The position numbers and the translations under genes are program-made. Source: a virus. Taken from it: 41,503 nucleotides of DNA. Positions 1-41,503 of this stretch are shown piece after piece. The DNA is taken from positions 1-41,503 of the IMG/VR virus record IMGVR_UViG_3300005441_000004; one strand, written 5' to 3'. Below the pieces are notes generated by a model. That model was not told where the DNA came from and did not search any database. It saw only the letters and a program-made list of their open reading frames with translations. How positions within the stretch are numbered: the first letter of the stretch is position 1; every line of letters starts with the position of its first letter.

Positions 1-120
1 GGCAACGACCACACCAGCGCCAAGGACGTCACCACGCTCAACTCCTGGGCCGCGGCCACCGTCGCCGGCGGGCAGGCGGCCGCCCCGACGATCACGCACG
101 TGGTCCGGGTCGCCGGCGAC
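1..120. repeat. Left copy of an exact 120-bp terminal duplication, identical to 41384-41503. Best read as the assembly overlap of a circular or circularly permuted genome.
   Basis: Compared by eye. Both copies read ggcaacgaccacaccagcgcc...gtccgggtcgccggcgac. The repeat lies inside a CDS. Confidence 0.9.
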
Positions 121-321
121 AACGGCGAAGGCTTCCAGACCAGCTCCCCCGCGCTGGCCGAAGTCGACCCCGGCGACAACTGCCTGACCGTCTATCCGGC
201 GAGCCAGCCCCACCCGCGCCTGGGGGCGGGCACCTTCGCGTCCCGCATCATCGACATCGGCAACGGCACCGACGAGACCACCGCCACGCTGGGCTGCCAG
301 CTGCTGGGAAGGGTGAGCTGA
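1..321 (+). CDS. 3' part of the wrap-around minor tail protein gene. It continues 40415..41503, and the joined product is about 430 aa.
   Basis: Position 41503 equals position 120, and the next codon starts at 121 in the frame of track ORF 100..321. TGA at 319-321. Confidence 0.7.
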   Translation, partial: GNDHTSAKDVTTLNSWAAATVAGGQAAAPTITHVVRVAGDNGEGFQTSSPALAEVDPGDNCLTVYPASQPHPRLGAGTFASRIIDIGNGTDETTATLGCQLLGRVS

Positions 322-322
322 C

Positions 323-1093
323 ATGGTCGACACCACCCGCCCTGGGCAGGTCCCGCCCCGTGAGCGCGAGCTGACTGACCGGATTGCCCGGCTCGAAGTG
401 CAGGTCAACGAGTTGCTCGGGCGGGACATGACCAACGCCACCGTCGGGCAGGGCGGCACCTTCCGGGGCCTCTACGACAACGGCCAGCTCGCCTTCAGCT
501 TCGGCCGAAACAAGGACGACGGGGTCCGCAAGAGCACGCTGTACTGGCCCTCTACCGGCAAGGAAGCATTGCAGGTCGGTCCGGGCAACCCGAACACAAA
601 CCCGCCTGAGCTCGAGCAGCTACGGATGCGAGACCAGTCGAACAACATCGTGTTCGGTACCGACGGGATTGCCGGGTACGGGGTCGTGGAGCCGCTGCTG
701 GACTACGCGATGTACCCGATCGCCGGTCTCAACTACGTGGCCGGCGTCCCGCAGGCGTGCTGCCAGGCCCAGAGCTTCTTCTACAACGCCGCGCTCTGGT
801 CCTCGATCCTGGTGCGCAACTTCACCGGCACCATCACCTCCCTCACGCTCCAGCTGCAACTGCGCCACTCCGACGGCTCGATCGCCGCGGTGCAGTCCAG
901 CACGGCGACCGGGGTCGCGGCGAACAGCACGATCCGCAAGATCATCGCCGTTCCTGAGCCTTACATCTCCAGCCAGTTCACCTATCTGGAGTGGCTGATC
1001 ACCGCCAACGGCAACGGCACCGTCGACGTGTTCCCGCGGATGAGCCGGGGTGTGAGCAGGTCTTTCTACGACATCGCGGCTGGTGACCAGTGA
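323..1093 (+). CDS. Minor tail protein (256 aa) with an N-terminal coiled coil
   Basis: Track ORF. ATG lies 1 nt after the upstream TGA. RIARLEVQVNELLG heptads. Last gene of the tail run downstream of the tape measure. Confidence 0.6.
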   Translation: MVDTTRPGQVPPRERELTDRIARLEVQVNELLGRDMTNATVGQGGTFRGLYDNGQLAFSFGRNKDDGVRKSTLYWPSTGKEALQVGPGNPNTNPPELEQLRMRDQSNNIVFGTDGIAGYGVVEPLLDYAMYPIAGLNYVAGVPQACCQAQSFFYNAALWSSILVRNFTGTITSLTLQLQLRHSDGSIAAVQSSTATGVAANSTIRKIIAVPEPYISSQFTYLEWLITANGNGTVDVFPRMSRGVSRSFYDIAAGDQ

Positions 1094-1127
1094 TCTACAC
1101 TGAACGGGTGTTCGAAAGCGCCAGATC

Positions 1128-1370
1128 GTGAGTCCCGAGAGCGTGCGGTGGATCGTCGGTATCCTCGTCACGCTGCTCACGTTCGGCGGTGGCGCTCTGG
1201 TCACGGTGCTGATCTCGATCCTCAACCGGAAGAACGACACGATCGAGAAGCTTCGTGAGGCTAACCTCAACTACCGCCTGGCCTTGATCCAGCTGGGTAC
1301 CACTGCGGAGGCCGTGAACAAGACGCTCTCCGCTCTGCCGATTCCGCAGACGGATGGGTCCGGAAAATGA
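1128..1370 (+). CDS. Small membrane protein (80 aa, one N-terminal TM plus a coiled coil), part of the lysis cassette
   Basis: Track ORF with a GTG start. Hydrophobic WIVGILVTLLTFGGGALVTVLISIL. Confidence 0.5.
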   Translation: MSPESVRWIVGILVTLLTFGGGALVTVLISILNRKNDTIEKLREANLNYRLALIQLGTTAEAVNKTLSALPIPQTDGSGK

Positions 1371-1579
1371 TCAAGCTGGTTGAGTGGCTGCTGGGGCACC
1401 GGGTCAACGCCCTCCAGGATGAACACAGTGCGGCTGAGCAGGACGTCGAGGTGTCGCGGGCGCTGCGGGCGAGCGCGACACGTATCGGTGCCGAGCAGCG
1501 GCGTCGGCTGGCCGCCAACGGTTTCGGGGAGGCCTTCGAAGCGGCGTTCTACGCCAACGACAGACGGAGGCGGCCTTGA
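1367..1579 (+). CDS. Hypothetical protein (70 aa)
   Basis: Track ORF. ATGA start/stop overlap with the upstream gene. Confidence 0.45.
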   Translation: MIKLVEWLLGHRVNALQDEHSAAEQDVEVSRALRASATRIGAEQRRRLAANGFGEAFEAAFYANDRRRRP

Positions 1580-1905
1580 GCACGCTGAACTGGGTACTGA
1601 CCGCGGTGAACCTGCTCGGCGCGCTGTGCGGCTGGGCGTTCTTGATCATCTACACCAAGCGCTCGCCGTGGTGGCTCGAAGAACACCGCGCCCACCTGGG
1701 GTTCTTCACCCTCAGCCTGACTTTGATCATGACGCTGTACGTGTTCCGGCCGTTCATGAACCCGATCACCTTCGCCTACTTCCGCGCGCCGCTCTACGCC
1801 GCGGTGGTGGCGTGCATGGTGTGGCGCCTGACCCTGCTCTTGCGCTCGAAGGTCTCGGACCGGGAGCGCAACGACCGCGAAGACGCAGCGCGTGACGTAG
1901 GCTGA
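1576..1905 (+). CDS. Multi-TM membrane protein (109 aa), holin-like
   Basis: TTG start with GGAGG 5 nt upstream and a TTGA overlap. Three to four hydrophobic segments. Immediately upstream of the endolysin. Confidence 0.55.
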   Translation: MSTLNWVLTAVNLLGALCGWAFLIIYTKRSPWWLEEHRAHLGFFTLSLTLIMTLYVFRPFMNPITFAYFRAPLYAAVVACMVWRLTLLLRSKVSDRERNDREDAARDVG

Positions 1906-1930
1906 GCAGCGCAGACCAGTGGGAGGCCCC

Positions 1931-2707
1931 ATGGCAGTCAGCCAGAACGGATACACCGCCAACGACGCGAGCAAGGTGTCCAGCCGGCTCGTGCCCGGCA
2001 CCACGCGCCGGCTGACCGTGCGCAACGGCCCCGCCGGGGACCTGCTGCTCTGGGTCGCCGGCCAGTTCGACAAGCTGGTCGAGGACATCGAGCAGGGCAT
2101 CCTCGACGACTGGGGCTACGCCGAGCGCCCGATCCGCGGCGGGACCGAGCTGTCCAATCACGCGAGTGGCACGGCGATCGACCTCAACGCGACGTCGCAC
2201 CCGCTCACCACCGACCCCCCGGCGAACTACACCCGCGCCGAAATCGACGCGATCCACGCCATCCTCGCTCGGACCCAGGGGTGCGTGCGCTGGGGCGGGG
2301 ATTACTCGGGCAGAAAAGACGGAATGCATTTCGAGATCAACAACGGCGTCACAGAGGCGCAGTGCGCCCGCACCTTGACGGTGCTGACCAGTGGAGAGGA
2401 AGACGACGTGACCCCCGAAGACATCAAGGCCATCGGCGTGGCTGTGTGGGACGCCGTGGTCAAGAACAAGTCCAACGGCAACAACGACCCAGCACGGGAA
2501 AGCCTCGGCTGGACGCTGCGGGGGGTTGACGTGGCCAATGCCAAGCTGGACGCGCTGACGGCGTCCGTCGCCGGTCTGCGCGCCGCGATCGCTGCCGGCA
2601 CGAACGACCCGGACATCACCGAGGCCCGGCTGGCCGAGATCGTGGACAGCGCCATCGAGCGCCACGTCCAGATCACCGGCACGATCGAGATCGGCTCGAA
2701 GCAGTGA
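1931..2707 (+). CDS. Endolysin with an N-terminal zinc peptidase M15 (VanY/DD-peptidase-like) domain and a C-terminal domain of unknown type
   Basis: SNHASGTAIDLN and DGMHFEI zinc-ligand motifs. ATG 1931 lies 4 nt after GGGAGG. The track ORF begins at the upstream GTG 1919. Confidence 0.8.
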   Translation: MAVSQNGYTANDASKVSSRLVPGTTRRLTVRNGPAGDLLLWVAGQFDKLVEDIEQGILDDWGYAERPIRGGTELSNHASGTAIDLNATSHPLTTDPPANYTRAEIDAIHAILARTQGCVRWGGDYSGRKDGMHFEINNGVTEAQCARTLTVLTSGEEDDVTPEDIKAIGVAVWDAVVKNKSNGNNDPARESLGWTLRGVDVANAKLDALTASVAGLRAAIAAGTNDPDITEARLAEIVDSAIERHVQITGTIEIGSKQ

Positions 2708-2952
2708 ACCGGGGCTACGACGGCGAAGACCACTTCGTCGAGAACGTGCCCGCTTCGTCCGGCTGGCCCACCCGGCTCGCCGGCTACGCCAAGCTCATCG
2801 CCACCGCCATCACCACGCTGGGCACCACGGGCGTGCTGGGGTGGCTCGAAGGCGCGGGGGTCAACCACCTGCCGCCGTGGGCGAACGCGGGCATCACCGC
2901 GGCGGTGGGGCTGTTGACGGTGCTGTTCGGGCCGCGGAACAAGGCGTCCTGA
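2704..2952 (+). CDS. Two-TM membrane protein (82 aa), holin-like
   Basis: GTGA overlap with the endolysin stop. Two hydrophobic helices (LIATAITTLGTTGVLGWL and ITAAVGLLTVLF). Confidence 0.55.
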   Translation: MNRGYDGEDHFVENVPASSGWPTRLAGYAKLIATAITTLGTTGVLGWLEGAGVNHLPPWANAGITAAVGLLTVLFGPRNKAS

Positions 2953-3010
2953 TCCGGGTCCGAATCCCGGACGCCCGCGGGCGCTGATAACTGGCAGCCC
3001 AGGACACGGC

Positions 3011-3047
3011 GAAGCCCCCTCCCGTACTCGCTTCGGGAGGGGGCTTC
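3011..3047. terminator. Bidirectional intrinsic-type terminator hairpin between convergent operons
   Basis: Perfect 14-bp stem: gaagccccctcccg (3011-3024) pairs with cgggagggggcttc (3034-3047), with a 9-nt loop. Confidence 0.8.
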
Positions 3048-3055
3048 GTCACGTT

Positions 3056-3646
3056 TCAGCCGAGGCGCTGCGCGATCCCGGCCAGAGTCCCGAATGCTGC
3101 GCCGATCTGCGTAGCGAGCGCGTTCGCGTCGTTGATCGCCTGCAGGAACGGACCGGTGGCGTTCTCGAGCTCGGAGTGCCCGTCTCCGAGCGCGGCCTGC
3201 ACCTCCTGGACTTTGCTGGTCAAGTCGTTGACGATCTCCTGAGTCATGCCGATTGCGTTCTTGCTCAGGCTCAGCTCCCGCAGGCGTGCGGCCTCTTCTT
3301 GAGCGGACATTCCGGTCGTGTTCCTTTCACTGGTCTCGCGCGGGCCGGGTGACGTCGCGCGCTTCTTCCGGCGCTGCGCCTCGGCGAGCACCGCGTCAGG
3401 GTGGGTCTGGTCCGGCAGCGGCGCGTCGCGTACGCGGTCCCGGTCACCGGAGAACAGGTCCGCGAGTTCCTGCGCGGCCTCGGCGTCGGGGCCGGACATC
3501 GTGACGTCGAAGCCCTGGCCGATCAGGTCGATCGTGGTGTCGTCTGCCTCGACCTCGGACAGCTCGCGCAGGAAGTCGTCGGGGTCGGTGTAGTCCTCGC
3601 CCCCGCCACCCTCCTCAGGGCGGCGGGGTTCCGGCGGCTCGGTCAC
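3056..3646 (-). CDS. Hypothetical protein (196 aa). The acidic N-terminus carries an RsdA-like anti-sigma motif (tentative). The C-terminus is helical.
   Basis: Track ORF. GTGA overlap with the upstream gene. Motif LSEVEADDTTIDLIGQG. Confidence 0.6.
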   Translation of the reverse strand: MTEPPEPRRPEEGGGGEDYTDPDDFLRELSEVEADDTTIDLIGQGFDVTMSGPDAEAAQELADLFSGDRDRVRDAPLPDQTHPDAVLAEAQRRKKRATSPGPRETSERNTTGMSAQEEAARLRELSLSKNAIGMTQEIVNDLTSKVQEVQAALGDGHSELENATGPFLQAINDANALATQIGAAFGTLAGIAQRLG

Positions 3647-3900
3647 GAGTTGCGGCGGGCGATTTCCGCGGTGGCCAGATCGCGAACAACGCGCGCGTGG
3701 TGCCGAGTCTGCGCCCGGTCGAAGCCGTCGTACACCACGGATTCGTCGTTCATGTCATCGGTGACGAATCCGATGATGTTCTGCAGACGTCGGATGTCAC
3801 GGGAACGCAACTCAGTGGGTGTGTAGCTGCCGCGGGCGCCGGCTTCGGCCACAGCGAGGCGGCGGGCGAACTCGGGTTCGGTGATCGTGCTGGCGTTCAC
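3643..3900 (-). CDS. Hypothetical protein (85 aa), first gene of the P1 operon
   Basis: GTG 3900 lies 3 nt after GGAGGA (complement of 3904-3909). P1 is upstream. Confidence 0.6.
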   Translation of the reverse strand: MNASTITEPEFARRLAVAEAGARGSYTPTELRSRDIRRLQNIIGFVTDDMNDESVVYDGFDRAQTRHHARVVRDLATAEIARRNS

Positions 3901-3934
3901 TGATCCTCCACTGGTCTGCTTCGCTGGTAGAACC

Positions 3935-3964
3935 AGTATGGCACACCTAGCACAACTCGCACAA
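3935..3964 (-). promoter_or_regulatory. Promoter P1: TTGTGC-N18-CATACT
   Basis: The minus strand reads TTGTGCgagttgtgctaggtgtgcCATACT. Member of the six-copy family. Confidence 0.6.
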
Positions 3965-3971
3965 CCCCCGG

Positions 3972-4676
3972 CTACCAGCGATCAGGCATCCCCGAGGTGT
4001 TGCCCGGCACGCCGCGGGCGCCGACGCCCCAGTGGTACCAGAGCCAGGTCACCTCCGGGACGTGCCGGAACACCCCGCCCGCCGCCCGGCACCGCAGCGT
4101 GAACTCGTGGTCCTCGCCGCGGCGCTGCCCGTCGACTTCCCGGCCGTCCTCCTCGAACTGCGCGAACCCGCCGGCCTCGCGCGCCAGCTCGGTGCGCACC
4201 AGCGTGGTGATGGTGGTCTGGCACGGGTCCTCGTCGTTCCACTGGCTGAACGCCTTCTCCCCCAGGAACGCCGGCCCGTCGAGCCGCTCGCCGCCGGGGT
4301 AGCAGATCTGGAACCGCGACCAGACGTAGTCCGCCTGGTGCTCGAGCGCGGCCGAGAAGAGGGCGTAGAGGTGCGTCGGGAGCATCTCGTCGTCGTCGTC
4401 GAGGAACGCCACCCACTCGGTATCCACCTGCATCAGCCCGGCGTGCCGGGTTTTCGCCGCCCCGGCGTGCATCATGTCCGGTACCGCGAGGTACCGCATG
4501 ATGAAGCCGGGGAACCGGGCCAGGAACTCCGACCGTCGGTCGCCCAAGTACTTCATCGACGCCAGCACGCTCTCTCGTTGCCGGGCCTGGATGATCGCCC
4601 GCGGCGGGATGGTGGGCGTGACGACGGTGATGCCCGGCTGCAGCGCCGGAAGCACCTCCTCCAGCGACCCGCTCAC
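3972..4676 (-). CDS. Glycosyltransferase, family 2-like GT-A fold (234 aa)
   Basis: ITVVTPTIPPR N-terminal strand and FLDDDD (DxD motif). GTGA overlap with the methyltransferase stop. Confidence 0.75.
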   Translation of the reverse strand: MSGSLEEVLPALQPGITVVTPTIPPRAIIQARQRESVLASMKYLGDRRSEFLARFPGFIMRYLAVPDMMHAGAAKTRHAGLMQVDTEWVAFLDDDDEMLPTHLYALFSAALEHQADYVWSRFQICYPGGERLDGPAFLGEKAFSQWNDEDPCQTTITTLVRTELAREAGGFAQFEEDGREVDGQRRGEDHEFTLRCRAAGGVFRHVPEVTWLWYHWGVGARGVPGNTSGMPDRW

Positions 4677-5551
4677 AGATCCGCCGCCAGGATCTTGAAC
4701 CCCTTCGCCAGGTGATTACGGATAGCGCGCTGAGCGTCGATTTCCACCAGCGGCCACGGCCCGCCCGGACGGTGCCCGGCAGAGATCAGCGCGTACGCCA
4801 TCGCGTCCACGCCGGCGTCTTCCTGCGCGTCCTCCGGCACGGCCACGGCTTCGTCGGTCGTTAGGCCGTGATGTTCCGAGCGGGCGGCTTCCACGATCGC
4901 CTGCGTCATCTCGGCCGCGTCAGCTTCCACCTCGTCATCGCGCACGACCTCGAAAAGGCAGACCTGAGACCACTCGACGCGGTGGTACTGCCGGGCCTCG
5001 AAGCCTGCGCCTTCGAACAGCCTCGCGTACCCTTCGGTGTCCCAGGCCCACGCGTGGTTCCACTCGTGCCGCACCGGCGTCTCGTTCCACGGCGAGCTGG
5101 CCACCACGAACTTCACGCTGTCCCGCTGCGCCAGCTTGGCGAGGAAGCCGTGCGGGTCAGCCAAGTGCTCGAGCACCTCGGTCAGCACCACCACCGGGCC
5201 GAGCGGAGTTTCGTCGAGGGTGGCCGAGACGTTGCGCTCGTAGACGGTCACGCCGCGCACGCGCCGGGCGTACTCGGCGTCGGCGCGGATGATCTCGTAG
5301 CCGTAGGAGACGTCCTTGAGCCCGTACTCCAGCAGCGAAAGCAGCGCGCCGTCGCCGGCGCCGAGGTCCACGACGTAGCCGGAGGCGTCGTTGGCCGCTT
5401 CCGAGGCCAGCGCCGCGGCGGCCTGGAGCCGGGCGGTGTGCGCGTTCGACGGCGCCTCGAGGTGGTTGCAGTGGGCGCGGTCGCGCCACCACTCCGGGTC
5501 CAGCCACTCCGGCGGGTTCCCGGGGTCGAACAGGCGGTGTTCCATGGTCAT
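4673..5551 (-). CDS. Class I SAM-dependent methyltransferase (292 aa)
   Basis: VVDLGAGDGALL (motif I) and VLTEVLEHL. ATGA overlap at 5548-5551. An alternative ATG is at 5545. The 373-aa track version is rejected. Confidence 0.75.
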   Translation of the reverse strand: MTMEHRLFDPGNPPEWLDPEWWRDRAHCNHLEAPSNAHTARLQAAAALASEAANDASGYVVDLGAGDGALLSLLEYGLKDVSYGYEIIRADAEYARRVRGVTVYERNVSATLDETPLGPVVVLTEVLEHLADPHGFLAKLAQRDSVKFVVASSPWNETPVRHEWNHAWAWDTEGYARLFEGAGFEARQYHRVEWSQVCLFEVVRDDEVEADAAEMTQAIVEAARSEHHGLTTDEAVAVPEDAQEDAGVDAMAYALISAGHRPGGPWPLVEIDAQRAIRNHLAKGFKILAADL

Positions 5552-5784
5552 CCTCTCGTGCAGGCCCGGCGGTCGCGCCGGGTGTAGCGAACAGCTTCGG
5601 GGTTCTTCGGTACCGGCACAGCCACACCTGCGCGGCGGTGCGCCCGGCAGAGGCCCTCCCAGGTCATCCCCAGGCGGGCGGCGATGGCCTCGCCGGTCAG
5701 GCCGAACTCCGCCAGCTCGGCGGTGTCGGCGACCACGTCGGCGCGGCGGCGCTTGCGCAGGCGGTTCTCCAGCGTCTGCGTCAC
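5548..5784 (-). CDS. Small helix-turn-helix DNA-binding protein (78 aa)
   Basis: GTG 5784 in a GTGA overlap. TAELAEFGLTGEAIAARLGMTWEGLCRAHRRAG looks like an HTH. Confidence 0.55.
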   Translation of the reverse strand: MTQTLENRLRKRRRADVVADTAELAEFGLTGEAIAARLGMTWEGLCRAHRRAGVAVPVPKNPEAVRYTRRDRRACTRG

Positions 5785-5885
5785 GGTTCGCCACCCCCGC
5801 GGCCGATCGCGCAGGCCATGATCAAGATGATCCCGCAGACGATGATCAGGCCCACCCACCACGGGTAGGGCACGTCGCCGTTCAC
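5781..5885 (-). CDS. 34-aa single-TM peptide
   Basis: GTGA overlaps at both ends. Product is VNGDVPYPWWVGLIIVCGIILIMACAIGRGGGEP. Below the track size cutoff. Confidence 0.45.
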   Translation of the reverse strand: MNGDVPYPWWVGLIIVCGIILIMACAIGRGGGEP

Positions 5886-5983
5886 CGCCGGCCCCCGAAC
5901 CACCGCGCGGCGGCCAGCGTCGCCAGCATGACGAGGACCCCTACGGTTGAGCCGTTGCAGAAACCGATCCAGTAGTCGCTCAC
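5882..5983 (-). CDS. 33-aa single-TM peptide
   Basis: GTGA overlaps at both ends. Product is VSDYWIGFCNGSTVGVLVMLATLAAARWFGGRR. Confidence 0.45.
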   Translation of the reverse strand: MSDYWIGFCNGSTVGVLVMLATLAAARWFGGRR

Positions 5984-6693
5984 TGTGATCCCTTCCGGTA
6001 GAGCTCGGCGTTGCGGCCGGCCAGGTCCCGGGCGGCGCCGTCGTGCCAGAGCTCGCGCAGCACGTACCCGCTCGGGCCCATCGTGCCGCGCAGGCCACGC
6101 GCCAAGGTGTCGAGGAACGCGGTGTCCTCGTAGCCCCAGCCCTCGTAGCGTTCGTCCAGCCCGCCCGCTGCCTCGAACGCCGCACGCCACACCCCCAGCA
6201 CGCCCGGGCAGGGCGCGGGGTGGACGTGCCAGTCCGCGGCCTCCAGCGGCAGCACGGTGCCGTGCAGGATCAACCGGGTGGCCGCCTCGGTGGCGTAGGC
6301 GACGCGGTCGTAGATCCGGGCGAAGGCGTACCCCCGCAACTGGTGCGTGGCCCACTCGATCGCCCGAGCGTCCGGCACGTGGTCGGCGCCGAAGAGCAGG
6401 AAGTGCTCGCCGTGGGCGTGCTTCGCGGCGTCGTTGAGCGCGCGGGCGACCGAGAAGGGGATCAGGTCGTAAAGCGGTGGCGGCCGGAAGTCGCGGTCCA
6501 CCACCGGCTCAATCACACGCTCATACTCGCGCTTGCCGAACAGGGGGTCGTGGCCCACCACGATCTCGTCCACCAGGCCGCGGTTGCGCATGGCGTCCCA
6601 CTGCTTCGAGCACCACCGCCACACCTCGGCGCGATGCTTGCCCGCGGCGTCGAGGGTCGCCCCGAACGGCACGAGCACGCTGATTTTCGTCAC
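5980..6693 (-). CDS. Glycosyltransferase, GT-A fold (237 aa)
   Basis: GTG 6693 after GAAGGTGG. ISVLVPF strand and a GWGYEDTAF motif of the galactosyltransferase-like C-terminal type. Confidence 0.65.
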   Translation of the reverse strand: MTKISVLVPFGATLDAAGKHRAEVWRWCSKQWDAMRNRGLVDEIVVGHDPLFGKREYERVIEPVVDRDFRPPPLYDLIPFSVARALNDAAKHAHGEHFLLFGADHVPDARAIEWATHQLRGYAFARIYDRVAYATEAATRLILHGTVLPLEAADWHVHPAPCPGVLGVWRAAFEAAGGLDERYEGWGYEDTAFLDTLARGLRGTMGPSGYVLRELWHDGAARDLAGRNAELYRKGSQ

Positions 6694-6722
6694 TGGTCTG
6701 TCCACCTTCTGTCCGGGAATTG

Positions 6723-7760
6723 TCAGTCGAGCAGAGCTTTTTCCCACTCGACGGCGTGCGCCTCGAGGGTGTTGGCCTGGGCCCAGGTGAGGGCGAGCGA
6801 AGCCAGTTCCCAGCGCCAGTCCGGCCGCTCGAGGACGTGTTCGAGATCGGCCGCCCACTCGCTGGTGAACTGGATGCCGGGTACGTCAGTGGCCCGGTAC
6901 GGCCCGACGCCGCTGGCGAAGATCGCCATCCCCCGCGCGGCCAGCTCCTTCAGGCGAAGGTCGGACTTCGAGCGGTTGAACAGGTCGTCGGCGAGCGGGG
7001 CGAGCCCGATGTGCCCGGCAAGGGTGGGGATGTAGCGGTCCACGCCCTCGATCCACGGCACCTGCGCGACGCGGGCGTACACCGTGCTCGCCAGCCGCGG
7101 TTCGTCAAGCCGGGCGATCGCCGTGCGCAGCCGGTCCGCGTACGGGGCGCCGACGATCCGGACCTTGAAGTCCGTACGCTCACGCAGCAGCTTCCGCAGC
7201 GGCACGGCCACCTCGTCGAAGTCCCGGCGGTGGGTGTCGCTCCCGGCCCAGGTGATCGTCGGGACCTGCAGCCCCACCAGATCGGGGACCCTGTCCACCA
7301 CGAACCGCTCAGGCACGTAGTTCGGGACCACGCGGACGGTGTCCGGGTCGACGTACTTGCGCAGGGTGCGTACCCGAGTGGCCAGGTGTTCACCGGTGAC
7401 GATGACCCGGTCCGCCTGCCCGATCGTCTCGGTGAGCCGGTACCGCCGCGCGGGGTCGGCCATCATCTCGTGCGCGGGGTTGTGCTCGGGCACGGCGAAC
7501 AGATCGTCGTCGAGTTCCACCACGATCCGCGGCCGCGCGCTCTCCGGCAGCGTCAGCATCTTCTCGATCAGGTGCGTGGTCGTGGACTCGGTCGGGCGCT
7601 GGATGACCACGACGTCGCTCATCGCGGCGGTAGCCAGCCCGACCCGGCGGTCCCACCGCGTCTCGTGGCCGAGGCGCTTGAGCACCCGCGCCGGCTCGGC
7701 GCAGCGGTAGAAGGTGCAGGCCGAGGCGGTGTCCCCGGACCAGAACAGGATGCGGGCCAT
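6723..7760 (-). CDS. Glycosyltransferase, GT-B fold, GT4-like (345 aa)
   Basis: Track ORF. The C-terminal KELAARGMAIFASGVGPY resembles the GT-B nucleotide-sugar binding region. Confidence 0.65.
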   Translation of the reverse strand: MARILFWSGDTASACTFYRCAEPARVLKRLGHETRWDRRVGLATAAMSDVVVIQRPTESTTTHLIEKMLTLPESARPRIVVELDDDLFAVPEHNPAHEMMADPARRYRLTETIGQADRVIVTGEHLATRVRTLRKYVDPDTVRVVPNYVPERFVVDRVPDLVGLQVPTITWAGSDTHRRDFDEVAVPLRKLLRERTDFKVRIVGAPYADRLRTAIARLDEPRLASTVYARVAQVPWIEGVDRYIPTLAGHIGLAPLADDLFNRSKSDLRLKELAARGMAIFASGVGPYRATDVPGIQFTSEWAADLEHVLERPDWRWELASLALTWAQANTLEAHAVEWEKALLD

Positions 7761-7954
7761 CAGAACAAATCTCCCTCGTCACCGGTCACCGAGTCCCACA
7801 CCTGCTTGCCGTCGCGCTCGACCACCTGCACCTCGGTGTCCCCGGCCGCATCGAAGTCGTTGCCGGAACTGGGGGTAAGGGTCTCCTGCTCCATCGCCTG
7901 GGCGACGGCGCTCTTGATGTCGTCCGCCTCGACGTGGTGCACCTGTGTCATCAT
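7760..7954 (-). CDS. Small, very acidic protein (64 aa)
   Basis: ATG 7954. An alternative GTG at 7984 gives 74 aa. TGATG overlap with the GT-B start. Rich in D and E. Confidence 0.45.
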   Translation of the reverse strand: MMTQVHHVEADDIKSAVAQAMEQETLTPSSGNDFDAAGDTEVQVVERDGKQVWDSVTGDEGDLF

Positions 7955-7976
7955 TTTGGCCAACACGACTACGTAT

Positions 7977-8579
7977 TCAGCCACGGGCCCGGACCTCGTC
8001 TCGGTGGTGGCGGCCGGTGGGCGCTTCGTCGTAGTCGAGGTCCGGGCCCGACACGGGGATTCCGCCCGGCGGGGTGTGGTGCTGGGGCTGGAACTCGTGG
8101 GTGAGCAGGTCGTAGGGCTGGGTGTCCTCGAACAGCGCACGCTGGATCTGGGCGTTGTACGCGGACAGATGCTGCGTCCCCCAGTCCGCCGGGAGTACGC
8201 CGCGGAACAGGCCGCGGGGAGCGTCGAACCCGATCAGCGCGTCCAGCCGGGCGGTCTCCGCGGCACACGCCTGCGCCACGACGGTGTCGGCGTCGGCGAT
8301 CGGTGTGTGCACGGCGGTGATCTCCAGCTCTTCGGTGCTCGGGCGCCGCCGGGCGCGCGGGGTGGCCGGGTAGATCAGGTCTCCGAGGGCGACGCAGGTG
8401 ATCATGGCCAGCGCCATCAGTACCACGCCCATCACCGCCGCCTCCCCGAGCGGGATGCGCCCGGCCGCGGCGGGGTAGGCGCGGAAGGCGAGGTAGCCGA
8501 AGCAGGTCAGCAGCGGCAGCACCACGCGCGCGATGCGGGTGGCCAGCGGCGCCGGGGTGATGGGGTCGAAGGTGATCAC
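7977..8579 (-). CDS. Membrane protein (200 aa) with two N-terminal TM segments and a soluble C-terminal domain
   Basis: GTG 8579 in a GTGA overlap. The longer 270-aa track form reads through promoter P2. Confidence 0.55.
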   Translation of the reverse strand: MITFDPITPAPLATRIARVVLPLLTCFGYLAFRAYPAAAGRIPLGEAAVMGVVLMALAMITCVALGDLIYPATPRARRRPSTEELEITAVHTPIADADTVVAQACAAETARLDALIGFDAPRGLFRGVLPADWGTQHLSAYNAQIQRALFEDTQPYDLLTHEFQPQHHTPPGGIPVSGPDLDYDEAPTGRHHRDEVRARG

Positions 8580-8752
8580 TGGTCGGCCTTTCCGAGGATG
8601 TTGGCGGTACCGGCGACGACGAGGGTAAACGCGATCGGGGCCAGCAGCGCGAAGGTGGCGGGTTTGCCGAGGGCGAGCACCATCGTGGGCAGCTGCGGGA
8701 CCGCGATCGCGGTGAGCAGCAGGGCCAGGGAATAGAGCGCTCGCTTCAGCAT
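8576..8752 (-). CDS. Small membrane protein (58 aa, two TM), probably translated from a leaderless mRNA
   Basis: ATG 8752 begins 7 nt downstream of the P2 -10 hexamer, and there is no SD. Confidence 0.55.
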   Translation of the reverse strand: MLKRALYSLALLLTAIAVPQLPTMVLALGKPATFALLAPIAFTLVVAGTANILGKADQ

Positions 8753-9186
8753 GCCGTCGAGTCTGGCACACTTGGCACACTTTGCACAAGAGGCTTTTCC
8801 GGGACGCCTTGCGCGAACAGGGTTCCGCCGAAGATGCCGCTGCGCTCGTGCGCGACCGCGTCGGCGAAGCACGCCCGCGCGACTGGGCACCGCGCGCACA
8901 CCGCCTTCGCCGCGTCGTGCCGACGCGCGGTGGCCGCGGCAGTGGTGCCGTAAAGCTTGGACTCCGGCGGATCGAACAGGTACGCGATGTCCGGGTAGCA
9001 GGCCGCGCCGGCGAGGACGTCGTCCGCGGGCAGCGTGCCGAGGTGGGCGTAGGCGGGCTGGGGCCTGCGTACTGCGCGCAGCCCGGCGCGCGCCCGCCGC
9101 TGCGTCTCGCGCTGGCACGGCGTGCAGCTGGGCTTCCCGGCGGGGATGACGTGGCGCCCGGACCGGCACGGCCGTGCGCCGCTCAT
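8746..9186 (-). CDS. whiB: WhiB-family transcription regulator (146 aa) with a Cys-containing N-terminal extension
   Basis: AACYPD...AKAVCARCPVARACFADAV...GIFGG is the classic WhiB four-Cys and GIWGG-type pattern. ATG 9186. Confidence 0.8.
   Translation of the reverse strand: MSGARPCRSGRHVIPAGKPSCTPCQRETQRRARAGLRAVRRPQPAYAHLGTLPADDVLAGAACYPDIAYLFDPPESKLYGTTAAATARRHDAAKAVCARCPVARACFADAVAHERSGIFGGTLFAQGVPEKPLVQSVPSVPDSTAC
8760..8789 (-). promoter_or_regulatory. Promoter P2: TTGTGC-N18-CAGACT
   Basis: The minus strand reads TTGTGCaaagtgtgccaagtgtgcCAGACT. It lies inside the 3' end of whiB. Confidence 0.6.
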
Positions 9187-9190
9187 CCGG

Positions 9191-9688
9191 CTACCCACGG
9201 CGGCGCTCCAGCTGCGCGAGTTCGAAGTCCATCGAGAGCGGGTCGGGGTTGCCGAGGTTGACCACGTGGAAGTAGAGGGCGTGCCGGACGGCGTCGGTGG
9301 TGTGCGGCCGGCCCTGATCTGGCCAGAGACCGGCCGCAGTCAACCGCGCATCGACGGCCCACCCTTTTGCCGCCGCGGCGTTGCGCAGCTTAACCCGACC
9401 CGGGAACGCCGCCTCGAGCGCGCCGAGGGTGTCGCGGGCGCGCTGCCCAGCCGCCGCGGTGCTCGAGCGGCCGGCGCGGCGGCTGACCACGAACCGCTCG
9501 GCGGCGATCCACCACGGACCAGCAGGTGCCGCGAACGACTTGATCCACTGGTCGAGCGCGTAGCCGATCTCGCCCGGTTCCAGCGGCGCGCCGAGGTGGG
9601 CGCGCAGCCGGTAACCGCGCTCGGGCGTGTACTCGACGGCGGCCAGGCCGGTCGTGCCGCCGGGGTCGACTCCGATCACAAGGCTCAT
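9191..9688 (-). CDS. RuvC-like Holliday junction resolvase (165 aa)
   Basis: VIGVDPGGTTG, AAERF and HTTDAVRHAL catalytic-type motifs. ATGA overlap at 9685-9688. Confidence 0.75.
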   Translation of the reverse strand: MSLVIGVDPGGTTGLAAVEYTPERGYRLRAHLGAPLEPGEIGYALDQWIKSFAAPAGPWWIAAERFVVSRRAGRSSTAAAGQRARDTLGALEAAFPGRVKLRNAAAAKGWAVDARLTAAGLWPDQGRPHTTDAVRHALYFHVVNLGNPDPLSMDFELAQLERRRG

Positions 9689-10026
9689 CGCTTCCACCCC
9701 AGTTCGACGAGTTTTGCCGCCAACTCGCGCGTACGCCGCGGATCTGGGAAGGAAGGCAGCGCGCGAGCGATGTCTGCGGCGAGCCGGCTGATGAGCAGCT
9801 CGGTGTCGTGATCGTTGACCGGGATGTGGCGCACGACCTCCGCGTCAAGCCGGTCGGAGTAGAACGCGGTGCTGTGCTTGCCCGGGTTGGCCGGGTCGTC
9901 CAGGCCTATCGAGACGCGGCCGTCGTCGCGGGGGCTGATTCGGTCGATACGCCAGATGGCGCCGGACTTCAGCGTGAGCATGTCGCCCACCGTGTACGTG
10001 GCGCTCTGGGTGTGCGTGGTCCTCAT
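9685..10026 (-). CDS. Hypothetical protein (113 aa)
   Basis: Track ORF. ATGA overlap with the upstream small gene. Confidence 0.55.
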   Translation of the reverse strand: MRTTHTQSATYTVGDMLTLKSGAIWRIDRISPRDDGRVSIGLDDPANPGKHSTAFYSDRLDAEVVRHIPVNDHDTELLISRLAADIARALPSFPDPRRTRELAAKLVELGWKR

Positions 10027-10169
10027 CGCGTGTGGCTCCAGCTCTCTCGGGCCTGTTGCGCGCAGGCGGGGAACGCGCCGCCCCAGATCGCCCCGGCCGC
10101 CGCGAGCGCGGCCACCCAGACGAGGCAGCCGCGGTTGCGGCGAACGAGGCGACGAGGGTGCTTGCTCAT
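10023..10169 (-). CDS. Small membrane or secreted protein (48 aa), leaderless
   Basis: ATG 10169 begins 6 nt after the P3 -10 hexamer. Hydrophobic CLVWVAALAAAGAIWGGAF. Confidence 0.5.
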   Translation of the reverse strand: MSKHPRRLVRRNRGCLVWVAALAAAGAIWGGAFPACAQQARESWSHTR

Positions 10170-10175
10170 GCCCCG

Positions 10176-10205
10176 AGTCTCACACACCTTGCACAACTCG
10201 CACAA
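10176..10205 (-). promoter_or_regulatory. Promoter P3: TTGTGC-N18-GAGACT
   Basis: The minus strand reads TTGTGCgagttgtgcaaggtgtgtGAGACT. Confidence 0.6.
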
Positions 10206-10217
10206 GTTACGGTCTGG

Positions 10218-11963
10218 TCACGTCGCCCCGCCGAGGCAGCGCGCGGCGATCCGCGGGTCCGCCAGCAGCTCGGCGGTGGCGTTCGCCTTCCCGGCCAGTA
10301 CCTCCCGGACGCGGGAGTCCACGGTGTCCTCGGCGACGATGTCGATGATCTCGATCGAGTCGTGAATCTCCGAGCCGATGCGGTGGCACCGGTCCTCGGC
10401 CTGGCTCGCCTCGACGAAGCTCCACGGCCGCTGCAGGAACACGACGGTGTCCGCGGCAGTGAGCGTGATCCCGACCCCGCCGGCGCCGGTGGTAGCGCAA
10501 ATGACATCGGTGTCGTTCGCTTGAAACTGCATGATGGCCGCAGTTCGCTCCCTCATTGACTGGTTGCCAATGACGTACCCGGCGCGGAACCCCTCCCGCT
10601 CCAGCCGCGCGCCGGCCAGCCGGATGAGCTTCGCGCTGGGGGCGAACACCACCGACTGCCGGCCGCGCCGCTCCTCGAGAACCGATACCAGCTCATCGAC
10701 CTTCCAGCTCGGCTCTTTCGGATGCACGTGCACGTGCATCTTCGGTAGGCCGGTGTCCTCGTCGACGTCGGGGCCGTGAGTGATCTCGACGTCGCACGCC
10801 GAGTTGGCCAGGGCGAGCAGGCGCGTGAGCCGGGCAAGCACGTCGAACGCCGGAAGCTGCTGGCCGTCCTCAAGCACGGCGAGCATGTCGCGGTGCATCT
10901 CGTCGTAGGCCCGGCGCGCCGCAGGCGGCAGCGTCACCACCCGCTCGGAGTAGACCTTCGGCGGCAACTCGGGCAGCACATCCTCTTTCGCCAGCCGCCG
11001 GTAATGCCCAGTCAGGCACATCCGGAACTCCGGCTCCCGGTGCCGGTTGAGGCCCAGGACGTCGTCGGAGTAGTCGCCCGCGACGACGTCGAGGTAGCGG
11101 GCGGCGAACCGCTCGGCGCTCGGCCAGCTCACCGGGTCCATCGCCTTGAGCGCCTGATGCAGGTCGCCGGCGTGGTGGGTGATCGGCGTACCGGACAGCG
11201 GCACCACCACCTGCGCCCGGCGGGCCACCTTGAGCGCAGCCTTCGAGCGCGCGGACGTCGCCGACTTGATCAGGTGCGCCTCGTCGATCACGACGGCGGA
11301 GAAACCGGTTACCCGGTGCGCGCGGACCGAGCCGGGTGCGAGGTCGCGGGCCAGCGTCTCGTAGCTGGTCACCAGCAACTCGGGCCGGTCGTCGAGGAAC
11401 CGGCTACGGTGCGGCCCACGGTAGGCGGCCACCCGCCACGGCATCCACCGGGTCGCGTCACGAACCCAGCTGTCCACGACCGAGGCGGGGCAGATCACCA
11501 GCATCGGCGCGGCCAGCGGCAGCACGCCCCGCTCCCGCAGCTCGAGCAGGCCGAGCAGGGTGGTCAGGGTCTTGCCGGTGCCGGGGTCGTCGCAGATCAA
11601 GGCCTGCAGCCCGGCGGCGATGAGCTGCGCCCCGGCCACCTGGTAGCTGCGTGGCTCCGGCGCCCCGGCGTTGACGCGGGCCTTGAACTCCGGCAGTACG
11701 CTCCGGCGTTGCACCTGCTCGTAGATCCAGGCGCGTAGTCGCGGCCCGGGGATCCAGGCCGGCCCCATCTCGCCGGCGATCTGGCACACCACCGGCCACC
11801 GCAGCGGCACCTTCAGCCCGCCGGGCGGGTCGGTCGCGGTGAAGTGCGGCGTCAGCAGGTGCAGACGCCCGACCGCTTCGGCGATGTTGCCGGTGCCGAA
11901 CAGGATGAGGGTCTCGCCGTCGGCGTGGATCTCGCCGTGCACCTGATAGCGGGGCGTGGTCAT
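10218..11963 (-). CDS. SNF2/RAD54-family DNA-dependent ATPase/helicase (581 aa)
   Basis: DDPGTGKT (motif I), VVIDEAHLIK (motif II), TTGAGGVGITLT and QAEDRCHRIGS (motif VI). Confidence 0.85.
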   Translation of the reverse strand: MTTPRYQVHGEIHADGETLILFGTGNIAEAVGRLHLLTPHFTATDPPGGLKVPLRWPVVCQIAGEMGPAWIPGPRLRAWIYEQVQRRSVLPEFKARVNAGAPEPRSYQVAGAQLIAAGLQALICDDPGTGKTLTTLLGLLELRERGVLPLAAPMLVICPASVVDSWVRDATRWMPWRVAAYRGPHRSRFLDDRPELLVTSYETLARDLAPGSVRAHRVTGFSAVVIDEAHLIKSATSARSKAALKVARRAQVVVPLSGTPITHHAGDLHQALKAMDPVSWPSAERFAARYLDVVAGDYSDDVLGLNRHREPEFRMCLTGHYRRLAKEDVLPELPPKVYSERVVTLPPAARRAYDEMHRDMLAVLEDGQQLPAFDVLARLTRLLALANSACDVEITHGPDVDEDTGLPKMHVHVHPKEPSWKVDELVSVLEERRGRQSVVFAPSAKLIRLAGARLEREGFRAGYVIGNQSMRERTAAIMQFQANDTDVICATTGAGGVGITLTAADTVVFLQRPWSFVEASQAEDRCHRIGSEIHDSIEIIDIVAEDTVDSRVREVLAGKANATAELLADPRIAARCLGGAT

Positions 11964-12259
11964 TCGACCGGAAACAGAATCTTTATCCGGGGTGACGTCA
12001 CGTCGTGCTCGAGCAACGTGGTCAGGTCGTCGATGTCCGTCCCGCGACTGTCCCGGCCCGTGTGGATCAACACCATGAATGTGCCGCGAATAGCGCTCAC
12101 CGGCCCGCAGAACTGCACCTTAAACGCGGTGTATTCCGTCGGGTTCGGCGCGGTGCCGCCGCCGTAGAGCGTGATGGGGTCGCCGTGCGCGAGCGACGGC
12201 ACCGGGAAGTACTGGCCGTTGAACGGTCCACCGACGCAGCGTAGATCTACTTTGTCCAT
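11960..12259 (-). CDS. Hypothetical protein (99 aa)
   Basis: ATG 12259 lies 4 nt after GGAGGAAG. ATGA overlap with the SNF2 start. The 120-aa track form is trimmed. Confidence 0.6.
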   Translation of the reverse strand: MDKVDLRCVGGPFNGQYFPVPSLAHGDPITLYGGGTAPNPTEYTAFKVQFCGPVSAIRGTFMVLIHTGRDSRGTDIDDLTTLLEHDVTSPRIKILFPVE

Positions 12260-12297
12260 CGCTTCCTCCGGGTGAGCGGCGCGGGCGGCCAGCAGGC

Positions 12298-12524
12298 CCC
12301 TTACGCCGTCGTGTCCAAGCACGGCACGTGCCCGCGCCGCTCGCGTAAGGGCGCCCCCTCCCCGTCTTCACGTCGCCGTAGCGATCATCGAGGGAGGGGG
12401 CGCCGAGGCGGGGAGGTGGAGCCTTCCATCCACCTTGGCCGGTCGCCCCCGGTGCTGATCAAGAAACAACACCGGGGCGGACCCCGCGGGGTGAGGCGGG
12501 CGTGTGCGCTGCAACGCCTGCACA
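12298..12524. other. Cluster of palindromes and stem-loops in a 311-bp non-coding gap
   Basis: 9-bp inverted repeat 12298-12306 / 12343-12351 enclosing the palindrome GGCACGTGCC (12323-12332). 12-bp stem 12351-12362 / 12392-12403. 7-bp stem 12414-12420 / 12429-12435. 8-bp stem 12447-12454 / 12470-12477. Palindrome ACCCCGCGGGGT (12481-12492). TGTGC/GCACA pair at 12503-12507 / 12520-12524. Confidence 0.5.
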
Positions 12525-12570
12525 TGGAGGGCCACGCAGCTCAACACGTACGGCGCCCGCCCCACGTTCT

Positions 12571-13734
12571 CTACTGCGCGGGCGCGCCGCCGAGCAGGTT
12601 CCCGAACATCGCCTGCGCCTGGGGGTCCAGGCCCGGCGCGGCGTAGGGCTGCGGGGCGGGCGGGCCCTGGGGCTGCCCGTTGAACGACGGCGCCGGCGCA
12701 GGCGCCTGCTGCGCCGCGGGGGGTGTGGTCGGTGCAGCGGCCGGGGGGACCTGCTGCGCCGGCGCCGCCTGCTGGGGGGCGTAGCCGTTCTGCTGCTGAG
12801 CGAGCCACGCCGCGTACGCCGGGTCCTGGGGCGGCTGCGCGTACTGCTGCGCGGCCGCGGGCGGGGCCTGCATCGGCGGCTGCTGGTACTGCTGCGCGCC
12901 CGGGACCGGCGTGGCGTACTGGAGATCCTGCGGAGGCTGCTGCGCCTGCTGGTGCGCCACGCTCCCGGCGGGGGCCGCGGGCATGCCCCCCTGCTGCTGG
13001 ACCTGGTCCGCGGGGACGTACTCCCAGCGGATGACCTTCTTCGGGGAGCCGCCGCCGCGGCTGGGCTCGGTGTGGGTGAAGGTGCCGCGGATCATCGACC
13101 CGCCCTCGGGCAGCCGCCGCTTCCCGCCGGAACCCGCCGAGACGGCCTCCTCGAACGCGGTGCGCTGGTGCCCCTTGAATTCCATGATCGACTTGGTGCC
13201 GTCGGGGTTGACCAGCGGGACGTCGAGGACCATCTCGGTGCTGATGGACTGGTCCTTGCGCCGGACCGGCTGGCCGTTGAAGCTCACCTGGTGCACGTCG
13301 GAGTCCCGGAGATCCCGCTCCACCATGCCGATGTTGACGTGGCCGGGCTGCGGGAACTTCCAGTACGCCGCGCCCGCCGGGCGCTGGTTCATGTAGTCGT
13401 CCAGCGAGCCCTGCGCGGGGGTGAACGCCGGGGGCTGCGCCGCGGCGTACGGGTCGTAGGCGGGCGCCGGGGGCTGGCCGTAGGCGGCCGGATTGCCGTA
13501 CGCGTTGAACGGCTGAGGCATCGCGTACGGGTTCGGCGCGGCGGGCGGGTACTGCGGGGCGTACGGGTTCTGCTGCTGGGGCGGTGCCGGCGGCGCATAC
13601 TGCGCGGGCGGCTGCTGCGGGTAACCCGGCTGGGCGAACTGCTGGGGCGGGTACCCCGGGGGCGACGCCTGCACGGGCTGCTGCGCCGGCCCCGGGGTCT
13701 GCCCCCAGGCCGCGGGGAACTGCGGTGCGGTCAC
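12571..13734 (-). CDS. Pro/Gln-rich protein (387 aa) with a central globular domain, function unknown
   Basis: Track ORF with a GTG start. The N- and C-terminal thirds are P/Q/A low complexity. The central segment (about 140 aa) has ordinary composition. Confidence 0.65.
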   Translation of the reverse strand: MTAPQFPAAWGQTPGPAQQPVQASPPGYPPQQFAQPGYPQQPPAQYAPPAPPQQQNPYAPQYPPAAPNPYAMPQPFNAYGNPAAYGQPPAPAYDPYAAAQPPAFTPAQGSLDDYMNQRPAGAAYWKFPQPGHVNIGMVERDLRDSDVHQVSFNGQPVRRKDQSISTEMVLDVPLVNPDGTKSIMEFKGHQRTAFEEAVSAGSGGKRRLPEGGSMIRGTFTHTEPSRGGGSPKKVIRWEYVPADQVQQQGGMPAAPAGSVAHQQAQQPPQDLQYATPVPGAQQYQQPPMQAPPAAAQQYAQPPQDPAYAAWLAQQQNGYAPQQAAPAQQVPPAAAPTTPPAAQQAPAPAPSFNGQPQGPPAPQPYAAPGLDPQAQAMFGNLLGGAPAQ

Positions 13735-14075
13735 TGGTCGATCCGTTCTCGAGAAGGAGTGGTGCGTGGTCGTTTCCGGCCCGGCCGACCGCTATCTGAC
13801 GGCGGGGCAAACCCGCGGGCGAAGGGACTCTCAGCCGGTGGCCCTTGTCTTTCATCGCCTGCGGGGTGGTGCAGGCCTGGCAGCGGCGGCGGGCGTAGTC
13901 GCACACGTTGCTCGTGCCGGCCGCCGCGTGCCCTGGCCAGGATGTTCATCGGGGGTCGTTGCCTCTCCCCTCGGCGCTGCCCGGGATCGGGTCCGGGAGT
14001 CCACTGCCATTGCCCAGGGCACGCCCTGTCCTGACGTCGCGGTCCGGAATGCCGCGGGGGCGGCGCCGTGGCACG

Positions 14076-14105
14076 AGTCTTGCATACTTCGCATGATTCG
14101 CACAA
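14076..14105 (-). promoter_or_regulatory. Promoter P4: TTGTGC-N18-AAGACT
   Basis: The minus strand reads TTGTGCgaatcatgcgaagtatgcAAGACT. It starts 3 nt after the upstream TAG. Confidence 0.55.
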
Positions 14106-14108
14106 GCC

Positions 14109-14249
14109 CTAGTTGTCGAGGATCATCCAGCCGTGCCAGCGGCCACGCCAGCGCAACGCGAACCCGCACACGATGTCGTCCTTGGTGAGCCAGGTGGCGC
14201 GCCGGCGGAACGTGCCCAGCGTCTGGTGGCGGGTGTGAAGGATTTTCAC
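14109..14249 (-). CDS. Small Trp/Arg-rich protein (46 aa)
   Basis: GTG 14249 in a GTGA overlap. High third-position G+C. It is the C-terminal part of track ORF 14109..14345. Confidence 0.4.
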   Translation of the reverse strand: MKILHTRHQTLGTFRRRATWLTKDDIVCGFALRWRGRWHGWMILDN

Positions 14250-14350
14250 CGCTGCCGCCCCCGCTGAGACACCCAGATGTGGCACACCTCGAGCACCTCG
14301 AACCACACGAGGACCCAGAGCAGTACGGAAAACCCTTGTGTCCACGTCAT
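14246..14350 (-). CDS. 34-aa single-TM peptide
   Basis: ATG 14350 in a TGATG overlap. Product is MTWTQGFSVLLWVLVWFEVLEVCHIWVSQRGRQR. High GC3. Confidence 0.4.
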   Translation of the reverse strand: MTWTQGFSVLLWVLVWFEVLEVCHIWVSQRGRQR

Positions 14351-14559
14351 CACGTCACCGTCCCCTCCGGAGCGATCGTGGCCAGCATCGCCATCGCCAG
14401 CGCAAGGTTCGACGCGGTCAAGGCCGAGCGGGTGGCATACTCCCCGCTGGCGCTGTGAAAAGTCTCCGGCGAGCCCGTCGGTAGCTGGCCGTTCATGGCC
14501 CGCTCGGCGTGCTGCTCCCAGTACCGGGCAGCCTGGGCGTAGGTGTCGCGGTCCAGCAT
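14350..14559 (-). CDS. Hypothetical protein (69 aa)
   Basis: ATG 14559 in a TAATG overlap with the Cas4-like stop. The gene is flanked by a 14-nt direct repeat. Confidence 0.5.
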   Translation of the reverse strand: MLDRDTYAQAARYWEQHAERAMNGQLPTGSPETFHSASGEYATRSALTASNLALAMAMLATIAPEGTVT

Positions 14560-15407
14560 TACGTCACCGTCCCCGGGCAGCCCACGCCGTCGTCCGGACC
14601 GTCCTGGTTCGGCCGGTAAAACTGGCAAAAGTAGCACTCGTGGTGATCCGGACTGCGCTCCACCTGCGCCCACATCGCACCCTGCGCGTAGACCGGGGCG
14701 GCCGCGATCGCCGCGGCGAGGCGCTTGCGGCGCACGGTGTCGTCGGCGATCTCGTGCAGAAGCTGCGCCATCTGGGCGTCCATCGCATGCTCCCAGACGT
14801 AGAGCCCGGCGAGGCTGGAGCCGGTGCGCGGCCAGGCCAGCAGCGCAATCCGCCGCACCGGCAAGCCCTCTTGCATGTAGCCCAGGCCGTAGAGCCCGAG
14901 CTGGCCGACGTACTTGCGCGGCGGCCCGCCGGGGCTCTTGACGATGTCCATCGACGTCGCGCCGAGCAGCTTGTGGTCGAGCATGCACGCCTCCCACGCG
15001 TCGTAGAGATCGCCGGTGCCGGGGTGCTCGGCGAAGACGCCGCCGGGGTTGACGCGCCGCTCGGGCAGGTAGCGCACCGCGCCGAGCTGAGTGTTCTCCC
15101 AGCGGAACATCGCATCCAGCTCGGCGTGCCCGGCCGTGCCCATGAAGCTGGGCCAGGGGTCGACGACGTGGTTGGTGGCCTCGATGCCGAGCAGCTTGCC
15201 CACCACCTGCCGGTCGCACTCCACCCCCAGCTCGCTGGGCCCGAGGTGCCGCTGCAGCGAGCGCGGCCGGCGCGCGGAGTAGCGGCGCAGGATGTCCGCC
15301 ATCCGCACCGCGGTGGCCGCCGCCCATTCGGTATTGCCCTGGGTGGCGGCCGGGCGCGGACCGGGCTGGGCGAGGTAGGCGTCCAGCGTGGCCGGGGGCG
15401 CGGTCAC
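14559..15407 (-). CDS. Cas4/RecB-family PD-(D/E)XK exonuclease with a 4-Cys cluster (282 aa)
   Basis: N-terminal Cys (GVECDRQ). GDLYD...MLDHK nuclease motifs. C-terminal CYFCQF...GC. GTG 15407 in a GTGA overlap, with an alternative GTG at 15419. Confidence 0.75.
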   Translation of the reverse strand: MTAPPATLDAYLAQPGPRPAATQGNTEWAAATAVRMADILRRYSARRPRSLQRHLGPSELGVECDRQVVGKLLGIEATNHVVDPWPSFMGTAGHAELDAMFRWENTQLGAVRYLPERRVNPGGVFAEHPGTGDLYDAWEACMLDHKLLGATSMDIVKSPGGPPRKYVGQLGLYGLGYMQEGLPVRRIALLAWPRTGSSLAGLYVWEHAMDAQMAQLLHEIADDTVRRKRLAAAIAAAPVYAQGAMWAQVERSPDHHECYFCQFYRPNQDGPDDGVGCPGTVT

Positions 15408-16462
15408 CCTTCCCGCCACTGCGCCGCGCCGCCGCGCGGACGGTCCTCGGGTGCGGTGTACGCGCGCCGGATCCGCTCCCGTTTCACGGTCTGATACATC
15501 TCTTCCACTGCGTCATCGCTGAACGCCGCGACGGTGGCGTCGAACCGGATCGGGCCCTCCGCGTCGACGGCCAGGATGCCGTGCGCGGTGTTGCTCGCCC
15601 CGCACCGCGCACACGTCGCGCCGGGTGTGGTGGTCAGGGTTCCCGGCGTGTCGACGAAGTCATGGCACGCGTGTTCCGGCGGCGTCGGGGCTGGGTCCGG
15701 GCAGTCGCACATGCCGCGGTGCCCGCACTCTTTCGTCAGCGGGATCGTCGTGGTTCGCTCGTGCGTCTCTTCGATCGCCGGCTGGGGGTCCGGCTCGGGC
15801 CCGTAGAACGCCGCGCGCTCCTCAGCGGTGGGGCGGCGCAGCGGCATGTCGTCCGCCCACCCGATCTTGCCGTCCAGCCCTTCCCAGGTGGCCGGCGTCG
15901 GGTGGCGCACGTTACCGCTCTGCCAGCGCAGTACCTCGGCGTAGCTCTTCACGATGAGCCAGCGGAACGGGTGGTAGACGTCGCTGTCCTCGGCGCCCAG
16001 CGGGAACACCGCGTACGCGAATCGTCTCCCGTCATCCGTCCAGAGCGCGCCCTCTTCCGGCGGCTCGGGGTCGACGCCCGGGAGCAGCGTGGCCGCCTGA
16101 TGCGCAGCCTCGTCGGCCTTGACTTGCTCGCGGATCTTCGCCGCCACCTCGTCGGGGCTGGGCTCAGCCTTGACCTCACGTTCGACGTTTTCGCCGAGGT
16201 CGTTGAGCTTGCGCAGCAGCGTTAACGCATCGAAGTTACCCGACGCGGTGGCCATGCCCATGTTCAGCTCGGCGAGCCGAGCCGCGGTGTAGAGCATCTC
16301 GCGCAGGTGGTCGTGCTCAGCCACCTTGTCCGAGGCGGGCCAGCCGCTGTTGTGGTGAAGGTCCACCAGCTCGGACCGGTTGCCTTCAGCGAGCTCGAGC
16401 CAGTGCTGGGCCTGCCTGAGGTAGATCAACTGGCTGTTGAGGTCCTCACCAGGTTCGCTCAC
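15404..16462 (-). CDS. Hypothetical protein (352 aa) with a Cys/His-rich segment
   Basis: Track ORF. CGHRGMCDCPDP...HACHDF...CARCG suggests metal binding. Confidence 0.6.
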   Translation of the reverse strand: MSEPGEDLNSQLIYLRQAQHWLELAEGNRSELVDLHHNSGWPASDKVAEHDHLREMLYTAARLAELNMGMATASGNFDALTLLRKLNDLGENVEREVKAEPSPDEVAAKIREQVKADEAAHQAATLLPGVDPEPPEEGALWTDDGRRFAYAVFPLGAEDSDVYHPFRWLIVKSYAEVLRWQSGNVRHPTPATWEGLDGKIGWADDMPLRRPTAEERAAFYGPEPDPQPAIEETHERTTTIPLTKECGHRGMCDCPDPAPTPPEHACHDFVDTPGTLTTTPGATCARCGASNTAHGILAVDAEGPIRFDATVAAFSDDAVEEMYQTVKRERIRRAYTAPEDRPRGGAAQWREG

Positions 16463-16839
16463 TTCTCACGCTCCAACTTCCACGTGCCGCCCTCTTTGAC
16501 GTAGGCGGCGTAGATCTCGGGGTGGTCGGCCTTGAACGCCGGGGTGTTGAGCCGCCGCGACGTCGCCCACTTCAGCGACCGCGCGACCTGGCCGGGCACC
16601 GAGATCCGGTAGGCGGGGTAGGGCTGGTTCGTGAGCGCGCCGGTCGCCGGGTCCCGGACCGGCCGCGTCACCGCGGTCAGCGCGGCCTTGATCCGGGCCT
16701 GCACCTCGTTCAGCTGGTCCTCGATCGCCTTTTTCTTCGTGTACAGGTCCTCTTCGATCGACAGCAGCTGGTCGATCTCCGCGGCGCCGCCGACGTAGTC
16801 GTAGGTCTCCGGCGCCGCGGGGGGTGCGGGTGTCGTCAT
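16459..16839 (-). CDS. Hypothetical coiled-coil protein (126 aa), first gene of the leftward arm
   Basis: ATG 16839 lies 5 nt after AAAGGA (complement of 16845-16850). ATGA-type overlap downstream. Confidence 0.6.
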   Translation of the reverse strand: MTTPAPPAAPETYDYVGGAAEIDQLLSIEEDLYTKKKAIEDQLNEVQARIKAALTAVTRPVRDPATGALTNQPYPAYRISVPGQVARSLKWATSRRLNTPAFKADHPEIYAAYVKEGGTWKLEREK

Positions 16840-16861
16840 GGCCGTCCTTTCGTCGGGGCCC

Positions 16862-16891
16862 AGCTTGGCATGACTTGTGCCAGATGTGCAA
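16862..16891 (-). promoter_or_regulatory. Promoter P5' (leftward): TTGCAC-N18-CAAGCT
   Basis: The minus strand reads TTGCACatctggcacaagtcatgcCAAGCT. Its -35 region overlaps that of P5. Confidence 0.5.
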
Positions 16892-16904
16892 CCCGTGCGA
16901 TCCT
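16875..16904 (+). promoter_or_regulatory. Promoter P5 (rightward): TTGTGC-N18-GATCCT
   Basis: TTGTGCcagatgtgcaacccgtgcGATCCT. ATG 16911 follows 6 nt later, so the mRNA would be leaderless. Confidence 0.6.
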
Positions 16905-16910
16905 GGCAGC

Positions 16911-17246
16911 ATGACGACCCCCGAAGAGCGGATCTACGCCGCCACCCACGGCGAGCCCGTCGGCGGGCCGCGCGTGCCCCCGCTGGACCCGCCCGAGCAC
17001 GAATTCGTGACGATCAAGGAAGCCCAGCTGCTCACCGGCGCGGCGCGCCGCACCATCATGGGCTGGCTCGACCGCGGCGAGATCCACCGATTCAAGGCCG
17101 AGAACGGGTACAACACCCTGATCAACAAGGCGGAGCTGCTCAGCTTCGACGCCGCCCGCCGCACCACCCGCAGCGGGCGTGCTCCCGTTGTGATCGACGG
17201 GAAGCCCGTCGCGGACTACGCTCGGGAACCTTCGCCCGACCAGTGA
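16911..17246 (+). CDS. Excisionase/MerR-type HTH DNA-binding protein (111 aa)
   Basis: FVTIKEAQLLTGAARRTIMGWLDRGEIHRF. The track ORF is trimmed to ATG 16911. Confidence 0.7.
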   Translation: MTTPEERIYAATHGEPVGGPRVPPLDPPEHEFVTIKEAQLLTGAARRTIMGWLDRGEIHRFKAENGYNTLINKAELLSFDAARRTTRSGRAPVVIDGKPVADYAREPSPDQ

Positions 17247-17257
17247 CCATACGAAAA

Positions 17258-17294
17258 CGAAAGGCCCCCAGCGTCTGGCGCAGGGGGCCTTTCG
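17258..17294. terminator. Terminator-type hairpin after the HTH gene
   Basis: 12-bp stem: cgaaaggccccc (17258-17269) pairs with gggggcctttcg (17283-17294), with a 13-nt loop. Confidence 0.7.
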
Positions 17295-17633
17295 ATGTCA
17301 CGGCCAAGCGACATCCACTACATGAACGAAAGGGCATCTTACGTGAACGACCCCAACACCGTCCAGCGGGACGGCGACGCAACCCTAGATGATGTAGTCG
17401 CGTGGCTGGAGTTCGAAGGCATCGACTGCCTTACCCACGCCTACGTGACCAGCCCCACCGCCTACGCGATTAAGCACACAGCGGAGCGCGCGCTCGGACT
17501 CTACGTTTCCGAGCGCCTCATGATCGACGCGGCGAAGCGCTACGGCTATCCGACGATCACCAGTGACGCAGGCACGCACGTCGGCATGGACAACGACGGC
17601 TACGCCGACACGCACAAGCGAGCCTGTCGGTGA
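17295..17633 (+). CDS. Hypothetical protein (112 aa), start uncertain
   Basis: Track ORF. Alternative starts are ATG 17322 and GTG 17343 (after GAAAGGG). GTGA overlap with the replicase start. Confidence 0.5.
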   Translation: MSRPSDIHYMNERASYVNDPNTVQRDGDATLDDVVAWLEFEGIDCLTHAYVTSPTAYAIKHTAERALGLYVSERLMIDAAKRYGYPTITSDAGTHVGMDNDGYADTHKRACR

Positions 17634-20600
17634 CCGCCCCGCAGCGCCCGGAGGCGGCGCTCTTCGAGGGCGCCATGGCCACGATCGCCGCCGGCTACCT
17701 GGTCCGGATGGTCGAGATCGGCTGGGACTCCGCCAAGGGCAAGAAGAAACTGGTCCGCAACCCCGGCGAGAACTGGCAGGCCGGCCCCCAGCTGAGCCAG
17801 GCGCAGGTCATGGAAGCCATCCGCGCCGGCTGCAACGCCTACCTCTACCGACTCCCGGACGGCGTCTGGGTGGTCGACGTCGATGCCCACGAGATGATGC
17901 TGACGATCGGCGAACGGCTCGGCGCCCCGGATGTCGTCACCCCGCGCGGCGGCGCCCACTGGCTGGTCGACGCCCAGCTGGACCCCGTCGCCGGAATCGA
18001 CACCGAACCGCGCCAGCTCTACGGGCCCGGCTCGTTCTACGAGATCCCCGGCCGCGGCATGGTCGCCTACACCGGCACCGTCCCGGCCGGCCCGCGTCAC
18101 CTGCCGGACAACCTGCCGCGCAAAACAGCGAAGCCTGCCCAGCCCGCCGCGCCGGGCGAAACCGGCGCGTTGGCGGACTACCTGGCCCGGCGGGACCTGC
18201 GGGCCATGCCCCGGGGGCGGGCGAACCAGCGCGCCGCCGAGCTACTGGCCGCGATCGCCAACGGCCCGGAGACCGGCGCGGCCGCGCGGCTGGGGATCAA
18301 CAACGCCGCGGCGTTCCTCGGCGGCCTGCTGCACACCGGCCTGCTCGAGCACGGCGCCGCGGTGGACGCCCTGGAGTCGGCGTGCGAGCTGCGCTGGGGC
18401 ACCTGCTCCGAAGCCGATCGCCAGTGGATCCAGGAAGGCCTGTCCTTCGGGGTGGCCAACCCGGTCGAGATCTACGAGCCGGAGGAACGCGCCGCCGAGC
18501 AAGCCGCCGCGGTGATGCACGCCCCTTTCGACCCCGCGAGCCCTTTCGGTTCTGAGCCCTTCACCTGGGCCGGAGCCACCGCACTGGACATGGCCGACGC
18601 GCTGCTGGTCCGCGTCGCCCCGGCGCTGCGGGTGATGTGGTCGGACGTCACCACCGGCAAACCGGCCTGCCTCACCCGCTCCACCCGCGGCCACTGGTCC
18701 TACGTCGCCGACGGGTTCAAGTGGGCCGCGCTGCGCCTGCTCGACACCATGCCCCGCGGCGTCCGCCCGGAAACCAAAGAGCGCTCCGAGTGGACAGAGG
18801 AGAACTGGGCTCACCACCGCCGGGACCGCTTCACCCGCGAACTCACTGAGGTCGTCGGCCTGGCCGAAGCTCGCGTCCGCCACCCCGATCACGGGCTGGT
18901 CGTCACTCCCGCCCAAGTCGAGGGCCCGCGCGAAGTCGTGTGGTGCGCCGGCACGCCATGGCGCCTCGGCTCGGTCATCGACGTCGCTCCGATGCCGGCC
19001 GGCACCCCGCACATGCACTCCATCCCCTTCGCCCCCGCCGACGTCCCCACCCCCGCGTGGAACCGGTTCGTCAAGGCGATGTGGCCCGAGGAAGACGTGG
19101 CCGAGTGGGCGCTGCGCGTGCTCGCCGTCGGGTTCACCGGCGATTCGGACGCCGTCATGCCCGTACTGCACGGGCCGACCGGGCGCGGCAAGTCGAAGTT
19201 CATGGGGCGCGTGCTCGCCCTGCTCGGCGGCTACGGCACCGCCGCCAGCAAGGCCTTGATCGTGCCCACCGCCGGCAATGTGGACGTCGCGAAGGCCCAC
19301 CTACAGGGCGTCCGGCTCGCGTGGCTGGATGAGGCACCTGGCACCGGCAAAGCCTCGGTGGAGGCGCTCAAGGACATCACCGGCGGCGGGGATGTTTACG
19401 CCGCGGCGAAGTACCGGGCGCCGATCGTCTTCAAGAGCACCCACACCCTCGTGCTCACCATGAACGACGCGCCCGAGATCCACGACGAAGCCGTCGCCCG
19501 TCGCGTCCGACTCATCCCGTGCTTCGGCGACCCGGAGGAGCTGGGCCACGCGTTCGACGAACTCGCCCCCGCCTGGGATCGGGAGGCGCCCGGCGTCCTG
19601 GCCGCCATGCTCCAGCGCGCCGCAGCCTACCTCGTCGACTGGCGCACCATCGGAGAGGACCACGCACCCGCTACTGTCCGTGAGATCACGGCCCGGATCA
19701 TCGGCGAGCAGGACGTCATCGGGATGTGGCTGGCGCAGTGCACGCGGCCCAGCGAAGAGGGGATGCGCAGCGGCGATCTCTACGCCAACTTCCGCGACTT
19801 CGCCCGGCAGTTCTCGGAGTGGGAAAAGCGGGTGCCGGCGTCCAACGTGTGGTCCGCGCGGGTGGACCGAGCGGGTTACCCGGTCTTCAAGCGCCCGAAG
19901 AACATTCCGTACCGCGCGCTGGCTCTGGCCAACGGAGGGGACGTTTCGTGGGCCGTCGCACCCTCCCCGGTTACGGGGGTGAGGGGGGTTGGTGATGGGG
20001 TGAAGCCCGACCCGTCACCCGCCGAGACCAGCGGCAACGCGCCAAATGTTACTAGTGTTATGACCTCTCAATATACTATTACGGGAGGAGTAGTAGAAAG
20101 TAGGGGGGAGGGAGACAATGGAAAAACCGAGTTAACCACCCCTCCCTCATCACCCGCTCCCGCGCTCCTCAGCTCGGCTCTCGCGGACCAGCCGGACCCC
20201 GGCTCAGTGATCAACTGCGCGTGGTGCGCAGGGCCTGCGGAGCTCACGAAGTCGATCAAGTTCAAGGTCCACAAGACCCCCGCCGGCGACCGGTGCGACG
20301 GCTCCCAGCAGACACCCCCGGGGGTGCTTACGCTCCGTGAGCGGAAGGCGAAGGAACGCGACGCGATCAAGCTCGGCAAGATCACCGCCGCGGCCGGGCC
20401 GACGCTGACCCTGCCCGCCGCCATGCGCCGCGGCGAAGAACCCCGCCAAGTCACCGCCGCCGAAGCGCTGGCCATCGGGCGTGCCGCCATCGCCCGCAAC
20501 GGCGGCCGGATCGCCGTGGACTGCGAGACCAACGCCCGGCCGCTCTGGCACCCCGAGTACGCCACCCAGACCATCCAGCTTGGCGACTGGGCCGAAGCGA

Positions 20601-22246
20601 TCGACCTCGACGCGTCCGACCCCGAGCACCGCGCCGTCGCGGCCACCCTTATCGCCGAGGCGGCCGAGCTCGAGGCCTTCAGCTACACCGCGGACCTGGT
20701 GCCGCTGGCACGCCTCGGCATCGCCGAGTACGACGCGATGTTGGCCAAGTGCGTCGATGTCGCCACGATCGTTAAGCTCACCGATCCGGCCCTGACCGCC
20801 AACGGCGACGGCCTCAAAGAGACCTCGGCCGCCGTGCTCGGCGACGCCGCGCTGTCCCCGGCCGCCGAAGACGCCCGCAAGGCACTCGGCGACGCAGCCG
20901 GCTGGATCTGGAAGCTCGAGCACGACACCCCCGATGAACGCAACGGGTGGCTCCAGGTGGACCGCCGGTGCGCCACCATGGCCCGCTACGCCATGGCCGA
21001 CGTCCTGGACTGCTCGGCCCTGCGCCTCAAGCTGCCCCAGCCAGACCCGGCCGTCATGGCCCGCGAGATCGTCGCTGAGCGCGTCGTAGCCAAGCTTCCC
21101 TACCTCGGGCTCGCCATCGACGGCCCGGCCGTCAGGGCGCAACTGAGCGACCGGGAACCCCGCGCCGCGGCCAAGCTCACCCGGATCCGCGAGCTCGGGG
21201 TGGGGAACCCGGACTCCCCGAAGCAGGTCACCGAGCGCCTGCGCGCCCTCGGCGCGATCCTCCCGCAGACCAAGGGCGGCAACGACTCCGGCGCGAAAGA
21301 CGTGCTCGAGAAGCTGCAGCACGCTCCGGGCGAACTCGGCGAGCTGGCTAAAACGATCATGGGCTGGCGCGACGACGCCACCGTGCTCAAGAACATGATC
21401 CGCCCCTGGGCCCGCTCCACCGAGCACGGCGACTGCCGCACCTACCCGACGATCTACACCCTCGGCGCCGACACCGGCCGCATGAGCTGCGTCCGCCCGA
21501 ACCTGCAGCAAGTGGCCCGCGAGGGAGGCCTGCGCGAGTGCATCGCCGCCGACCCCGGCATGCTCTTCATCGCCGCGGACTTCTCCTCGGTGGAGGTTCG
21601 CGTCGCCGCCTACGTCTCCGGCGACCGCAACCTCATCGCGATGATCAACGGGGCCATCACGTGCCCGACATGCCAGGCCGGCACGACCTGCGTGCACCAC
21701 GACCTGCACGCTATGATCGCCAACCAGGCGTACGGGCCGGGGTTCACGAAGGCGAACCGCTACAACGTCAAGCGCGTCGTCTTCGGCCGGCTCTACGGCG
21801 GCAGCGCGCCGACACTGGCCGCCCAGACGGGCCTCGACATCCCGATGGTGGACCGGCTCGTGGCCATCCTCGACGCCCTCGCCCCCCAGCTGGCCGCGTG
21901 GTCCGCGCAGGTCCGCCAGGCTGTCAAGAACGGGCTGCGCGAGTACCGGACGTACTCCGGACGGGTGATTCACCTCGACCCCCGCTTGCCGCACAAGGCC
22001 CCGAACTACATCATTCAGGGCACCGCCCGCGAGCTGCTTGTGGACGCGCTCATCCACTGGGAGCAAGGCCCGTACGCCAGGGGTGTCGTGCTCCCTGTGC
22101 ACGACGAGATCGTGGCCATGGTCCCCACCGAGCAGGCCCCCGCGGCAACCCGGTTCCTGGTGCAGTGCATGACCACCCAGCTCGGCCCGGTGCCGATCAC
22201 GGTGGAGGCCGACGAACCGGCCGAGGTCTGGCAGAGTGCCGCGTGA
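17630..22246 (+). CDS. Fused replicase (1538 aa): AEP PrimPol domain, D5/P4-type SF3 helicase, 3'-5' exonuclease and family-A DNA polymerase
   Basis: PrimPol: VVDVDAHE and TPRGGAHW. Helicase: HGPTGRGKSKF (Walker A) and WLDEAPG (Walker B). Exonuclease: IAVDCETN. PolA: DFSSVEVRVAAY (motif A), KRVVFGRLYGGS (motif B), PVHDEIV (motif C). Single uninterrupted track ORF. Confidence 0.85.
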   Translation: MTAPQRPEAALFEGAMATIAAGYLVRMVEIGWDSAKGKKKLVRNPGENWQAGPQLSQAQVMEAIRAGCNAYLYRLPDGVWVVDVDAHEMMLTIGERLGAPDVVTPRGGAHWLVDAQLDPVAGIDTEPRQLYGPGSFYEIPGRGMVAYTGTVPAGPRHLPDNLPRKTAKPAQPAAPGETGALADYLARRDLRAMPRGRANQRAAELLAAIANGPETGAAARLGINNAAAFLGGLLHTGLLEHGAAVDALESACELRWGTCSEADRQWIQEGLSFGVANPVEIYEPEERAAEQAAAVMHAPFDPASPFGSEPFTWAGATALDMADALLVRVAPALRVMWSDVTTGKPACLTRSTRGHWSYVADGFKWAALRLLDTMPRGVRPETKERSEWTEENWAHHRRDRFTRELTEVVGLAEARVRHPDHGLVVTPAQVEGPREVVWCAGTPWRLGSVIDVAPMPAGTPHMHSIPFAPADVPTPAWNRFVKAMWPEEDVAEWALRVLAVGFTGDSDAVMPVLHGPTGRGKSKFMGRVLALLGGYGTAASKALIVPTAGNVDVAKAHLQGVRLAWLDEAPGTGKASVEALKDITGGGDVYAAAKYRAPIVFKSTHTLVLTMNDAPEIHDEAVARRVRLIPCFGDPEELGHAFDELAPAWDREAPGVLAAMLQRAAAYLVDWRTIGEDHAPATVREITARIIGEQDVIGMWLAQCTRPSEEGMRSGDLYANFRDFARQFSEWEKRVPASNVWSARVDRAGYPVFKRPKNIPYRALALANGGDVSWAVAPSPVTGVRGVGDGVKPDPSPAETSGNAPNVTSVMTSQYTITGGVVESRGEGDNGKTELTTPPSSPAPALLSSALADQPDPGSVINCAWCAGPAELTKSIKFKVHKTPAGDRCDGSQQTPPGVLTLRERKAKERDAIKLGKITAAAGPTLTLPAAMRRGEEPRQVTAAEALAIGRAAIARNGGRIAVDCETNARPLWHPEYATQTIQLGDWAEAIDLDASDPEHRAVAATLIAEAAELEAFSYTADLVPLARLGIAEYDAMLAKCVDVATIVKLTDPALTANGDGLKETSAAVLGDAALSPAAEDARKALGDAAGWIWKLEHDTPDERNGWLQVDRRCATMARYAMADVLDCSALRLKLPQPDPAVMAREIVAERVVAKLPYLGLAIDGPAVRAQLSDREPRAAAKLTRIRELGVGNPDSPKQVTERLRALGAILPQTKGGNDSGAKDVLEKLQHAPGELGELAKTIMGWRDDATVLKNMIRPWARSTEHGDCRTYPTIYTLGADTGRMSCVRPNLQQVAREGGLRECIAADPGMLFIAADFSSVEVRVAAYVSGDRNLIAMINGAITCPTCQAGTTCVHHDLHAMIANQAYGPGFTKANRYNVKRVVFGRLYGGSAPTLAAQTGLDIPMVDRLVAILDALAPQLAAWSAQVRQAVKNGLREYRTYSGRVIHLDPRLPHKAPNYIIQGTARELLVDALIHWEQGPYARGVVLPVHDEIVAMVPTEQAPAATRFLVQCMTTQLGPVPITVEADEPAEVWQSAA

Positions 22247-22319
22247 CCAGCGGACTTGCGGGCGTATGGCACACTGCGCACATGAGGCTGGGTGCACAAG
22301 ACGTAGGGCGTACGACATC

Positions 22320-22895
22320 GTGACAGCCCGTGGCGGGACCCCGAAGGCGAACCCCGCCGAGCGCATCGACCGCGCTCGGCGGGCCTTCGAGCTGAGCCTG
22401 AGCGGCCGTAGCTACCGCGACGTCGCTGAGTTGATGAAGGGCGAAGGCTACGGCCGGATCTCGAAGGACACCGTCGGCAAGCTGCTACGCGAGTACGCCA
22501 ACGCCTACGTGCTACCGCTGGCCAAGGAACACGTCACCCGCGAGTTCGAACGGTTGCTCGAGCAGCGCACCCGGCTGGAGAAGGGCCTCGCCGCGGCATG
22601 GGCGATCCACGACCGCCGGCACGTCGCCTACTCGGCCAGCGGCGGCATCGTCCGCGACAACGGCCGGACGATCCGCGACGACGGGCCGAGCGTCCAGGCG
22701 CTGGCCCAGGTGCGCGGGTTCGAGGACCTGATGCTCAAGAACGCCGAGGCCATGGCCAAGCTCTTCGGCTACAACGCGACCGTCCGCACCGAGGTCACCG
22801 TGGTCACCGAGACCGACCGCGCGATCGCCGACCTGGTCGGTGAGCTCGACGCGCGGGACGCCCGCGACACCGCCCCGGTGGGTGTGGAAAACTAA
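22320..22895 (+). CDS. Putative terminase small subunit / HTH DNA-binding protein (191 aa)
   Basis: HTH GRSYRDVAELMKGEGYGRISKDTVGKLL followed by a coiled coil. Lies upstream of the packaging genes. The start is uncertain (GTG 22320, with in-frame alternatives from 22236). Confidence 0.5.
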   Translation: MTARGGTPKANPAERIDRARRAFELSLSGRSYRDVAELMKGEGYGRISKDTVGKLLREYANAYVLPLAKEHVTREFERLLEQRTRLEKGLAAAWAIHDRRHVAYSASGGIVRDNGRTIRDDGPSVQALAQVRGFEDLMLKNAEAMAKLFGYNATVRTEVTVVTETDRAIADLVGELDARDARDTAPVGVEN

Positions 22896-22900
22896 CCATC

Positions 22901-22933
22901 GCCCGGCGCGTTTCTCACTGGTCCGCGCCGGGC
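22901..22933 (+). terminator. GC-rich hairpin after the putative small terminase gene
   Basis: 10-bp stem: gcccggcgcg (22901-22910) pairs with cgcgccgggc (22924-22933), with a 13-nt loop. Confidence 0.5.
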
Positions 22934-22954
22934 CCCAGACCAGTGGAGAGATCG

Positions 22955-23206
22955 ATGGCTGACAGCCCCGTCCCGGACGGAACGCCCGAGGACACCCCGG
23001 TCGTCAAGGTGCACTACGCCCTGGCCAGCGGGCGCGAGGCCTTCGCCGTCGTGGCGCTCGAGCAGGAAGCTGACGGATCGCCCCGGTTGCCCTTCGGCGT
23101 CCTGTACGGGAGCGTGTTCCTGCGGGACCTTGGCGGTGAGCTGATCAACCTCGCGAACATCCACCGGATCGAGGGGTTCCCCGAGGTACCCCGGAGCGGA
23201 GACTGA
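22955..23206 (+). CDS. Hypothetical protein (83 aa)
   Basis: ATG 22955 lies 4 nt after GGAGAG within the conserved CAGACCAGTGGAG motif. Confidence 0.5.
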   Translation: MADSPVPDGTPEDTPVVKVHYALASGREAFAVVALEQEADGSPRLPFGVLYGSVFLRDLGGELINLANIHRIEGFPEVPRSGD

Positions 23207-23208
23207 CC

Positions 23209-23616
23209 ATGGAAGCGCACCCGAACGAGTACGTGGCCCAGTTGCTGGACCGCGCGGCCACCCTGATCCAGGCCACCGCCGTCGACGGCACCGAGGACGA
23301 CTCGGTACGCCGCGAGTGGCTGCGTGAGTACCACGCCGAGAAGGCGCGCTTCGGCCAGCCGCTCGGCAGCCCCGCCTACTCCGACGCCGTCCAGGCCGCA
23401 CGTGGCGAGGACGTCCCGGTGCAGCAGCGGCAGGCGCGGCATGCCGCGGGTACCGACACCGCCGAGCAGACCGACGACGGCACCGGCATCGACTACGAGG
23501 CCGCGTCGTTACTGGAGTTGCAGGAAGAGGCCCGTCGGCGTGGCCTGCCCAGCTCGGGCACGAAGGCCGACTTGCGCGAGCGCCTCGAAGACGACGACAA
23601 CGCCTCGAACAGCTGA
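23209..23616 (+). CDS. SAP/Rho-N-like domain protein (135 aa)
   Basis: The C-terminal LLELQEEARRRGLPSSGTKADLRERL matches the SAP helix-extended loop-helix pattern. Confidence 0.6.
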   Translation: MEAHPNEYVAQLLDRAATLIQATAVDGTEDDSVRREWLREYHAEKARFGQPLGSPAYSDAVQAARGEDVPVQQRQARHAAGTDTAEQTDDGTGIDYEAASLLELQEEARRRGLPSSGTKADLRERLEDDDNASNS

Positions 23617-23864
23617 TGGCCATCGACACCAAGTACGGCCGCGTCACCCTCGAGCACGGCGACATCGGCGACGACGAACCCGTGGTCGTCTTCCGCGCCC
23701 AGGACCGCACGCTGCCCGCGCTGCTGATCGAATACCGGGAACGGTGCCTCGAGGCAGGCTCGCCCGTGGAGCACCTTGATGCGCTCGAGGCCACCCGGGA
23801 CCGGGTCGAGGCCTGGCAGGCTGACCACCCCACCAAGACCCCCGGCGAACGGATACCACGATGA
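23616..23864 (+). CDS. Hypothetical protein (82 aa)
   Basis: Track ORF. TGATG overlap. Confidence 0.5.
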   Translation: MAIDTKYGRVTLEHGDIGDDEPVVVFRAQDRTLPALLIEYRERCLEAGSPVEHLDALEATRDRVEAWQADHPTKTPGERIPR

Positions 23865-24190
23865 CCGAGCCCGTTTCGATGGACCTCGACGGCCAGGACA
23901 AGGCCCGCCACCTCCTCGACGAAGGCGCCCGCCTGCTCTACACGCTGGCCGCCGGCCAGTTCTGGGAGCTCGGCGACGTCAACGCCTGGTTCGAGCGGTT
24001 CAACGCCGCACGCGAGCAGCTGGGCCTGCGCAGCGACTCCTACGGCGCCATCGGGCAGCGCAGCAACGACGCCGACCCGCTCATCGAGCAGGCACAGGGG
24101 GCGCTGGCCGATCTCGTGGTGCGCGCAACGCAGGCGCGGGACGACTTCGGCATCGCGGTGGCGCAGGCCCAGCAGGGCGGCGGATCGTGA
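23861..24190 (+). CDS. Hypothetical protein (109 aa)
   Basis: Track ORF. ATGA overlap. Confidence 0.5.
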   Translation: MTEPVSMDLDGQDKARHLLDEGARLLYTLAAGQFWELGDVNAWFERFNAAREQLGLRSDSYGAIGQRSNDADPLIEQAQGALADLVVRATQARDDFGIAVAQAQQGGGS

Positions 24191-24342
24191 TCGCGCTCGG
24201 GCTGCTCTGCCTCGCGGTGATGGTGCTCGCCATCGCCGCGGTGGGGTGGGGACTTTCGCGGGCGCCCTGGCTCTGGCACATCGTGGCCGCTGTACTGGCG
24301 CTGGCCGGCGCGCTGGTCGCGTTCGGCGTCATCGCGGTGTAG
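24187..24342 (+). CDS. Small two-TM membrane protein (51 aa)
   Basis: GTG 24187 in a GTGA overlap. Product is VIALGLLCLAVMVLAIAAVGW...VAAVLALAGALVAFGVIAV. Confidence 0.45.
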   Translation: MIALGLLCLAVMVLAIAAVGWGLSRAPWLWHIVAAVLALAGALVAFGVIAV

Positions 24343-24352
24343 GAGCCTGGCG

Positions 24353-25990
24353 GTGGAGAGGCCCAACCGCCGCGGCGACTACGCGCAGATCTGGCAGCCC
24401 GGGTTCCACTGGCGCGACTACCTCGACCGCCACTACGACCCGCGGCTGCTCAAGAGCCGCGAAGGCCGGCGCGCCATCGGCCGGCTGGACCCGCTGGCCT
24501 TCGCGCTCATGTACCACCGCCGGTGGCTCACCGACGAACTCGGCAACATCACCTTCGCCCCGCTGCACGCCGGGTCCTACGAGTGGTTTCTGACCTGGCC
24601 GGGCTACCAGGGCCCGATGGAGAACCGCGACGCCTGGATCGCGCCTCGTGGCTCGGCGAAGAGCACTGTGCACTTCCGCATTGGGCCGATCTGGGCCGGG
24701 TGCTACCGGCACAAGGACTACTTCGCGATCTTCTCCCGCACCAGCAGCACCGCGGGCGAGCACATGATGGCGATCCACACCGAACGCCGCACCAACCCGC
24801 TGCTGCGCTACGACTTCCCCGAGTTCTGCCTCCCGCGCATGACCGGCAAGCGCGCCGAGCACGACACCATCGGCGAGTACCTGTCCGAGTCGGGCGTGAT
24901 CATCACGGCGAAGGGCATGGACTCCTCGGTGCTGGGCTCCTCGATCGACGGCCGCCGCGCGAACGTGATCATCCTCGACGACGTCGAGAACTCCGAGGCC
25001 AACTACAGCGTCTACCAGGCCGAACAGCGCAAGAAAACGATCATCGGAGCGATCGGGTTCTACAACGTCAACGCGATCTGGTCCTGGGTGGGCACGACCA
25101 CGATGTACGACGGCCTCACCCACCAGCTGGTCCGCTCCGTCTCCGGCGCCCCGCAGGACGTCAACGCCGAAGAGCTGAAGTGGGTGCGCGAGCAGCGCAT
25201 CCGTGTGCACCACTACCGGCCGCTCATCGAGGACCCCGCCACCGGTGAGCTGGTCAGCTGCTGGCCGGCGAAGTGGAGCACCGAGTACCTCAAGAGCATC
25301 CAGCACACCCGGATGTACCGCATGGAGCTGGACAACATGCCCAGCCTCGGCGACGAGGGCATGTGGACCGAAGCCGACTTCACCTACATCACTGAGCCAG
25401 CGGCGTCGACCCGATGCGCGCTGTTCGTAGACCCTGCCGTCACCGCCACCGCGACCTCGGACTACACCGGCCTCGCCGTCGTCAGCTACCCGTGGCCCAG
25501 CCGGGAACAGCTCGAGCGCAACGAGCCCGGGCACCTCGAGGTGCTGCACGTGGAGCGCGTGCGCAAGGTCGGGCGCAGCCTGCGCGACCACATCATGACC
25601 CTGTGCAACCGCTTCCCCTGGATCCGCCGCATCTGCGTCGAGGACAACCAGGGCGGCGCGCTCTGGGAGGAGAGCTTCGCCGACCTGCCCGTCGAGGTCG
25701 AGCTGCTCCACGTCCACCACCCGAAGGAAGTCCGGGCCGCGCACGCGCTGAACAAGTATCAGGCCCGCCCGACCCAGGTGAAACACCTCGGCCACCTCGA
25801 GCAGGGTCAGCTGGTCAGCAACTTCCCGCAGGCCGAAGGCACGATGTGCGCGTTCCCGATGGTCGCGCACGACGACGACGTCGACGCCGTCACCCTCGGC
25901 ACGCTCTACTGGCTTTCGCCGGAAGAGGTCCGCAAGCCGGGCGCCGGCGCGACCGGCGACGCCGTTGAGCATTCCTCGGCGTACGCGTAG
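24353..25990 (+). CDS. terL: Terminase large subunit (545 aa)
   Basis: IAPRGSAKST (Walker A-like) and NVIILDDVE (Walker B). C-terminal RNaseH-like nuclease region (FVDPAVTATATSDYTGLAVV). GTG start 7 nt after AGGAG. Confidence 0.85.
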   Translation: MERPNRRGDYAQIWQPGFHWRDYLDRHYDPRLLKSREGRRAIGRLDPLAFALMYHRRWLTDELGNITFAPLHAGSYEWFLTWPGYQGPMENRDAWIAPRGSAKSTVHFRIGPIWAGCYRHKDYFAIFSRTSSTAGEHMMAIHTERRTNPLLRYDFPEFCLPRMTGKRAEHDTIGEYLSESGVIITAKGMDSSVLGSSIDGRRANVIILDDVENSEANYSVYQAEQRKKTIIGAIGFYNVNAIWSWVGTTTMYDGLTHQLVRSVSGAPQDVNAEELKWVREQRIRVHHYRPLIEDPATGELVSCWPAKWSTEYLKSIQHTRMYRMELDNMPSLGDEGMWTEADFTYITEPAASTRCALFVDPAVTATATSDYTGLAVVSYPWPSREQLERNEPGHLEVLHVERVRKVGRSLRDHIMTLCNRFPWIRRICVEDNQGGALWEESFADLPVEVELLHVHHPKEVRAAHALNKYQARPTQVKHLGHLEQGQLVSNFPQAEGTMCAFPMVAHDDDVDAVTLGTLYWLSPEEVRKPGAGATGDAVEHSSAYA

Positions 25991-26041
25991 CCGTGCGATG
26001 ATCGCCGGACACCACATCGCAGCGCACCGCACGGAGGACCA

Positions 26042-27553
26042 GTGTCCGACCTCACCAAGGGGCTGAACGCACTCGACGCCCACCGCCCCGCCTACACCCT
26101 CGCCCGAAAGATGTTCGACGGCACCGCCCGCGAGATCGTCGCCAACGAAGCCATCCGCGTCGTCATCGAGAAGTCGGGCAAGAAGTACCGCGCCAACGTC
26201 GCCCGCAAGGCCGTCAAGTCCCGCACCAACCGGCTCAAGGTCCGCTCCCTCGCGGTGGCCGACGATGAAGCCGCCACCGCCCGGCTCACCGACGAGATCG
26301 CCGGGTCCAACGATTTCGACGTCGAGCTGCCTCGGTTCATTGAGAAGGTGTGCGAGTACGGCGACGCCTACCTGTTGCGCTGGCCGAACCCGAAGGCCGC
26401 GCTCAACGCCGACGGCACGACGGCCCGGGTGGATATCTTCGTCCGGGACCCGACCTCCATGCGCGCCATCTACGACCCCGAGAACGAGCGGGAGATCGAT
26501 TACGTCATCGACTCCTGGTGCATCGGCGACGGCGAGGACGAACGCTTGCGGGTGAACCTGTACTACGAGGACCGCGTGGAGCGGTGGGTGTCCATCGAGA
26601 AGATGTCCGGTGGTGTGGTCTGGGCCGACGAACAGTTCCAGCCCTACACCGGTGACGCCGACGAGAGCGACGACCCCGACACCGCGCACATCATCCCCTA
26701 CGAGCACGGCCTCCCCATCACCCACGGCCGCACCGAGCGACCCTACGGCCGGCCCGAGCATTTCGACGCCTACGGCCCCCAGAACGCCATCACCAAGATC
26801 ATGGCCACGCACCTGTCCGGCATCGACTGGAACGGCTGGCCCTACCGCTACCAGCTCGCCGAGGCAAACACCAAGGGCGCCGGGCTGGCCGACTGGGGCG
26901 ACGGCAGCACCCGCGAAGCCCCCAACGCCCCCGGCAGCAGCGCCACCGCCGCGCGCCCGGGCACCATGAACAAGCTCTCCAACGTCCGCGCCGTCGGGCA
27001 GCTCGACGGCTCCCCCGCCGACGTCTTCCTGGACCCGCTGGTGGCCTACATCCGGCTTCTCGGCGAGGTCACCGACACCCCGATGAACGTCACCGACCCC
27101 ACCGGGCAGGTCGAGAGCGGCCAGAGCCGCATGGCCCGCATCGACGACCTGCTCTCCCGCGTCGAATCGCTCAAGGACCAGCTGGCCGGCCCGATTTCGG
27201 CGATCTGCGAGGGTGCGCTGGCCATGCTCGGCGTTCCGGACACGACCGTCACCGTCACCTGGGCCCCCAGCTCGAAGGTTAGCGACACCGAGGGCTGGGA
27301 GGCGGTCAAGGCCAAGCAGGATGCTGGCGTCCCCGAACGCGTCGCCCTCATCGAAGCGGGCTACTTGCCCGAAGAGGTCGACGGGTGGGCCGGCGAGCTC
27401 GAGGGCAAGCTGTCCACGCTCGAGCGTATTGCGATGGTGGCTACCGCGATGGGACAGGCGGTCCAGGTCATGGGTCTCCCGGCCGAACAGGCCAGCGAGA
27501 TCTTCGGCAAGTTCGTGACCGAGGTGCTCACCGATGACGACACCGCCGACTGA
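26042..27553 (+). CDS. Portal protein (503 aa)
   Basis: Size and position directly after terL. GTG start 3 nt after GGAGGA. Confidence 0.75.
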   Translation: MSDLTKGLNALDAHRPAYTLARKMFDGTAREIVANEAIRVVIEKSGKKYRANVARKAVKSRTNRLKVRSLAVADDEAATARLTDEIAGSNDFDVELPRFIEKVCEYGDAYLLRWPNPKAALNADGTTARVDIFVRDPTSMRAIYDPENEREIDYVIDSWCIGDGEDERLRVNLYYEDRVERWVSIEKMSGGVVWADEQFQPYTGDADESDDPDTAHIIPYEHGLPITHGRTERPYGRPEHFDAYGPQNAITKIMATHLSGIDWNGWPYRYQLAEANTKGAGLADWGDGSTREAPNAPGSSATAARPGTMNKLSNVRAVGQLDGSPADVFLDPLVAYIRLLGEVTDTPMNVTDPTGQVESGQSRMARIDDLLSRVESLKDQLAGPISAICEGALAMLGVPDTTVTVTWAPSSKVSDTEGWEAVKAKQDAGVPERVALIEAGYLPEEVDGWAGELEGKLSTLERIAMVATAMGQAVQVMGLPAEQASEIFGKFVTEVLTDDDTAD

Positions 27554-28580
27554 GCTTCCCCAGCCCACCGAGCCGTGGGCGCCGCTCGAGGCCGCGGCCA
27601 TGGCCCAGCCCGAGTTCGCGATCATGGCCGCGACGACGGCGGTGGTGCTCCGCCGCCTCACCCGCCTCTGGGTAGCGCTTTGGGGCTCGATCCGCGTGCT
27701 ACCGTCGGAGGTCCCTGGCCCGACAGGGATGGCGCCATCGGGTACGGCGGGGGTGCGCAGCCGGTTGACACCGCCTGAAGGACGACAGGGCGGCGCCCCC
27801 GCCATCGACTTCCCACCTGTCTGGACGAACGCCGTCGACGAGAGCGTCCAGGACGTCATCGACGCGATGGACGCGGCCGCCGACTCGGTGACCCGTGGGG
27901 TCCCCGCGGCCGACACCGTGCGCGCACGGGCCTACCGCTCGGCACGCGTCCGCCAGGCGCTGGCCCCCAGCTCGGTAGCCAAGCGCGGCTTCGGCGCCGT
28001 GCTCGAGGCCACCGCGCAGCCAGGGCACCTGGAGAGCGACGTCCGCGGTGTCGTGGTGGGTGAGCTGGTGGCCGACCACACCGAGCAGCAGCTCGAGCAG
28101 GCCACCAGCCTCGGCGACGAGTGGGTGTGCATCTGGGTCGCTGAGCGGGACGCCTGCGTGCGCTGCTTGGCCTATCAGGGCCTCTACGTCACCCCCGCCA
28201 CCGGGCAGCTGTTCCCCGGTGGGCGCACCTGGGGGCCGCGGTGGAAGAGCATCATCGGGCGGCCGGACTTCCGCGGCCCCGGGTGGCGCGAGGCCGCCGA
28301 CGGTGAGCATGAGGGCAGTCACCCGCACTGCCGGTGCGAGCTGCGCCTGGTCCGCCGCACGAACGTCCGCCTGCTGGCCACCGGGCTCAAGCGTGAGGCC
28401 GCGCGCTCGGCCGCCAAGGGCTGGGCGCGCCCCACCGAAGGTGACACCGCCCGCGTCGCGGCGGCGAAACACGTTCTTGCGACGAAGGCTGCGCTCCCCC
28501 GCTCGGTCGTCGACGAGACGCGCCGCCGTCTACACAGACCGAACACATTCCTCCGCCGGGTACCATCGCCGAACAGGTAG
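27534..28580 (+). CDS. MuF/SPP1 gp7-like minor head protein (348 aa)
   Basis: ERDACVRCLAYQG ... HPHCRCEL, the HPxCRC signature of the Mu F family. The start is uncertain because it overlaps the portal gene by 20 nt. Confidence 0.7.
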   Translation: MTTPPTELPQPTEPWAPLEAAAMAQPEFAIMAATTAVVLRRLTRLWVALWGSIRVLPSEVPGPTGMAPSGTAGVRSRLTPPEGRQGGAPAIDFPPVWTNAVDESVQDVIDAMDAAADSVTRGVPAADTVRARAYRSARVRQALAPSSVAKRGFGAVLEATAQPGHLESDVRGVVVGELVADHTEQQLEQATSLGDEWVCIWVAERDACVRCLAYQGLYVTPATGQLFPGGRTWGPRWKSIIGRPDFRGPGWREAADGEHEGSHPHCRCELRLVRRTNVRLLATGLKREAARSAAKGWARPTEGDTARVAAAKHVLATKAALPRSVVDETRRRLHRPNTFLRRVPSPNR

Positions 28581-28601
28581 AACGACCAGTGGAGGCCACC
28601 G

Positions 28602-29249
28602 GTGAGTGCTCGAGACGATGACGACCAGCGCGACGACATCGACGACGTGGACGACGAGGACACGGACGCCGACGACACCGGTGGTGATGGGGACGACGAC
28701 CCGGACGCCGGGAAGTCCGAAGCGGACCTCCGCGCCGAGCTGAAGCGCCTGCGCGGCTCCAGCACCCGCAACGCTCGCGAAGCTGAGAAGTGGCGACTCC
28801 GGGCCCAGGGCAAGAACGGCAAAAAGGACGACACGGACACCGACGGCGACAAGGACAAGTTCACCAAGGACGACGTCGACGACCTCACCGAGCGCACGAA
28901 GGAAGCCACCCGCGCCGAGCTCATGCCCGCGATCATCCGCAGCCAGGGCCGCTCGGTGCTCGAGAGCCTCGGCATGGCCTTCCCGAAGGACGCCAAGGAC
29001 GCGAAGGCCGCGCTCACCCGCACCCTCAAGCTCGCCAACGTCGACGACCTCGAGCTCAACGAGGACGGCGAAGTCGAGGGCCTCGAGCACGAACTGCGTG
29101 AGGTCAAACGGCTCTACCCGCAGCTGTTCCGCGGCGGCCGCGTCCGGACCCCGGGCAACGCCGGCGGCGGGCGCCGGTCGGCCGAGAAGCCACGCAGCGC
29201 CACTGAGCTGCAGGCTGCCAGCCTCTTCGGTGGCGGAGACGACGACTGA
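28602..29249 (+). CDS. Scaffolding protein (215 aa)
   Basis: Poly-acidic N-terminus and a charged helical body. Lies just upstream of the capsid gene. GTG start 6 nt after GGAGG. Confidence 0.65.
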   Translation: MSARDDDDQRDDIDDVDDEDTDADDTGGDGDDDPDAGKSEADLRAELKRLRGSSTRNAREAEKWRLRAQGKNGKKDDTDTDGDKDKFTKDDVDDLTERTKEATRAELMPAIIRSQGRSVLESLGMAFPKDAKDAKAALTRTLKLANVDDLELNEDGEVEGLEHELREVKRLYPQLFRGGRVRTPGNAGGGRRSAEKPRSATELQAASLFGGGDDD

Positions 29250-29351
29250 GGTAGGCTGGCCGCACCTTCGCCGAGCGGCCTGGATAGGCGCAGCCAGCGC
29301 GTCAAACCGGGACTGGAGCTGACGACCCGCTCGGCGCGGGGAAATCGTTCG

Positions 29352-29385
29352 AGCGACCCTCGTCACTGCGGTGACGGGGGTCGCT
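29352..29385 (+). terminator. Very stable hairpin in the 260-nt scaffold-capsid spacer
   Basis: 15-bp stem including one G-T pair: agcgaccctcgtcac (29352-29366), tetraloop tgcg, gtgacgggggtcgct (29371-29385). Confidence 0.6.
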
Positions 29386-29509
29386 TGCGTCGTGAGGTTA
29401 TGATCTGCTCAAGCACTACGCCACCGGATGGGGCGAGCGCGTAACGCACTCGTGGCACCGGATGGGCCCGGGTACCCCCAGTCCGTTCGAGCGCCAGGGA
29501 GGCCCGGCG

Positions 29510-30517
29510 ATGGCCGGTTCCGTCAATCCGGGTTCGTGGATCATCGAGGACTACGCCTCTGGTCTCATCACCCGGTTCCAGAACACCAGCGCGTGGGAGG
29601 CGTCCGCGGGCCGCGTAGAGACCATGCGCGTGGACTCCAAGCAGATCGCCATCGACACCGACGCCGCGGTGGAGGTCACCCAGAAGGGTGCGACCTACAA
29701 CCTCGACACCGGCGGCGGCACCACCGTCCAGCTGGACGCCGCGAAGCTCACGCACGCGTCCTCCTACGACGAAGAGGACCGCAGCGACGCCGCCGCGTGG
29801 CAGGACATCACCAACTCGAAGAAGCGGATGGCGACGTCCAACCTCGCCCTGCTCTACGACAACGGCGCCCTCGCCGTCACCGGCGCGCAGGTGATCGGCT
29901 CGAAGACCGCGCCGTACGAGTCCGCCTACCACGCCGTCTCCGCTTACAACAGCGGCTCGAACCTGCTCACGCTTTCGGCCGCGGCGTTCGCGACCGATTC
30001 GAAGGCGCTCAACACCGTCCTCTCGAACGCCACCGACCTCTACGAGGATTCGGCGTGGGCCTCGGAAGATCAGGTGTGGGTGCTCTCCACCGCGTTCAAG
30101 AAGTACTTCCGGGCGATGGACGCCACCGGCAAGAACGGCGTCAACTGGTACGTCCCCCCGCAGGGTGGTGAGCCCCGCGACGTCCGCGCCGGCCACCAGC
30201 CGATCATGCGCGGCGAAGTCGGCGGCGTCCCCGCCTACTTCACCCGCGGCGCCCGGCTCTCGGCGGCGATGACCTACCAGCCCACCGCTGGCATCGGCGC
30301 GAAGGGCTCACTCGGCAACGCGATCGCCCTGCTCGCCCCGGCCAGCATGCTCTGCGTCGGCAACCGTGACCCGCTGCGCAGCCAGTTCCTGGACTCCCTG
30401 TCCGGCAACGGCGGGATCGGCGCCCTCTCCGACACCGACTATCTGAAGATGCGCGTCCGCAAGGCCGCCCGCCTGCTGGTTCCCGCGGCCGCGGTGATCG
30501 TCGAGATCATCACCTGA
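29510..30517 (+). CDS. Major capsid protein (335 aa)
   Basis: ATG 29510 after GGGAGG. Positioned after the scaffold gene, with a suitable size, and flanked by hairpins. Confidence 0.7.
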   Translation: MAGSVNPGSWIIEDYASGLITRFQNTSAWEASAGRVETMRVDSKQIAIDTDAAVEVTQKGATYNLDTGGGTTVQLDAAKLTHASSYDEEDRSDAAAWQDITNSKKRMATSNLALLYDNGALAVTGAQVIGSKTAPYESAYHAVSAYNSGSNLLTLSAAAFATDSKALNTVLSNATDLYEDSAWASEDQVWVLSTAFKKYFRAMDATGKNGVNWYVPPQGGEPRDVRAGHQPIMRGEVGGVPAYFTRGARLSAAMTYQPTAGIGAKGSLGNAIALLAPASMLCVGNRDPLRSQFLDSLSGNGGIGALSDTDYLKMRVRKAARLLVPAAAVIVEIIT

Positions 30518-30521
30518 TCCG

Positions 30522-30560
30522 GTCGCCGGGCGCGGTCCACCATCCGCCGCGCCCGGTGAC
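30522..30560 (+). terminator. Hairpin immediately after the capsid gene
   Basis: 14-bp stem: gtcgccgggcgcgg (30522-30535) pairs with ccgcgcccggtgac (30547-30560), with an 11-nt loop. Confidence 0.65.
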
Positions 30561-30587
30561 CTCACCACGACGCCGGAAGGGAGCGAC

Positions 30588-31049
30588 ATGGCCGGCACCT
30601 GGTGCACCACGACCGACGTCGACAACCTCACCGGCGTCACGGTGAACGAAGCGCAGCTACTGCGCGCTCAAGGCGTCATCGAGACCTTCGAGGACATCGA
30701 CCCCGCCGCGCCTGGCGACCACCTCTTGGCCCGGGACCGGCAGCGGCTGCTGGCCGCCACCGCTTACCAGGCCGGCTGGATGTTCGAGCAGATCGAGATC
30801 GAGAAGCGCACCGACGTCTCGACCCTCTCCCAGGACGGCCAGACCTGGACCTACGCCCACGCTGACGCGGCGGTGCTGGCGCCGCTGGCCAAGCGCAACC
30901 TGGACCGGCTGAGCTGGAACGCCGACGGTCCCGTCACCCCGAACGGCGGCCGGGCACCGTACCCCGACCTCGACGCCGTCCGGGACGCTGTGCTGTGCGA
31001 CGAGGTGGAGCTGCCCGAGCTTTGGCGGTTCGAGAGCTGGACGCTCTGA
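30588..31049 (+). CDS. Head-tail adaptor/connector protein (153 aa)
   Basis: First gene after the capsid gene, assigned by gene order. RBS GGAAGGGAG. Confidence 0.55.
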   Translation: MAGTWCTTTDVDNLTGVTVNEAQLLRAQGVIETFEDIDPAAPGDHLLARDRQRLLAATAYQAGWMFEQIEIEKRTDVSTLSQDGQTWTYAHADAAVLAPLAKRNLDRLSWNADGPVTPNGGRAPYPDLDAVRDAVLCDEVELPELWRFESWTL

Positions 31050-31438
31050 TGTGCAGCCAGTTCGTCCCCAACACCGTCGTCGCGATCTTCCGGGACGGCA
31101 CCATCCCCGACACCCAGGACGCATGGGACAACCCGGTCCCGCCGGCCGCGCCTACGGCGGACCAGGCCGACGCAAAGGACAAGCCTGCATTGCTCATCGA
31201 ATACGGGCAAAGCGGGCACACAGGCTCCACCGTCAACCAGCCCGCGGCCGGACGGTCCGACGTCGTCCACCGCTACCGCCTCCGGCTTCGCCCGGGCGCG
31301 GTTCCCTTCGAGATCACGCCGCAAGACCGGGTGCTCGACCAGCGCACCGGCCGCTACTTCGCGGTGGATGAAGTACCCGAACCGGTGAACGTGGTGCAGC
31401 AGCCTGACGTGCTGCTCATCCTCCGCCTGGTCAGCTGA
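31049..31438 (+). CDS. Head closure / head-tail joining protein (129 aa)
   Basis: ATG 31049 in a TGATG overlap. Assigned by gene order. Confidence 0.5.
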   Translation: MCSQFVPNTVVAIFRDGTIPDTQDAWDNPVPPAAPTADQADAKDKPALLIEYGQSGHTGSTVNQPAAGRSDVVHRYRLRLRPGAVPFEITPQDRVLDQRTGRYFAVDEVPEPVNVVQQPDVLLILRLVS

Positions 31439-31513
31439 ACAACCCCGAGCGCCCGGGTGCGGAAAGCGCCCGCTCGGACCCGAAGTTCCTACGCCGGAAA
31501 GGCAGGGAGCGCG

Positions 31514-31807
31514 ATGGCACGCGTGGAGCTCTACGAGCCCGGGCTTCGAGCCCTTGGCGATCACGTGCTGGAACGCGCTTCCGCCATCCCGCTCGCCATC
31601 GGAATCGACGCCGAGGCCCTCGCCCCCGTCGACACCGGCGCCCTTGAGCTGTCCGTCTCCGTTGACGAGATCGGGCGCGGCATCTGGCGCATCTCGGCCG
31701 GCACCGGCTTGCCCGACGGGCGCGCGGTGTTCCAGGAGCTCGGCACCTCGAAGATGCGTGCGCAGCCTTACCTCCGCCCCGCCGCCTACCAGCAACGCGC
31801 CCTGTAG
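31514..31807 (+). CDS. HK97 gp10-family neck/tail completion protein (97 aa)
   Basis: VDTGALELSVSV ... FQELGTSKMRAQPYLRPAA matches the gp10-family pattern. ATG 31514 after GGCAGGGAG. Confidence 0.65.
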   Translation: MARVELYEPGLRALGDHVLERASAIPLAIGIDAEALAPVDTGALELSVSVDEIGRGIWRISAGTGLPDGRAVFQELGTSKMRAQPYLRPAAYQQRAL

Positions 31808-31816
31808 GAGAGGACC

Positions 31817-32200
31817 ATGACCCTCGGATACGCCCCCGCCCGGGCCCGCAAGCACCTCGACGACATGATCACTGACGCGCCGTTCATGCAGTGGCACGTC
31901 GGCGACCCGGGCGCGGCCGGCACCGCGAACCCCGCGACGAACACCACCCGCGTCGACACCACCGGCAAGTGGGCGGCCGCGAGCACCGCGGGCGCCACCA
32001 CGACCAAGAGCACCAACGCCGCGATCACGGTGACCAACGTCCCCGCCTCCGAGGACTACACCCACGTCAGCTTCTGGACCCTGGCCAGCGGCGGCGCCTA
32101 CACCGGCTCGGCCCTGGTCACCGCCAACGCCCTCACCGCCGGCGACAACGTCACCATTGCCTCCGGCGGCATCGCCCTCACCGCGGCGAACGCGAGCTGA
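31817..32200 (+). CDS. Thr/Ala-rich hypothetical structural protein (127 aa)
   Basis: Track ORF in the neck-gene run. Confidence 0.5.
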   Translation: MTLGYAPARARKHLDDMITDAPFMQWHVGDPGAAGTANPATNTTRVDTTGKWAAASTAGATTTKSTNAAITVTNVPASEDYTHVSFWTLASGGAYTGSALVTANALTAGDNVTIASGGIALTAANAS

Positions 32201-32202
32201 CC

Positions 32203-33522
32203 ATGACGGCCTTCACCGACGATTTCAACCGCGCCGACTCCAGCAACATCGGAGCCGGCTGGGTTGAGGTGTCCGGTGACTGGTCGATCGTGTCCAACCA
32301 GCTATCCCCCGGCGCCGCCGGCGGCACGATCATCCTCCGCGCCGCCACCGCCGCGGCCACCGACGACAACTACTCCCAGGTAGCCATCACCAGCGCCACC
32401 GTGGCCAGCCAGGGCGTGTGGTGCCGCGGCGACGCGACGATCGCCAACGGCTACCTCTGGCGCAACAACGGCACCCAGTGGGACCTCTTCGCGGTGGTCG
32501 GCGGGTCGTTCACCGTGATCGCCACGTTCGCCGCAGCCGCCGTCAACGGCGACGTGATGAAGGTGCAGGCCGTTGGCAACACGATCAAGGCGTTCGTCAA
32601 CGGCACCCAACGCGCCAGCGTCACCGACACCAGCGTCACCACCGGCAAGAACTTCGGGATCCGGTCCGAATCTGTCAGCGGCGTCCGCTACGACAACTTC
32701 GCCGGCGGCGACGTCGCGACCGGCTCGGACGTGCCTGCCACTATCGCCCAGGCCTACGGAGGGCTCGGCGGTGGCGTCACCGCGACCCGCGAGGTCTCCG
32801 CCGCCGTCACGCAGTCCTACGGCGCTCTCGGCGGCGGCGTGACCGGGGCGCGCGAGGTCGTGCTGACCGCCAGCCAGAGCTTCGGGGCGCTCGGCGGCGG
32901 GGTCACGGCCGTCCCGGAGATCCCGGCCACGATCGGGCAGGCCTTCGGCGCGCTCGGGGGCAGCGCCGTGGCGGCGCGCGAGACTTTCGCCCTCGTCGAC
33001 TTCGCCGGCGGCGCGCTGTCCGGGCACGTCACGATCCAGCCGGACGGCGGCGTCCTCGCTCTGCCCAACGCCACCGTCGTCGCGAAGGCGTGGCTGGCCA
33101 CCATCGACGGCATCACCGCCAACCGCGTCGCCAACGAACTGCCGCGGCGGGCGGACTGGAACGGCGCCGTCGACGGCTTCGTGACCGTGCTGCCGCTCAT
33201 CGCCAACGCCGAGCTTCACGTGCCGATTCAGCACCCGATCATCCAGTTCGACTGCTGGGGCGCCTTCGGCGGAAGCACCAAGAAACCGAACCACGGCGTG
33301 GCCAACGACCTCGCCGAGCGGATCCGCCAGGCCGCCGAAGCCACTACCTGGCTCGGCGTCCCGGAGATTGAGCTCCCGCCCGACGTGATGCCGGTGTGGC
33401 TCTCCTCGGTGTTCGTCGTGCGCGGCGTGACCCGGGTCCCTGACGACCACTACGCGCACTACTCCCTCGACGTCCACATCGGGTGGATCGAACGCGACGC
33501 GCTGGCCGGCGCAGTCGGATAA
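32203..33522 (+). CDS. Fusion protein (439 aa): LamG/concanavalin-like jelly-roll domain, four 20-aa repeats, and a tail-terminator-like C-terminal domain
   Basis: N-terminal FTDDFNRADSSNIGAGWVEVSGDWSIVSNQL ... RYDNFAGG. The last roughly 170 aa occupy the slot just before the major tail gene. ATG 32203. Confidence 0.6.
   Translation: MTAFTDDFNRADSSNIGAGWVEVSGDWSIVSNQLSPGAAGGTIILRAATAAATDDNYSQVAITSATVASQGVWCRGDATIANGYLWRNNGTQWDLFAVVGGSFTVIATFAAAAVNGDVMKVQAVGNTIKAFVNGTQRASVTDTSVTTGKNFGIRSESVSGVRYDNFAGGDVATGSDVPATIAQAYGGLGGGVTATREVSAAVTQSYGALGGGVTGAREVVLTASQSFGALGGGVTAVPEIPATIGQAFGALGGSAVAARETFALVDFAGGALSGHVTIQPDGGVLALPNATVVAKAWLATIDGITANRVANELPRRADWNGAVDGFVTVLPLIANAELHVPIQHPIIQFDCWGAFGGSTKKPNHGVANDLAERIRQAAEATTWLGVPEIELPPDVMPVWLSSVFVVRGVTRVPDDHYAHYSLDVHIGWIERDALAGAVG
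32734..32985 (+). repeat. Four tandem 60-nt (20-aa) in-frame repeats
   Basis: Repeat units are ATIAQAYGGLGGGVTATREVS / AAVTQSYGALGGGVTGAREVV / LTASQSFGALGGGVTAVPEIP / ATIGQAFGALGGSAVAARETF. Confidence 0.8.
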
Positions 33523-33537
33523 CGGAAGGAACACGAG

Positions 33538-34137
33538 ATGGCACAGGGAATTGTCGCCGGCGAGCTGATGGTGGGCCCCGGCAAGCTGCGGGTGATCGAC
33601 CCGGGCGGCCTCGGGCAGGGGCTCGCCGACAACACCGCCGAGCTGGCCGTGATCGCCGCGGCCACCCCGGATTGGACCGCCTGGACGTACATGGGCCTGA
33701 CGGACGGCGGGCTGCAGGTGGCGATCGAGAAGAGCTACGCCAACCACACGGTGGACCAGGCGCCGGACTGGGTGGCCAGCACCATCACCGAGCGCCACCC
33801 GACGGTGGGTACCAACCTGGTGGCGGCCACCCTCAACAACCTCTCCCGCGCCAACAACGGCGGCGTCATCACCACCGGCGTCGGCACCGGCGCGGCGTGG
33901 GACCGGTGGGAGCCCACCATCGACACCCTCGAGACCCCCGAGAAGTACCTCGGGATGGCCGTCGAGGGCCGCCGCCTCGACGGCAAGCGCATGATCATCG
34001 TTCTGCGCAAGGTGCTCTCGGTGGACAACATGAGCGCACCGTTCACCAAGGACGGCAAGACGATGTTCTCGGTCAACTGGGCCGGCCACTTCGTCTCCGA
34101 CACCACCGCGTCGGTCGCCGTCTACACCCAGCGCTGA
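33538..34137 (+). CDS. Major tail protein (199 aa)
   Basis: Lies just upstream of the chaperone pair and the tape measure. RBS GGAAGGAA. Confidence 0.7.
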   Translation: MAQGIVAGELMVGPGKLRVIDPGGLGQGLADNTAELAVIAAATPDWTAWTYMGLTDGGLQVAIEKSYANHTVDQAPDWVASTITERHPTVGTNLVAATLNNLSRANNGGVITTGVGTGAAWDRWEPTIDTLETPEKYLGMAVEGRRLDGKRMIIVLRKVLSVDNMSAPFTKDGKTMFSVNWAGHFVSDTTASVAVYTQR

Positions 34138-34173
34138 CCTACCCGCCAGTAACCAACCCGCACGGAGGCCACC

Positions 34174-34599
34174 ATGCTCGAGTTCACCACCAAACCGGAT
34201 CCCACGGCGAAGCAGCCTGAACGCGATGAGCTGTTCTCGATCGACGGCAAGGCGTACACCATCCCGCGGGAGATGCGCCCGCTGGACATGGCGAACTACA
34301 CCTACCTCGTCGACACCCTCGGCGGAGACTCCGCCGGGCTCTGGGCGCTGCAACGTGCGCTCGGGACCGAGGCGTTCTCCGCGTTCATGGACCTCCCCCC
34401 GGCGGCGGTCAGCCGGGAGGACTTCACCAGGATCATGACGGTGGTGACCGGGCGGTTCGTCGGGCTGGCCACGGAGGTGCCGAGCCCGGACCCAAAACCC
34501 GGGCCGGCCGCCGCCCCGGAAATGGCGGAGGACGACGCCACCGAGCCCCCCGACGAGGTTGTCTGGGGGGCGTCCAGCCCGGCGGGGACGGTTTCGTAG
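34174..34599 (+). CDS. Tail assembly chaperone, G-like (141 aa)
   Basis: Canonical position. RBS ACGGAGG. Confidence 0.65.
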   Translation: MLEFTTKPDPTAKQPERDELFSIDGKAYTIPREMRPLDMANYTYLVDTLGGDSAGLWALQRALGTEAFSAFMDLPPAAVSREDFTRIMTVVTGRFVGLATEVPSPDPKPGPAAAPEMAEDDATEPPDEVVWGASSPAGTVS

Positions 34600-34979
34600 G
34601 GGGCCCCTACACGATGAAGGCGAGGGTGCTGGCGTGGATCTCCGGGAACTGGGAGGACATCGCGAGCGATCTCGCCGTGTTCCACCGGGTCGACGACCCC
34701 GACACGCTGAGCATCCCCGTCTTCCTGTCGAAAGTGGTCCGGCTCAGCGCATACGGCGGAGCACTGGCCACGCGCTTCGCCGCCACCCAGACCGCGGGGA
34801 CGGCCTCCCCCGCGAACGTCCCCGCCGCCGGGAACGCCCCCCGCGCCGGCGGCGGGGACACCCCGCCCGAGGTCATCGCCGCGATCAAGCGGCAGCAGTT
34901 CGCGGCGCGGTACAAGACAGACCCCAGCGCGATCAGGTGGGATAACGACGAGGTGTACAGGGAGCTGGTGAATCTATGA
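34174..34979 (+). CDS. Tail assembly chaperone GT-like product made by a -1 frameshift near the G6 run at 34565-34570
   Basis: The downstream ORF (track 34614..34979) is in the -1 frame, is open back through 34545, and ends in an ATGA overlap with the tape measure start. Confidence 0.45.
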
Positions 34980-37900
34980 CACGGCCGGGTGGTGGGTTCA
35001 AAGTCGCGGACGCCTACGCCGATTTCCACATCGACGTCGACTCCGAGATCGGCCGCGCCGCCGCCCGGCTCAAGGCCAAGGGGTCCGAGTTCGCGCGCAT
35101 GGGCGAGAACGCCGGCAAGGCCTTCTCCGCCGGGTTCGGCAAGGGCGTCGACCTCGACAAGGGGATGACCCGCAACGTCGAGGCTCTGCGCAAGCGCACC
35201 AATCAGCTCCAGCGGATGGGTAACCAGGCCGGCGAGGGCTACGGCCGCGGCTTCGGCAACGGCGTCAACCTGCGTGGCGCCATGGTCGAGCAGCTCGGCG
35301 TGGTCCGCTCGAGCCGCGCCGCCTTCGCCCGGGAGGGCAAGCAGGCCGGCCAGGCCTACGCCCGCGGCTTCGGGGGGCAGCACCTGTCCGGCCCCAGCAT
35401 CGCGGGAACCGGCGGTGCGGAGGCGTCCGGGGAAGCTTCCGCCCGCGCGATGGCCCGTGGGTTCACCCGGGGCAGCAGGGACATGGACAGCGCCACCCAG
35501 CGGGTCGCGCAGCGCACCGAGGCGCAGTTCTCGGCCTTGAAGTTCCTCGGGCTCTCCCAGGGGCTCCCCGCGGCGGCCGCCGCGGGCGCAGCCGCCGCCG
35601 CGGGCATCGTGGCCGGCGCCGGGGCGCTGTTCATCGGGCTCGGCGTGGCGGGCGCGGCCAGCGCCGAACGGGTCCAGGCGTCCTGGGTCGACACCGGCAA
35701 CATCGTGCAGGCCGGCGTCAAGCAGCTCTCCAGCGTCTACGAATCGCACCTGATCAACGCCTCGGACATGGTGGCTGACTCGTTCGTCCGCTCAACGGGC
35801 CTGATCAAAAAGGGCATGGTCAACGCCGCGGGGGCCGTCGAGTCGCTCACCGCCTCCGGGATCGTGCTGGCGGAGAACGCGCTTCCCGGGATCGTGACCG
35901 CGTCCGGACGTCTGGGCCCGGTTCTGGACGGCATCCACGACCTCGCCGCCGACGCGGGTGCCGGGTTCAGCGAAATGGCCGTCAACGCCTCCCAGGGGAA
36001 CGCCGCCGCCGGCAAGAGCCTGACGACCCTCGGGGACATCCTGCGCACCACCGAGGCGCGCGTAGGCACCCTCGTGGCCAACCTCGCCAACGCTAGCGGC
36101 GGCCCGCTGAACAGCTTCCGGTACACCCTCGACCAGATCACTAGCGCCGCCCTCGACCTCACCTCCAAGGGCTCCGGCGCCCTCGGGTTCTTCCAGGGAT
36201 TCAGCACCAGCGCCAACGGCGCGGTCACCGTCGCCCGCGGCCTGCTCGGCGCGATCAACGCGCTGCCCCCGCAGCTGACCCAGCTCGGCGGTGCTGTCTC
36301 CGCTACCAGCATGATCATGAGCCGCCTCGGCGTCGACGCGGGCGCCGGCTGGGAAGGTCTCGGGGCGAAGATCCGCGGCGCGGGCAACGACCTCAAAGGT
36401 ACCGAGAAGTTCGCCGCCAAGGCCGGCACCGCAGTCGGCGGCCTCGCCGCGGGTGCGCTCAACCCCGCCGCCCTCGCCGTCGGGGCGCTGTCCGTTGGGC
36501 TGCTACTGCTCGGTCAGCGCCAGGAAAAGGCCGCCGAGGCCGCTGCCGAGCACCGGGAAAGCGTGCGGGCGCTCACCGACGCGATCCGCCAGGACAACGG
36601 CGCCCTCGGCGAACACTCCGCTACCGTCATCGCCAACGCGCTCGCCGGAAAGAACGCCTCGGACAACCTGAAAGTCGCGAACATTTCGATGGCGCAAGCT
36701 ACCGTGGCCGCCAACGGAAACAAGGAAGTTATGCGGCAGGTAACCGACGCTTCGAATGGTTTCATTCAAAGCCTCAAGGACCGGGGTATCTATTCACAGC
36801 GCGACATTGACGGTCTTAAGGGTATCAACCAGCAGCTCTTGGAGAGTGGGGGTAGCTACGATTCCGTAGCCACTCAGACGGCGCATTTCACGGAGTCGCT
36901 GGCTTCGCTCAACCCGGAGTTGCAGAAGCAACTTCAAGCGCTGTTCAACGGCACTGGCGCCCTCGGTGAACAGGCGAAGGCCGCCCGTGAGGCCTATAAC
37001 GGGTATCTGCTCCAGGAACAGGGACTCACCGGCCTCACCGAGGCGCAGATCCGGGCACGCGACGCGACGATCGATCACACAAAGGCGATATACGACCAGC
37101 AGAACGCCAACCTCGGGTACCGCGGCGCGGTGCTGTCCACAAAGGACGCACTCGACACCTGGAACAAAGTTGTCAAGGACGGCAAGGCAAACACCGACGA
37201 GGGCGCGAAGGCGCTGCTGGCCCTCGAAAACGCCATGGGTCAGCAGGAACAGGCCGCGTATAACGCCGCGTACGCCAATTCCACGGCGAAGACGGAACAG
37301 GAAAAAGTTAAGGAAGCCACCATCGCGCTCAACCGCGAAACGGTCAACCTTGCGAATAGCTTCTCCGGCCCGTTGCCTGCAAGCCTTTCCCAGACGATCG
37401 GCAGTATGAGCACCACGGAGGCGAAAGCGGCCGGCCTCAAGGTAGGCGTCAACAACCTGGGCCAGGCGGTGTACACGCTACCCAACGGTAAGGAAATTGT
37501 ACTCAGGGCGGACTCTCAGCAGGCTAAGGACGCGATTTACGAAGTGTCCCGGCAAATGGCGGCATTGCACGATAAAACCGTGTACGTCACCATTGCCACC
37601 CGCGGGAAGTCCCCCACCGGAATCAGCCCCACCGGCGCCCCGGTCTACTCCGCGGAAGGCAACCTGCTGCGCCCGCGCGGCGGGGACGGCGCCACGCACC
37701 CGATGCGCTTCTTCGCCGGTGGCGGGCTGGCCGCGCTCAACCCGTTGCCGTCCAACCGCGCTACCTTCGTCGCCCCCAACACCTGGCGCGTTGTCGGGGA
37801 CAACATGCGGTTCCCCGAGCTGTTCGCCCCGCTCAACGGCTCCCAGCGCACCGCCGACCTCATCGCCCAGGCCGCCGAGCACGAGGGCCTGCTGTCCGCG

Positions 37901-38254
37901 GCCACCGAGGCCCTGGCCGCGTCACGTTCGGGGCAGACGTTCTACGAAGACCTGTCGTTCCGCGGCGCTTCGGCGAACTCGCACGCCTACAACGACCAGA
38001 TCGCTGCCGCCTACTACGCGCAGACCGGAACGAAAAGCTTCAGCGGCGGCCCGGACAGCCAGGCCAGCATCGCCAGCTGGCTCCCCGCGTTCATCACCCA
38101 GCAGACGCAGGCGATCACCGCGATCGGCAAACGTCTCGATGAGCTGCCTCGCCAGAGCGTTGCCGCCCCCATCACCATTCAGCCGCCCGCGACGATGGAC
38201 TACGACCTGATCGCCGAAATCGTCGCGCGCAAGATCTTCTTGAGGGGGCGGTGA
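34976..38254 (+). CDS. Tape measure protein (1092 aa)
   Basis: Longest tail ORF. Ala/Gly-rich helical sequence with central TM-like segments. Canonical position. Confidence 0.85.
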   Translation: MTRPGGGFKVADAYADFHIDVDSEIGRAAARLKAKGSEFARMGENAGKAFSAGFGKGVDLDKGMTRNVEALRKRTNQLQRMGNQAGEGYGRGFGNGVNLRGAMVEQLGVVRSSRAAFAREGKQAGQAYARGFGGQHLSGPSIAGTGGAEASGEASARAMARGFTRGSRDMDSATQRVAQRTEAQFSALKFLGLSQGLPAAAAAGAAAAAGIVAGAGALFIGLGVAGAASAERVQASWVDTGNIVQAGVKQLSSVYESHLINASDMVADSFVRSTGLIKKGMVNAAGAVESLTASGIVLAENALPGIVTASGRLGPVLDGIHDLAADAGAGFSEMAVNASQGNAAAGKSLTTLGDILRTTEARVGTLVANLANASGGPLNSFRYTLDQITSAALDLTSKGSGALGFFQGFSTSANGAVTVARGLLGAINALPPQLTQLGGAVSATSMIMSRLGVDAGAGWEGLGAKIRGAGNDLKGTEKFAAKAGTAVGGLAAGALNPAALAVGALSVGLLLLGQRQEKAAEAAAEHRESVRALTDAIRQDNGALGEHSATVIANALAGKNASDNLKVANISMAQATVAANGNKEVMRQVTDASNGFIQSLKDRGIYSQRDIDGLKGINQQLLESGGSYDSVATQTAHFTESLASLNPELQKQLQALFNGTGALGEQAKAAREAYNGYLLQEQGLTGLTEAQIRARDATIDHTKAIYDQQNANLGYRGAVLSTKDALDTWNKVVKDGKANTDEGAKALLALENAMGQQEQAAYNAAYANSTAKTEQEKVKEATIALNRETVNLANSFSGPLPASLSQTIGSMSTTEAKAAGLKVGVNNLGQAVYTLPNGKEIVLRADSQQAKDAIYEVSRQMAALHDKTVYVTIATRGKSPTGISPTGAPVYSAEGNLLRPRGGDGATHPMRFFAGGGLAALNPLPSNRATFVAPNTWRVVGDNMRFPELFAPLNGSQRTADLIAQAAEHEGLLSAATEALAASRSGQTFYEDLSFRGASANSHAYNDQIAAAYYAQTGTKSFSGGPDSQASIASWLPAFITQQTQAITAIGKRLDELPRQSVAAPITIQPPATMDYDLIAEIVARKIFLRGR

Positions 38255-38257
38255 GTC

Positions 38258-39184
38258 GTGACGCTCGTGGCGATTGGCGATACCTGGGAGCTCGACGGGC
38301 TCTCGTTCAACACCGGCCCGGACTCCCGCGGGTACTCCTTTCACGTCAAGACCGCCCGCGGCTGGGACTCCGGCCTGCCACCGCGTCCGCGCCTGTCCGA
38401 CCGGCCCAACGGCAACGGCAGCTATCGCGCCTCCAACTACCGCGGTTCCCGCGTCATCGAGCTCGACGGGCTCGCCCGGGCGGCCAGCCGGCTCGAGCGC
38501 GAAGACCTCATGGCCACGATCGCCGGGGTGTGCCTGGACCCCCAGACGCTCTACACCCTCACCAAGACCACCCGCGCCCGTACGCTGACCCTCTTCGCGG
38601 AGCTCACCAGTGAGCCGGCCATCACGCCCATGCCGGACGGGCTGACGTGCGCGTTCAACATCCAGCTGGTGGCCGCCGACGGGCGCAAGTACTCCACCGA
38701 GGTCAAGAGCGCGCAAGCGATGCTCGCGCAGGCCAGCGTTCAGGGCGTCCAGTGGGACGGCCCCGGCCCCAGCGTGTCCGGTGTGGAGTGGGGCGGGCCG
38801 GGCCCGTCGATCACCGGTGTGGTCTGGCAGGCCAGCTCCGGTACCGGCTCGACGATCGGCTTGGACAACGACGGCACCGCGGCCGCGCCCATCCTCTTCA
38901 CCTTCACCGCGCCGGTCACCGGCACGCTCCCGCAACCTACGGTGTCCCGCCTCGACACCGGCGAGACCATCGCCTACTCCGGCACGCTCGTGCCCGGTGA
39001 CGTCCTCACCGTCAACACCGGCACCGGCCTGGCGCTGCTCAACGGCGTCCCGGTGCGCGGCCTGTTCAGCCGCTTCGAGCTGTTCGAGATCGCCCCCCGC
39101 TCGGCCACTTCTGTCCAGTTCTCGGCGGGTGGCCCTGCGGATACCGCGACGATGCTCGCTCAGTGGTCCGACGCTTACAACTAG
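38258..39184 (+). CDS. Minor tail protein, distal tail (Dit)-like (308 aa)
   Basis: First gene after the tape measure. GTG start. Confidence 0.6.
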   Translation: MTLVAIGDTWELDGLSFNTGPDSRGYSFHVKTARGWDSGLPPRPRLSDRPNGNGSYRASNYRGSRVIELDGLARAASRLEREDLMATIAGVCLDPQTLYTLTKTTRARTLTLFAELTSEPAITPMPDGLTCAFNIQLVAADGRKYSTEVKSAQAMLAQASVQGVQWDGPGPSVSGVEWGGPGPSITGVVWQASSGTGSTIGLDNDGTAAAPILFTFTAPVTGTLPQPTVSRLDTGETIAYSGTLVPGDVLTVNTGTGLALLNGVPVRGLFSRFELFEIAPRSATSVQFSAGGPADTATMLAQWSDAYN

Positions 39185-39200
39185 TAGGGAGTAGTCACTC

Positions 39201-40418
39201 ATGGTAGCAGTCACGTCGGGTGACCTCATCCCGATCAACGACAACAACGGCTCCGGTCAGTACGTCGTCGGCCGCAACTCCGCCCGCGACATCCGTGTCG
39301 GCCTCATCGGCCCGCAGTACCTGCCCGGCTCTGACGGCTTCACCCCGCGCCCGGGCGTGCTCACCCGCGCCGCCGACGGTTCGGACCTCAAGGTCACCGC
39401 GCAGGCCAGCCCGGACCAGACCGTGAGCGTGGCCAAGGGCGTCGCCGTCATCCCCCGCACCGGACAGGGCGCTTACCTGTTCGTCAACGAGGCGGCTCAG
39501 ACCGTGGCCATGCCCGCGGCGTCCGGGGTCAACAGCCGCTATGACCTCGTCTGCGCCAGCGCCTACGACAAGGGCGCCTTCGGTAGCGACGCCGCGCACG
39601 GCCCGGAATTCGTTGTCGTCTCCGGGCTGGTGTCCGGTTCGCCCGCCGTGCCCGCCACTCCTGCCGGGATGCTCAAGTTGTCCGAGGTGTTGCGCGCCAC
39701 CAACGACAACGCCATCTCCACCGGCGAGATCGCCGACAAGCGCAACACCACCGCCAGCGGCAGCGTGCCCTTCCGCATCATTGGTCCCGGCGACCTCAGC
39801 GCTGACCCGGGGTTCGTCACCGGCGAGGGCCGCTTCACCAGCACCCGCGGCCCCGAGTACTGGAACGGCACCCGCTGGTCCCGCGTTGGGCTCGAGATCT
39901 ACGGCTCGATCGCCGCCATCCCCGCCGAGCTCGCGGTGGAGAACAGCCTCGTCTACCACGCCGGGCTCAAGCGCGTCATCCGCTACACCTCCGGCGCGTG
40001 GGACATCCCCTACGACGTCACCCCCGGCGGCGACGTCGAGATCGCCGCCGACCTCGCCATCGGCACCCCCACCCTCGTCACCAACATGACCGTGGTCAAC
40101 AAGGCGCTGGTCGGGCTCACCCACTCCTCGGGCGTCTTCACCGTCCAGCTGGCCGGCTGGTGGAACCTCACGTTCTCGTGCCGGTACTCCTCGGGCACCG
40201 GCAACAAGTACGCCTTCATCGTCGGCTCCGGCACCACCAACGTGTGGGGCAAGGACTCCACTGCTTCCAACGTCAACACCCAGGCCACCTGTTCGAAGTA
40301 CCTCGCGGCCGGCGCGCAGTTCCGCTGCTACGCCTACTCCGACTCCGGCGGCAACGTCACCCACGAGTCCGGCGGCGACGACATCACCGGCATGCAGGCC
40401 GCCTGGATGGGCGCATGA
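39201..40418 (+). CDS. Minor tail protein (405 aa)
   Basis: Track ORF with RBS GGGAG. Lies in the tail gene run. Confidence 0.6.
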   Translation: MVAVTSGDLIPINDNNGSGQYVVGRNSARDIRVGLIGPQYLPGSDGFTPRPGVLTRAADGSDLKVTAQASPDQTVSVAKGVAVIPRTGQGAYLFVNEAAQTVAMPAASGVNSRYDLVCASAYDKGAFGSDAAHGPEFVVVSGLVSGSPAVPATPAGMLKLSEVLRATNDNAISTGEIADKRNTTASGSVPFRIIGPGDLSADPGFVTGEGRFTSTRGPEYWNGTRWSRVGLEIYGSIAAIPAELAVENSLVYHAGLKRVIRYTSGAWDIPYDVTPGGDVEIAADLAIGTPTLVTNMTVVNKALVGLTHSSGVFTVQLAGWWNLTFSCRYSSGTGNKYAFIVGSGTTNVWGKDSTASNVNTQATCSKYLAAGAQFRCYAYSDSGGNVTHESGGDDITGMQAAWMGA

Positions 40419-41503
40419 CCAACCCCGCCCTGCTCTCCGCGCAGCTCCAAGTCACCCCGTCCGCCGGGGCCCTGGAGCGGCCGGTGGCGCGCCTGGACCC
40501 CATCGAGGTCCGCGCCTTCGAGACGCGCACTGGCCGCGTGGCCGCCACCATCCCCTACGTCGGCACCCCCACCTGGGACCGCGGCGTCGTCTCGGTGGGG
40601 AGCTGGCGCGTCACCGTGCCGCTCGACACCGACGAGGTCTCCCTCGAAGTGCTCAACGGTGTCACCGATCCGTGGCTCTGGAGCTGGGCAATCTGTCAGG
40701 GCTCCAAGATCTGGCAGGCCGGGCCGCTGGTCACCGAGTCTTACGACGGCGGCCTGTCCACCACCTTCGGCGGCGGCGGGCTACTCAAGCTGTTCACCGA
40801 CAAGCGCGTGCTGCTCAACCCCGGCCGCGCGTCGCTGGCCGGGGTCGCCGCCATCGACGCCGACACGGTGTTCGGCCCGACCGGATACGTCCCCACCATC
40901 GGCGGCACCGTCCCGGCGGGCAACCTGAACCTTTCCCTGCACACCATCGGCAAACGCCTCATCCAGCAGGACATCTCCACCCCCGGGCGCGAGCTGCCCA
41001 TCGTCTTCCCGGACGACATCGCCGGCACCGCCGAGCGTGAGTACCCCGGCTATGAACTCGCCAGCGTCGGTCAGCGATTCATCGAGCTCTCCCAGGTCAT
41101 GGGTGGCTCAGAGTTCGAGTTCGCGCCCGAGTTCGTCGACACCACCAGCAAGCAGTACATCCGGTGGCGCCTGCGCCTGGGCACCCCCTACCTCGGCAAC
41201 CTCGGGTTCACCCGGTACTGGGAGTACCGCAAGGCGCTGGTCAGCACGGCGTTCGACACCGATGGCGCCTACCGCATCACCCGCGACTTCGAGCGCGGCA
41301 ACGGCATGAACCGCGACCTGGTCACCGGGTTCGCCGACCGGGCGATCGGCAGCGCCCCGGCAGAGATGGTGCTGGAGAACGTGGGCAACGACCACACCAG
41401 CGCCAAGGACGTCACCACGCTCAACTCCTGGGCCGCGGCCACCGTCGCCGGCGGGCAGGCGGCCGCCCCGACGATCACGCACGTGGTCCGGGTCGCCGGC
41501 GAC
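40415..41503 (+). CDS. 5' part of the wrap-around minor tail protein gene. It is open to the end of the window and continues at 121..321.
   Basis: ATG 40415 in an ATGA overlap. 363 codons without a stop. Missing from the ORF track because no stop occurs before the window end. Confidence 0.7.
   Translation, partial: MTNPALLSAQLQVTPSAGALERPVARLDPIEVRAFETRTGRVAATIPYVGTPTWDRGVVSVGSWRVTVPLDTDEVSLEVLNGVTDPWLWSWAICQGSKIWQAGPLVTESYDGGLSTTFGGGGLLKLFTDKRVLLNPGRASLAGVAAIDADTVFGPTGYVPTIGGTVPAGNLNLSLHTIGKRLIQQDISTPGRELPIVFPDDIAGTAEREYPGYELASVGQRFIELSQVMGGSEFEFAPEFVDTTSKQYIRWRLRLGTPYLGNLGFTRYWEYRKALVSTAFDTDGAYRITRDFERGNGMNRDLVTGFADRAIGSAPAEMVLENVGNDHTSAKDVTTLNSWAAATVAGGQAAAPTITHVVRVAGD
41384..41503. repeat. 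Right copy of the 120-bp terminal duplication
   Basis: Identical to 1-120. Confidence 0.9.

Follow-up and report, generated by a model that had tools for sequence, protein, structure and literature searches.

A conserved module of three glycosyltransferases and a methyltransferase in an uncultured soil actinophage: a candidate for virion glycosylation

We found that a leftward block of ten ORFs in an uncultured soil phage of actinomycete bacteria contains a module which, by comparison with related sequences, comprises four genes only: a GT-B glycosyltransferase, a GT-A glycosyltransferase, a class I SAM methyltransferase (MTase) and a GT2-family glycosyltransferase (GT2). The analysed DNA, called the window in the following, is the whole stretch of 41,503 nt. 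As the best reading of the cassette we tentatively propose glycosylation of the phage's own virion, to which we give slightly less than even weight.

The leftward block and its boundaries

The initial annotation described ten leftward ORFs with almost no spacing. All of them were confirmed on the minus strand by an ORF check, and so were the GTGA overlaps at 8576-8579, 5980-5983, 5882-5885, 5781-5784 and 4673-4676, the ATGA overlap at 5548-5551 and the TGATG overlap at 7758-7762. Near-zero spacing holds for these seven overlaps but not for the only two junctions with gaps, between GT-B and GT-A (29 nt) and between GT2 and the next gene (71 nt). The features are:

8760..8789, minus: upstream promoter-like 30-mer (TTGTGC, 18-nt spacer with TGC repeats, CAGACT)
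8576..8752, minus: TM58, 58 aa, two TM segments (8-29, 31-54), first gene of the unit
7977..8579, minus: TM200, 200 aa, predicted N-terminal 2-TM anchor and mostly disordered tail (AF2)
7760..7984, minus: acidic ORF, 74 aa (64 aa if starting at ATG 7954), variable passenger
6723..7760, minus: GT-B glycosyltransferase, 345 aa, GT4-like fold, cytoplasmic
5980..6693, minus: GT-A glycosyltransferase, 237 aa, Gal/GalNAc-T-type C-terminal motif YEGWGYED
5882..5983, minus: tm33, putative 33-aa single-TM ORF
5781..5885, minus: tm34, 34-aa single-TM peptide
5548..5784, minus: HTH78, 78-aa basic protein, weak HTH match, clade-specific
4673..5551, minus: class I SAM methyltransferase, 292 aa (290 aa if starting at 5545), Methyltransf_23
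3972..4676, minus: GT2-family GT-A glycosyltransferase, 234 aa, DxD (FLDDDD), last gene of the unit
3935..3964, minus: downstream promoter-like 30-mer, within the 71-nt gap after GT2

On three identical metagenome contigs, gene callers predicted eight or nine of the ten ORFs and never tm33. The block is not isolated upstream, where the stop of a WhiB gene overlaps its first ATG by 7 nt. Moreover, -1, -4 and -8 junctions are found throughout the whole leftward block and represent the usual packing of this genome, so tight coupling alone does not single out the ten genes. Instead, the unit is delimited by copies of a 30-nt motif, which is present four times in the window and was absent from 100 shuffles. 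The upstream copy falls within the 3' end of the WhiB gene, and 7 nt separate the end of its -10-like hexamer from the ATG at 8752, a distance which suggests a leaderless transcript. It is placed in the same way with respect to the 58-aa homolog of the related phage L004 (1697-1726) and to its positional counterpart in the related L013 (9253-9282). The copy after GT2, where the next unit with its 85-aa and 196-aa genes begins, is also placed alike in L004 (6201-6230) and L013 (14578-14607). Bracketed by these two conserved elements, which would function as promoters judging from their sequence, the block appears as a discrete unit in all three phages.

Four conserved enzymes and six accessory ORFs

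The proposed GT-B fold was borne out by a profile match to phrog_7162 (5.7e-38), a confident AF2 model (pLDDT 93.9, pTM 0.93) and Foldseek matches in the PDB to GlgM, MshA, BshA, PimA, SenB, SdgB, TarM and PglA (E 1e-12 to 1e-9, with values of about 1e-12 for GlgM, MshA, BshA and PimA). The protein has 96 homologs and is 27% identical to gp5 of phage Zuko. For GT-A, the start was corrected to GTG 6693, which gives 237 aa. Its fold assignment is supported by Pfam Glyco_transf_7C (1.7e-6, 28 bits versus a cutoff of 23), with beta4GalT7 matched in the PDB profile search (0.0013). A weak match links it to phrog_1721 (6.6e-4), to which Che8 gp109 and Corndog gp37 belong; the latter aligns to the motif region (E 0.006). 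The GWGYEDTAF motif is present as claimed, and E-G-W-G-Y-E-D is invariant in the clade alignment.

GT2 matches Pfam Glycos_transf_2 (1.6e-8) and, over its full length, phrog_14775 (1e-26), in agreement with the earlier family assignment. The N-terminal glycosyltransferase domain of Che8 gp108 belongs to the same phrog (1.2e-36) and aligns with GT2 in hhalign (E 9e-5). GT2 is 46-50% identical to Zuko gp106 (50%) and KimJongPhill gp107. In the PDB profile search it matched PglI (4.5e-8) and weakly TarP (0.004) and TarS, while the NCBIfam matches to EpsD, TuaG and WcaA were weak. Its FLDDDD motif was found again, with F-x-D-x-D-D invariant in the clade.

The methyltransferase was previously described as class I without DNA-methylase character, and this holds: it matches Pfam Methyltransf_23 above cutoff (9.4e-10), its NCBIfam assignment is MetW/UbiG-like, the nearest PDB profile is the O-methyltransferase UbiG (0.008), and the PDB profile search gave no DNA methyltransferase match. 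VVDLGAGDG is present; motif I (DLGAGDG) is invariant, with a D-x-G-A-G-D-G core in the clade alignment, and the C-terminal ~65 aa are variable. The enzyme is a putative sugar O-methyltransferase. None of the four enzymes contains a TM segment.

The four-enzyme module is core in a clade of ~41-kb uncultured phages, in which it is retained even where GT-B identity has dropped to 45%, and it is under purifying selection. In the comparison of the window with L004, dN/dS was 0.48 for GT-B, 0.26 for GT-A, 0.19 for the MTase and 0.28 for GT2.

The remaining six ORFs are co-transcribed passengers or clade-specific accessories and not defining parts of the module. TM58, 95% identical in L004 (dN/dS 0.41, from 6 changes only), had no family match in Pfam or PHROG; a 60-70-aa ORF lies at its place in L013, L014 and L011, the likeness being one of position only, since these ORFs are too small for family assignment. 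TM200 is predicted to be a 2-TM anchor with a disordered tail and not an enzyme (AF2 pLDDT 66; helices 12-33 and 44-72; tail below 50). Its tail carries the conserved motifs THEFxPQHHTPP and TGRHHR, its dN/dS is 0.54, all 26 homologs belong to the same phage clade, and Pfam, PHROG, NCBIfam and PADLOC gave no match. The acidic ORF exists and is acidic as described (16 D+E versus 4 K+R), but the 64-aa length is uncertain, since GTG 7984 is a possible start and was chosen by the gene callers. It had no family match and is absent from the 75%-identical L004, in which TM200 ends 10 nt before GT-B. Whereas tm33 (70% identical in L004; dN/dS 0.68, based on 18 changes only) was not found in L013, L014 or L059, tm34 (91% identical; dN/dS 0.12) has a homolog with the PWWVGL motif in L013 and appears to be a real, clade-specific gene. 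HTH78 (83% identical; dN/dS 0.27; Pfam HTH_23 at 0.011, below cutoff) looks like a clade-specific passenger, possibly a regulator.

Outside the clade, only the four enzymes are conserved, and the initial view of a ten-gene functional unit is therefore not supported. A 54-kb phage has them in the same order directly upstream of the terminase gene, without the small ORFs. In L060 the order is GT-B, GT-A, MTase (50% identical, adjoining GT-A and GT2), GT2, HTH, TerL, portal; neither L060 nor L059 has tm33, tm34 or HTH78 between GT-A and MTase. The order HTH, GT-B, GT-A, TerL was found in L062-L064 and seven Amycolatopsis loci, and SDR, GT-B, HTH, terminase in Zuko. In these relatives, whose TerL, portal, MuF and capsid are homologous, the enzymes lead the packaging/head operon on the same strand. 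In L060 a 50-aa 2-TM ORF lies immediately upstream of GT-B and a 94-aa 2-TM protein aligns weakly to TM200 (hhalign 82%, E 1e-5); no TM protein accompanies the GT pair in L077 and L062. The Amycolatopsis elements are chromosomal, and the wider lineage has filamentous actinomycetes that produce antibiotics as its hosts.

Relation to known glycosylation cassettes

The combination was initially thought to have no described match in a phage without lysogeny. This is contradicted by Corndog and other Cluster O phages, which have no integrase and in which an O-methyltransferase and three tandem glycosyltransferases modify capsid and tail tube (PMC4351075; PMC11600133, which cites Freeman 2023). Virion O-glycosylation was shown experimentally for Che8, Corndog and Myrna (Freeman et al. 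2023, as cited in PMC11600133, PMC12363180 and PMC4351075). The Che8 and Corndog cassettes O-glycosylate capsid and tail tube, and a GT25 enzyme (Che8 gp110, Corndog gp38) is reported as essential.

Like Che8 gp108-110 and Corndog gp35-38, the window cassette is an actinobacteriophage set of three glycosyltransferase activities and one SAM methyltransferase, all soluble. As with Corndog, it is found in phages that can be strictly lytic, and in relatives its genes lie among head and packaging genes. With Che8 it shares the phrog_14775 membership of GT2 and the joining of the methyltransferase to GT2, by a 4-nt overlap in the window and by fusion in Che8; the C-terminal motif region of GT-A recurs, by a weak phrog_1721 match, in Che8 gp109 and Corndog gp37. 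In contrast to both, the window lacks GT25 and carries a GT4-type GT-B instead, its methyltransferase is of the Methyltransf_23 type while theirs are TylF / Methyltransf_24, and its enzymes have no BLAST-level similarity to any of theirs. The window capsid and tail tube also lack the C-terminal Gly/Asp-Ser of the validated substrates, and for this lineage glycosylation is a prediction from sequence. Unlike the mycobacteriophages, the phage probably infects a filamentous actinomycete without mycolates, since an M15_4 peptidase is the sole lysin detected within the lysis cassette.

The closest cultured homologs are annotated glycosyltransferase genes of the Streptomyces phages Zuko and KimJongPhill; Zuko-type genes are likewise present in the 194-kb Arthrobacter phages Racecar, Mimi, Talia1610 and Atuin. 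Zuko resembles the window in the local order GT, methyltransferase, GT2 (genes 108-107-106) and in a homologous tail tube (31%). However, its gp108 and gp107 are not detectably orthologous to the window GT-A and MTase (gp107 gives a Rossmann-level match only, hhalign E 3e-5), it has an NDP-sugar SDR enzyme and a 2OG-Fe(II) oxygenase in addition, its genes are divided between two genome ends, and Zuko-type genomes are 82-194 kb in size compared to 41 kb. A more distant parallel is chlorovirus PBCV-1, in which cytoplasmic glycosyltransferases and a sugar O-methyltransferase build a methylated capsid oligosaccharide independently of host secretory glycosylation; the multidomain A064R, for example, carries a sugar methyltransferase domain alongside a pair of rhamnosyltransferase domains. 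PBCV-1 is a eukaryotic giant virus with atypical, N-linked glycans; a relationship by sequence is not expected, and the analogy is one of logic only.

Candidate targets of the module

With the enzyme folds supported, the stepwise synthesis of a methylated oligosaccharide, as suggested earlier, is a reasonable inference. The four enzymes would be expressed during lytic growth as one promoter-to-promoter unit and draw on host nucleotide sugars and SAM. Sugars would be joined one by one onto a cytoplasmic acceptor, and methylation of a sugar hydroxyl would result in a short methylated O-linked oligosaccharide. What we infer here is that a sugar is O-methylated, in which order the enzymes act and, most of all, what the acceptor is; the likeliest acceptor would be one or more virion proteins of the phage, modified before or during assembly. 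No integrase or repressor was seen in the window, and any benefit must therefore accrue in the lytic cycle.

The composition of the module matches the validated cassettes (O-methyltransferase and three glycosyltransferases in Corndog; GT2-O-methyltransferase fusion and two glycosyltransferases in Che8), and glycosyltransferase and methyltransferase genes of actinophages have already been interpreted as serving virion glycosylation (PMC13313380). The same reading is favoured by the family links of GT2 and GT-A to Che8 and Corndog enzymes, by the place of the genes in the packaging/head operon of relatives, by the retention of the module across the clade, and by the lack of TM segments in the enzymes and of Gtr-type components and base-hydroxymethylating or TET-like enzymes in the window. 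Against this reading, a counterpart of the GT25 enzyme was found neither in the window nor in 60+ related loci, the methyltransferase family differs from that of the validated cassettes, and for the nearest structural neighbours of GT-B and GT2, small molecules, lipids or teichoic acids are acceptors just as frequently as proteins. Furthermore, the unit has its promoter motif in common with leftward genes of replication type, and membrane proteins are transcribed together with the enzymes. G/D-Ser is the C-terminus of all four validated substrates, while the window capsid ends in a hydrophobic strand (...VEIIT), the tail tube in Arg or Lys, and the Zuko capsid in ...LEVLA. The capsid has an Ala end in three relatives from the clade; of these, P0139 comes from a contig of 41,837 bp, a length shared by the contig with a GT-B homolog. 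GT-positive and GT-negative relatives showed no difference in Ser/Thr content or in capsid and tail-tube termini. The Thr/Ala-rich product of 31817-32200, previously named as a candidate substrate, turned out to be a Gp80-type fibre whose ...A-S end is family-wide and not cassette-linked. Genes lying between late genes can also be morons, an observation that counts against the virion as target.

The main rival, which we regard as unlikely on balance, is remodelling of a host envelope glycoconjugate. The soluble enzymes would then act at the inner membrane face on a lipid-linked precursor or glycolipid, e.g. a polyprenyl-phosphate-linked wall polymer or a phosphatidylinositol mannoside-type lipid, tethered or organised by the small membrane proteins. 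The altered glycan, exported by host transporters, would mask receptors, leading to superinfection exclusion or keeping progeny from sticking to infected cells and debris. Four membrane proteins are indeed encoded in the transcription unit, TM200 and TM58 (in some phages by position) are kept upstream of GT-B across the clade, and the distant L060 has its 2-TM ORF there and the weakly TM200-like protein. PimA, TarM and PglA among the GT-B neighbours and the PglI, TarP, TarS, EpsD, TuaG and WcaA matches of GT2 point the same way; TarM, TarS and TarP are soluble glycosyltransferases that modify wall teichoic acid in the cytoplasm before export. For the chromosomal Amycolatopsis elements a role in lysogenic conversion is conceivable. 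However, Gtr-type cassettes, which like prophage TarP are phage-encoded, need the flippase-like small membrane protein GtrA, a membrane-anchored GtrB and a GT-C-type GtrC, none of which was found in the window, and the window enzymes have no TM segments; the earlier argument from membrane proteins to an envelope target is not supported. Gtr and TarP systems belong to temperate phages and act in lysogens, whereas the window phage has no lysogeny module and new wall polymer would reach the surface slowly within one lytic cycle. Cassettes outside the clade lack tm33, tm34 and HTH78, some lack any TM protein by the GT pair (L077, L062), TM200 has no enzyme-like fold, and the genes of relatives lie inside the packaging/head operon and not near attachment or immunity regions.

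Another cytoplasmic target seems rather improbable; it could be a host protein, modified for takeover or counter-defence, or else a small molecule, e.g. an anti-phage metabolite of actinomycetes that is inactivated by glycosylation and methylation. Such a target would suit the small-molecule acceptors of GlgM, MshA, BshA and SenB, the UbiG-like methyltransferase, the absence of a virion acceptor signature in capsid, tail-tube and fibre termini and Ser/Thr content, and the antibiotic-producing hosts of the wider lineage. Yet three different glycosyltransferases and a methyltransferase imply an oligosaccharide, while small-molecule inactivation usually takes one transfer; enzymes of these GT-A and GT2 types typically build glycan chains, searches for defence and counter-defence families gave no match, and it would be left unexplained why the genes of relatives are so persistently linked to those for packaging and head. 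We consider it very improbable that the enzymes glycosylate a modified DNA base to evade restriction, as in T4 glucosyl-hmC or TET/GT systems. In its favour, DNA glucosyltransferases of the T4 type have a GT-B fold, a cyanophage 'DNA alpha-GT' is listed at rank 44 among the viral fold matches (E 1e-7), Zuko-type cassettes include the oxygenase, and two early proteins of 352 and 387 aa are without annotation. Nevertheless, no dCMP/dUMP hydroxymethylase or other base-hydroxymethylating enzyme, thymidylate-synthase-like, TET/JBP or TET-like protein or DNA methyltransferase was detected in the window, the MTase is O-methyltransferase-like, the Zuko oxygenase resembles the peptide/protein-modifying YhhC/FlmC types and is absent from the window, and three glycosyltransferases with a sugar-type methyltransferase are not a known DNA-modification set. 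The initial ranking of targets, virion before host envelope before DNA, agrees with this evidence.

In summary, three glycosyltransferases and one methyltransferase in a lytic actinophage were already known from Corndog and Che8, and the cassette described here is a non-orthologous variant of these mycobacteriophage cassettes built from different enzymes. It differs from them in its GT4-type enzyme, the lack of a GT25 initiator, the methyltransferase family and virion proteins without a Che8-like C-terminal Ser acceptor.

Genome organization and boundaries of the cassette

The window has a G+C content of 70% and carries an exact direct repeat of 120 bp at its ends (1-120 is identical to 41384-41503), and thus represents an assembled circular genome of 41,383 bp. 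The circular join falls within a gene for a 429-aa tail protein. The gene content is of the siphovirus type, with head and packaging genes (terminase, portal, MuF, scaffold and capsid), neck and tail genes (connectors, a Gp80-like fibre, tail tube, chaperones, tape measure and Dit) and a lysis cassette (M15_4 peptidase and holin). The leftward block includes an exonuclease, an SNF2 helicase and WhiB, while a primase-PolA fusion is encoded rightward. The latter joins a DUF5906 primase/helicase-type region and a family A DNA polymerase in one ORF of 1538 aa (17630-22246, plus strand), which stays a single gene of 1538-1594 aa in the clade relatives. No integrase, repressor-sized gene or tRNA was seen in the window. 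When the cassette and 20 kb of structural genes were compared by Megablast with 50,697 deposited phages, no close DNA relative emerged; an identical copy of the GT-B protein is present on three independent metagenome contigs of 37.7-41.5 kb (JGI, ENA, Logan). Using a terminase profile, we found full-length relatives with 33-39% identity in genomes of Actinomadura, Acrocarpospora, Streptomyces, Amycolatopsis, Frankiales and Rhodococcus. Together with the WhiB gene, these cellular relatives point to actinomycetes as the probable hosts. The capsid profile had no matches in cellular genomes, and the tail tube had 173 relatives in a search of the representative library.

The cassette and the promoter-like elements in the leftward block are located as follows:

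14076-14105, minus strand, 30-nt promoter-like motif
10176-10205, minus strand, 30-nt promoter-like motif
8760-8789, minus strand, 30-nt promoter-like motif
3972-8752, minus strand, cassette of ten ORFs: TM58, TM200, acidic ORF, GT-B, GT-A, tm33, tm34, HTH78, methyltransferase (MTase), GT2
3935-3964, minus strand, 30-nt promoter-like motif

The initial annotation had described ten leftward ORFs with seven start/stop overlaps, and all of them were found on the minus strand where it had placed them. The acidic ORF comprises 74 aa if read from the GTG at 7984, the start used by gene callers, and GT-A starts at the GTG at 6693. With an overlap of 7 nt between the WhiB stop codon and the first ATG of the cassette, the block lacks a physical separation on its upstream side. 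Further, according to the gene coordinates, junctions of -1, -4 and -8 are the general style of this genome, and tight junctions therefore cannot mark out the ten genes.

A better delimitation is offered by the 30-nt motif, in which TTGTGC and NA(G/T)ACT are separated by an 18-nt spacer containing three (T/A)TGC repeats. It occurs in the leftward block only and was not found in any of 100 shuffles, the pattern itself having been derived from the four copies in the window. The copies at 8789 and 3964 flank the ten genes exactly, and equal bracketing exists in two clade relatives, L004 (75% identical) and L013. At the upstream copy, the -10-like hexamer ends 7 nt ahead of the ATG at 8752, a spacing which suggests a leaderless transcript. 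We regard the motif as a putative promoter, and its positional conservation supports the view that the ten genes form a discrete transcription unit. The TGC repeats in the spacer could serve as an operator. Viewed across the loci L001-L004 and L013, the position of the motif is kept. The copy at 10205 lies before a leaderless-looking 48-aa TM ORF (10023-10169). Just past the cassette, in the next promoter unit, is a gene for a 196-aa acidic protein (3056-3646, minus strand) with a weak match to the anti-sigma factor RsdA (Pfam 0.007, under the cutoff); this protein is kept in locus L059 (34%), where it also lies just past GT2.

Cassette enzymes, conserved module and variable passengers

The proposed folds of GT-B, GT-A, the MTase and GT2 are supported by profile searches.

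Profile matches of the four cassette enzymes
GT-B: phrog_7162, 5.7e-38
GT-A: Glyco_transf_7C, 28 bits (cutoff 23)
Methyltransferase: Methyltransf_23, 38.9 bits (cutoff 27)
GT2: Glycos_transf_2, 35.1 bits (cutoff 23.3)

The AlphaFold2 model of GT-B, built with 41 homologs and of very high confidence (pLDDT 93.9, pTM 0.93), resembles the GT4-type enzymes GlgM, MshA, BshA, PimA, SenB, SdgB, TarM and PglA (E about 1e-12 to 1e-9). The GT2 profile is closest to PglI (4.5e-8), with weak similarity to TarP and TarS, and the GT-A profile matches beta4GalT7 over the C-terminal motif. Single-sequence searches of the PDB with the four enzymes were uninformative, and their profile versions returned generic neighbours only. 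None of the four enzymes contains a TM segment. The MTase profile is closest to UbiG-type O-methyltransferases; a role as DNA methylase was rejected, as the profile matches no DNA methylase. The C-terminal 65 aa or so of the MTase (4673-4870) form an acidic extension, which L004 (227 aa) and the clade relative L014 (221 aa) lack and which takes another form in L013 (274 aa); outside this hypervariable tail the protein is 92% conserved.

The membrane ORFs have just one or two TM segments and no family match. The 200-aa protein consists of a 2-TM anchor and an indel-rich tail in which the short motifs THEFxPQHHTPP and TGRHHR are conserved; its model shows a low-confidence helix and disorder, and it is not an enzyme. 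Homology to the membrane protein gp2 of the Streptomyces phage Zuko was rejected (hhalign probability 1.6%). A PADLOC scan for defence families gave no matches.

We found 96 homologs of GT-B, about 53 of them with at least 44% identity and originating from a clade with many contigs of 40.5-41.9 kb. In clade members with GT-B identities of 75%, 59%, 45% and 44%, the backbone comprises WhiB, a small TM protein, the protein of about 200 aa, GT-B, GT-A, variable small ORFs, the MTase and GT2. The dN/dS values between the window and L004 indicate purifying selection on the enzymes (0.19-0.48), HTH78 (0.27) and tm34 (0.12), the value for tm33 being 0.68. The small ORFs come and go: L004 has no acidic ORF, L013 has no tm33, and in L059 and L060 there is no ORF between GT-A and the MTase. 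L060 (also L019), a 54-kb viral contig outside the clade, carries on one strand a 50-aa 2-TM ORF, GT-B, two small ORFs, GT-A, MTase, GT2, HTH, TerL, portal, MuF and capsid. Considered together, the clade backbone, the varying passengers and the gene order in L060 show that the conserved module consists of the four enzymes. With such passengers, the idea that the ten ORFs work as a single functional machine was rejected.

The composition of the cassette is evidently plastic. The viral relatives L062-L064, which have homologous packaging and head genes, contain GT-B and GT-A only. In the 39.7-kb contig L058 (IMGVR_UViG_3300028831_000290), only GT-A and GT2 are present, 176 nt apart (7998-9492), with no MTase between them and no GT-B within 8 kb upstream, which shows natural gain or loss of module parts.

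The nearest cultured homologs belong to the Streptomyces phages Zuko and KimJongPhill (GT2 46-50%, GT-B 27% identity) and to 194-kb Arthrobacter phages. Zuko gp106 and Racecar gp177 share 50% and 36% identity with GT2, and Zuko gp5 and Racecar gp174 share 27% and 25% with GT-B; the window thus resembles the Zuko-type cassette in having a gp106/gp177-type GT2 together with a gp5/gp174-type GT-B. In Zuko, a GT, an MTase and the GT2 are encoded in this order by genes 108-107-106, while the GT-B gene adjoins a gene for an SDR sugar enzyme just upstream of the terminase. However, no matches to the gp108-type GT, the SDR (gp4) or the 2OG oxygenase (gp109) were found in the window, which has its own GT-A and MTase types, common to L060, L059, L062-L064 and the Amycolatopsis loci. 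Zuko gp4 (1319-2380 in L007, one of the two GT-bearing loci of this phage), deposited as UDP-glucose dehydrogenase, scores as an NDP-sugar 4,6-dehydratase-like SDR (TIGR01181 8.7e-57, below the cutoff). Zuko gp109 (3823-4470 in L006, the other locus), a protein deposited as hypothetical, belongs to the 2OG-Fe(II) oxygenases of the peptide- or protein-modifying YhhC/FlmC type; it lies beside the GT-MT-GT2 trio, and the oxygenase is also found in 5 of 48 related viral loci.

Neighbours within 8 kb of GT2 in 48 viral loci with the GT2 type of the window
Zuko gp108-type GT: 27/48
SDR enzyme: 19/48
GT-B: 19/48
MTase type of the window: 7/48
GT-A type of the window: 6/48

In chromosomal phage-like elements of eight Amycolatopsis genomes (L076-L084), GT-B is located between a TerS-like HTH gene and TerL. 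It is followed by GT-A in seven of them (for example L077, 6615-11467), while L082 has GT-B only. No GT genes precede TerL in the related loci of Actinomadura, Acrocarpospora, Streptomyces and Frankiales; the GT-less cellular loci mostly keep the HTH gene, and two of them (L072 and L074) have TerL only. The placements in viruses and in Amycolatopsis show that the enzymes repeatedly travel with one packaging and head gene family, often inside its operon.

Comparison with known glycosylation cassettes and search for an acceptor

The initial annotation had seen no described match for this combination of genes, but the mycobacteriophages Corndog and Che8 were already known, and with their cassettes three GTs plus one methyltransferase in a lytic actinophage had already been described. 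The Corndog-like Cluster O phages lack an integrase; between their portal and protease genes lie three tandem GT genes and one for an O-methyltransferase (PMC4351075). According to a passage in PMC11600133 citing Freeman et al. 2023, capsid and tail tube are modified by the Corndog enzymes; genes 108-110 of Che8 play the same role. A passage in PMC12363180 describes Che8 gp110 and Corndog gp38 as the essential GTs, needed for capsid glycosylation.

Enzymes of the validated mycobacteriophage cassettes
Che8 gp108: GT2 (phrog_14775, 1.2e-36) fused to a TylF-type O-methyltransferase
Che8 gp109 and Corndog gp37: phrog_1721
Che8 gp110 and Corndog gp38: GT25 (phrog_854)

GT2 of the window also belongs to phrog_14775 (1e-26; hhalign against gp108, E 9e-5). 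It is adjacent to the MTase with a 4-nt overlap, whereas the two activities are fused in Che8. The MTase itself is of the Methyltransf_23 type, in contrast to the TylF / Methyltransf_24 / phrog_6608 type of Che8 and Corndog. GT-A matches phrog_1721 weakly (6.6e-4, residues 78-193) and the Che8 gp109 profile with E 0.009 (hhalign probability 4.6%), and tblastn of Corndog gp37 against GT-A gave E 0.006 in the motif region only. No cassette protein matched phrog_854 or Glyco_transf_25, with Che8 gp110 and Corndog gp38 as tblastn queries the whole window contained no match under E 0.1, and no GT25 was found in the related loci either. At the BLAST level, the enzymes of the window have no similarity to those of Che8 and Corndog. 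Judged by these comparisons, the cassette is probably a non-orthologous variant of the Che8/Corndog type.

A terminal Ser preceded by Gly or Asp is common to the four validated substrates (Che8 ...KTGS and ...SDGS; Corndog ...LVGS and ...KGDS). The capsid of the window ends in a hydrophobic strand (...VEIIT), and the last capsid residue across 18 clade homologs is Thr, Ser or, in three, Ala. P0139, one of the capsids with a final Ala, derives from a 41,837-bp contig equal in size to that bearing the GT-B homolog P0029, the identity of the two contigs being only putative. The tail tube ends in ...YTQR, with Arg or Lys in its relatives, and in Zuko the capsid and tail tube end in ...LEVLA and ...YIDQT. 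The Thr/Ala-rich 127-aa protein (31817-32200, plus strand) is a Gp80-type fibre (Pfam PF23140 3.7e-9; phrog_240 'head protein'); its ...A-S end is also present in distant family members, while one close relative ends in ...NAA. No cassette-linked signature of a Che8-like C-terminal acceptor was seen at the ends of the clade capsids, of the fibre, tail tube, TAC and 147-aa proteins from metagenome relatives, or of the capsid and tail tube of Zuko. Likewise, GT-positive and GT-negative prophage-like loci did not differ in the Ser/Thr content or the termini of capsid and tail tube.

The gene for the Gp80-type fibre follows the neck genes and precedes the tail tube gene, which is an unusual place for a siphovirus fibre. 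The neighbouring 439-aa virion protein (32203-33522, plus strand) looks like a three-part fusion, with an N-terminal phrog_2804 'virion structural protein' domain, four tandem repeats of about 21 aa (...Q[A/S][F/Y]G[A/G]LGGGVTA..., aa 183-270) and a C-terminus resembling the separate 148-153-aa proteins at the tail-terminator position of L062 and L077.

Possible targets of the cassette and implications

We favour putative glycosylation of the virion as the role of the cassette. This is based on its composition, which is like that of the validated cassettes, on the family link between GT2 and Che8 gp108 with the physical coupling of GT2 and MTase, and on the fact that relatives repeatedly have the enzymes within their packaging and head operons. 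That the module is core and under purifying selection although the phage has no lysogeny functions, and that the enzymes are soluble, points in the same direction. To infer such a role from GT and MT genes in actinophages is already standard in the field (PMC13313380). The location in the leftward block is not counter-evidence, since the cassette of Che8 itself lies in a non-structural region. However, the GT25 initiator and the Che8-type acceptor are missing, the MTase is of another family, the structural neighbours are silent on the acceptor, and the unit would be co-transcribed with membrane proteins from a promoter type shared with replication-side genes.

Remodelling of host-envelope glycans is a real rival: small 2-TM ORFs recur beside GT-B, PimA, TarM, PglA, PglI and TarP are among the structural or profile neighbours of GT-B and GT2, and the Amycolatopsis elements are chromosomal. 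A cassette of the Gtr type is not apparent, as no Pfam or PHROG matches to a GtrA flippase-like protein, a membrane-anchored GtrB or a multi-TM GtrC were found in it; unlike the Gtr cassettes, which belong to temperate phages, it encodes enzymes without TM segments in a phage in which no integrase was found. A host protein or small molecule is a possible target, but one which three GTs fit poorly. Modification of the phage DNA is unlikely, because no hydroxymethylase, thymidylate-synthase-like enzyme or TET/JBP enzyme was detected in Pfam/PHROG scans or precomputed annotations and no DNA methylase was found, although two early proteins without annotation keep this exclusion from being absolute. 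In summary, the interpretation in the initial annotation stands as far as the GT and MTase folds are concerned, but not for the ten-gene unit or for the absence of a described counterpart.

Returning to virion glycosylation, we put forward tentatively, as a possibility somewhat short of probable, that the cassette represents a second, independently assembled lineage of it. This lineage would start with a GT4-type enzyme instead of GT25 and follow an acceptor rule other than a C-terminal Ser; the sugars might, for instance, be placed at internal positions or on a neck or fibre protein. The widespread clade of soil actinophages of about 41 kb would have it as a core trait, together with related phages of Amycolatopsis, Streptomyces and Arthrobacter. 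In that case many soil phages would have glycosylated particles, with an ecological role unrelated to mammalian antibodies.

To our knowledge, the only phages with demonstrated particle glycosylation are a few mycobacteriophages, and the discussion has centred on antibody shielding in phage therapy. Our analysis would extend putative particle glycosylation, with other enzymology and another acceptor rule, to a large uncultured clade and to phages of Streptomyces, Amycolatopsis and Arthrobacter. Zuko, as a cultured phage with the nearest homologs, provides a concrete handle on the cassette. Should the host envelope be the target, a strictly lytic phage would, unusually, be remodelling the surface glycans of its host. 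If, on the other hand, a non-orthologous cassette is a fixed and selected trait of the whole clade, with relatives in Streptomyces, Arthrobacter and Amycolatopsis phages, then phages with glycan-coated particles would be more common than assumed. Such coats would have arisen more than once and would need a function in the environment, for which stability, adhesion to soil or cell-surface matrices and shielding from proteases or host surface defences are examples.

Follow-up and report, generated by a model that had tools for sequence, protein, structure and literature searches.

Single polypeptides that combine primase, helicase and family A DNA polymerase (PolA) modules are rare, but examples have already been published, so the kind of protein analyzed here is not new. 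ORF36 of TOSV OS3173 (3173 Pol), from the "Pyrovirus" hot-spring phages, is a 1,606-aa helicase-exonuclease-PolA polyprotein (PMC7689252; also PMC10201439). Pas55 of the Actinoplanes phage phiAsp2, with 1415 aa, has been cited as a helicase-primase-PolA fusion with a DnaG-type primase, and in gp55 of Lactococcus phage 1706 and its Rhodococcus phage relatives a single chain unites an AEP primase and an SF3 helicase with a replicative polymerase (PMC4889955). The apicoplast PREX protein is processed by proteolysis, which releases its polymerase (PMC10201439, PMC7689252). A first-pass annotation of the locus studied here named PREX as its closest parallel; that choice does not hold, since the TOSV polyprotein, Pas55 and gp55 are closer.

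Origins located beside or within the gene of an initiator protein have also been described. In the SaPIs, iterons of opposite orientation lie on both sides of an AT-rich centre, immediately 3' of rep, and hexameric 3'->5' translocation has been shown for Rep (PMC9371898). For pRN1, 166 bp located downstream of orf904 are required (PMC4234260). The lambda origin, made up of iterons and an AT-rich tract, is situated within the middle part of gene O and is translated, and extra iterons add residues to the O protein (PMC7466680).

A conserved gene for a fused replicase

The window, that is, the whole stretch of 41,503 nucleotides of viral DNA that we analyzed, amounts to a complete genome of 41.4 kb whose ends overlap by 120 nt. 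According to the ORF listing and the translation, the fused replicase occupies positions 17630..22246 of the plus strand, starts with GTG and has 1538 codons plus the stop. Its start overlaps by 4 nt (GTGA) the stop of an upstream ORF of 112 codons (17295..17633, +), and this overlap recurs in homologous loci. The genome is 70% GC and long chance ORFs occur in it, such as an antisense ORF of 720 aa at 20204..22366; the replicase frame has a coding signature, with GC1/2/3 values of 0.71/0.52/0.90. The rightward operon opens with an HTH_17 gene (excisionase/MerR-like; 16824..17246, +) whose synteny is conserved in relatives, as is that of the replicase locus. The genome also carries genes for an SNF2-type helicase (10218-11963) and for an exonuclease separate from the replicase (14559-15419), and its annotated genes showed no further polymerase or primase. 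The modules on either side of the replicase linker are mosaic between relatives.

The order of the modules in the protein is Prim-Pol candidate, helical domain, D5_N-like domain, SF3 helicase, a linker of ~100 residues, Cys/His knuckle, DEDDy exonuclease and family A polymerase. The first-pass annotation had described a primase-polymerase, a helicase, an exonuclease and a PolA in one uninterrupted frame of 1538 codons, and this description stands: the translation of 17630-22246 has no internal stop, and it contains all the motifs listed, which are VVDVDAHE (aa 81-88), TPRGGAHW (aa 104-111), GPTGRGKS (aa 515-522) and WLDEAPG (aa 565-571), followed in the C-terminal half by VDCETN (aa 963-968), DFSSVEVR (aa 1317-1324), KRVVFGRLYGG (aa 1381-1391) and VHDEIV (aa 1490-1495). 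The four module assignments are upheld with differing strength, PolA by PF00476, the helicase by PF19263 and TIGR01613, the exonuclease through its relatives and an AF2 model, and the Prim-Pol by sub-threshold matches. Two features described below, the origin-like DNA of the linker and a Cys-Cys-His-Cys motif, are additions to that annotation.

An identical 1538-aa protein has been called on a public contig of 41,524 nt, and 12 more proteins of 1520-1568 aa, with 74-40% identity, align with the replicase from end to end. In this set of 13 close homologues, all modules have catalytic residues that show no variation; 11 members of the set correspond to separate contigs, 10-42 kb long. A survey of relatives for split and fused versions, as had been proposed, found both: helicase and PolA share one chain in 64 of 150 distant cluster representatives (clustered at 50% identity), and the fused state is kept in lineages down to about 35% identity. 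Single ORFs of ~1550-1690 aa are present in cultured Nocardioides, Labedaea and Haloactinopolyspora genomes, and ~30 IMG/VR contigs also carry single-ORF replicases. Sequence comparison demonstrates homology for the helicase, exonuclease and polymerase modules and conservation for their catalytic residues. The ORF is a genuine, conserved gene, and we consider it probable that its product works as a single-chain phage replicase, unprocessed; this judgment is a joint one for the whole explanation, including the coupled hexamer and the use of the linker DNA as an origin that are discussed below.

The predicted primase-helicase half

The N-terminal alpha/beta domain (aa 1-165; 17630..18124, +) is a divergent candidate of the Prim-Pol (AEP) family, proposed from its motifs, its AF2 model and Foldseek matches. 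Motif I is D83-x-D85 (17876-17884), motif II is GG-x-H110 (17957-17959) and motif III is D124 (17999-18001), all on the plus strand; D83, D85 and D124 are invariant across relatives, and H110 is nearly so. In the AF2 model, with pLDDT above 90 for aa 10-160, D83 and D85 are placed at the end of a strand (80-84) and H110 within another (109-113). Foldseek searches against the viral predicted structures of BFVD gave 18 matches with E<=1e-3 (best 5.6e-8), the named ones being mostly Prim_Pol or primase, while the search of the PDB returned nothing below E = 1. Neither the sequence-based PDB profile search nor PHROGs gave a match for this domain, and PF09250 did not match the full protein or aa 1-460; with a 177-aa N-terminal fragment, the same family was reached below threshold (E 0.0086, 17 bits against a cut-off of 22.8). 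Seven of eight distant fused relatives have a bona fide PF09250 domain at this position, and hhalign against nine bona fide Prim-Pol N-termini of fused relatives gave an E of 4e-4 and a probability of 34%, with the DxD strand aligned. The Prim-Pol assignment is therefore supported by sub-threshold sequence signals and by predicted-fold matches to viral Prim-Pol proteins, and the domain is best described as a candidate primase, with a putative priming activity.

After a disordered segment (aa 170-190), the AF2 model shows an all-helical domain at aa 191-296 (18200..18517, +). This domain is common to both N-terminal variants of the family (hhalign probability 99.6%), and the BFVD matches cover Prim_Pol plus the next domain; on the basis of its position and these fold matches, we suggest that it is a PriCT-like accessory domain of the primase. 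The following "Mid" domain (aa 300-465; 18527..19024, +) resembles the D5_N domain that precedes helicases of this type. It has no Pfam match in the studied replicase, although in one relative (P0045) the equivalent segment matches PF08706 (D5_N) exactly at the gathering score, and in split relatives it always accompanies the helicase module.

The P4/D5-type SF3 helicase covers aa 466-760 (19025..19909, +), and its assignment is firm at the level of sequence, as is that of PolA. PF19263 matches above its cut-off (E 9e-9, 36.4 bits against 27.6) and phrog_1156 matches with E 1e-39, while TIGR01613 aligns aa 471-727 with positions 37-293 of its 304 (E 8.9e-25), at 87 bits, below its cut-off of 108.7. 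The Pfam matches of this region are DUF5906 and VapE-like, without DUF927. Walker A (GPTGRGKS, 19172-19195), Walker B (WLDEAPG, 19322-19342), motif C (THTLVLTMN, 19439-19465, all +) with its asparagine, and an arginine finger are all present, and G515, G520, K521, D567, E568, T606, N612, R625 and R627 are invariant in the 13 homologues, with S522 nearly so. The profiles reach aa 727-756. By analogy with P4 alpha and SaPI Rep, the C-terminal region of the helicase (about aa 690-765) is presumably a winged-helix domain for origin binding; a PDB sequence search with aa 636-771 gave no match.

The exonuclease-polymerase half

This half begins with a Cys-x2-Cys...His...Cys motif (C863, C866, H881 and C889; 20216..20296, +), a putative zinc knuckle. 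It is invariant in the 13 close homologues, is present in 17 of the 55 family members examined, and is modelled as two beta-hairpins with a pLDDT of about 97; it may bind zinc. A long basic helix with a conserved AGPxLxLPAAMRRG motif (20411-20434) then leads into the exonuclease (20306..20464, +).

The predicted DEDDy 3'-5' exonuclease (aa 946-1140; 20465..21049, +) has ExoI D964/E966, ExoII D1022 and ExoIII Y1120/D1124, residues that are invariant in the 13 homologues and in 30 aligned sequences. The segment has no Pfam match in the studied replicase, and PF01612 is matched by 12 of the 30 aligned relatives (best E 7e-9). The AF2 model has a pLDDT of 95.4, and its top Foldseek matches in the PDB are DnaQ-fold exonucleases and the exonuclease domains of PolA proteins, with a probability of ~1 and E values of only 3e-3 to 1e-1. 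Taken together, the relatives and the high-confidence model support the assignment.

The family A DNA polymerase (aa 1141-1538; 21050..22243, +) is matched by PF00476 over aa 1184-1528 (E 1.1e-40, 140 bits against a cut-off of 34.3), by phrog_17 (E 5e-71), by NF011539 (E 1e-35) and by PolA chains of the PDB (6e-20 to 2e-11). The residues of motif A (D1317/E1322), motif B (R1377/K1381/F1385) and motif C (H1491/D1492/E1493), all on the plus strand, are invariant in the 13 homologues. Between motifs A and B there is an insertion, ITCPTCQAGTTCVHH (aa 1343-1357; 21656..21700, +), with a second Cys/His cluster; only four of the 13 close homologues have it, and the sequences that lack it show a gap of 14 columns.

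Origin-like DNA within the linker

The two halves of the protein are joined by a low-complexity linker rich in G, S, P, A, V and T (aa 761-860; 19910..20209, +), which is unconserved as protein. Its DNA (about 19960-20165) is an AT-rich, repeat-bearing island. The AT-rich core of this island includes the 120-nt window at 20036-20155, which has the lowest GC of the 41.5 kb (0.47 against 0.70 for the genome, z = -4.6), and GC3, which is 0.85-0.98 along the replicase ORF, falls to 0.40 at codons 796-840. The origin-like element (19966..20161, no strand assigned) begins ~60 nt past the end of helicase homology at aa 760, inside the same ORF. The genome has only two TTACGGG boxes, at 19971 and 20079, and both are in this element, which has three TTAC[GT][GA]G boxes, all forward. 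There are also four GGGTGA/TCACCC boxes, at 19977, 19998, 20020 and 20155, two on each strand, and an imperfect inverted repeat flanks the AT-rich core with arms within 19975-20000 and 20141-20161. The repeats of the studied linker are few and degenerate: their exact k-mer density ranks only 90th of 1649 windows, and to the right of the core the TTACGGG box has no perfect reverse copy.

In the homologous loci, the main GC3 dip is in the linker in 13 of 13 cases, and the locus-wide GC minimum lies within it in 10 of 13. As a control across the family, the linker was also the 400-nt window richest in 7-mers repeated in both orientations in 10 of the 13 loci. The repeated 7-mers are specific to each lineage, and almost all of their copies fall within 260 nt of the core, as in L004 (8/8), L005 (7/7), L007 (10/10) and L003 (9/10); in several loci the forward copies are mostly upstream and the reverse copies mostly downstream of the AT-rich core. 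Because an AT-rich core with repeats in both orientations resembles the SaPI and lambda origins, and here directly follows the helicase region, the balance tips slightly towards the linker DNA being a translated replication origin, a reading drawn from analogy and from sequence patterns.

A proposed one-gene replicon and its alternatives

SF3 helicases are hexamers that translocate 3'->5'. Since they act in this way, the replicase would assemble as a ring bearing tethered primase and polymerase domains; this hexameric coupling is a proposal. The ring would unwind along the leading-strand template, with PolA copying the leading strand directly behind the helicase and the Prim-Pol priming the displaced strand. 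The linker-coding DNA would provide the origin, with an AT-rich unwinding core and short flanking repeats that the C-terminal domain of the helicase itself may bind. In the strongest form of this proposal, one ORF would provide origin recognition, melting, unwinding, priming, elongation and proofreading and would contain its translated origin as a tether; we put this forward tentatively, at somewhat less than an even chance. If it is true, the protein would load onto the DNA stretch that encodes its own linker, and the fusion would be maintained because the origin also encodes the segment that keeps the polymerase attached to the helicase ring.

In principle, a spurious indel in the metagenomic contig could have merged two neighbouring genes: the sequence comes from a metagenome-type assembly, and a single indel would fuse the two genes of the nearest cultured phages, which overlap by 4-7 nt. 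We reject this artefact, whose probability is negligible, because 13 homologues align end to end with invariant catalytic residues; numerous independent assemblies, as well as genomes of cultured bacteria, contain this uninterrupted frame, and the fused family has an additional linker that is absent from the split pair examined. A genuine gene could still yield two products, through cleavage in the linker, as in PREX, or through an internal start for the exonuclease-polymerase half, in which case primase-helicase and PolA would work as separate enzymes, as they do in split relatives. The length, low complexity and lack of conservation of the linker are compatible with this, as are the existence of separate primase-helicase and exonuclease-PolA relatives with boundaries in or near the linker (others break after the exonuclease), a single in-frame GTG (aa 791) behind a strong Shine-Dalgarno-like sequence, and the name of polyprotein given to the published parallels (PMC7689252). 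This internal start is, however, unconserved, with none in the linkers of L003 and L004 and some at non-homologous positions in L005; no sigma-70-like promoter was found in 19700-20500, and no dedicated protease or cleavage motif is known. Moreover, the fusion persists across lineages, although one frameshift would be enough to split the replicase, which argues that the covalent link is selected. We regard separate products as unlikely.

The linker may also be only a flexible protein tether, whose AT-richness and repeats come from a relaxation of selection, from V-T-G and similar peptide repeats, and from recombination between modules, or it may hold another cis-element, such as a regulatory or partition site. 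Some direct repeats of L003 are indeed in-frame 12-nt tandems that encode VTG repeats, the mosaic pattern of the flanking modules means that the linker could be a recombination joint, and the studied genome has weak linker repeats and other low-GC islands, for example in the long ORF 34976-38254. In addition, third codon positions of the linker are no more conserved than expected between the studied locus and its two closest relatives, with no excess at synonymous sites. Peptide repeats nevertheless leave the reverse-complement copies unexplained, and relaxed selection explains neither why nearly all copies of the lineage-specific 7-mers in 8-15 kb fall within 260 nt of the core nor why the GC minimum is there in 10 of 13 loci and in the studied genome. 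The layout of several loci, with forward copies mostly upstream and reverse copies mostly downstream of an AT-rich centre directly after an initiator-type helicase, is that of SaPI origins (PMC9371898). A mere tether or another cis-element appears rather unlikely to us, and we retain the translated origin as the working interpretation of the linker DNA.

Comparison with known systems

Like the TOSV polyprotein, the replicase is a chain of ~1,600 aa that combines an N-terminal P-loop region of primase/helicase type with a 3'-5' exonuclease and PolA. Both are encoded in phage genomes in the 37-42 kb range, together with a nearby separate SF2-type helicase and nuclease gene, represented here by the SNF2-type helicase and the exonuclease genes. 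Fused and unfused versions exist among the relatives of the TOSV polyprotein (PMC7689252), as they do for the replicase. They differ in host and habitat, thermophilic Aquificae there and high-GC Actinomycetota here, and, comparing by description only, in the helicase region, published as DUF927/COG5519 for TOSV and of the DUF5906/TIGR01613 P4 type in our case. Pas55 (gene at L006:43304-47551) is also a single polypeptide of a cultured actinophage, but it is similar only in the PolA part (26% identity over 330 aa, E 3e-21); its N-terminal part matches Pfam DUF3854, and Prim-Pol was not found in it. This limited similarity and the DnaG-type/DUF3854 primase part mark it as an independent, analogous fusion. 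The gp55 of phage 1706, again compared by description, has a family B polymerase instead of family A.

PREX likewise has primase, helicase, exonuclease and PolA on one translated chain, and its PolA is similar (E 4e-16), although no closer to the studied PolA than Taq Pol I. It is a eukaryotic organellar protein with a TOPRIM primase and another helicase module, and no TOPRIM-type or DnaB-type family was among the profile matches of the replicase, which, judged by these matches, resembles PREX in concept and is not a member of its type. The first-pass annotation had also stated that these activities are on separate genes in actinophages, which is right for the nearest cultured ones. Among 50,697 deposited phage records, no single chain with AEP, SF3 and PolA was found, and the best matches are adjacent primase/helicase and PolI genes of Microbacterium phages (Dismasvirus, Armstrongvirus) in the same order. 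Their helicase, exonuclease and PolA modules are homologous to those of the replicase, with 25-28% identity, but they are divided between two overlapping genes of 824 and 624 codons, and in the two split relatives examined the junction lacks the ~100-aa linker, the AT-rich island and the Cys/His knuckle.

Regarding initiators, pRN1 ORF904, P4 gp-alpha and SaPI PriRep/Rep combine a primase at the N-terminus with an SF3 helicase and, at the C-terminus, a DNA-binding region for recognition of an origin beside their own gene, and the TIGR01613 match of the replicase points to homology with the P4 family. A processive polymerase and an exonuclease are missing from all of these initiators, and in none of them is the origin translated as a linker joined to an enzyme downstream. 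The lambda O protein, unrelated in sequence, is only an origin-binding protein that recruits the helicase, primase and polymerase of the host. An origin-like linker is not described for the TOSV polyprotein, and what is new in the locus studied here is the origin-like DNA inside the linker of a fused replicase.

An uninterrupted replicase frame in a complete phage genome

The replicase ORF occupies positions 17630..22246 of the + strand, starts with GTG and, according to the ORF listing, comprises 1538 codons, with no internal stop in its translation. The single uninterrupted frame described in the first-pass annotation is thus borne out, and every motif quoted there was found at its expected place in the translated protein. 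The 70% GC DNA of the window also contains long ORFs that occur by chance, such as a 720-codon antisense ORF at 20204..22366; the replicase frame carries a coding signature, with GC1/GC2/GC3 values of 0.71/0.52/0.90.

The two ends of the window share an exact 120-nt direct repeat (1-120 is identical to 41384-41503), which fits either a circularly closed assembly or terminal redundancy, and we therefore consider the window to be a complete phage genome of ~41.4 kb. Its products include a large terminase, a portal, an endolysin, a tail component, a methyltransferase and glycosyltransferases, and the replication-related neighbours of the replicase are an SNF2-type helicase gene (10218-11963) and an exonuclease gene (14559-15419), both on the - strand. 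No second polymerase or primase is present among the annotated genes of the window. Two glycosyltransferase genes and a methyltransferase-domain gene are clustered at 3972-7760 on the - strand, possibly forming a DNA-, virion- or cell-wall-modification module; the Actinoplanes phage phiAsp2 likewise has glycosyl- and methyltransferases.

Enzymatic modules of the fused protein

The module searches support the domain interpretation of the first-pass annotation, the Prim-Pol being the weakest of the calls. By homology, the C-terminal domain is unambiguously a PolA polymerase: it matches PF00476 (E 1e-40), phrog_17 (E 5e-71) and NF011539, “bifunctional 3'-5' exonuclease/DNA polymerase” (E 1e-35), as well as the PDB chains 8jrb (6e-20), Taq (3.5e-16), PREX apPOL (4e-16) and Klenow (2e-11), and its motifs A, B and C are invariant in the alignment of close homologues. 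Between motifs A and B lies the insertion ITCPTCQAGTTCVHH (CxxC...C.H; 21656-21700, aa 1343-1357), present in only 4 of the 13 close homologues, which could be a second putative metal-binding cluster.

The helicase is, from its profile matches and motifs, of the P4/D5-type SF3 class. PF19263 is matched above the cut-off, TIGR01613 (“phage/plasmid primase, P4 family”) is covered over nearly the whole profile with an E of 9e-25, a score below the NCBI trusted one, and the Walker A, Walker B, motif C and arginine residues are conserved. In split relatives, the preceding “mid” domain (aa 300-465) always stays with the helicase, and in the homologous protein P0045 it matches D5_N exactly at the gathering score. 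Sequence searches of the PDB with the helicase region gave only a weak match to the ASFV C962R primase (E 0.1) and those with the post-helicase region (aa 636-771) gave none; no hit backs the assignment of the winged-helix domain predicted after the helicase.

The exonuclease segment of the window protein has no Pfam match, and PF01612 is recognized in 12 of 30 aligned relatives (best E 7e-9). The DEDDy residues D964, E966, D1022, Y1120 and D1124 are invariant. The AlphaFold model of aa 848-1143 (pLDDT 95.4, pTM 0.87) has as its best Foldseek matches in the PDB exclusively DnaQ-fold exonucleases or PolA exo domains (NrnC, diDNase, ExnV1, Nibbler, Rrp6, T7 gp5, DpoZ and apPOL), with probabilities near 1 and modest E values of 3e-3 to 1e-1. 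The start of the exonuclease-polymerase half is marked by C863-x2-C866...H881...C889, which is invariant among close homologues, limited to the closer clade, in 17 of the 55 sequences, and modelled with a pLDDT of ~97; an AGPxLxLPAxxxRG motif before the exonuclease is common to all family members.

The N-terminal domain is predicted, with moderate confidence, to be a divergent AEP Prim-Pol. Pfam searches with the full protein and with aa 1-460 returned no Prim-Pol match, PDB profile searches with both N-terminal variants and a PHROGs search with 13 N-terminal sequences gave nothing meaningful, and Foldseek against the PDB found nothing below E = 1 for the N-terminal model. The prediction draws on other evidence. 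The model has a pLDDT of 86 overall and above 90 for aa 10-160, and a comparison of it with predicted viral structures returned 18 matches at E<=1e-3 (best 5.6e-8), those with names being mostly Prim_Pol, primase-polymerase or primase-helicase proteins. When the 177-aa N-terminal fragment is searched in isolation, its top match is PF09250, below threshold (E 0.0086), and bona fide PF09250 domains (E 1e-15 to 1e-22) occupy the same position in 7 of the 8 distant fused relatives whose N-termini were not recognized by our HMM. A profile-profile comparison of the window-type domain with these N-termini aligns the DxD strand (E 4e-4, with a probability of only 34%); D83, D85 and D124 are invariant and H110 is nearly so. 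Furthermore, the N-domain and the helical domain alone form stand-alone proteins of 336 aa (locus L001:280-1290) and 347 aa (L002:922-1965), in both cases with a separate AAA_25 (RepA/DnaB-like) gene immediately downstream. Such a neighbour is the usual company of a primase, and the putative primase module of the window is here combined with a helicase of another class.

Distribution and mosaicism of the family

The search of 5.8 billion proteins recovered an identical 1538-aa protein on a 41,524-nt contig and twelve other proteins of 1520-1568 aa, with identities from 74% down to 40%, which align with the window protein end to end and all carry the helicase and PolA Pfam domains. Residues 460-1538 were then compared by an exhaustive HMMER search with 1.84 billion cluster representatives, of which 263 matched at E<=1e-30; the best 150 of them were scored with module-specific HMMs. 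SF3 helicase and PolA occur in one chain of 1,078-2,154 aa in 64 of these 150 representatives, while 46 have exonuclease and PolA only, 17 the D5_N-like domain and helicase only, and 6 a chain ending after the exonuclease. Fused and split versions, of which the earlier annotation proposed a survey, thus both occur among the relatives. All ten fused representatives that were looked up are metagenomic sequences, and around 30 of the best 80 IMG/VR contigs carry the fused version. In the prokaryote scan, with one genome per species, relatives were found in Nocardioides sp. Root190, N. marinquilinus, Labedaea rhizosphaerae, Haloactinopolyspora alba, Actinophytocola and several Actinomycetota MAGs; ORF calling in these genomes gave single ORFs of 1547-1691 codons, and a version split into 1209 and 489 codons in Actinophytocola. 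The end-to-end homologues, the fused representatives and the single ORFs in bacterial genomes rule out false joining or an assembly artefact as the source of the long frame.

The gene order is also kept: an HTH_17 gene comes first, followed by a small ORF with a stop that shares 4 nt with the start of the replicase, then by the replicase itself and a gene of ~190 aa. From the relatives in Actinomycetota genomes and the synteny, we conclude that the hosts are high-GC Actinomycetota and that many members of the family are prophages. No near-identical phage DNA came up in a megablast search of 50,697 phage records, and none of these deposited records contains a match of comparable coverage to the window protein. 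The family is sizeable and seen only in metagenomes and prophages. It is common both among uncultured actinophages and among the prophages of Nocardioides, Labedaea and related genera; having no cultured-phage representative among the records searched, it constitutes an unstudied but common solution.

The fused proteins are otherwise collinear but mosaic: their N-terminal catalytic domain is one of two that look unrelated, and the mid region likewise comes in two versions. The alternative N-terminal domain distinguishes P0002, P0003 and P0011 from the other ten homologues (alignment columns 1-300), and the alternative mid region is found in P0004-P0007 (columns 400-600). We dropped the treatment of the two N-terminal variants as one family, since hhalign aligned only the helical domain of the window-type and P0002-type N-termini and detected no profile similarity between the catalytic domains; they are therefore treated as alternative Prim-Pol modules. 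Long variants of about 1750-2150 aa (proteins P0034, P0040, P0045, P0056, P0088 and P0089; loci L036 and L041) carry an insertion of ~390-480 aa that separates the exonuclease from the C-terminal part of PolA. Pfam showed no intein or other domain in the insertions of the two variants tested, which are 1.9-2.2 kaa long and have ~470 extra residues in PolA. In P0107, P0110, P0113, P0116 and the Actinophytocola sp. locus L015 (1384-6472), the chain ends after the exonuclease at ~1210-1260 aa, and in L015 it is followed by the overlapping 489-codon ORF. This split point differs from the helicase/exonuclease junction of the Microbacterium phages.

An AT-rich, repeat-bearing island in the linker

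In the replicase frame, GC3 lies between 0.85 and 0.98 except at codons 781-840, where it falls to 0.52 (0.40 at codons 796-840). The 120 nt at 20036-20155 have a GC content of 47% compared with 70% for the genome, the lowest value of the 41.5 kb (z = -4.6). Several of the next-lowest windows (0.49-0.57) cluster at 36718-37589, inside a 1092-codon ORF (34976-38254) of the structural-gene region that is without a PHROG match. Among 13 homologous loci with 36-74% protein identity, including prophages in cultured bacteria, the main GC3 dip is located in the linker in all 13 and the locus-wide GC minimum in 10.

In the linkers of the relatives, the AT-rich core is surrounded by short repeats of either orientation, with a motif that differs by lineage: GGTTACGGG forward and CCCGTAAC reverse in L003, GTGACGG and CCGTCAC in L004 and L024, CGGTTCCACC and GGTGGAACCG in L005, GGTGAGG and CCTCACC in L019, and TAGTGACGCATT and AATGCGTCACTA in L043 and L048. 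As a control, every 400-nt window of each locus was scored for its most repeated 7-mer present on both strands; the linker was the top-scoring window of the whole 8-15 kb locus in 10 of 13 cases. The copies of the lineage 7-mer within 260 nt of the core amount to 8/8, 7/7, 10/10 and 9/10, and in several loci the forward copies are mostly upstream of the core and the reverse copies mostly downstream.

The repeats in the linker of the window are more degenerate than those of its relatives. The only two TTACGGG heptamers of the genome are at 19971 and 20079, four GGGTGA/TCACCC boxes are observed against 0.26 expected, and an imperfect inverted repeat surrounds the core, with arms within 19975-20000 and 20141-20161. 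The exact k-mer repeat density ranks 90 of 1649 windows, which is not exceptional, and therefore the argument for an origin rests mainly on the GC minimum and on the relatives. The nucleotide sequence of the core can be aligned with that of the two closest relatives, in which GTTAC boxes stand to its left and GTAAC boxes to its right. In the same comparison, third-position conservation in the linker showed no excess over expectation, a test with little power, since GC3 is almost saturated elsewhere.

The region 19700-20500 contains no match to a sigma-70-like promoter or a terminator consensus, and a scan of four loci for Shine-Dalgarno sequences with in-frame starts revealed no conserved internal start: the window has one, at aa 791, and L003 and L004 have none in the linker. 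GC skew was discarded as an origin indicator, since it follows the direction of transcription and is uninformative. At 20100-20135, inside the AT-rich core, an out-of-frame ATG (20118) after GGGAGGGAG opens a 5-codon mini-ORF (MEKPS*), probably a chance feature.

A candidate origin and a model of replication

In SaPI, 6-12 iterons with an AT-rich centre and oppositely oriented flanks lie immediately downstream of the rep ORF, and the Rep helicase recognizes them through its C-terminal winged-helix domain (PMC9371898). In lambda, iterons and an AT-rich tract form an origin that is translated as part of gene O, in whose middle it lies (PMC7466680), and replication of pRN1 depends on the 166 bp that directly follow orf904, its Prim-Pol/SF3 gene (PMC4234260). 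The linker element resembles these origins in its anatomy, most clearly in the relatives, and also in its position, directly after the P4-family primase-helicase homology. On these grounds we infer, by analogy, that it probably serves as a replication origin and would be bound by the protein's own post-helicase domain; its repeats would differ between lineages because the motif would co-evolve with that domain.

One could imagine that the fusion arose by read-through of an intergenic spacer that already carried the origin. The nearest cultured phages, the Microbacterium phages SanaSana and Skylord, have separate genes of 824 and 624 codons that overlap by 4-7 nt, and, unlike in the window, their junction has neither a linker nor an AT-rich island. 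This absence from the split cultured relatives examined argues that the fusion is not a simple read-through of an intergenic origin. That split relatives exist at all shows that the covalent link is not obligatory. The fusion persists across very divergent lineages even though one frameshift would split it, from which we argue that the link is under selection.

In the model that we propose, translation of the replicase would be coupled to the small upstream ORF with which it overlaps by 4 nt. SF3 helicases are known to oligomerize and to translocate 3'->5', and the SF3 module would do the same, presumably as a hexamer. The post-helicase region would recognize the repeats and the ring would melt the AT-rich core. 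Primers would be made by the Prim-Pol, as its conserved catalytic residues suggest, and extended and proofread by the exonuclease-PolA half, tethered by ~100 predicted disordered residues, an activity consistent with its homology and its intact catalytic residues.

If the chain works intact, it would be among the most complete single-polypeptide replisomes known, with helicase and polymerase coupled by a covalent tether; T7 couples them by protein-protein contacts. If the protein is merely processed, it would be an ordinary gene fusion of a known kind. The conserved island leads to a specific prediction that is easy to test, namely that gene and origin coincide. Should the origin indeed be the linker DNA, the two would make up a very compact and self-contained unit of replication, which would be attractive for minimal replicons, for actinobacterial vectors and for DNA replication in vitro or in synthetic cells. 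It would also provide a clean system for studying initiator specificity and iteron co-evolution, because the repeat motif varies by lineage while the architecture stays fixed.

Comparison with published fusions

In the papers that we read on the published fusions, we found no mention of a translated linker with origin-like features. Kazlauskas et al. (2016) name just two three-way helicase-primase-polymerase fusions: gp55 of Lactococcus phage 1706, with SF3, AEP and PolB, and Pas55 of Actinoplanes phage phiAsp2, with SF3, a DnaG-type primase and PolA (PMC4889955). Pas55 has the PolA domain alone in common with the window protein, at 26% identity, and differs in its N-terminal domain, which is DUF3854. 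In the “Pyrovirus” hot-spring phages, with genomes of 37-42 kb, a polyprotein of 1,606 aa unites a primase/helicase-like DUF927 region with an exonuclease and PolA, and both fused and unfused versions occur (PMC7689252). Czernecki et al. (2023) reported AEP-PolA fusions in ~7% of the bacterial “Hot Spring 1” PolAs and listed no partners for the actinophage D29-like PolAs (PMC10201439). PREX is a eukaryotic analogue whose modules are TOPRIM-type. Multi-enzyme fusion as such is therefore already known, but the published cases differ in their modules, and thus the combination of Prim-Pol, P4-type SF3 helicase and PolA in the window protein is new.

What the first reader, a model, noticed from the sequence alone, without database searches (positions are those of the whole stretch)
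20044..20135. AT-rich, intergenic-looking island translated in frame at the helicase/polymerase junction
Within the high-G+C replicase ORF, positions 20044-20103 hold 21 G+C out of 60 by my count. The codons in this stretch end mostly in A or T (AAT GTT ACT AGT GTT ATG ACC TCT CAA TAT ACT ATT ...).

The island carries:
- a -10-like TATACT, with GTTACT 18 nt upstream
- two strong SD-like runs, GGGAGGAG (20083-20090) and GGGGGGAGGGAG (20103-20114)
- an out-of-frame ATG (20118) with ideal spacing that opens only a 5-codon ORF (MEKPS)
- stop codons in both other frames (TAG 20053, TGA 20061, TAG TAG 20091-20096, TAG 20101)

It reads like a former intergenic region (stop, promoter, RBS) that became a linker when two genes fused. 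Alternatively it may still act as an internal promoter or RBS, or it could hide a sequencing indel.
Basis: seen in the sequence. Interest (0 to 1): 0.62.

Follow-up and report, generated by a model that had tools for sequence, protein, structure and literature searches.

The report
Replication origin translated as protein linker
The A+T-rich patch inside this soil phage's giant primase-helicase-polymerase gene is most likely the phage's replication origin, written into DNA that is also translated as the floppy linker between the two halves of the enzyme; this is a new twist on a known layout, not a sequencing error.

Summary
Positions 20040-20135 are the lowest-G+C stretch of the whole 41.5-kb phage genome (0.38 against 0.70; in-frame GC3 0.31 against 0.90).

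It is not an indel. About 28 relatives (30-72% identity, independent metagenomes) keep the same ~1,540-aa open frame.

In all 25 related loci examined, the G+C minimum of the gene or locus falls at this same place. That place is just after a predicted winged-helix domain that ends the SF3 helicase part.

Many relatives carry lineage-specific 8-9-nt repeats there and nowhere else in the fetched DNA. They point one way on the left of the A+T core and the opposite way on the right. The window's own repeats are degenerate.

Repeats spaced 11 nt apart, and DNA blocks conserved across shifted reading frames, show selection on the DNA rather than the peptide.

In unfused relatives the helicase gene stops and the same module lies in the intergenic space, as in staphylococcal SaPI pri-rep-ori replicons.

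Best reading (about 0.75, inferred, no experiment): an iteron plus A+T-core origin read through as a disordered linker. Promoter, RBS and indel are not.

The scan reached the same reading earlier on other genomes (e1-3280541, e1-2453892).

The parts
17630..22246 (+). Single ORF of 1,538 aa: N-terminal primase-polymerase-like region, SF3 (D5/P4-type) helicase, winged-helix domain, linker, putative zinc ribbon, 3'-5' exonuclease and family A polymerase.
   Evidence: Translation is. Pfam gives DUF5906 at aa 513-625 and DNA_pol_A at aa 1184-1528. PHROGs give primase/helicase at aa 467-767 and polymerase at aa 955-1529. About 28 full-length relatives share the architecture, and some of them hit the Prim-Pol family PF09250.
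19712..19933 (+). Coding region of a predicted winged-helix domain (aa 695-768), the candidate repeat-binding module. The recognition helix is about aa 738-747 and the beta-hairpin wing is aa 752-766 (VFKR-PKN-IPYRALAL).
   Evidence: The AlphaFold2 model gives pLDDT 82-90 for this segment. The best Foldseek matches are RFX winged-helix DNA-binding domains (8zjr_M probability 0.99, TM 0.70; 1dp7_P), then the AsfvPrimPol C-terminus and the ORC2 winged-helix domain. E-values are weak at 0.12 or above. The wing sequence co-varies with the repeat sequence among relatives.
19934..20182 (+). Translated linker (aa 769-851), predicted to be disordered. It is co-extensive with the whole origin-like module.
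   Evidence: pLDDT is 25-34 over model residues 140-222. There are no invariant columns between R762 and G923 in 26 relatives. The amino-acid sequence is highly variable.
19969..20019 (+). Left array of degenerate iteron-like repeats: GGTTACGGG (19969), GGTGAGGGG (19978) and GGTGATGGG (19991) forward, and GGTGACGGG (20011-20019) on the minus strand. The last two form a head-to-head pair.
   Evidence: Pattern search is and the independent L002-derived pattern. They are collinear with the clear GTGACGGGT / GTTACGGC arrays of relatives. In the window alone the cluster is the largest in the genome but is not significant (765 of 2000 random placements).
20047..20064 (+). Two A+T-shifted repeat copies (TGTTACTAG, TGTTATGAC) at the left edge of the core.
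   Evidence: They align column for column with TGTGACTGG / TGTGACGGG of L002 and L006, and with GTTACGGC / GTTACTAC of L009.
20040..20103 (.). A+T-rich core, the candidate DNA-unwinding element. It is the lowest-G+C window of the genome.
   Evidence: Searches show this for the window. The lowest-G+C 60-nt window falls at the homologous place in all 11 fused genes first examined and in all 14 further loci.
20083..20127 (+). Purine-rich tract with a G6 run (GGGAGGAGTAGTAGAAAGTAGGGGGGAGGGAGACAATGGAAAAA).
   Evidence: The purine fraction is 0.77 in the 60 nt to the right of the G+C minimum, and 0.65-0.77 in the close relatives. Its phase-shifted blocks stay 74-91% identical to L004 as DNA while read in shifted frames. 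A G5-6 run is present at this place in most relatives.
20134..20161 (-). Right, C-rich arm: AACCACCCCTCC and CCCTCATCACCC (the reverse complement is GGGTGATGAGGG, a repeat copy at 20146-20154 on the minus strand). It mirrors the G-rich left arm.
   Evidence: Inverted repeats I7, I16, I23 and I25 pair 19934-20000 with 20134-20161 at 76-83%. G+C skew flips from +0.09 to -0.20 across the island; 1.3% of control positions reach this difference. It aligns with the reverse-oriented repeats of relatives.
20183..20416 (+). Putative zinc ribbon (CAWC...HK...C, aa 852-929) that opens the polymerase half.
   Evidence: pLDDT is 70-88 with short strands. The CxxC...HK...C pattern is conserved in the closer relatives and absent in the most distant ones. 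There is no Pfam hit.

Best explanation
The island is the A+T-rich melting core of the phage's replication origin. Short initiator-binding repeats (iterons) flank it and point in opposite directions on its two sides. The module sits immediately after the part of the gene that encodes the SF3 helicase and its C-terminal winged-helix domain.

By analogy with SaPI Rep proteins, the proposed mechanism is as follows. The winged-helix domains of the replicase bind the repeats. Helicase rings load on either side of the core and melt it. The primase and PolA parts of the same polypeptide then start synthesis.

In this actinophage clade the origin is not intergenic. The reading frame runs through it, so the same ~250 nt also encode an ~83-aa disordered tether between the primase-helicase half and the zinc-ribbon-exonuclease-PolA half.

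**Shown:** the composition, its positional conservation, the repeat arrays in relatives, selection at the DNA level, the intergenic homologue in unfused relatives, and the disorder of the encoded peptide.

**Inferred:** that replication starts here, and that the winged-helix domain is what binds the repeats.
For: 1. **Lowest G+C in the genome.** The island is the lowest-G+C window of the complete genome. GC3 is 0.31 against 0.90, so amino-acid composition does not explain the A+T richness.
2. **Same position in every relative.** The G+C minimum falls in the same linker in 11 of 11 fused genes (30-77% identity). It also falls there in 14 of 14 further loci found with the winged-helix/linker alignment.
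3. **Repeats confined to the module in relatives.**
   - L002: ACCCGTCAC, 9 of 9 copies in the locus. GTGACGGGT with at most 1 mismatch gives 12 of 13 hits in 310 nt, against 2.4 expected.
   - L009: GCCGTAAC, 8 of 8.
   - L011: AACTGTCC, 9 of 9.
   - L008: GCCCTCAC, 5 of 5.
   - L006: 6 of 6.
   - L019: 6 of 6.
   - L023: 6 of 6.
   - L027: 6 of 6.
   - Copies are mostly forward on the left of the core and reverse on the right.
4. **Selection acts on the DNA.**
   - The 11-nt spacing in L002 and L011 puts successive copies in different reading frames.
   - The phase-shifted blocks of the purine tract are 74-91% identical between the window and L004 while read in shifted frames.
5. **Unfused relatives carry the same module between genes.** In D5_N+DUF5906 helicases it lies in the intergenic space right after the stop codon, for example L030 with ATGACGGTT x2 forward and x2 reverse.
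6. **The layout matches a characterised origin type.** The SaPI ori has 6-12 iterons immediately downstream of rep, an A+T-rich centre, and iterons on each side pointing in opposite directions. They are bound by the Rep C-terminal winged-helix domain (PMC9371898).
7. **The encoded protein fits.** A winged-helix-like fold directly precedes the module, and the module encodes a disordered segment.
8. **Wing and repeat co-vary.** The wing motif 'HT-xHG' goes with TGACGGGT in L002, L005, L006, L012 and L024.
9. **Origins inside initiator genes are known.**
   - Lambda ori lies in the linker-coding part of O, and in-frame deletions of its A+T region leave O functional in trans (PMC6022878).
   - N15 replication starts within repA (PMC2847241).
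10. **An attP site is unlikely.** No integrase is found in the genome.
Against: - There are no experimental data, and read-depth and raw-read analysis was unavailable.
- In the window itself the repeats are degenerate.
  - Exact 7-mer repeat density of the island window is unremarkable (rank 743 of 823).
  - The cluster of four GTGACGGG-like sites is not significant by random placement (765 of 2000).
  - So the window's case rests largely on collinearity with relatives.
- Several relatives also show only weak repeats (L004, L007, L010, L012, L020).
- The winged-helix assignment rests on a 10-sequence AlphaFold model and on Foldseek E-values of 0.12 or above.
- No sequence-level similarity to SaPI Rep was found in the PDB search, only weak ASFV C962R matches.
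- Wing-repeat co-variation could be shared ancestry.
- Genome-wide G+C skew gives no origin signal.
Confidence: 0.75

Rival explanations
1. Internal transcription control region. The A+T-rich core would be a promoter for the polymerase half or the downstream late genes, and the flanking repeats would be operator sites for a regulator.
For: - A+T-rich DNA with a TATACT hexamer sits in a 70% G+C genome.
- The repeats could be operators.
- A small HTH_17/MerR-like gene is conserved just upstream of the replicase gene in relatives.
- The late genes (terminase, portal) follow about 2 kb downstream.
Against: - The consensus scan finds no sigma-70-type site.
- The hexamers are not conserved, and the '-35' is a repeat copy.
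- No in-frame start follows for a separate polymerase product.
- Six to twelve repeats in both orientations around an A+T core, directly after an SF3 helicase with a winged-helix domain, is the described origin layout.
- Promoter types other than sigma-70 are not covered by the scan, so this is not excluded.
Confidence: 0.08
2. The island has no present DNA-level function. It would be a relic of the intergenic spacer kept only as a flexible tether. Alternatively, its rare A/T-ending codons and SD-like G-runs slow ribosomes so that the 800-aa N-terminal half folds before the polymerase half emerges.
For: - The encoded segment is disordered and poorly conserved as protein.
- GC3 of 0.31 means a cluster of rare codons, including TTA at 20131.
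- SD-like GGAGG runs are present.
Against: - A relic would drift toward the genomic 70% G+C. Instead the minimum is kept in lineages down to 22-30% identity.
- Repeats are maintained on both sides and change together within a lineage.
- DNA blocks are conserved across frame shifts.
- The same module exists untranslated in unfused relatives, so translation-level effects cannot be its primary role. A pausing side effect is not excluded.
Confidence: 0.1
3. Another cis-acting DNA site with repeated protein-binding sites around an A+T core, such as a packaging (pac) site, a partition centromere or a recombination (att) site.
For: Repeats flanking an A+T core also occur in attP arm sites, centromeres and pac regions. 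The N15 centromere also lies within repA.
Against: - No tyrosine or serine recombinase is found in the complete genome.
- No partition genes were seen in the fetched neighbourhoods.
- The module travels with the helicase/winged-helix gene, not with the terminase, including in unfused relatives with different neighbours.
Confidence: 0.05
4. Assembly or sequencing indel that falsely joins two genes across a true intergenic region.
For: G and A homopolymers lie in the island. Stops occur in both other frames.
Against: - About 28 relatives from JGI, ENA and Logan assemblies keep a single frame of 1,520-1,610 aa.
- Eleven fetched genes translate through the junction.
- Length differences in the linker are all in frame.
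Confidence: 0.01

Closest known systems
SaPI (Staphylococcus aureus pathogenicity island) pri-rep-ori replicons, including the fused PriRep5 (PMC9371898; Ubeda et al. 2007, as cited there)
   Same: - An SF3 self-loading helicase-initiator, with the primase upstream or fused.
- A C-terminal winged-helix domain.
- An origin immediately 3' of the helicase coding part.
- Short iterons on both sides of an A+T-rich centre, pointing in opposite directions.
- Iteron sequence that is lineage-specific.
   Different: - Here the origin is inside the reading frame and is translated as a linker into a PolA.
- Iterons are 8-9 nt rather than 5-6.
- No detectable sequence similarity to SaPI Rep was found in the PDB search.
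- The host is a high-G+C actinomycete and the element is a tailed phage, not a satellite.
Phage lambda ori inside gene O (PMC6022878)
   Same: - The origin lies inside the initiator's own gene.
- It has iterons plus an adjacent ~39-bp A+T-rich region.
- The origin-coding part corresponds to a flexible interdomain linker.
- In-frame deletions in the A+T region leave the protein active in trans.
   Different: - Lambda O is an unrelated initiator that recruits the host DnaB through P.
- Its four iterons all lie on one side of the A+T region.
- No helicase, primase or polymerase is fused to it.
RepA of linear plasmid prophages N15 / PY54 (PMC2847241; Mardanov and Ravin 2006, as cited there)
   Same: A multifunctional primase-helicase replication protein, with bidirectional replication initiated within the repA gene itself.
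   Different: - No polymerase is fused, and the host polymerase is used.
- The fine structure of that internal ori was not compared here.
- Homology was not tested.
All-in-one replicases: lactococcal phage 1706 GP55 (SF3 helicase + AEP primase + PolB; PMC12205980) and apicoplast PREX / Hot-Spring PolA fusions (PMC10201439)
   Same: Primase, helicase, exonuclease and polymerase are in one polypeptide.
   Different: - Those use PolB, or a TOPRIM primase with a DnaB-type helicase.
- No origin embedded in the interdomain linker is reported in the passages read.
- The D29-like actinophage PolA cluster is listed there with 'no known partners'.

Membership tests
SaPI-type pri-rep-ori replicon | SF3 (D5/P4-type) helicase acting as initiator | tested here: met
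   Helicase family only: DUF5906 E = 9.4e-9 at aa 513-625. The primase/helicase PHROG match has E = 1e-39. A weak ASFV C962R match supports this. Initiator activity is not testable here.
SaPI-type pri-rep-ori replicon | C-terminal winged-helix DNA-binding domain after the ATPase | tested here: inconclusive
   The AF2 segment aa 695-768 has pLDDT 82-90 with helix-strand-helix-helix-hairpin topology. Foldseek's top hits are RFX winged-helix domains at probability 0.99 and 0.92, but with E = 0.12-0.14.
SaPI-type pri-rep-ori replicon | Six to twelve short iterons on both sides of an A+T-rich centre, in opposite orientation, immediately 3' of the helicase coding region | tested here: met
   Clear in relatives L002, L005, L006, L008, L009, L011, L019, L023, L027 and L030. 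In the window itself there are only 5-8 degenerate copies, not significant on their own. They are collinear with those of relatives, and the G+C skew flips across the island.
SaPI-type pri-rep-ori replicon | Origin lies outside the rep reading frame | tested here: not met
   The frame is open through the module in the window and in about 28 relatives. The feature is met only in the distant unfused relatives.
SaPI-type pri-rep-ori replicon | Sequence homology to SaPI Rep proteins | tested here: not met
   phmmer of aa 391-800 against all PDB chains returned no chain named as a SaPI Rep or PriRep at E <= 1, although their structures are published (PMC9371898); whether those entries are in this PDB copy was not checked. 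Only ASFV C962R appeared, at E = 0.07.
SaPI-type pri-rep-ori replicon | Rep binds the iterons and melts the A+T region without ATP | not testable with these tools
   This needs EMSA or footprinting and permanganate probing.
Lambda-type intragenic origin | Origin (iterons plus A+T-rich region) inside the initiator's ORF, encoding an interdomain linker | tested here: met
   The position lies inside ORF 17630-22246, and the encoded segment is predicted to be disordered. Origin function itself is inferred.
Lambda-type intragenic origin | Initiator belongs to the lambda O family and recruits the host helicase | tested here: not met
   No Pfam hit other than DUF5906, VapE-like and DNA_pol_A. The protein carries its own helicase.
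N15/PY54 RepA with internal ori | Primase-polymerase plus SF3 helicase in one protein, with replication starting inside its gene | tested here: inconclusive
   The architecture is comparable, and Prim-Pol PF09250 hits several relatives. Homology to N15 RepA and the structure of its ori were not compared.

The most novel reading that the evidence does not exclude
Because the origin lies inside the replicase's own message, initiation may be coupled in cis to expression. Transcription through the core would help melt it, as transcriptional activation does at lambda ori. The newly made four-in-one replicase would then load preferentially on the copy that encoded it. On this reading, fusion across the origin was selected to lock origin, initiator specificity (winged-helix wing versus iteron) and polymerase into one unit that recombination cannot separate. 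It would also give a readable wing-to-iteron recognition code ('HT-xHG' with TGACGGGT, 'KRPKN' with GTTACGG).
Probability: 0.2. Interest if true: 0.65.

Novelty: new variant of a known kind. Interest (0 to 1): 0.55.

Why it matters
- **A testable origin for an uncultured group.** It gives a concrete origin prediction for a widespread, uncultured group of soil actinophages. Replication origins of actinophages are almost unmapped.
- **An evolutionary series.** Unfused relatives have the helicase gene followed by an intergenic origin. The fused clade has a primase-helicase-origin/linker-PolA gene. This shows how a gene fusion can swallow a cis-acting site, which then stays under dual constraint: it must keep its DNA function and must stay free of stop codons.
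- **An annotation caution.** A+T-rich, stop-flanked islands inside large replicase genes should not be 'corrected' as frameshifts.
- **A possible cloning tool.** The module together with its replicase is a candidate minimal replicon for high-G+C hosts.

Tried and rejected
- **Near-identical phage records.** Megablast against phage records found nothing.
- **Cultured relatives.**
  - tblastn shows only distant Microbacterium phages (under 30% identity) with separate, 4-nt-overlapping primase/helicase and Pol I genes.
  - They have no A+T island or repeats at the junction, so they say nothing about the ancestral state.
- **Stand-alone PolA relatives** (~47% identity) sit in unrelated contexts, or at a contig end with no upstream DNA.
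- **The GGGGAGGG motif** is not enriched.
- **Generic repeat statistics.**
  - Exact 7-mer repeat density and a left/right inverted 7-mer test are noisy in 70% G+C DNA.
  - They single out the module in about half of the loci and not in the window.
- **attP** was rejected because no integrase is present.
- **Structured RNA or ssDNA** was rejected. The only Rfam hit is one far below its gathering threshold (mir-1249, 18.4 bits against 83, E 0.61) and the fold z-score is -0.19.
- **Sigma-70 promoter scan** found none.
- **PDB sequence search** gave only weak ASFV primase-helicase hits.
Full report
**What the window is.** The window is a complete virus record of 41,503 bp with direct terminal repeats. 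It has about 70% G+C. Terminase and portal genes lie downstream of a replication module. Relatives carry WhiB genes, which points to an actinomycete host.

The finding lies in ORF 17630-22246, which encodes 1,538 aa.
- Pfam and PHROGs place an SF3 (D5/P4-type) primase-helicase at aa 467-767. The DUF5906 hit covers aa 513-625.
- A family A polymerase with its exonuclease lies at aa 955-1529.
- The island encodes aa ~805-835, between these two parts.

**The observation.**
- 21 G+C in 20044-20103.
- TATACT at 20072, with GTTACT 18 nt upstream.
- GGGAGGAG at 20083 and GGGGGGAGGGAG at 20103.
- An out-of-frame ATG at 20118 that gives MEKPS*.
- Stop codons in both other frames.

The island is the lowest-G+C 60-nt and 100-nt window of the entire genome (0.38 and 0.43; the next lowest are 0.47 and 0.49). 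Third-codon-position G+C is 0.31 there, against 0.90 for the gene. The A+T richness therefore does not come from amino-acid choice.

**Not an artefact.**
- A search restricted to proteins of similar length found about 28 relatives of 1,520-1,610 aa at 30-72% identity.
- They come from JGI, ENA and Logan assemblies, and all combine DUF5906 (some also Prim-Pol) with DNA_pol_A.
- They align end to end, and there are no invariant columns between R762 and G923.
- An IMG/VR relative at 77% identity (L002) is also open through the junction.
- The indel hypothesis is therefore rejected.

**Positional conservation.**
- I fetched the DNA of nine relatives, in addition to L002.
- In all 11 genes, including the window's, the lowest-G+C 60-nt window of the gene falls in the same linker, at aa 804-887.
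- A second search with an alignment of the region aa 630-960 returned 16 loci, two of them (L016, L018) from contigs already held; in the other 14 the lowest-G+C window of the locus lies 370-640 nt after the start of the match. That is just past the end of the helicase part.

**Repeats.** Many relatives carry 8-9-nt words that occur only around the island.

| Locus | Repeat | Copies at the island / in the locus |
|---|---|---|
| L002 | ACCCGTCAC | 9 of 9 |
| L009 | GCCGTAAC | 8 of 8 |
| L011 | AACTGTCC | 9 of 9 |
| L008 | GCCCTCAC | 5 of 5 |
| L006 | ACCCGTCA | 6 of 6 |
| L005 | ACCCGTCA | 5 of 5 |
| L019 | GTGCAGGG | 6 of 6 |
| L023 | TGAAGGGT | 6 of 6 |

- In L002, GTGACGGGT with at most one mismatch gives 12 of its 13 hits within 310 nt, against 2.4 expected by chance.
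- Copies are mostly in one orientation to the left of the A+T core and in the opposite orientation to the right.
- A multiple DNA alignment shows a common order:
  1. three forward copies;
  2. one reverse copy;
  3. a spacer;
  4. two forward copies;
  5. the A+T core;
  6. a purine tract with a G5-6 run;
  7. two or three reverse copies.

**The window's own repeats are weaker, and this must be stated plainly.**
- The left array is GGTTACGGG, GGTGAGGGG and GGTGATGGG forward, then GGTGACGGG reverse (19969-20019).
- Two A+T-shifted copies follow (TGTTACTAG and TGTTATGAC, 20047-20064).
- GGTGATGAG lies reversed on the right (20146-20154).
- This is the largest cluster in the genome for the independently derived L002 motif. 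It is not significant by random placement (765 of 2000).
- Exact 7-mer repeat density is unremarkable in the window and in L004, L007, L010 and L012.
- Imperfect inverted repeats do pair 19934-20000 with 20134-20161.
- The G+C skew flips from G-rich to C-rich across the island; 1.3% of control positions reach this difference.

**Selection acts on the DNA, not the peptide.**
- In L002 and L011 successive repeats are 11 nt apart, so they are read in different frames. GTGACGGGT is translated as GDG, then VTG, then HDG.
- Between the window and L004, the phase-shifted blocks of the purine tract...AGTA / AGAAAGT / AGGGGGGAGGGA..., are 74-91% identical as DNA. Small indels shift their reading frame by +1, +2 and +1.
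- The protein sequence of the linker is otherwise almost unalignable.

**Unfused relatives.**
- Seven of the distant loci have helicase ORFs that end right after the homologous C-terminal region: L025/L026, L027, L028 and L029-L031.
- Pfam confirmed the four that were scanned (L025, L027, L028, L030) as D5_N+DUF5906, and L027 also carries Prim-Pol.
- In these loci the A+T-rich core with opposed repeats sits in the intergenic space directly after the stop codon:
  - L030: ATGACGGTT x2, then the core, then AACCGTCAT x2.
  - L027: ATCTGCCAC, 6 of 6, around a core of 18% G+C.
  - L028: GTAGGGTT, then AACCCTAC.

**The protein around it.** An AlphaFold2 model of aa 630-960, built from a 10-sequence alignment, gives three segments:
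- A confident helix-strand-helix-helix-hairpin domain at aa 695-768 (pLDDT 82-90).
- A disordered stretch at aa 769-851 (pLDDT 25-34). This corresponds to nt 19934-20182, the whole repeat-core-repeat module.
- A small strand-rich domain with the CxxC...HK...C pattern at aa 852-929 (pLDDT 70-88).

Foldseek's best matches for the first domain are RFX winged-helix DNA-binding domains (probability 0.99 and 0.92, TM 0.70 and 0.61), followed by the AsfvPrimPol C-terminus and the ORC2 winged-helix domain. E-values are weak at 0.12 or above.

The hairpin tip (the wing) varies among relatives and tracks the repeat sequence:
- 'HT-(R/M)(H/N)G' goes with TGACGGGT in L002, L005, L006 and also in the distant L012 and L024.
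- '(K/R)RP(K/N/H)N' goes with GTTACGG-type repeats in the window, L004, L008 and L009.

Shared ancestry could also explain this pattern.

**Interpretation.** The layout matches the published description of SaPI origins point for point (PMC9371898):
- 6-12 iterons lie immediately downstream of rep.
- The centre is A+T-rich.
- At least two iterons lie on each side and point in opposite directions.
- They are recognised by the winged-helix domain in the C-terminal part of a self-loading SF3 helicase.
- In SaPI5 the primase is fused to that helicase.

Origins inside the initiator's own gene are also known:
- Lambda ori has four iterons plus a 39-bp A+T-rich region. It lies in the part of O that separates its two domains, and in-frame deletions of the A+T region leave O active in trans (PMC6022878).
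- N15 replication starts within repA, a primase-helicase gene (PMC2847241).

I therefore read the island as the melting core of the phage origin, read through as a disordered tether. Confidence is about 0.75. The function itself is inferred.

**Alternatives.**
- A sigma-70-type internal promoter is not supported. The scan is negative, the hexamers are not conserved, and the '-35' is a repeat copy.
- Internal translation starts are not supported. The ATG is not conserved, and no in-frame start follows the G-runs.
- attP is excluded by the absence of any integrase.
- No Rfam family reaches its threshold and no unusual single-strand fold is present.
- A purely passive linker, or a rare-codon pause site, cannot explain the untranslated homologue in unfused relatives.
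- A second origin elsewhere is not excluded. That gap is not A+T-rich.

**Novelty.**
- The principle is known: an iteron/A+T origin after an SF3 initiator, and an origin inside an initiator gene.
- The variant is an origin translated as the linker of a primase-helicase-exonuclease-PolA single-chain replicase, with unfused intermediates. It was not found in the literature I searched.
- A 2025 paper calls a helicase-primase-PolB four-in-one replicase unprecedented (PMC12205980).
- A PolA classification lists actinophage D29-like PolAs with no known fusion partners (PMC10201439).
- The scan's own earlier follow-ups reached the same reading on other genomes (e1-3280541, e1-2453892). I saw these only after recording my own reading, and they are not independent evidence.

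Noticed in passing
window 20131-20133: There is an in-frame TTA (Leu) codon inside the linker. From general knowledge, TTA is the rarest codon in high-G+C actinomycetes and depends on the bldA tRNA in Streptomyces. It could make synthesis of the polymerase half depend on host physiology, or it may be a by-product of the A+T-rich DNA.
   Followed up: no
L012:12226-12252; L023:3590-3615; L028:3540-3552; L029:744-760; L030:3499-3515: Several relatives have alternating purine-pyrimidine tracts inside the origin-like module, next to the A+T core. Examples are CACACACGCGCGCACACACA and ACGCGCGCACGCGCGCAG, which are Z-DNA-prone or palindromic. The window has no such tract.
   Followed up: no
window 19883-19927 (aa 752-766) and the homologous residues in L002-L024: The beta-hairpin wing of the predicted winged-helix domain co-varies with the repeat sequence. 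'HT-xHG' goes with TGACGGGT, including in relatives at only 22-30% identity. '(K/R)RP(K/N/H)N' goes with GTTACGG-type repeats. This may be a recognition code.
   Followed up: partly
L025:3595-5073: In an unfused relative, the gene that starts right after the intergenic origin-like module opens with a primase-type zinc ribbon (Zn_Ribbon_Prim, E = 1.5e-8). This parallels the putative zinc ribbon that opens the polymerase half right after the linker in the window (20183-20416).
   Followed up: partly
window 16877-17633; L005:9107-9415; L006:9549-9857; L008:7050-7259; L009:342-620; L010:9653-9862: A small HTH_17/MerR-like gene is conserved just upstream of the replicase gene in relatives. The window's two small ORFs at this place gave no Pfam or PHROG hit. 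It is a possible regulator, or a second origin-binding factor.
   Followed up: no
It is not among the low-G+C windows of the genome.
   Followed up: partly
window 17630-22246: The ORF combines primase-polymerase, SF3 helicase, exonuclease and PolA in one chain. A 2025 paper describes a helicase-primase-PolB 'four-in-one' replicase as unprecedented (PMC12205980). This PolA-based family of about 28 or more members, known only from metagenomes, is a second, independent type.
   Followed up: partly
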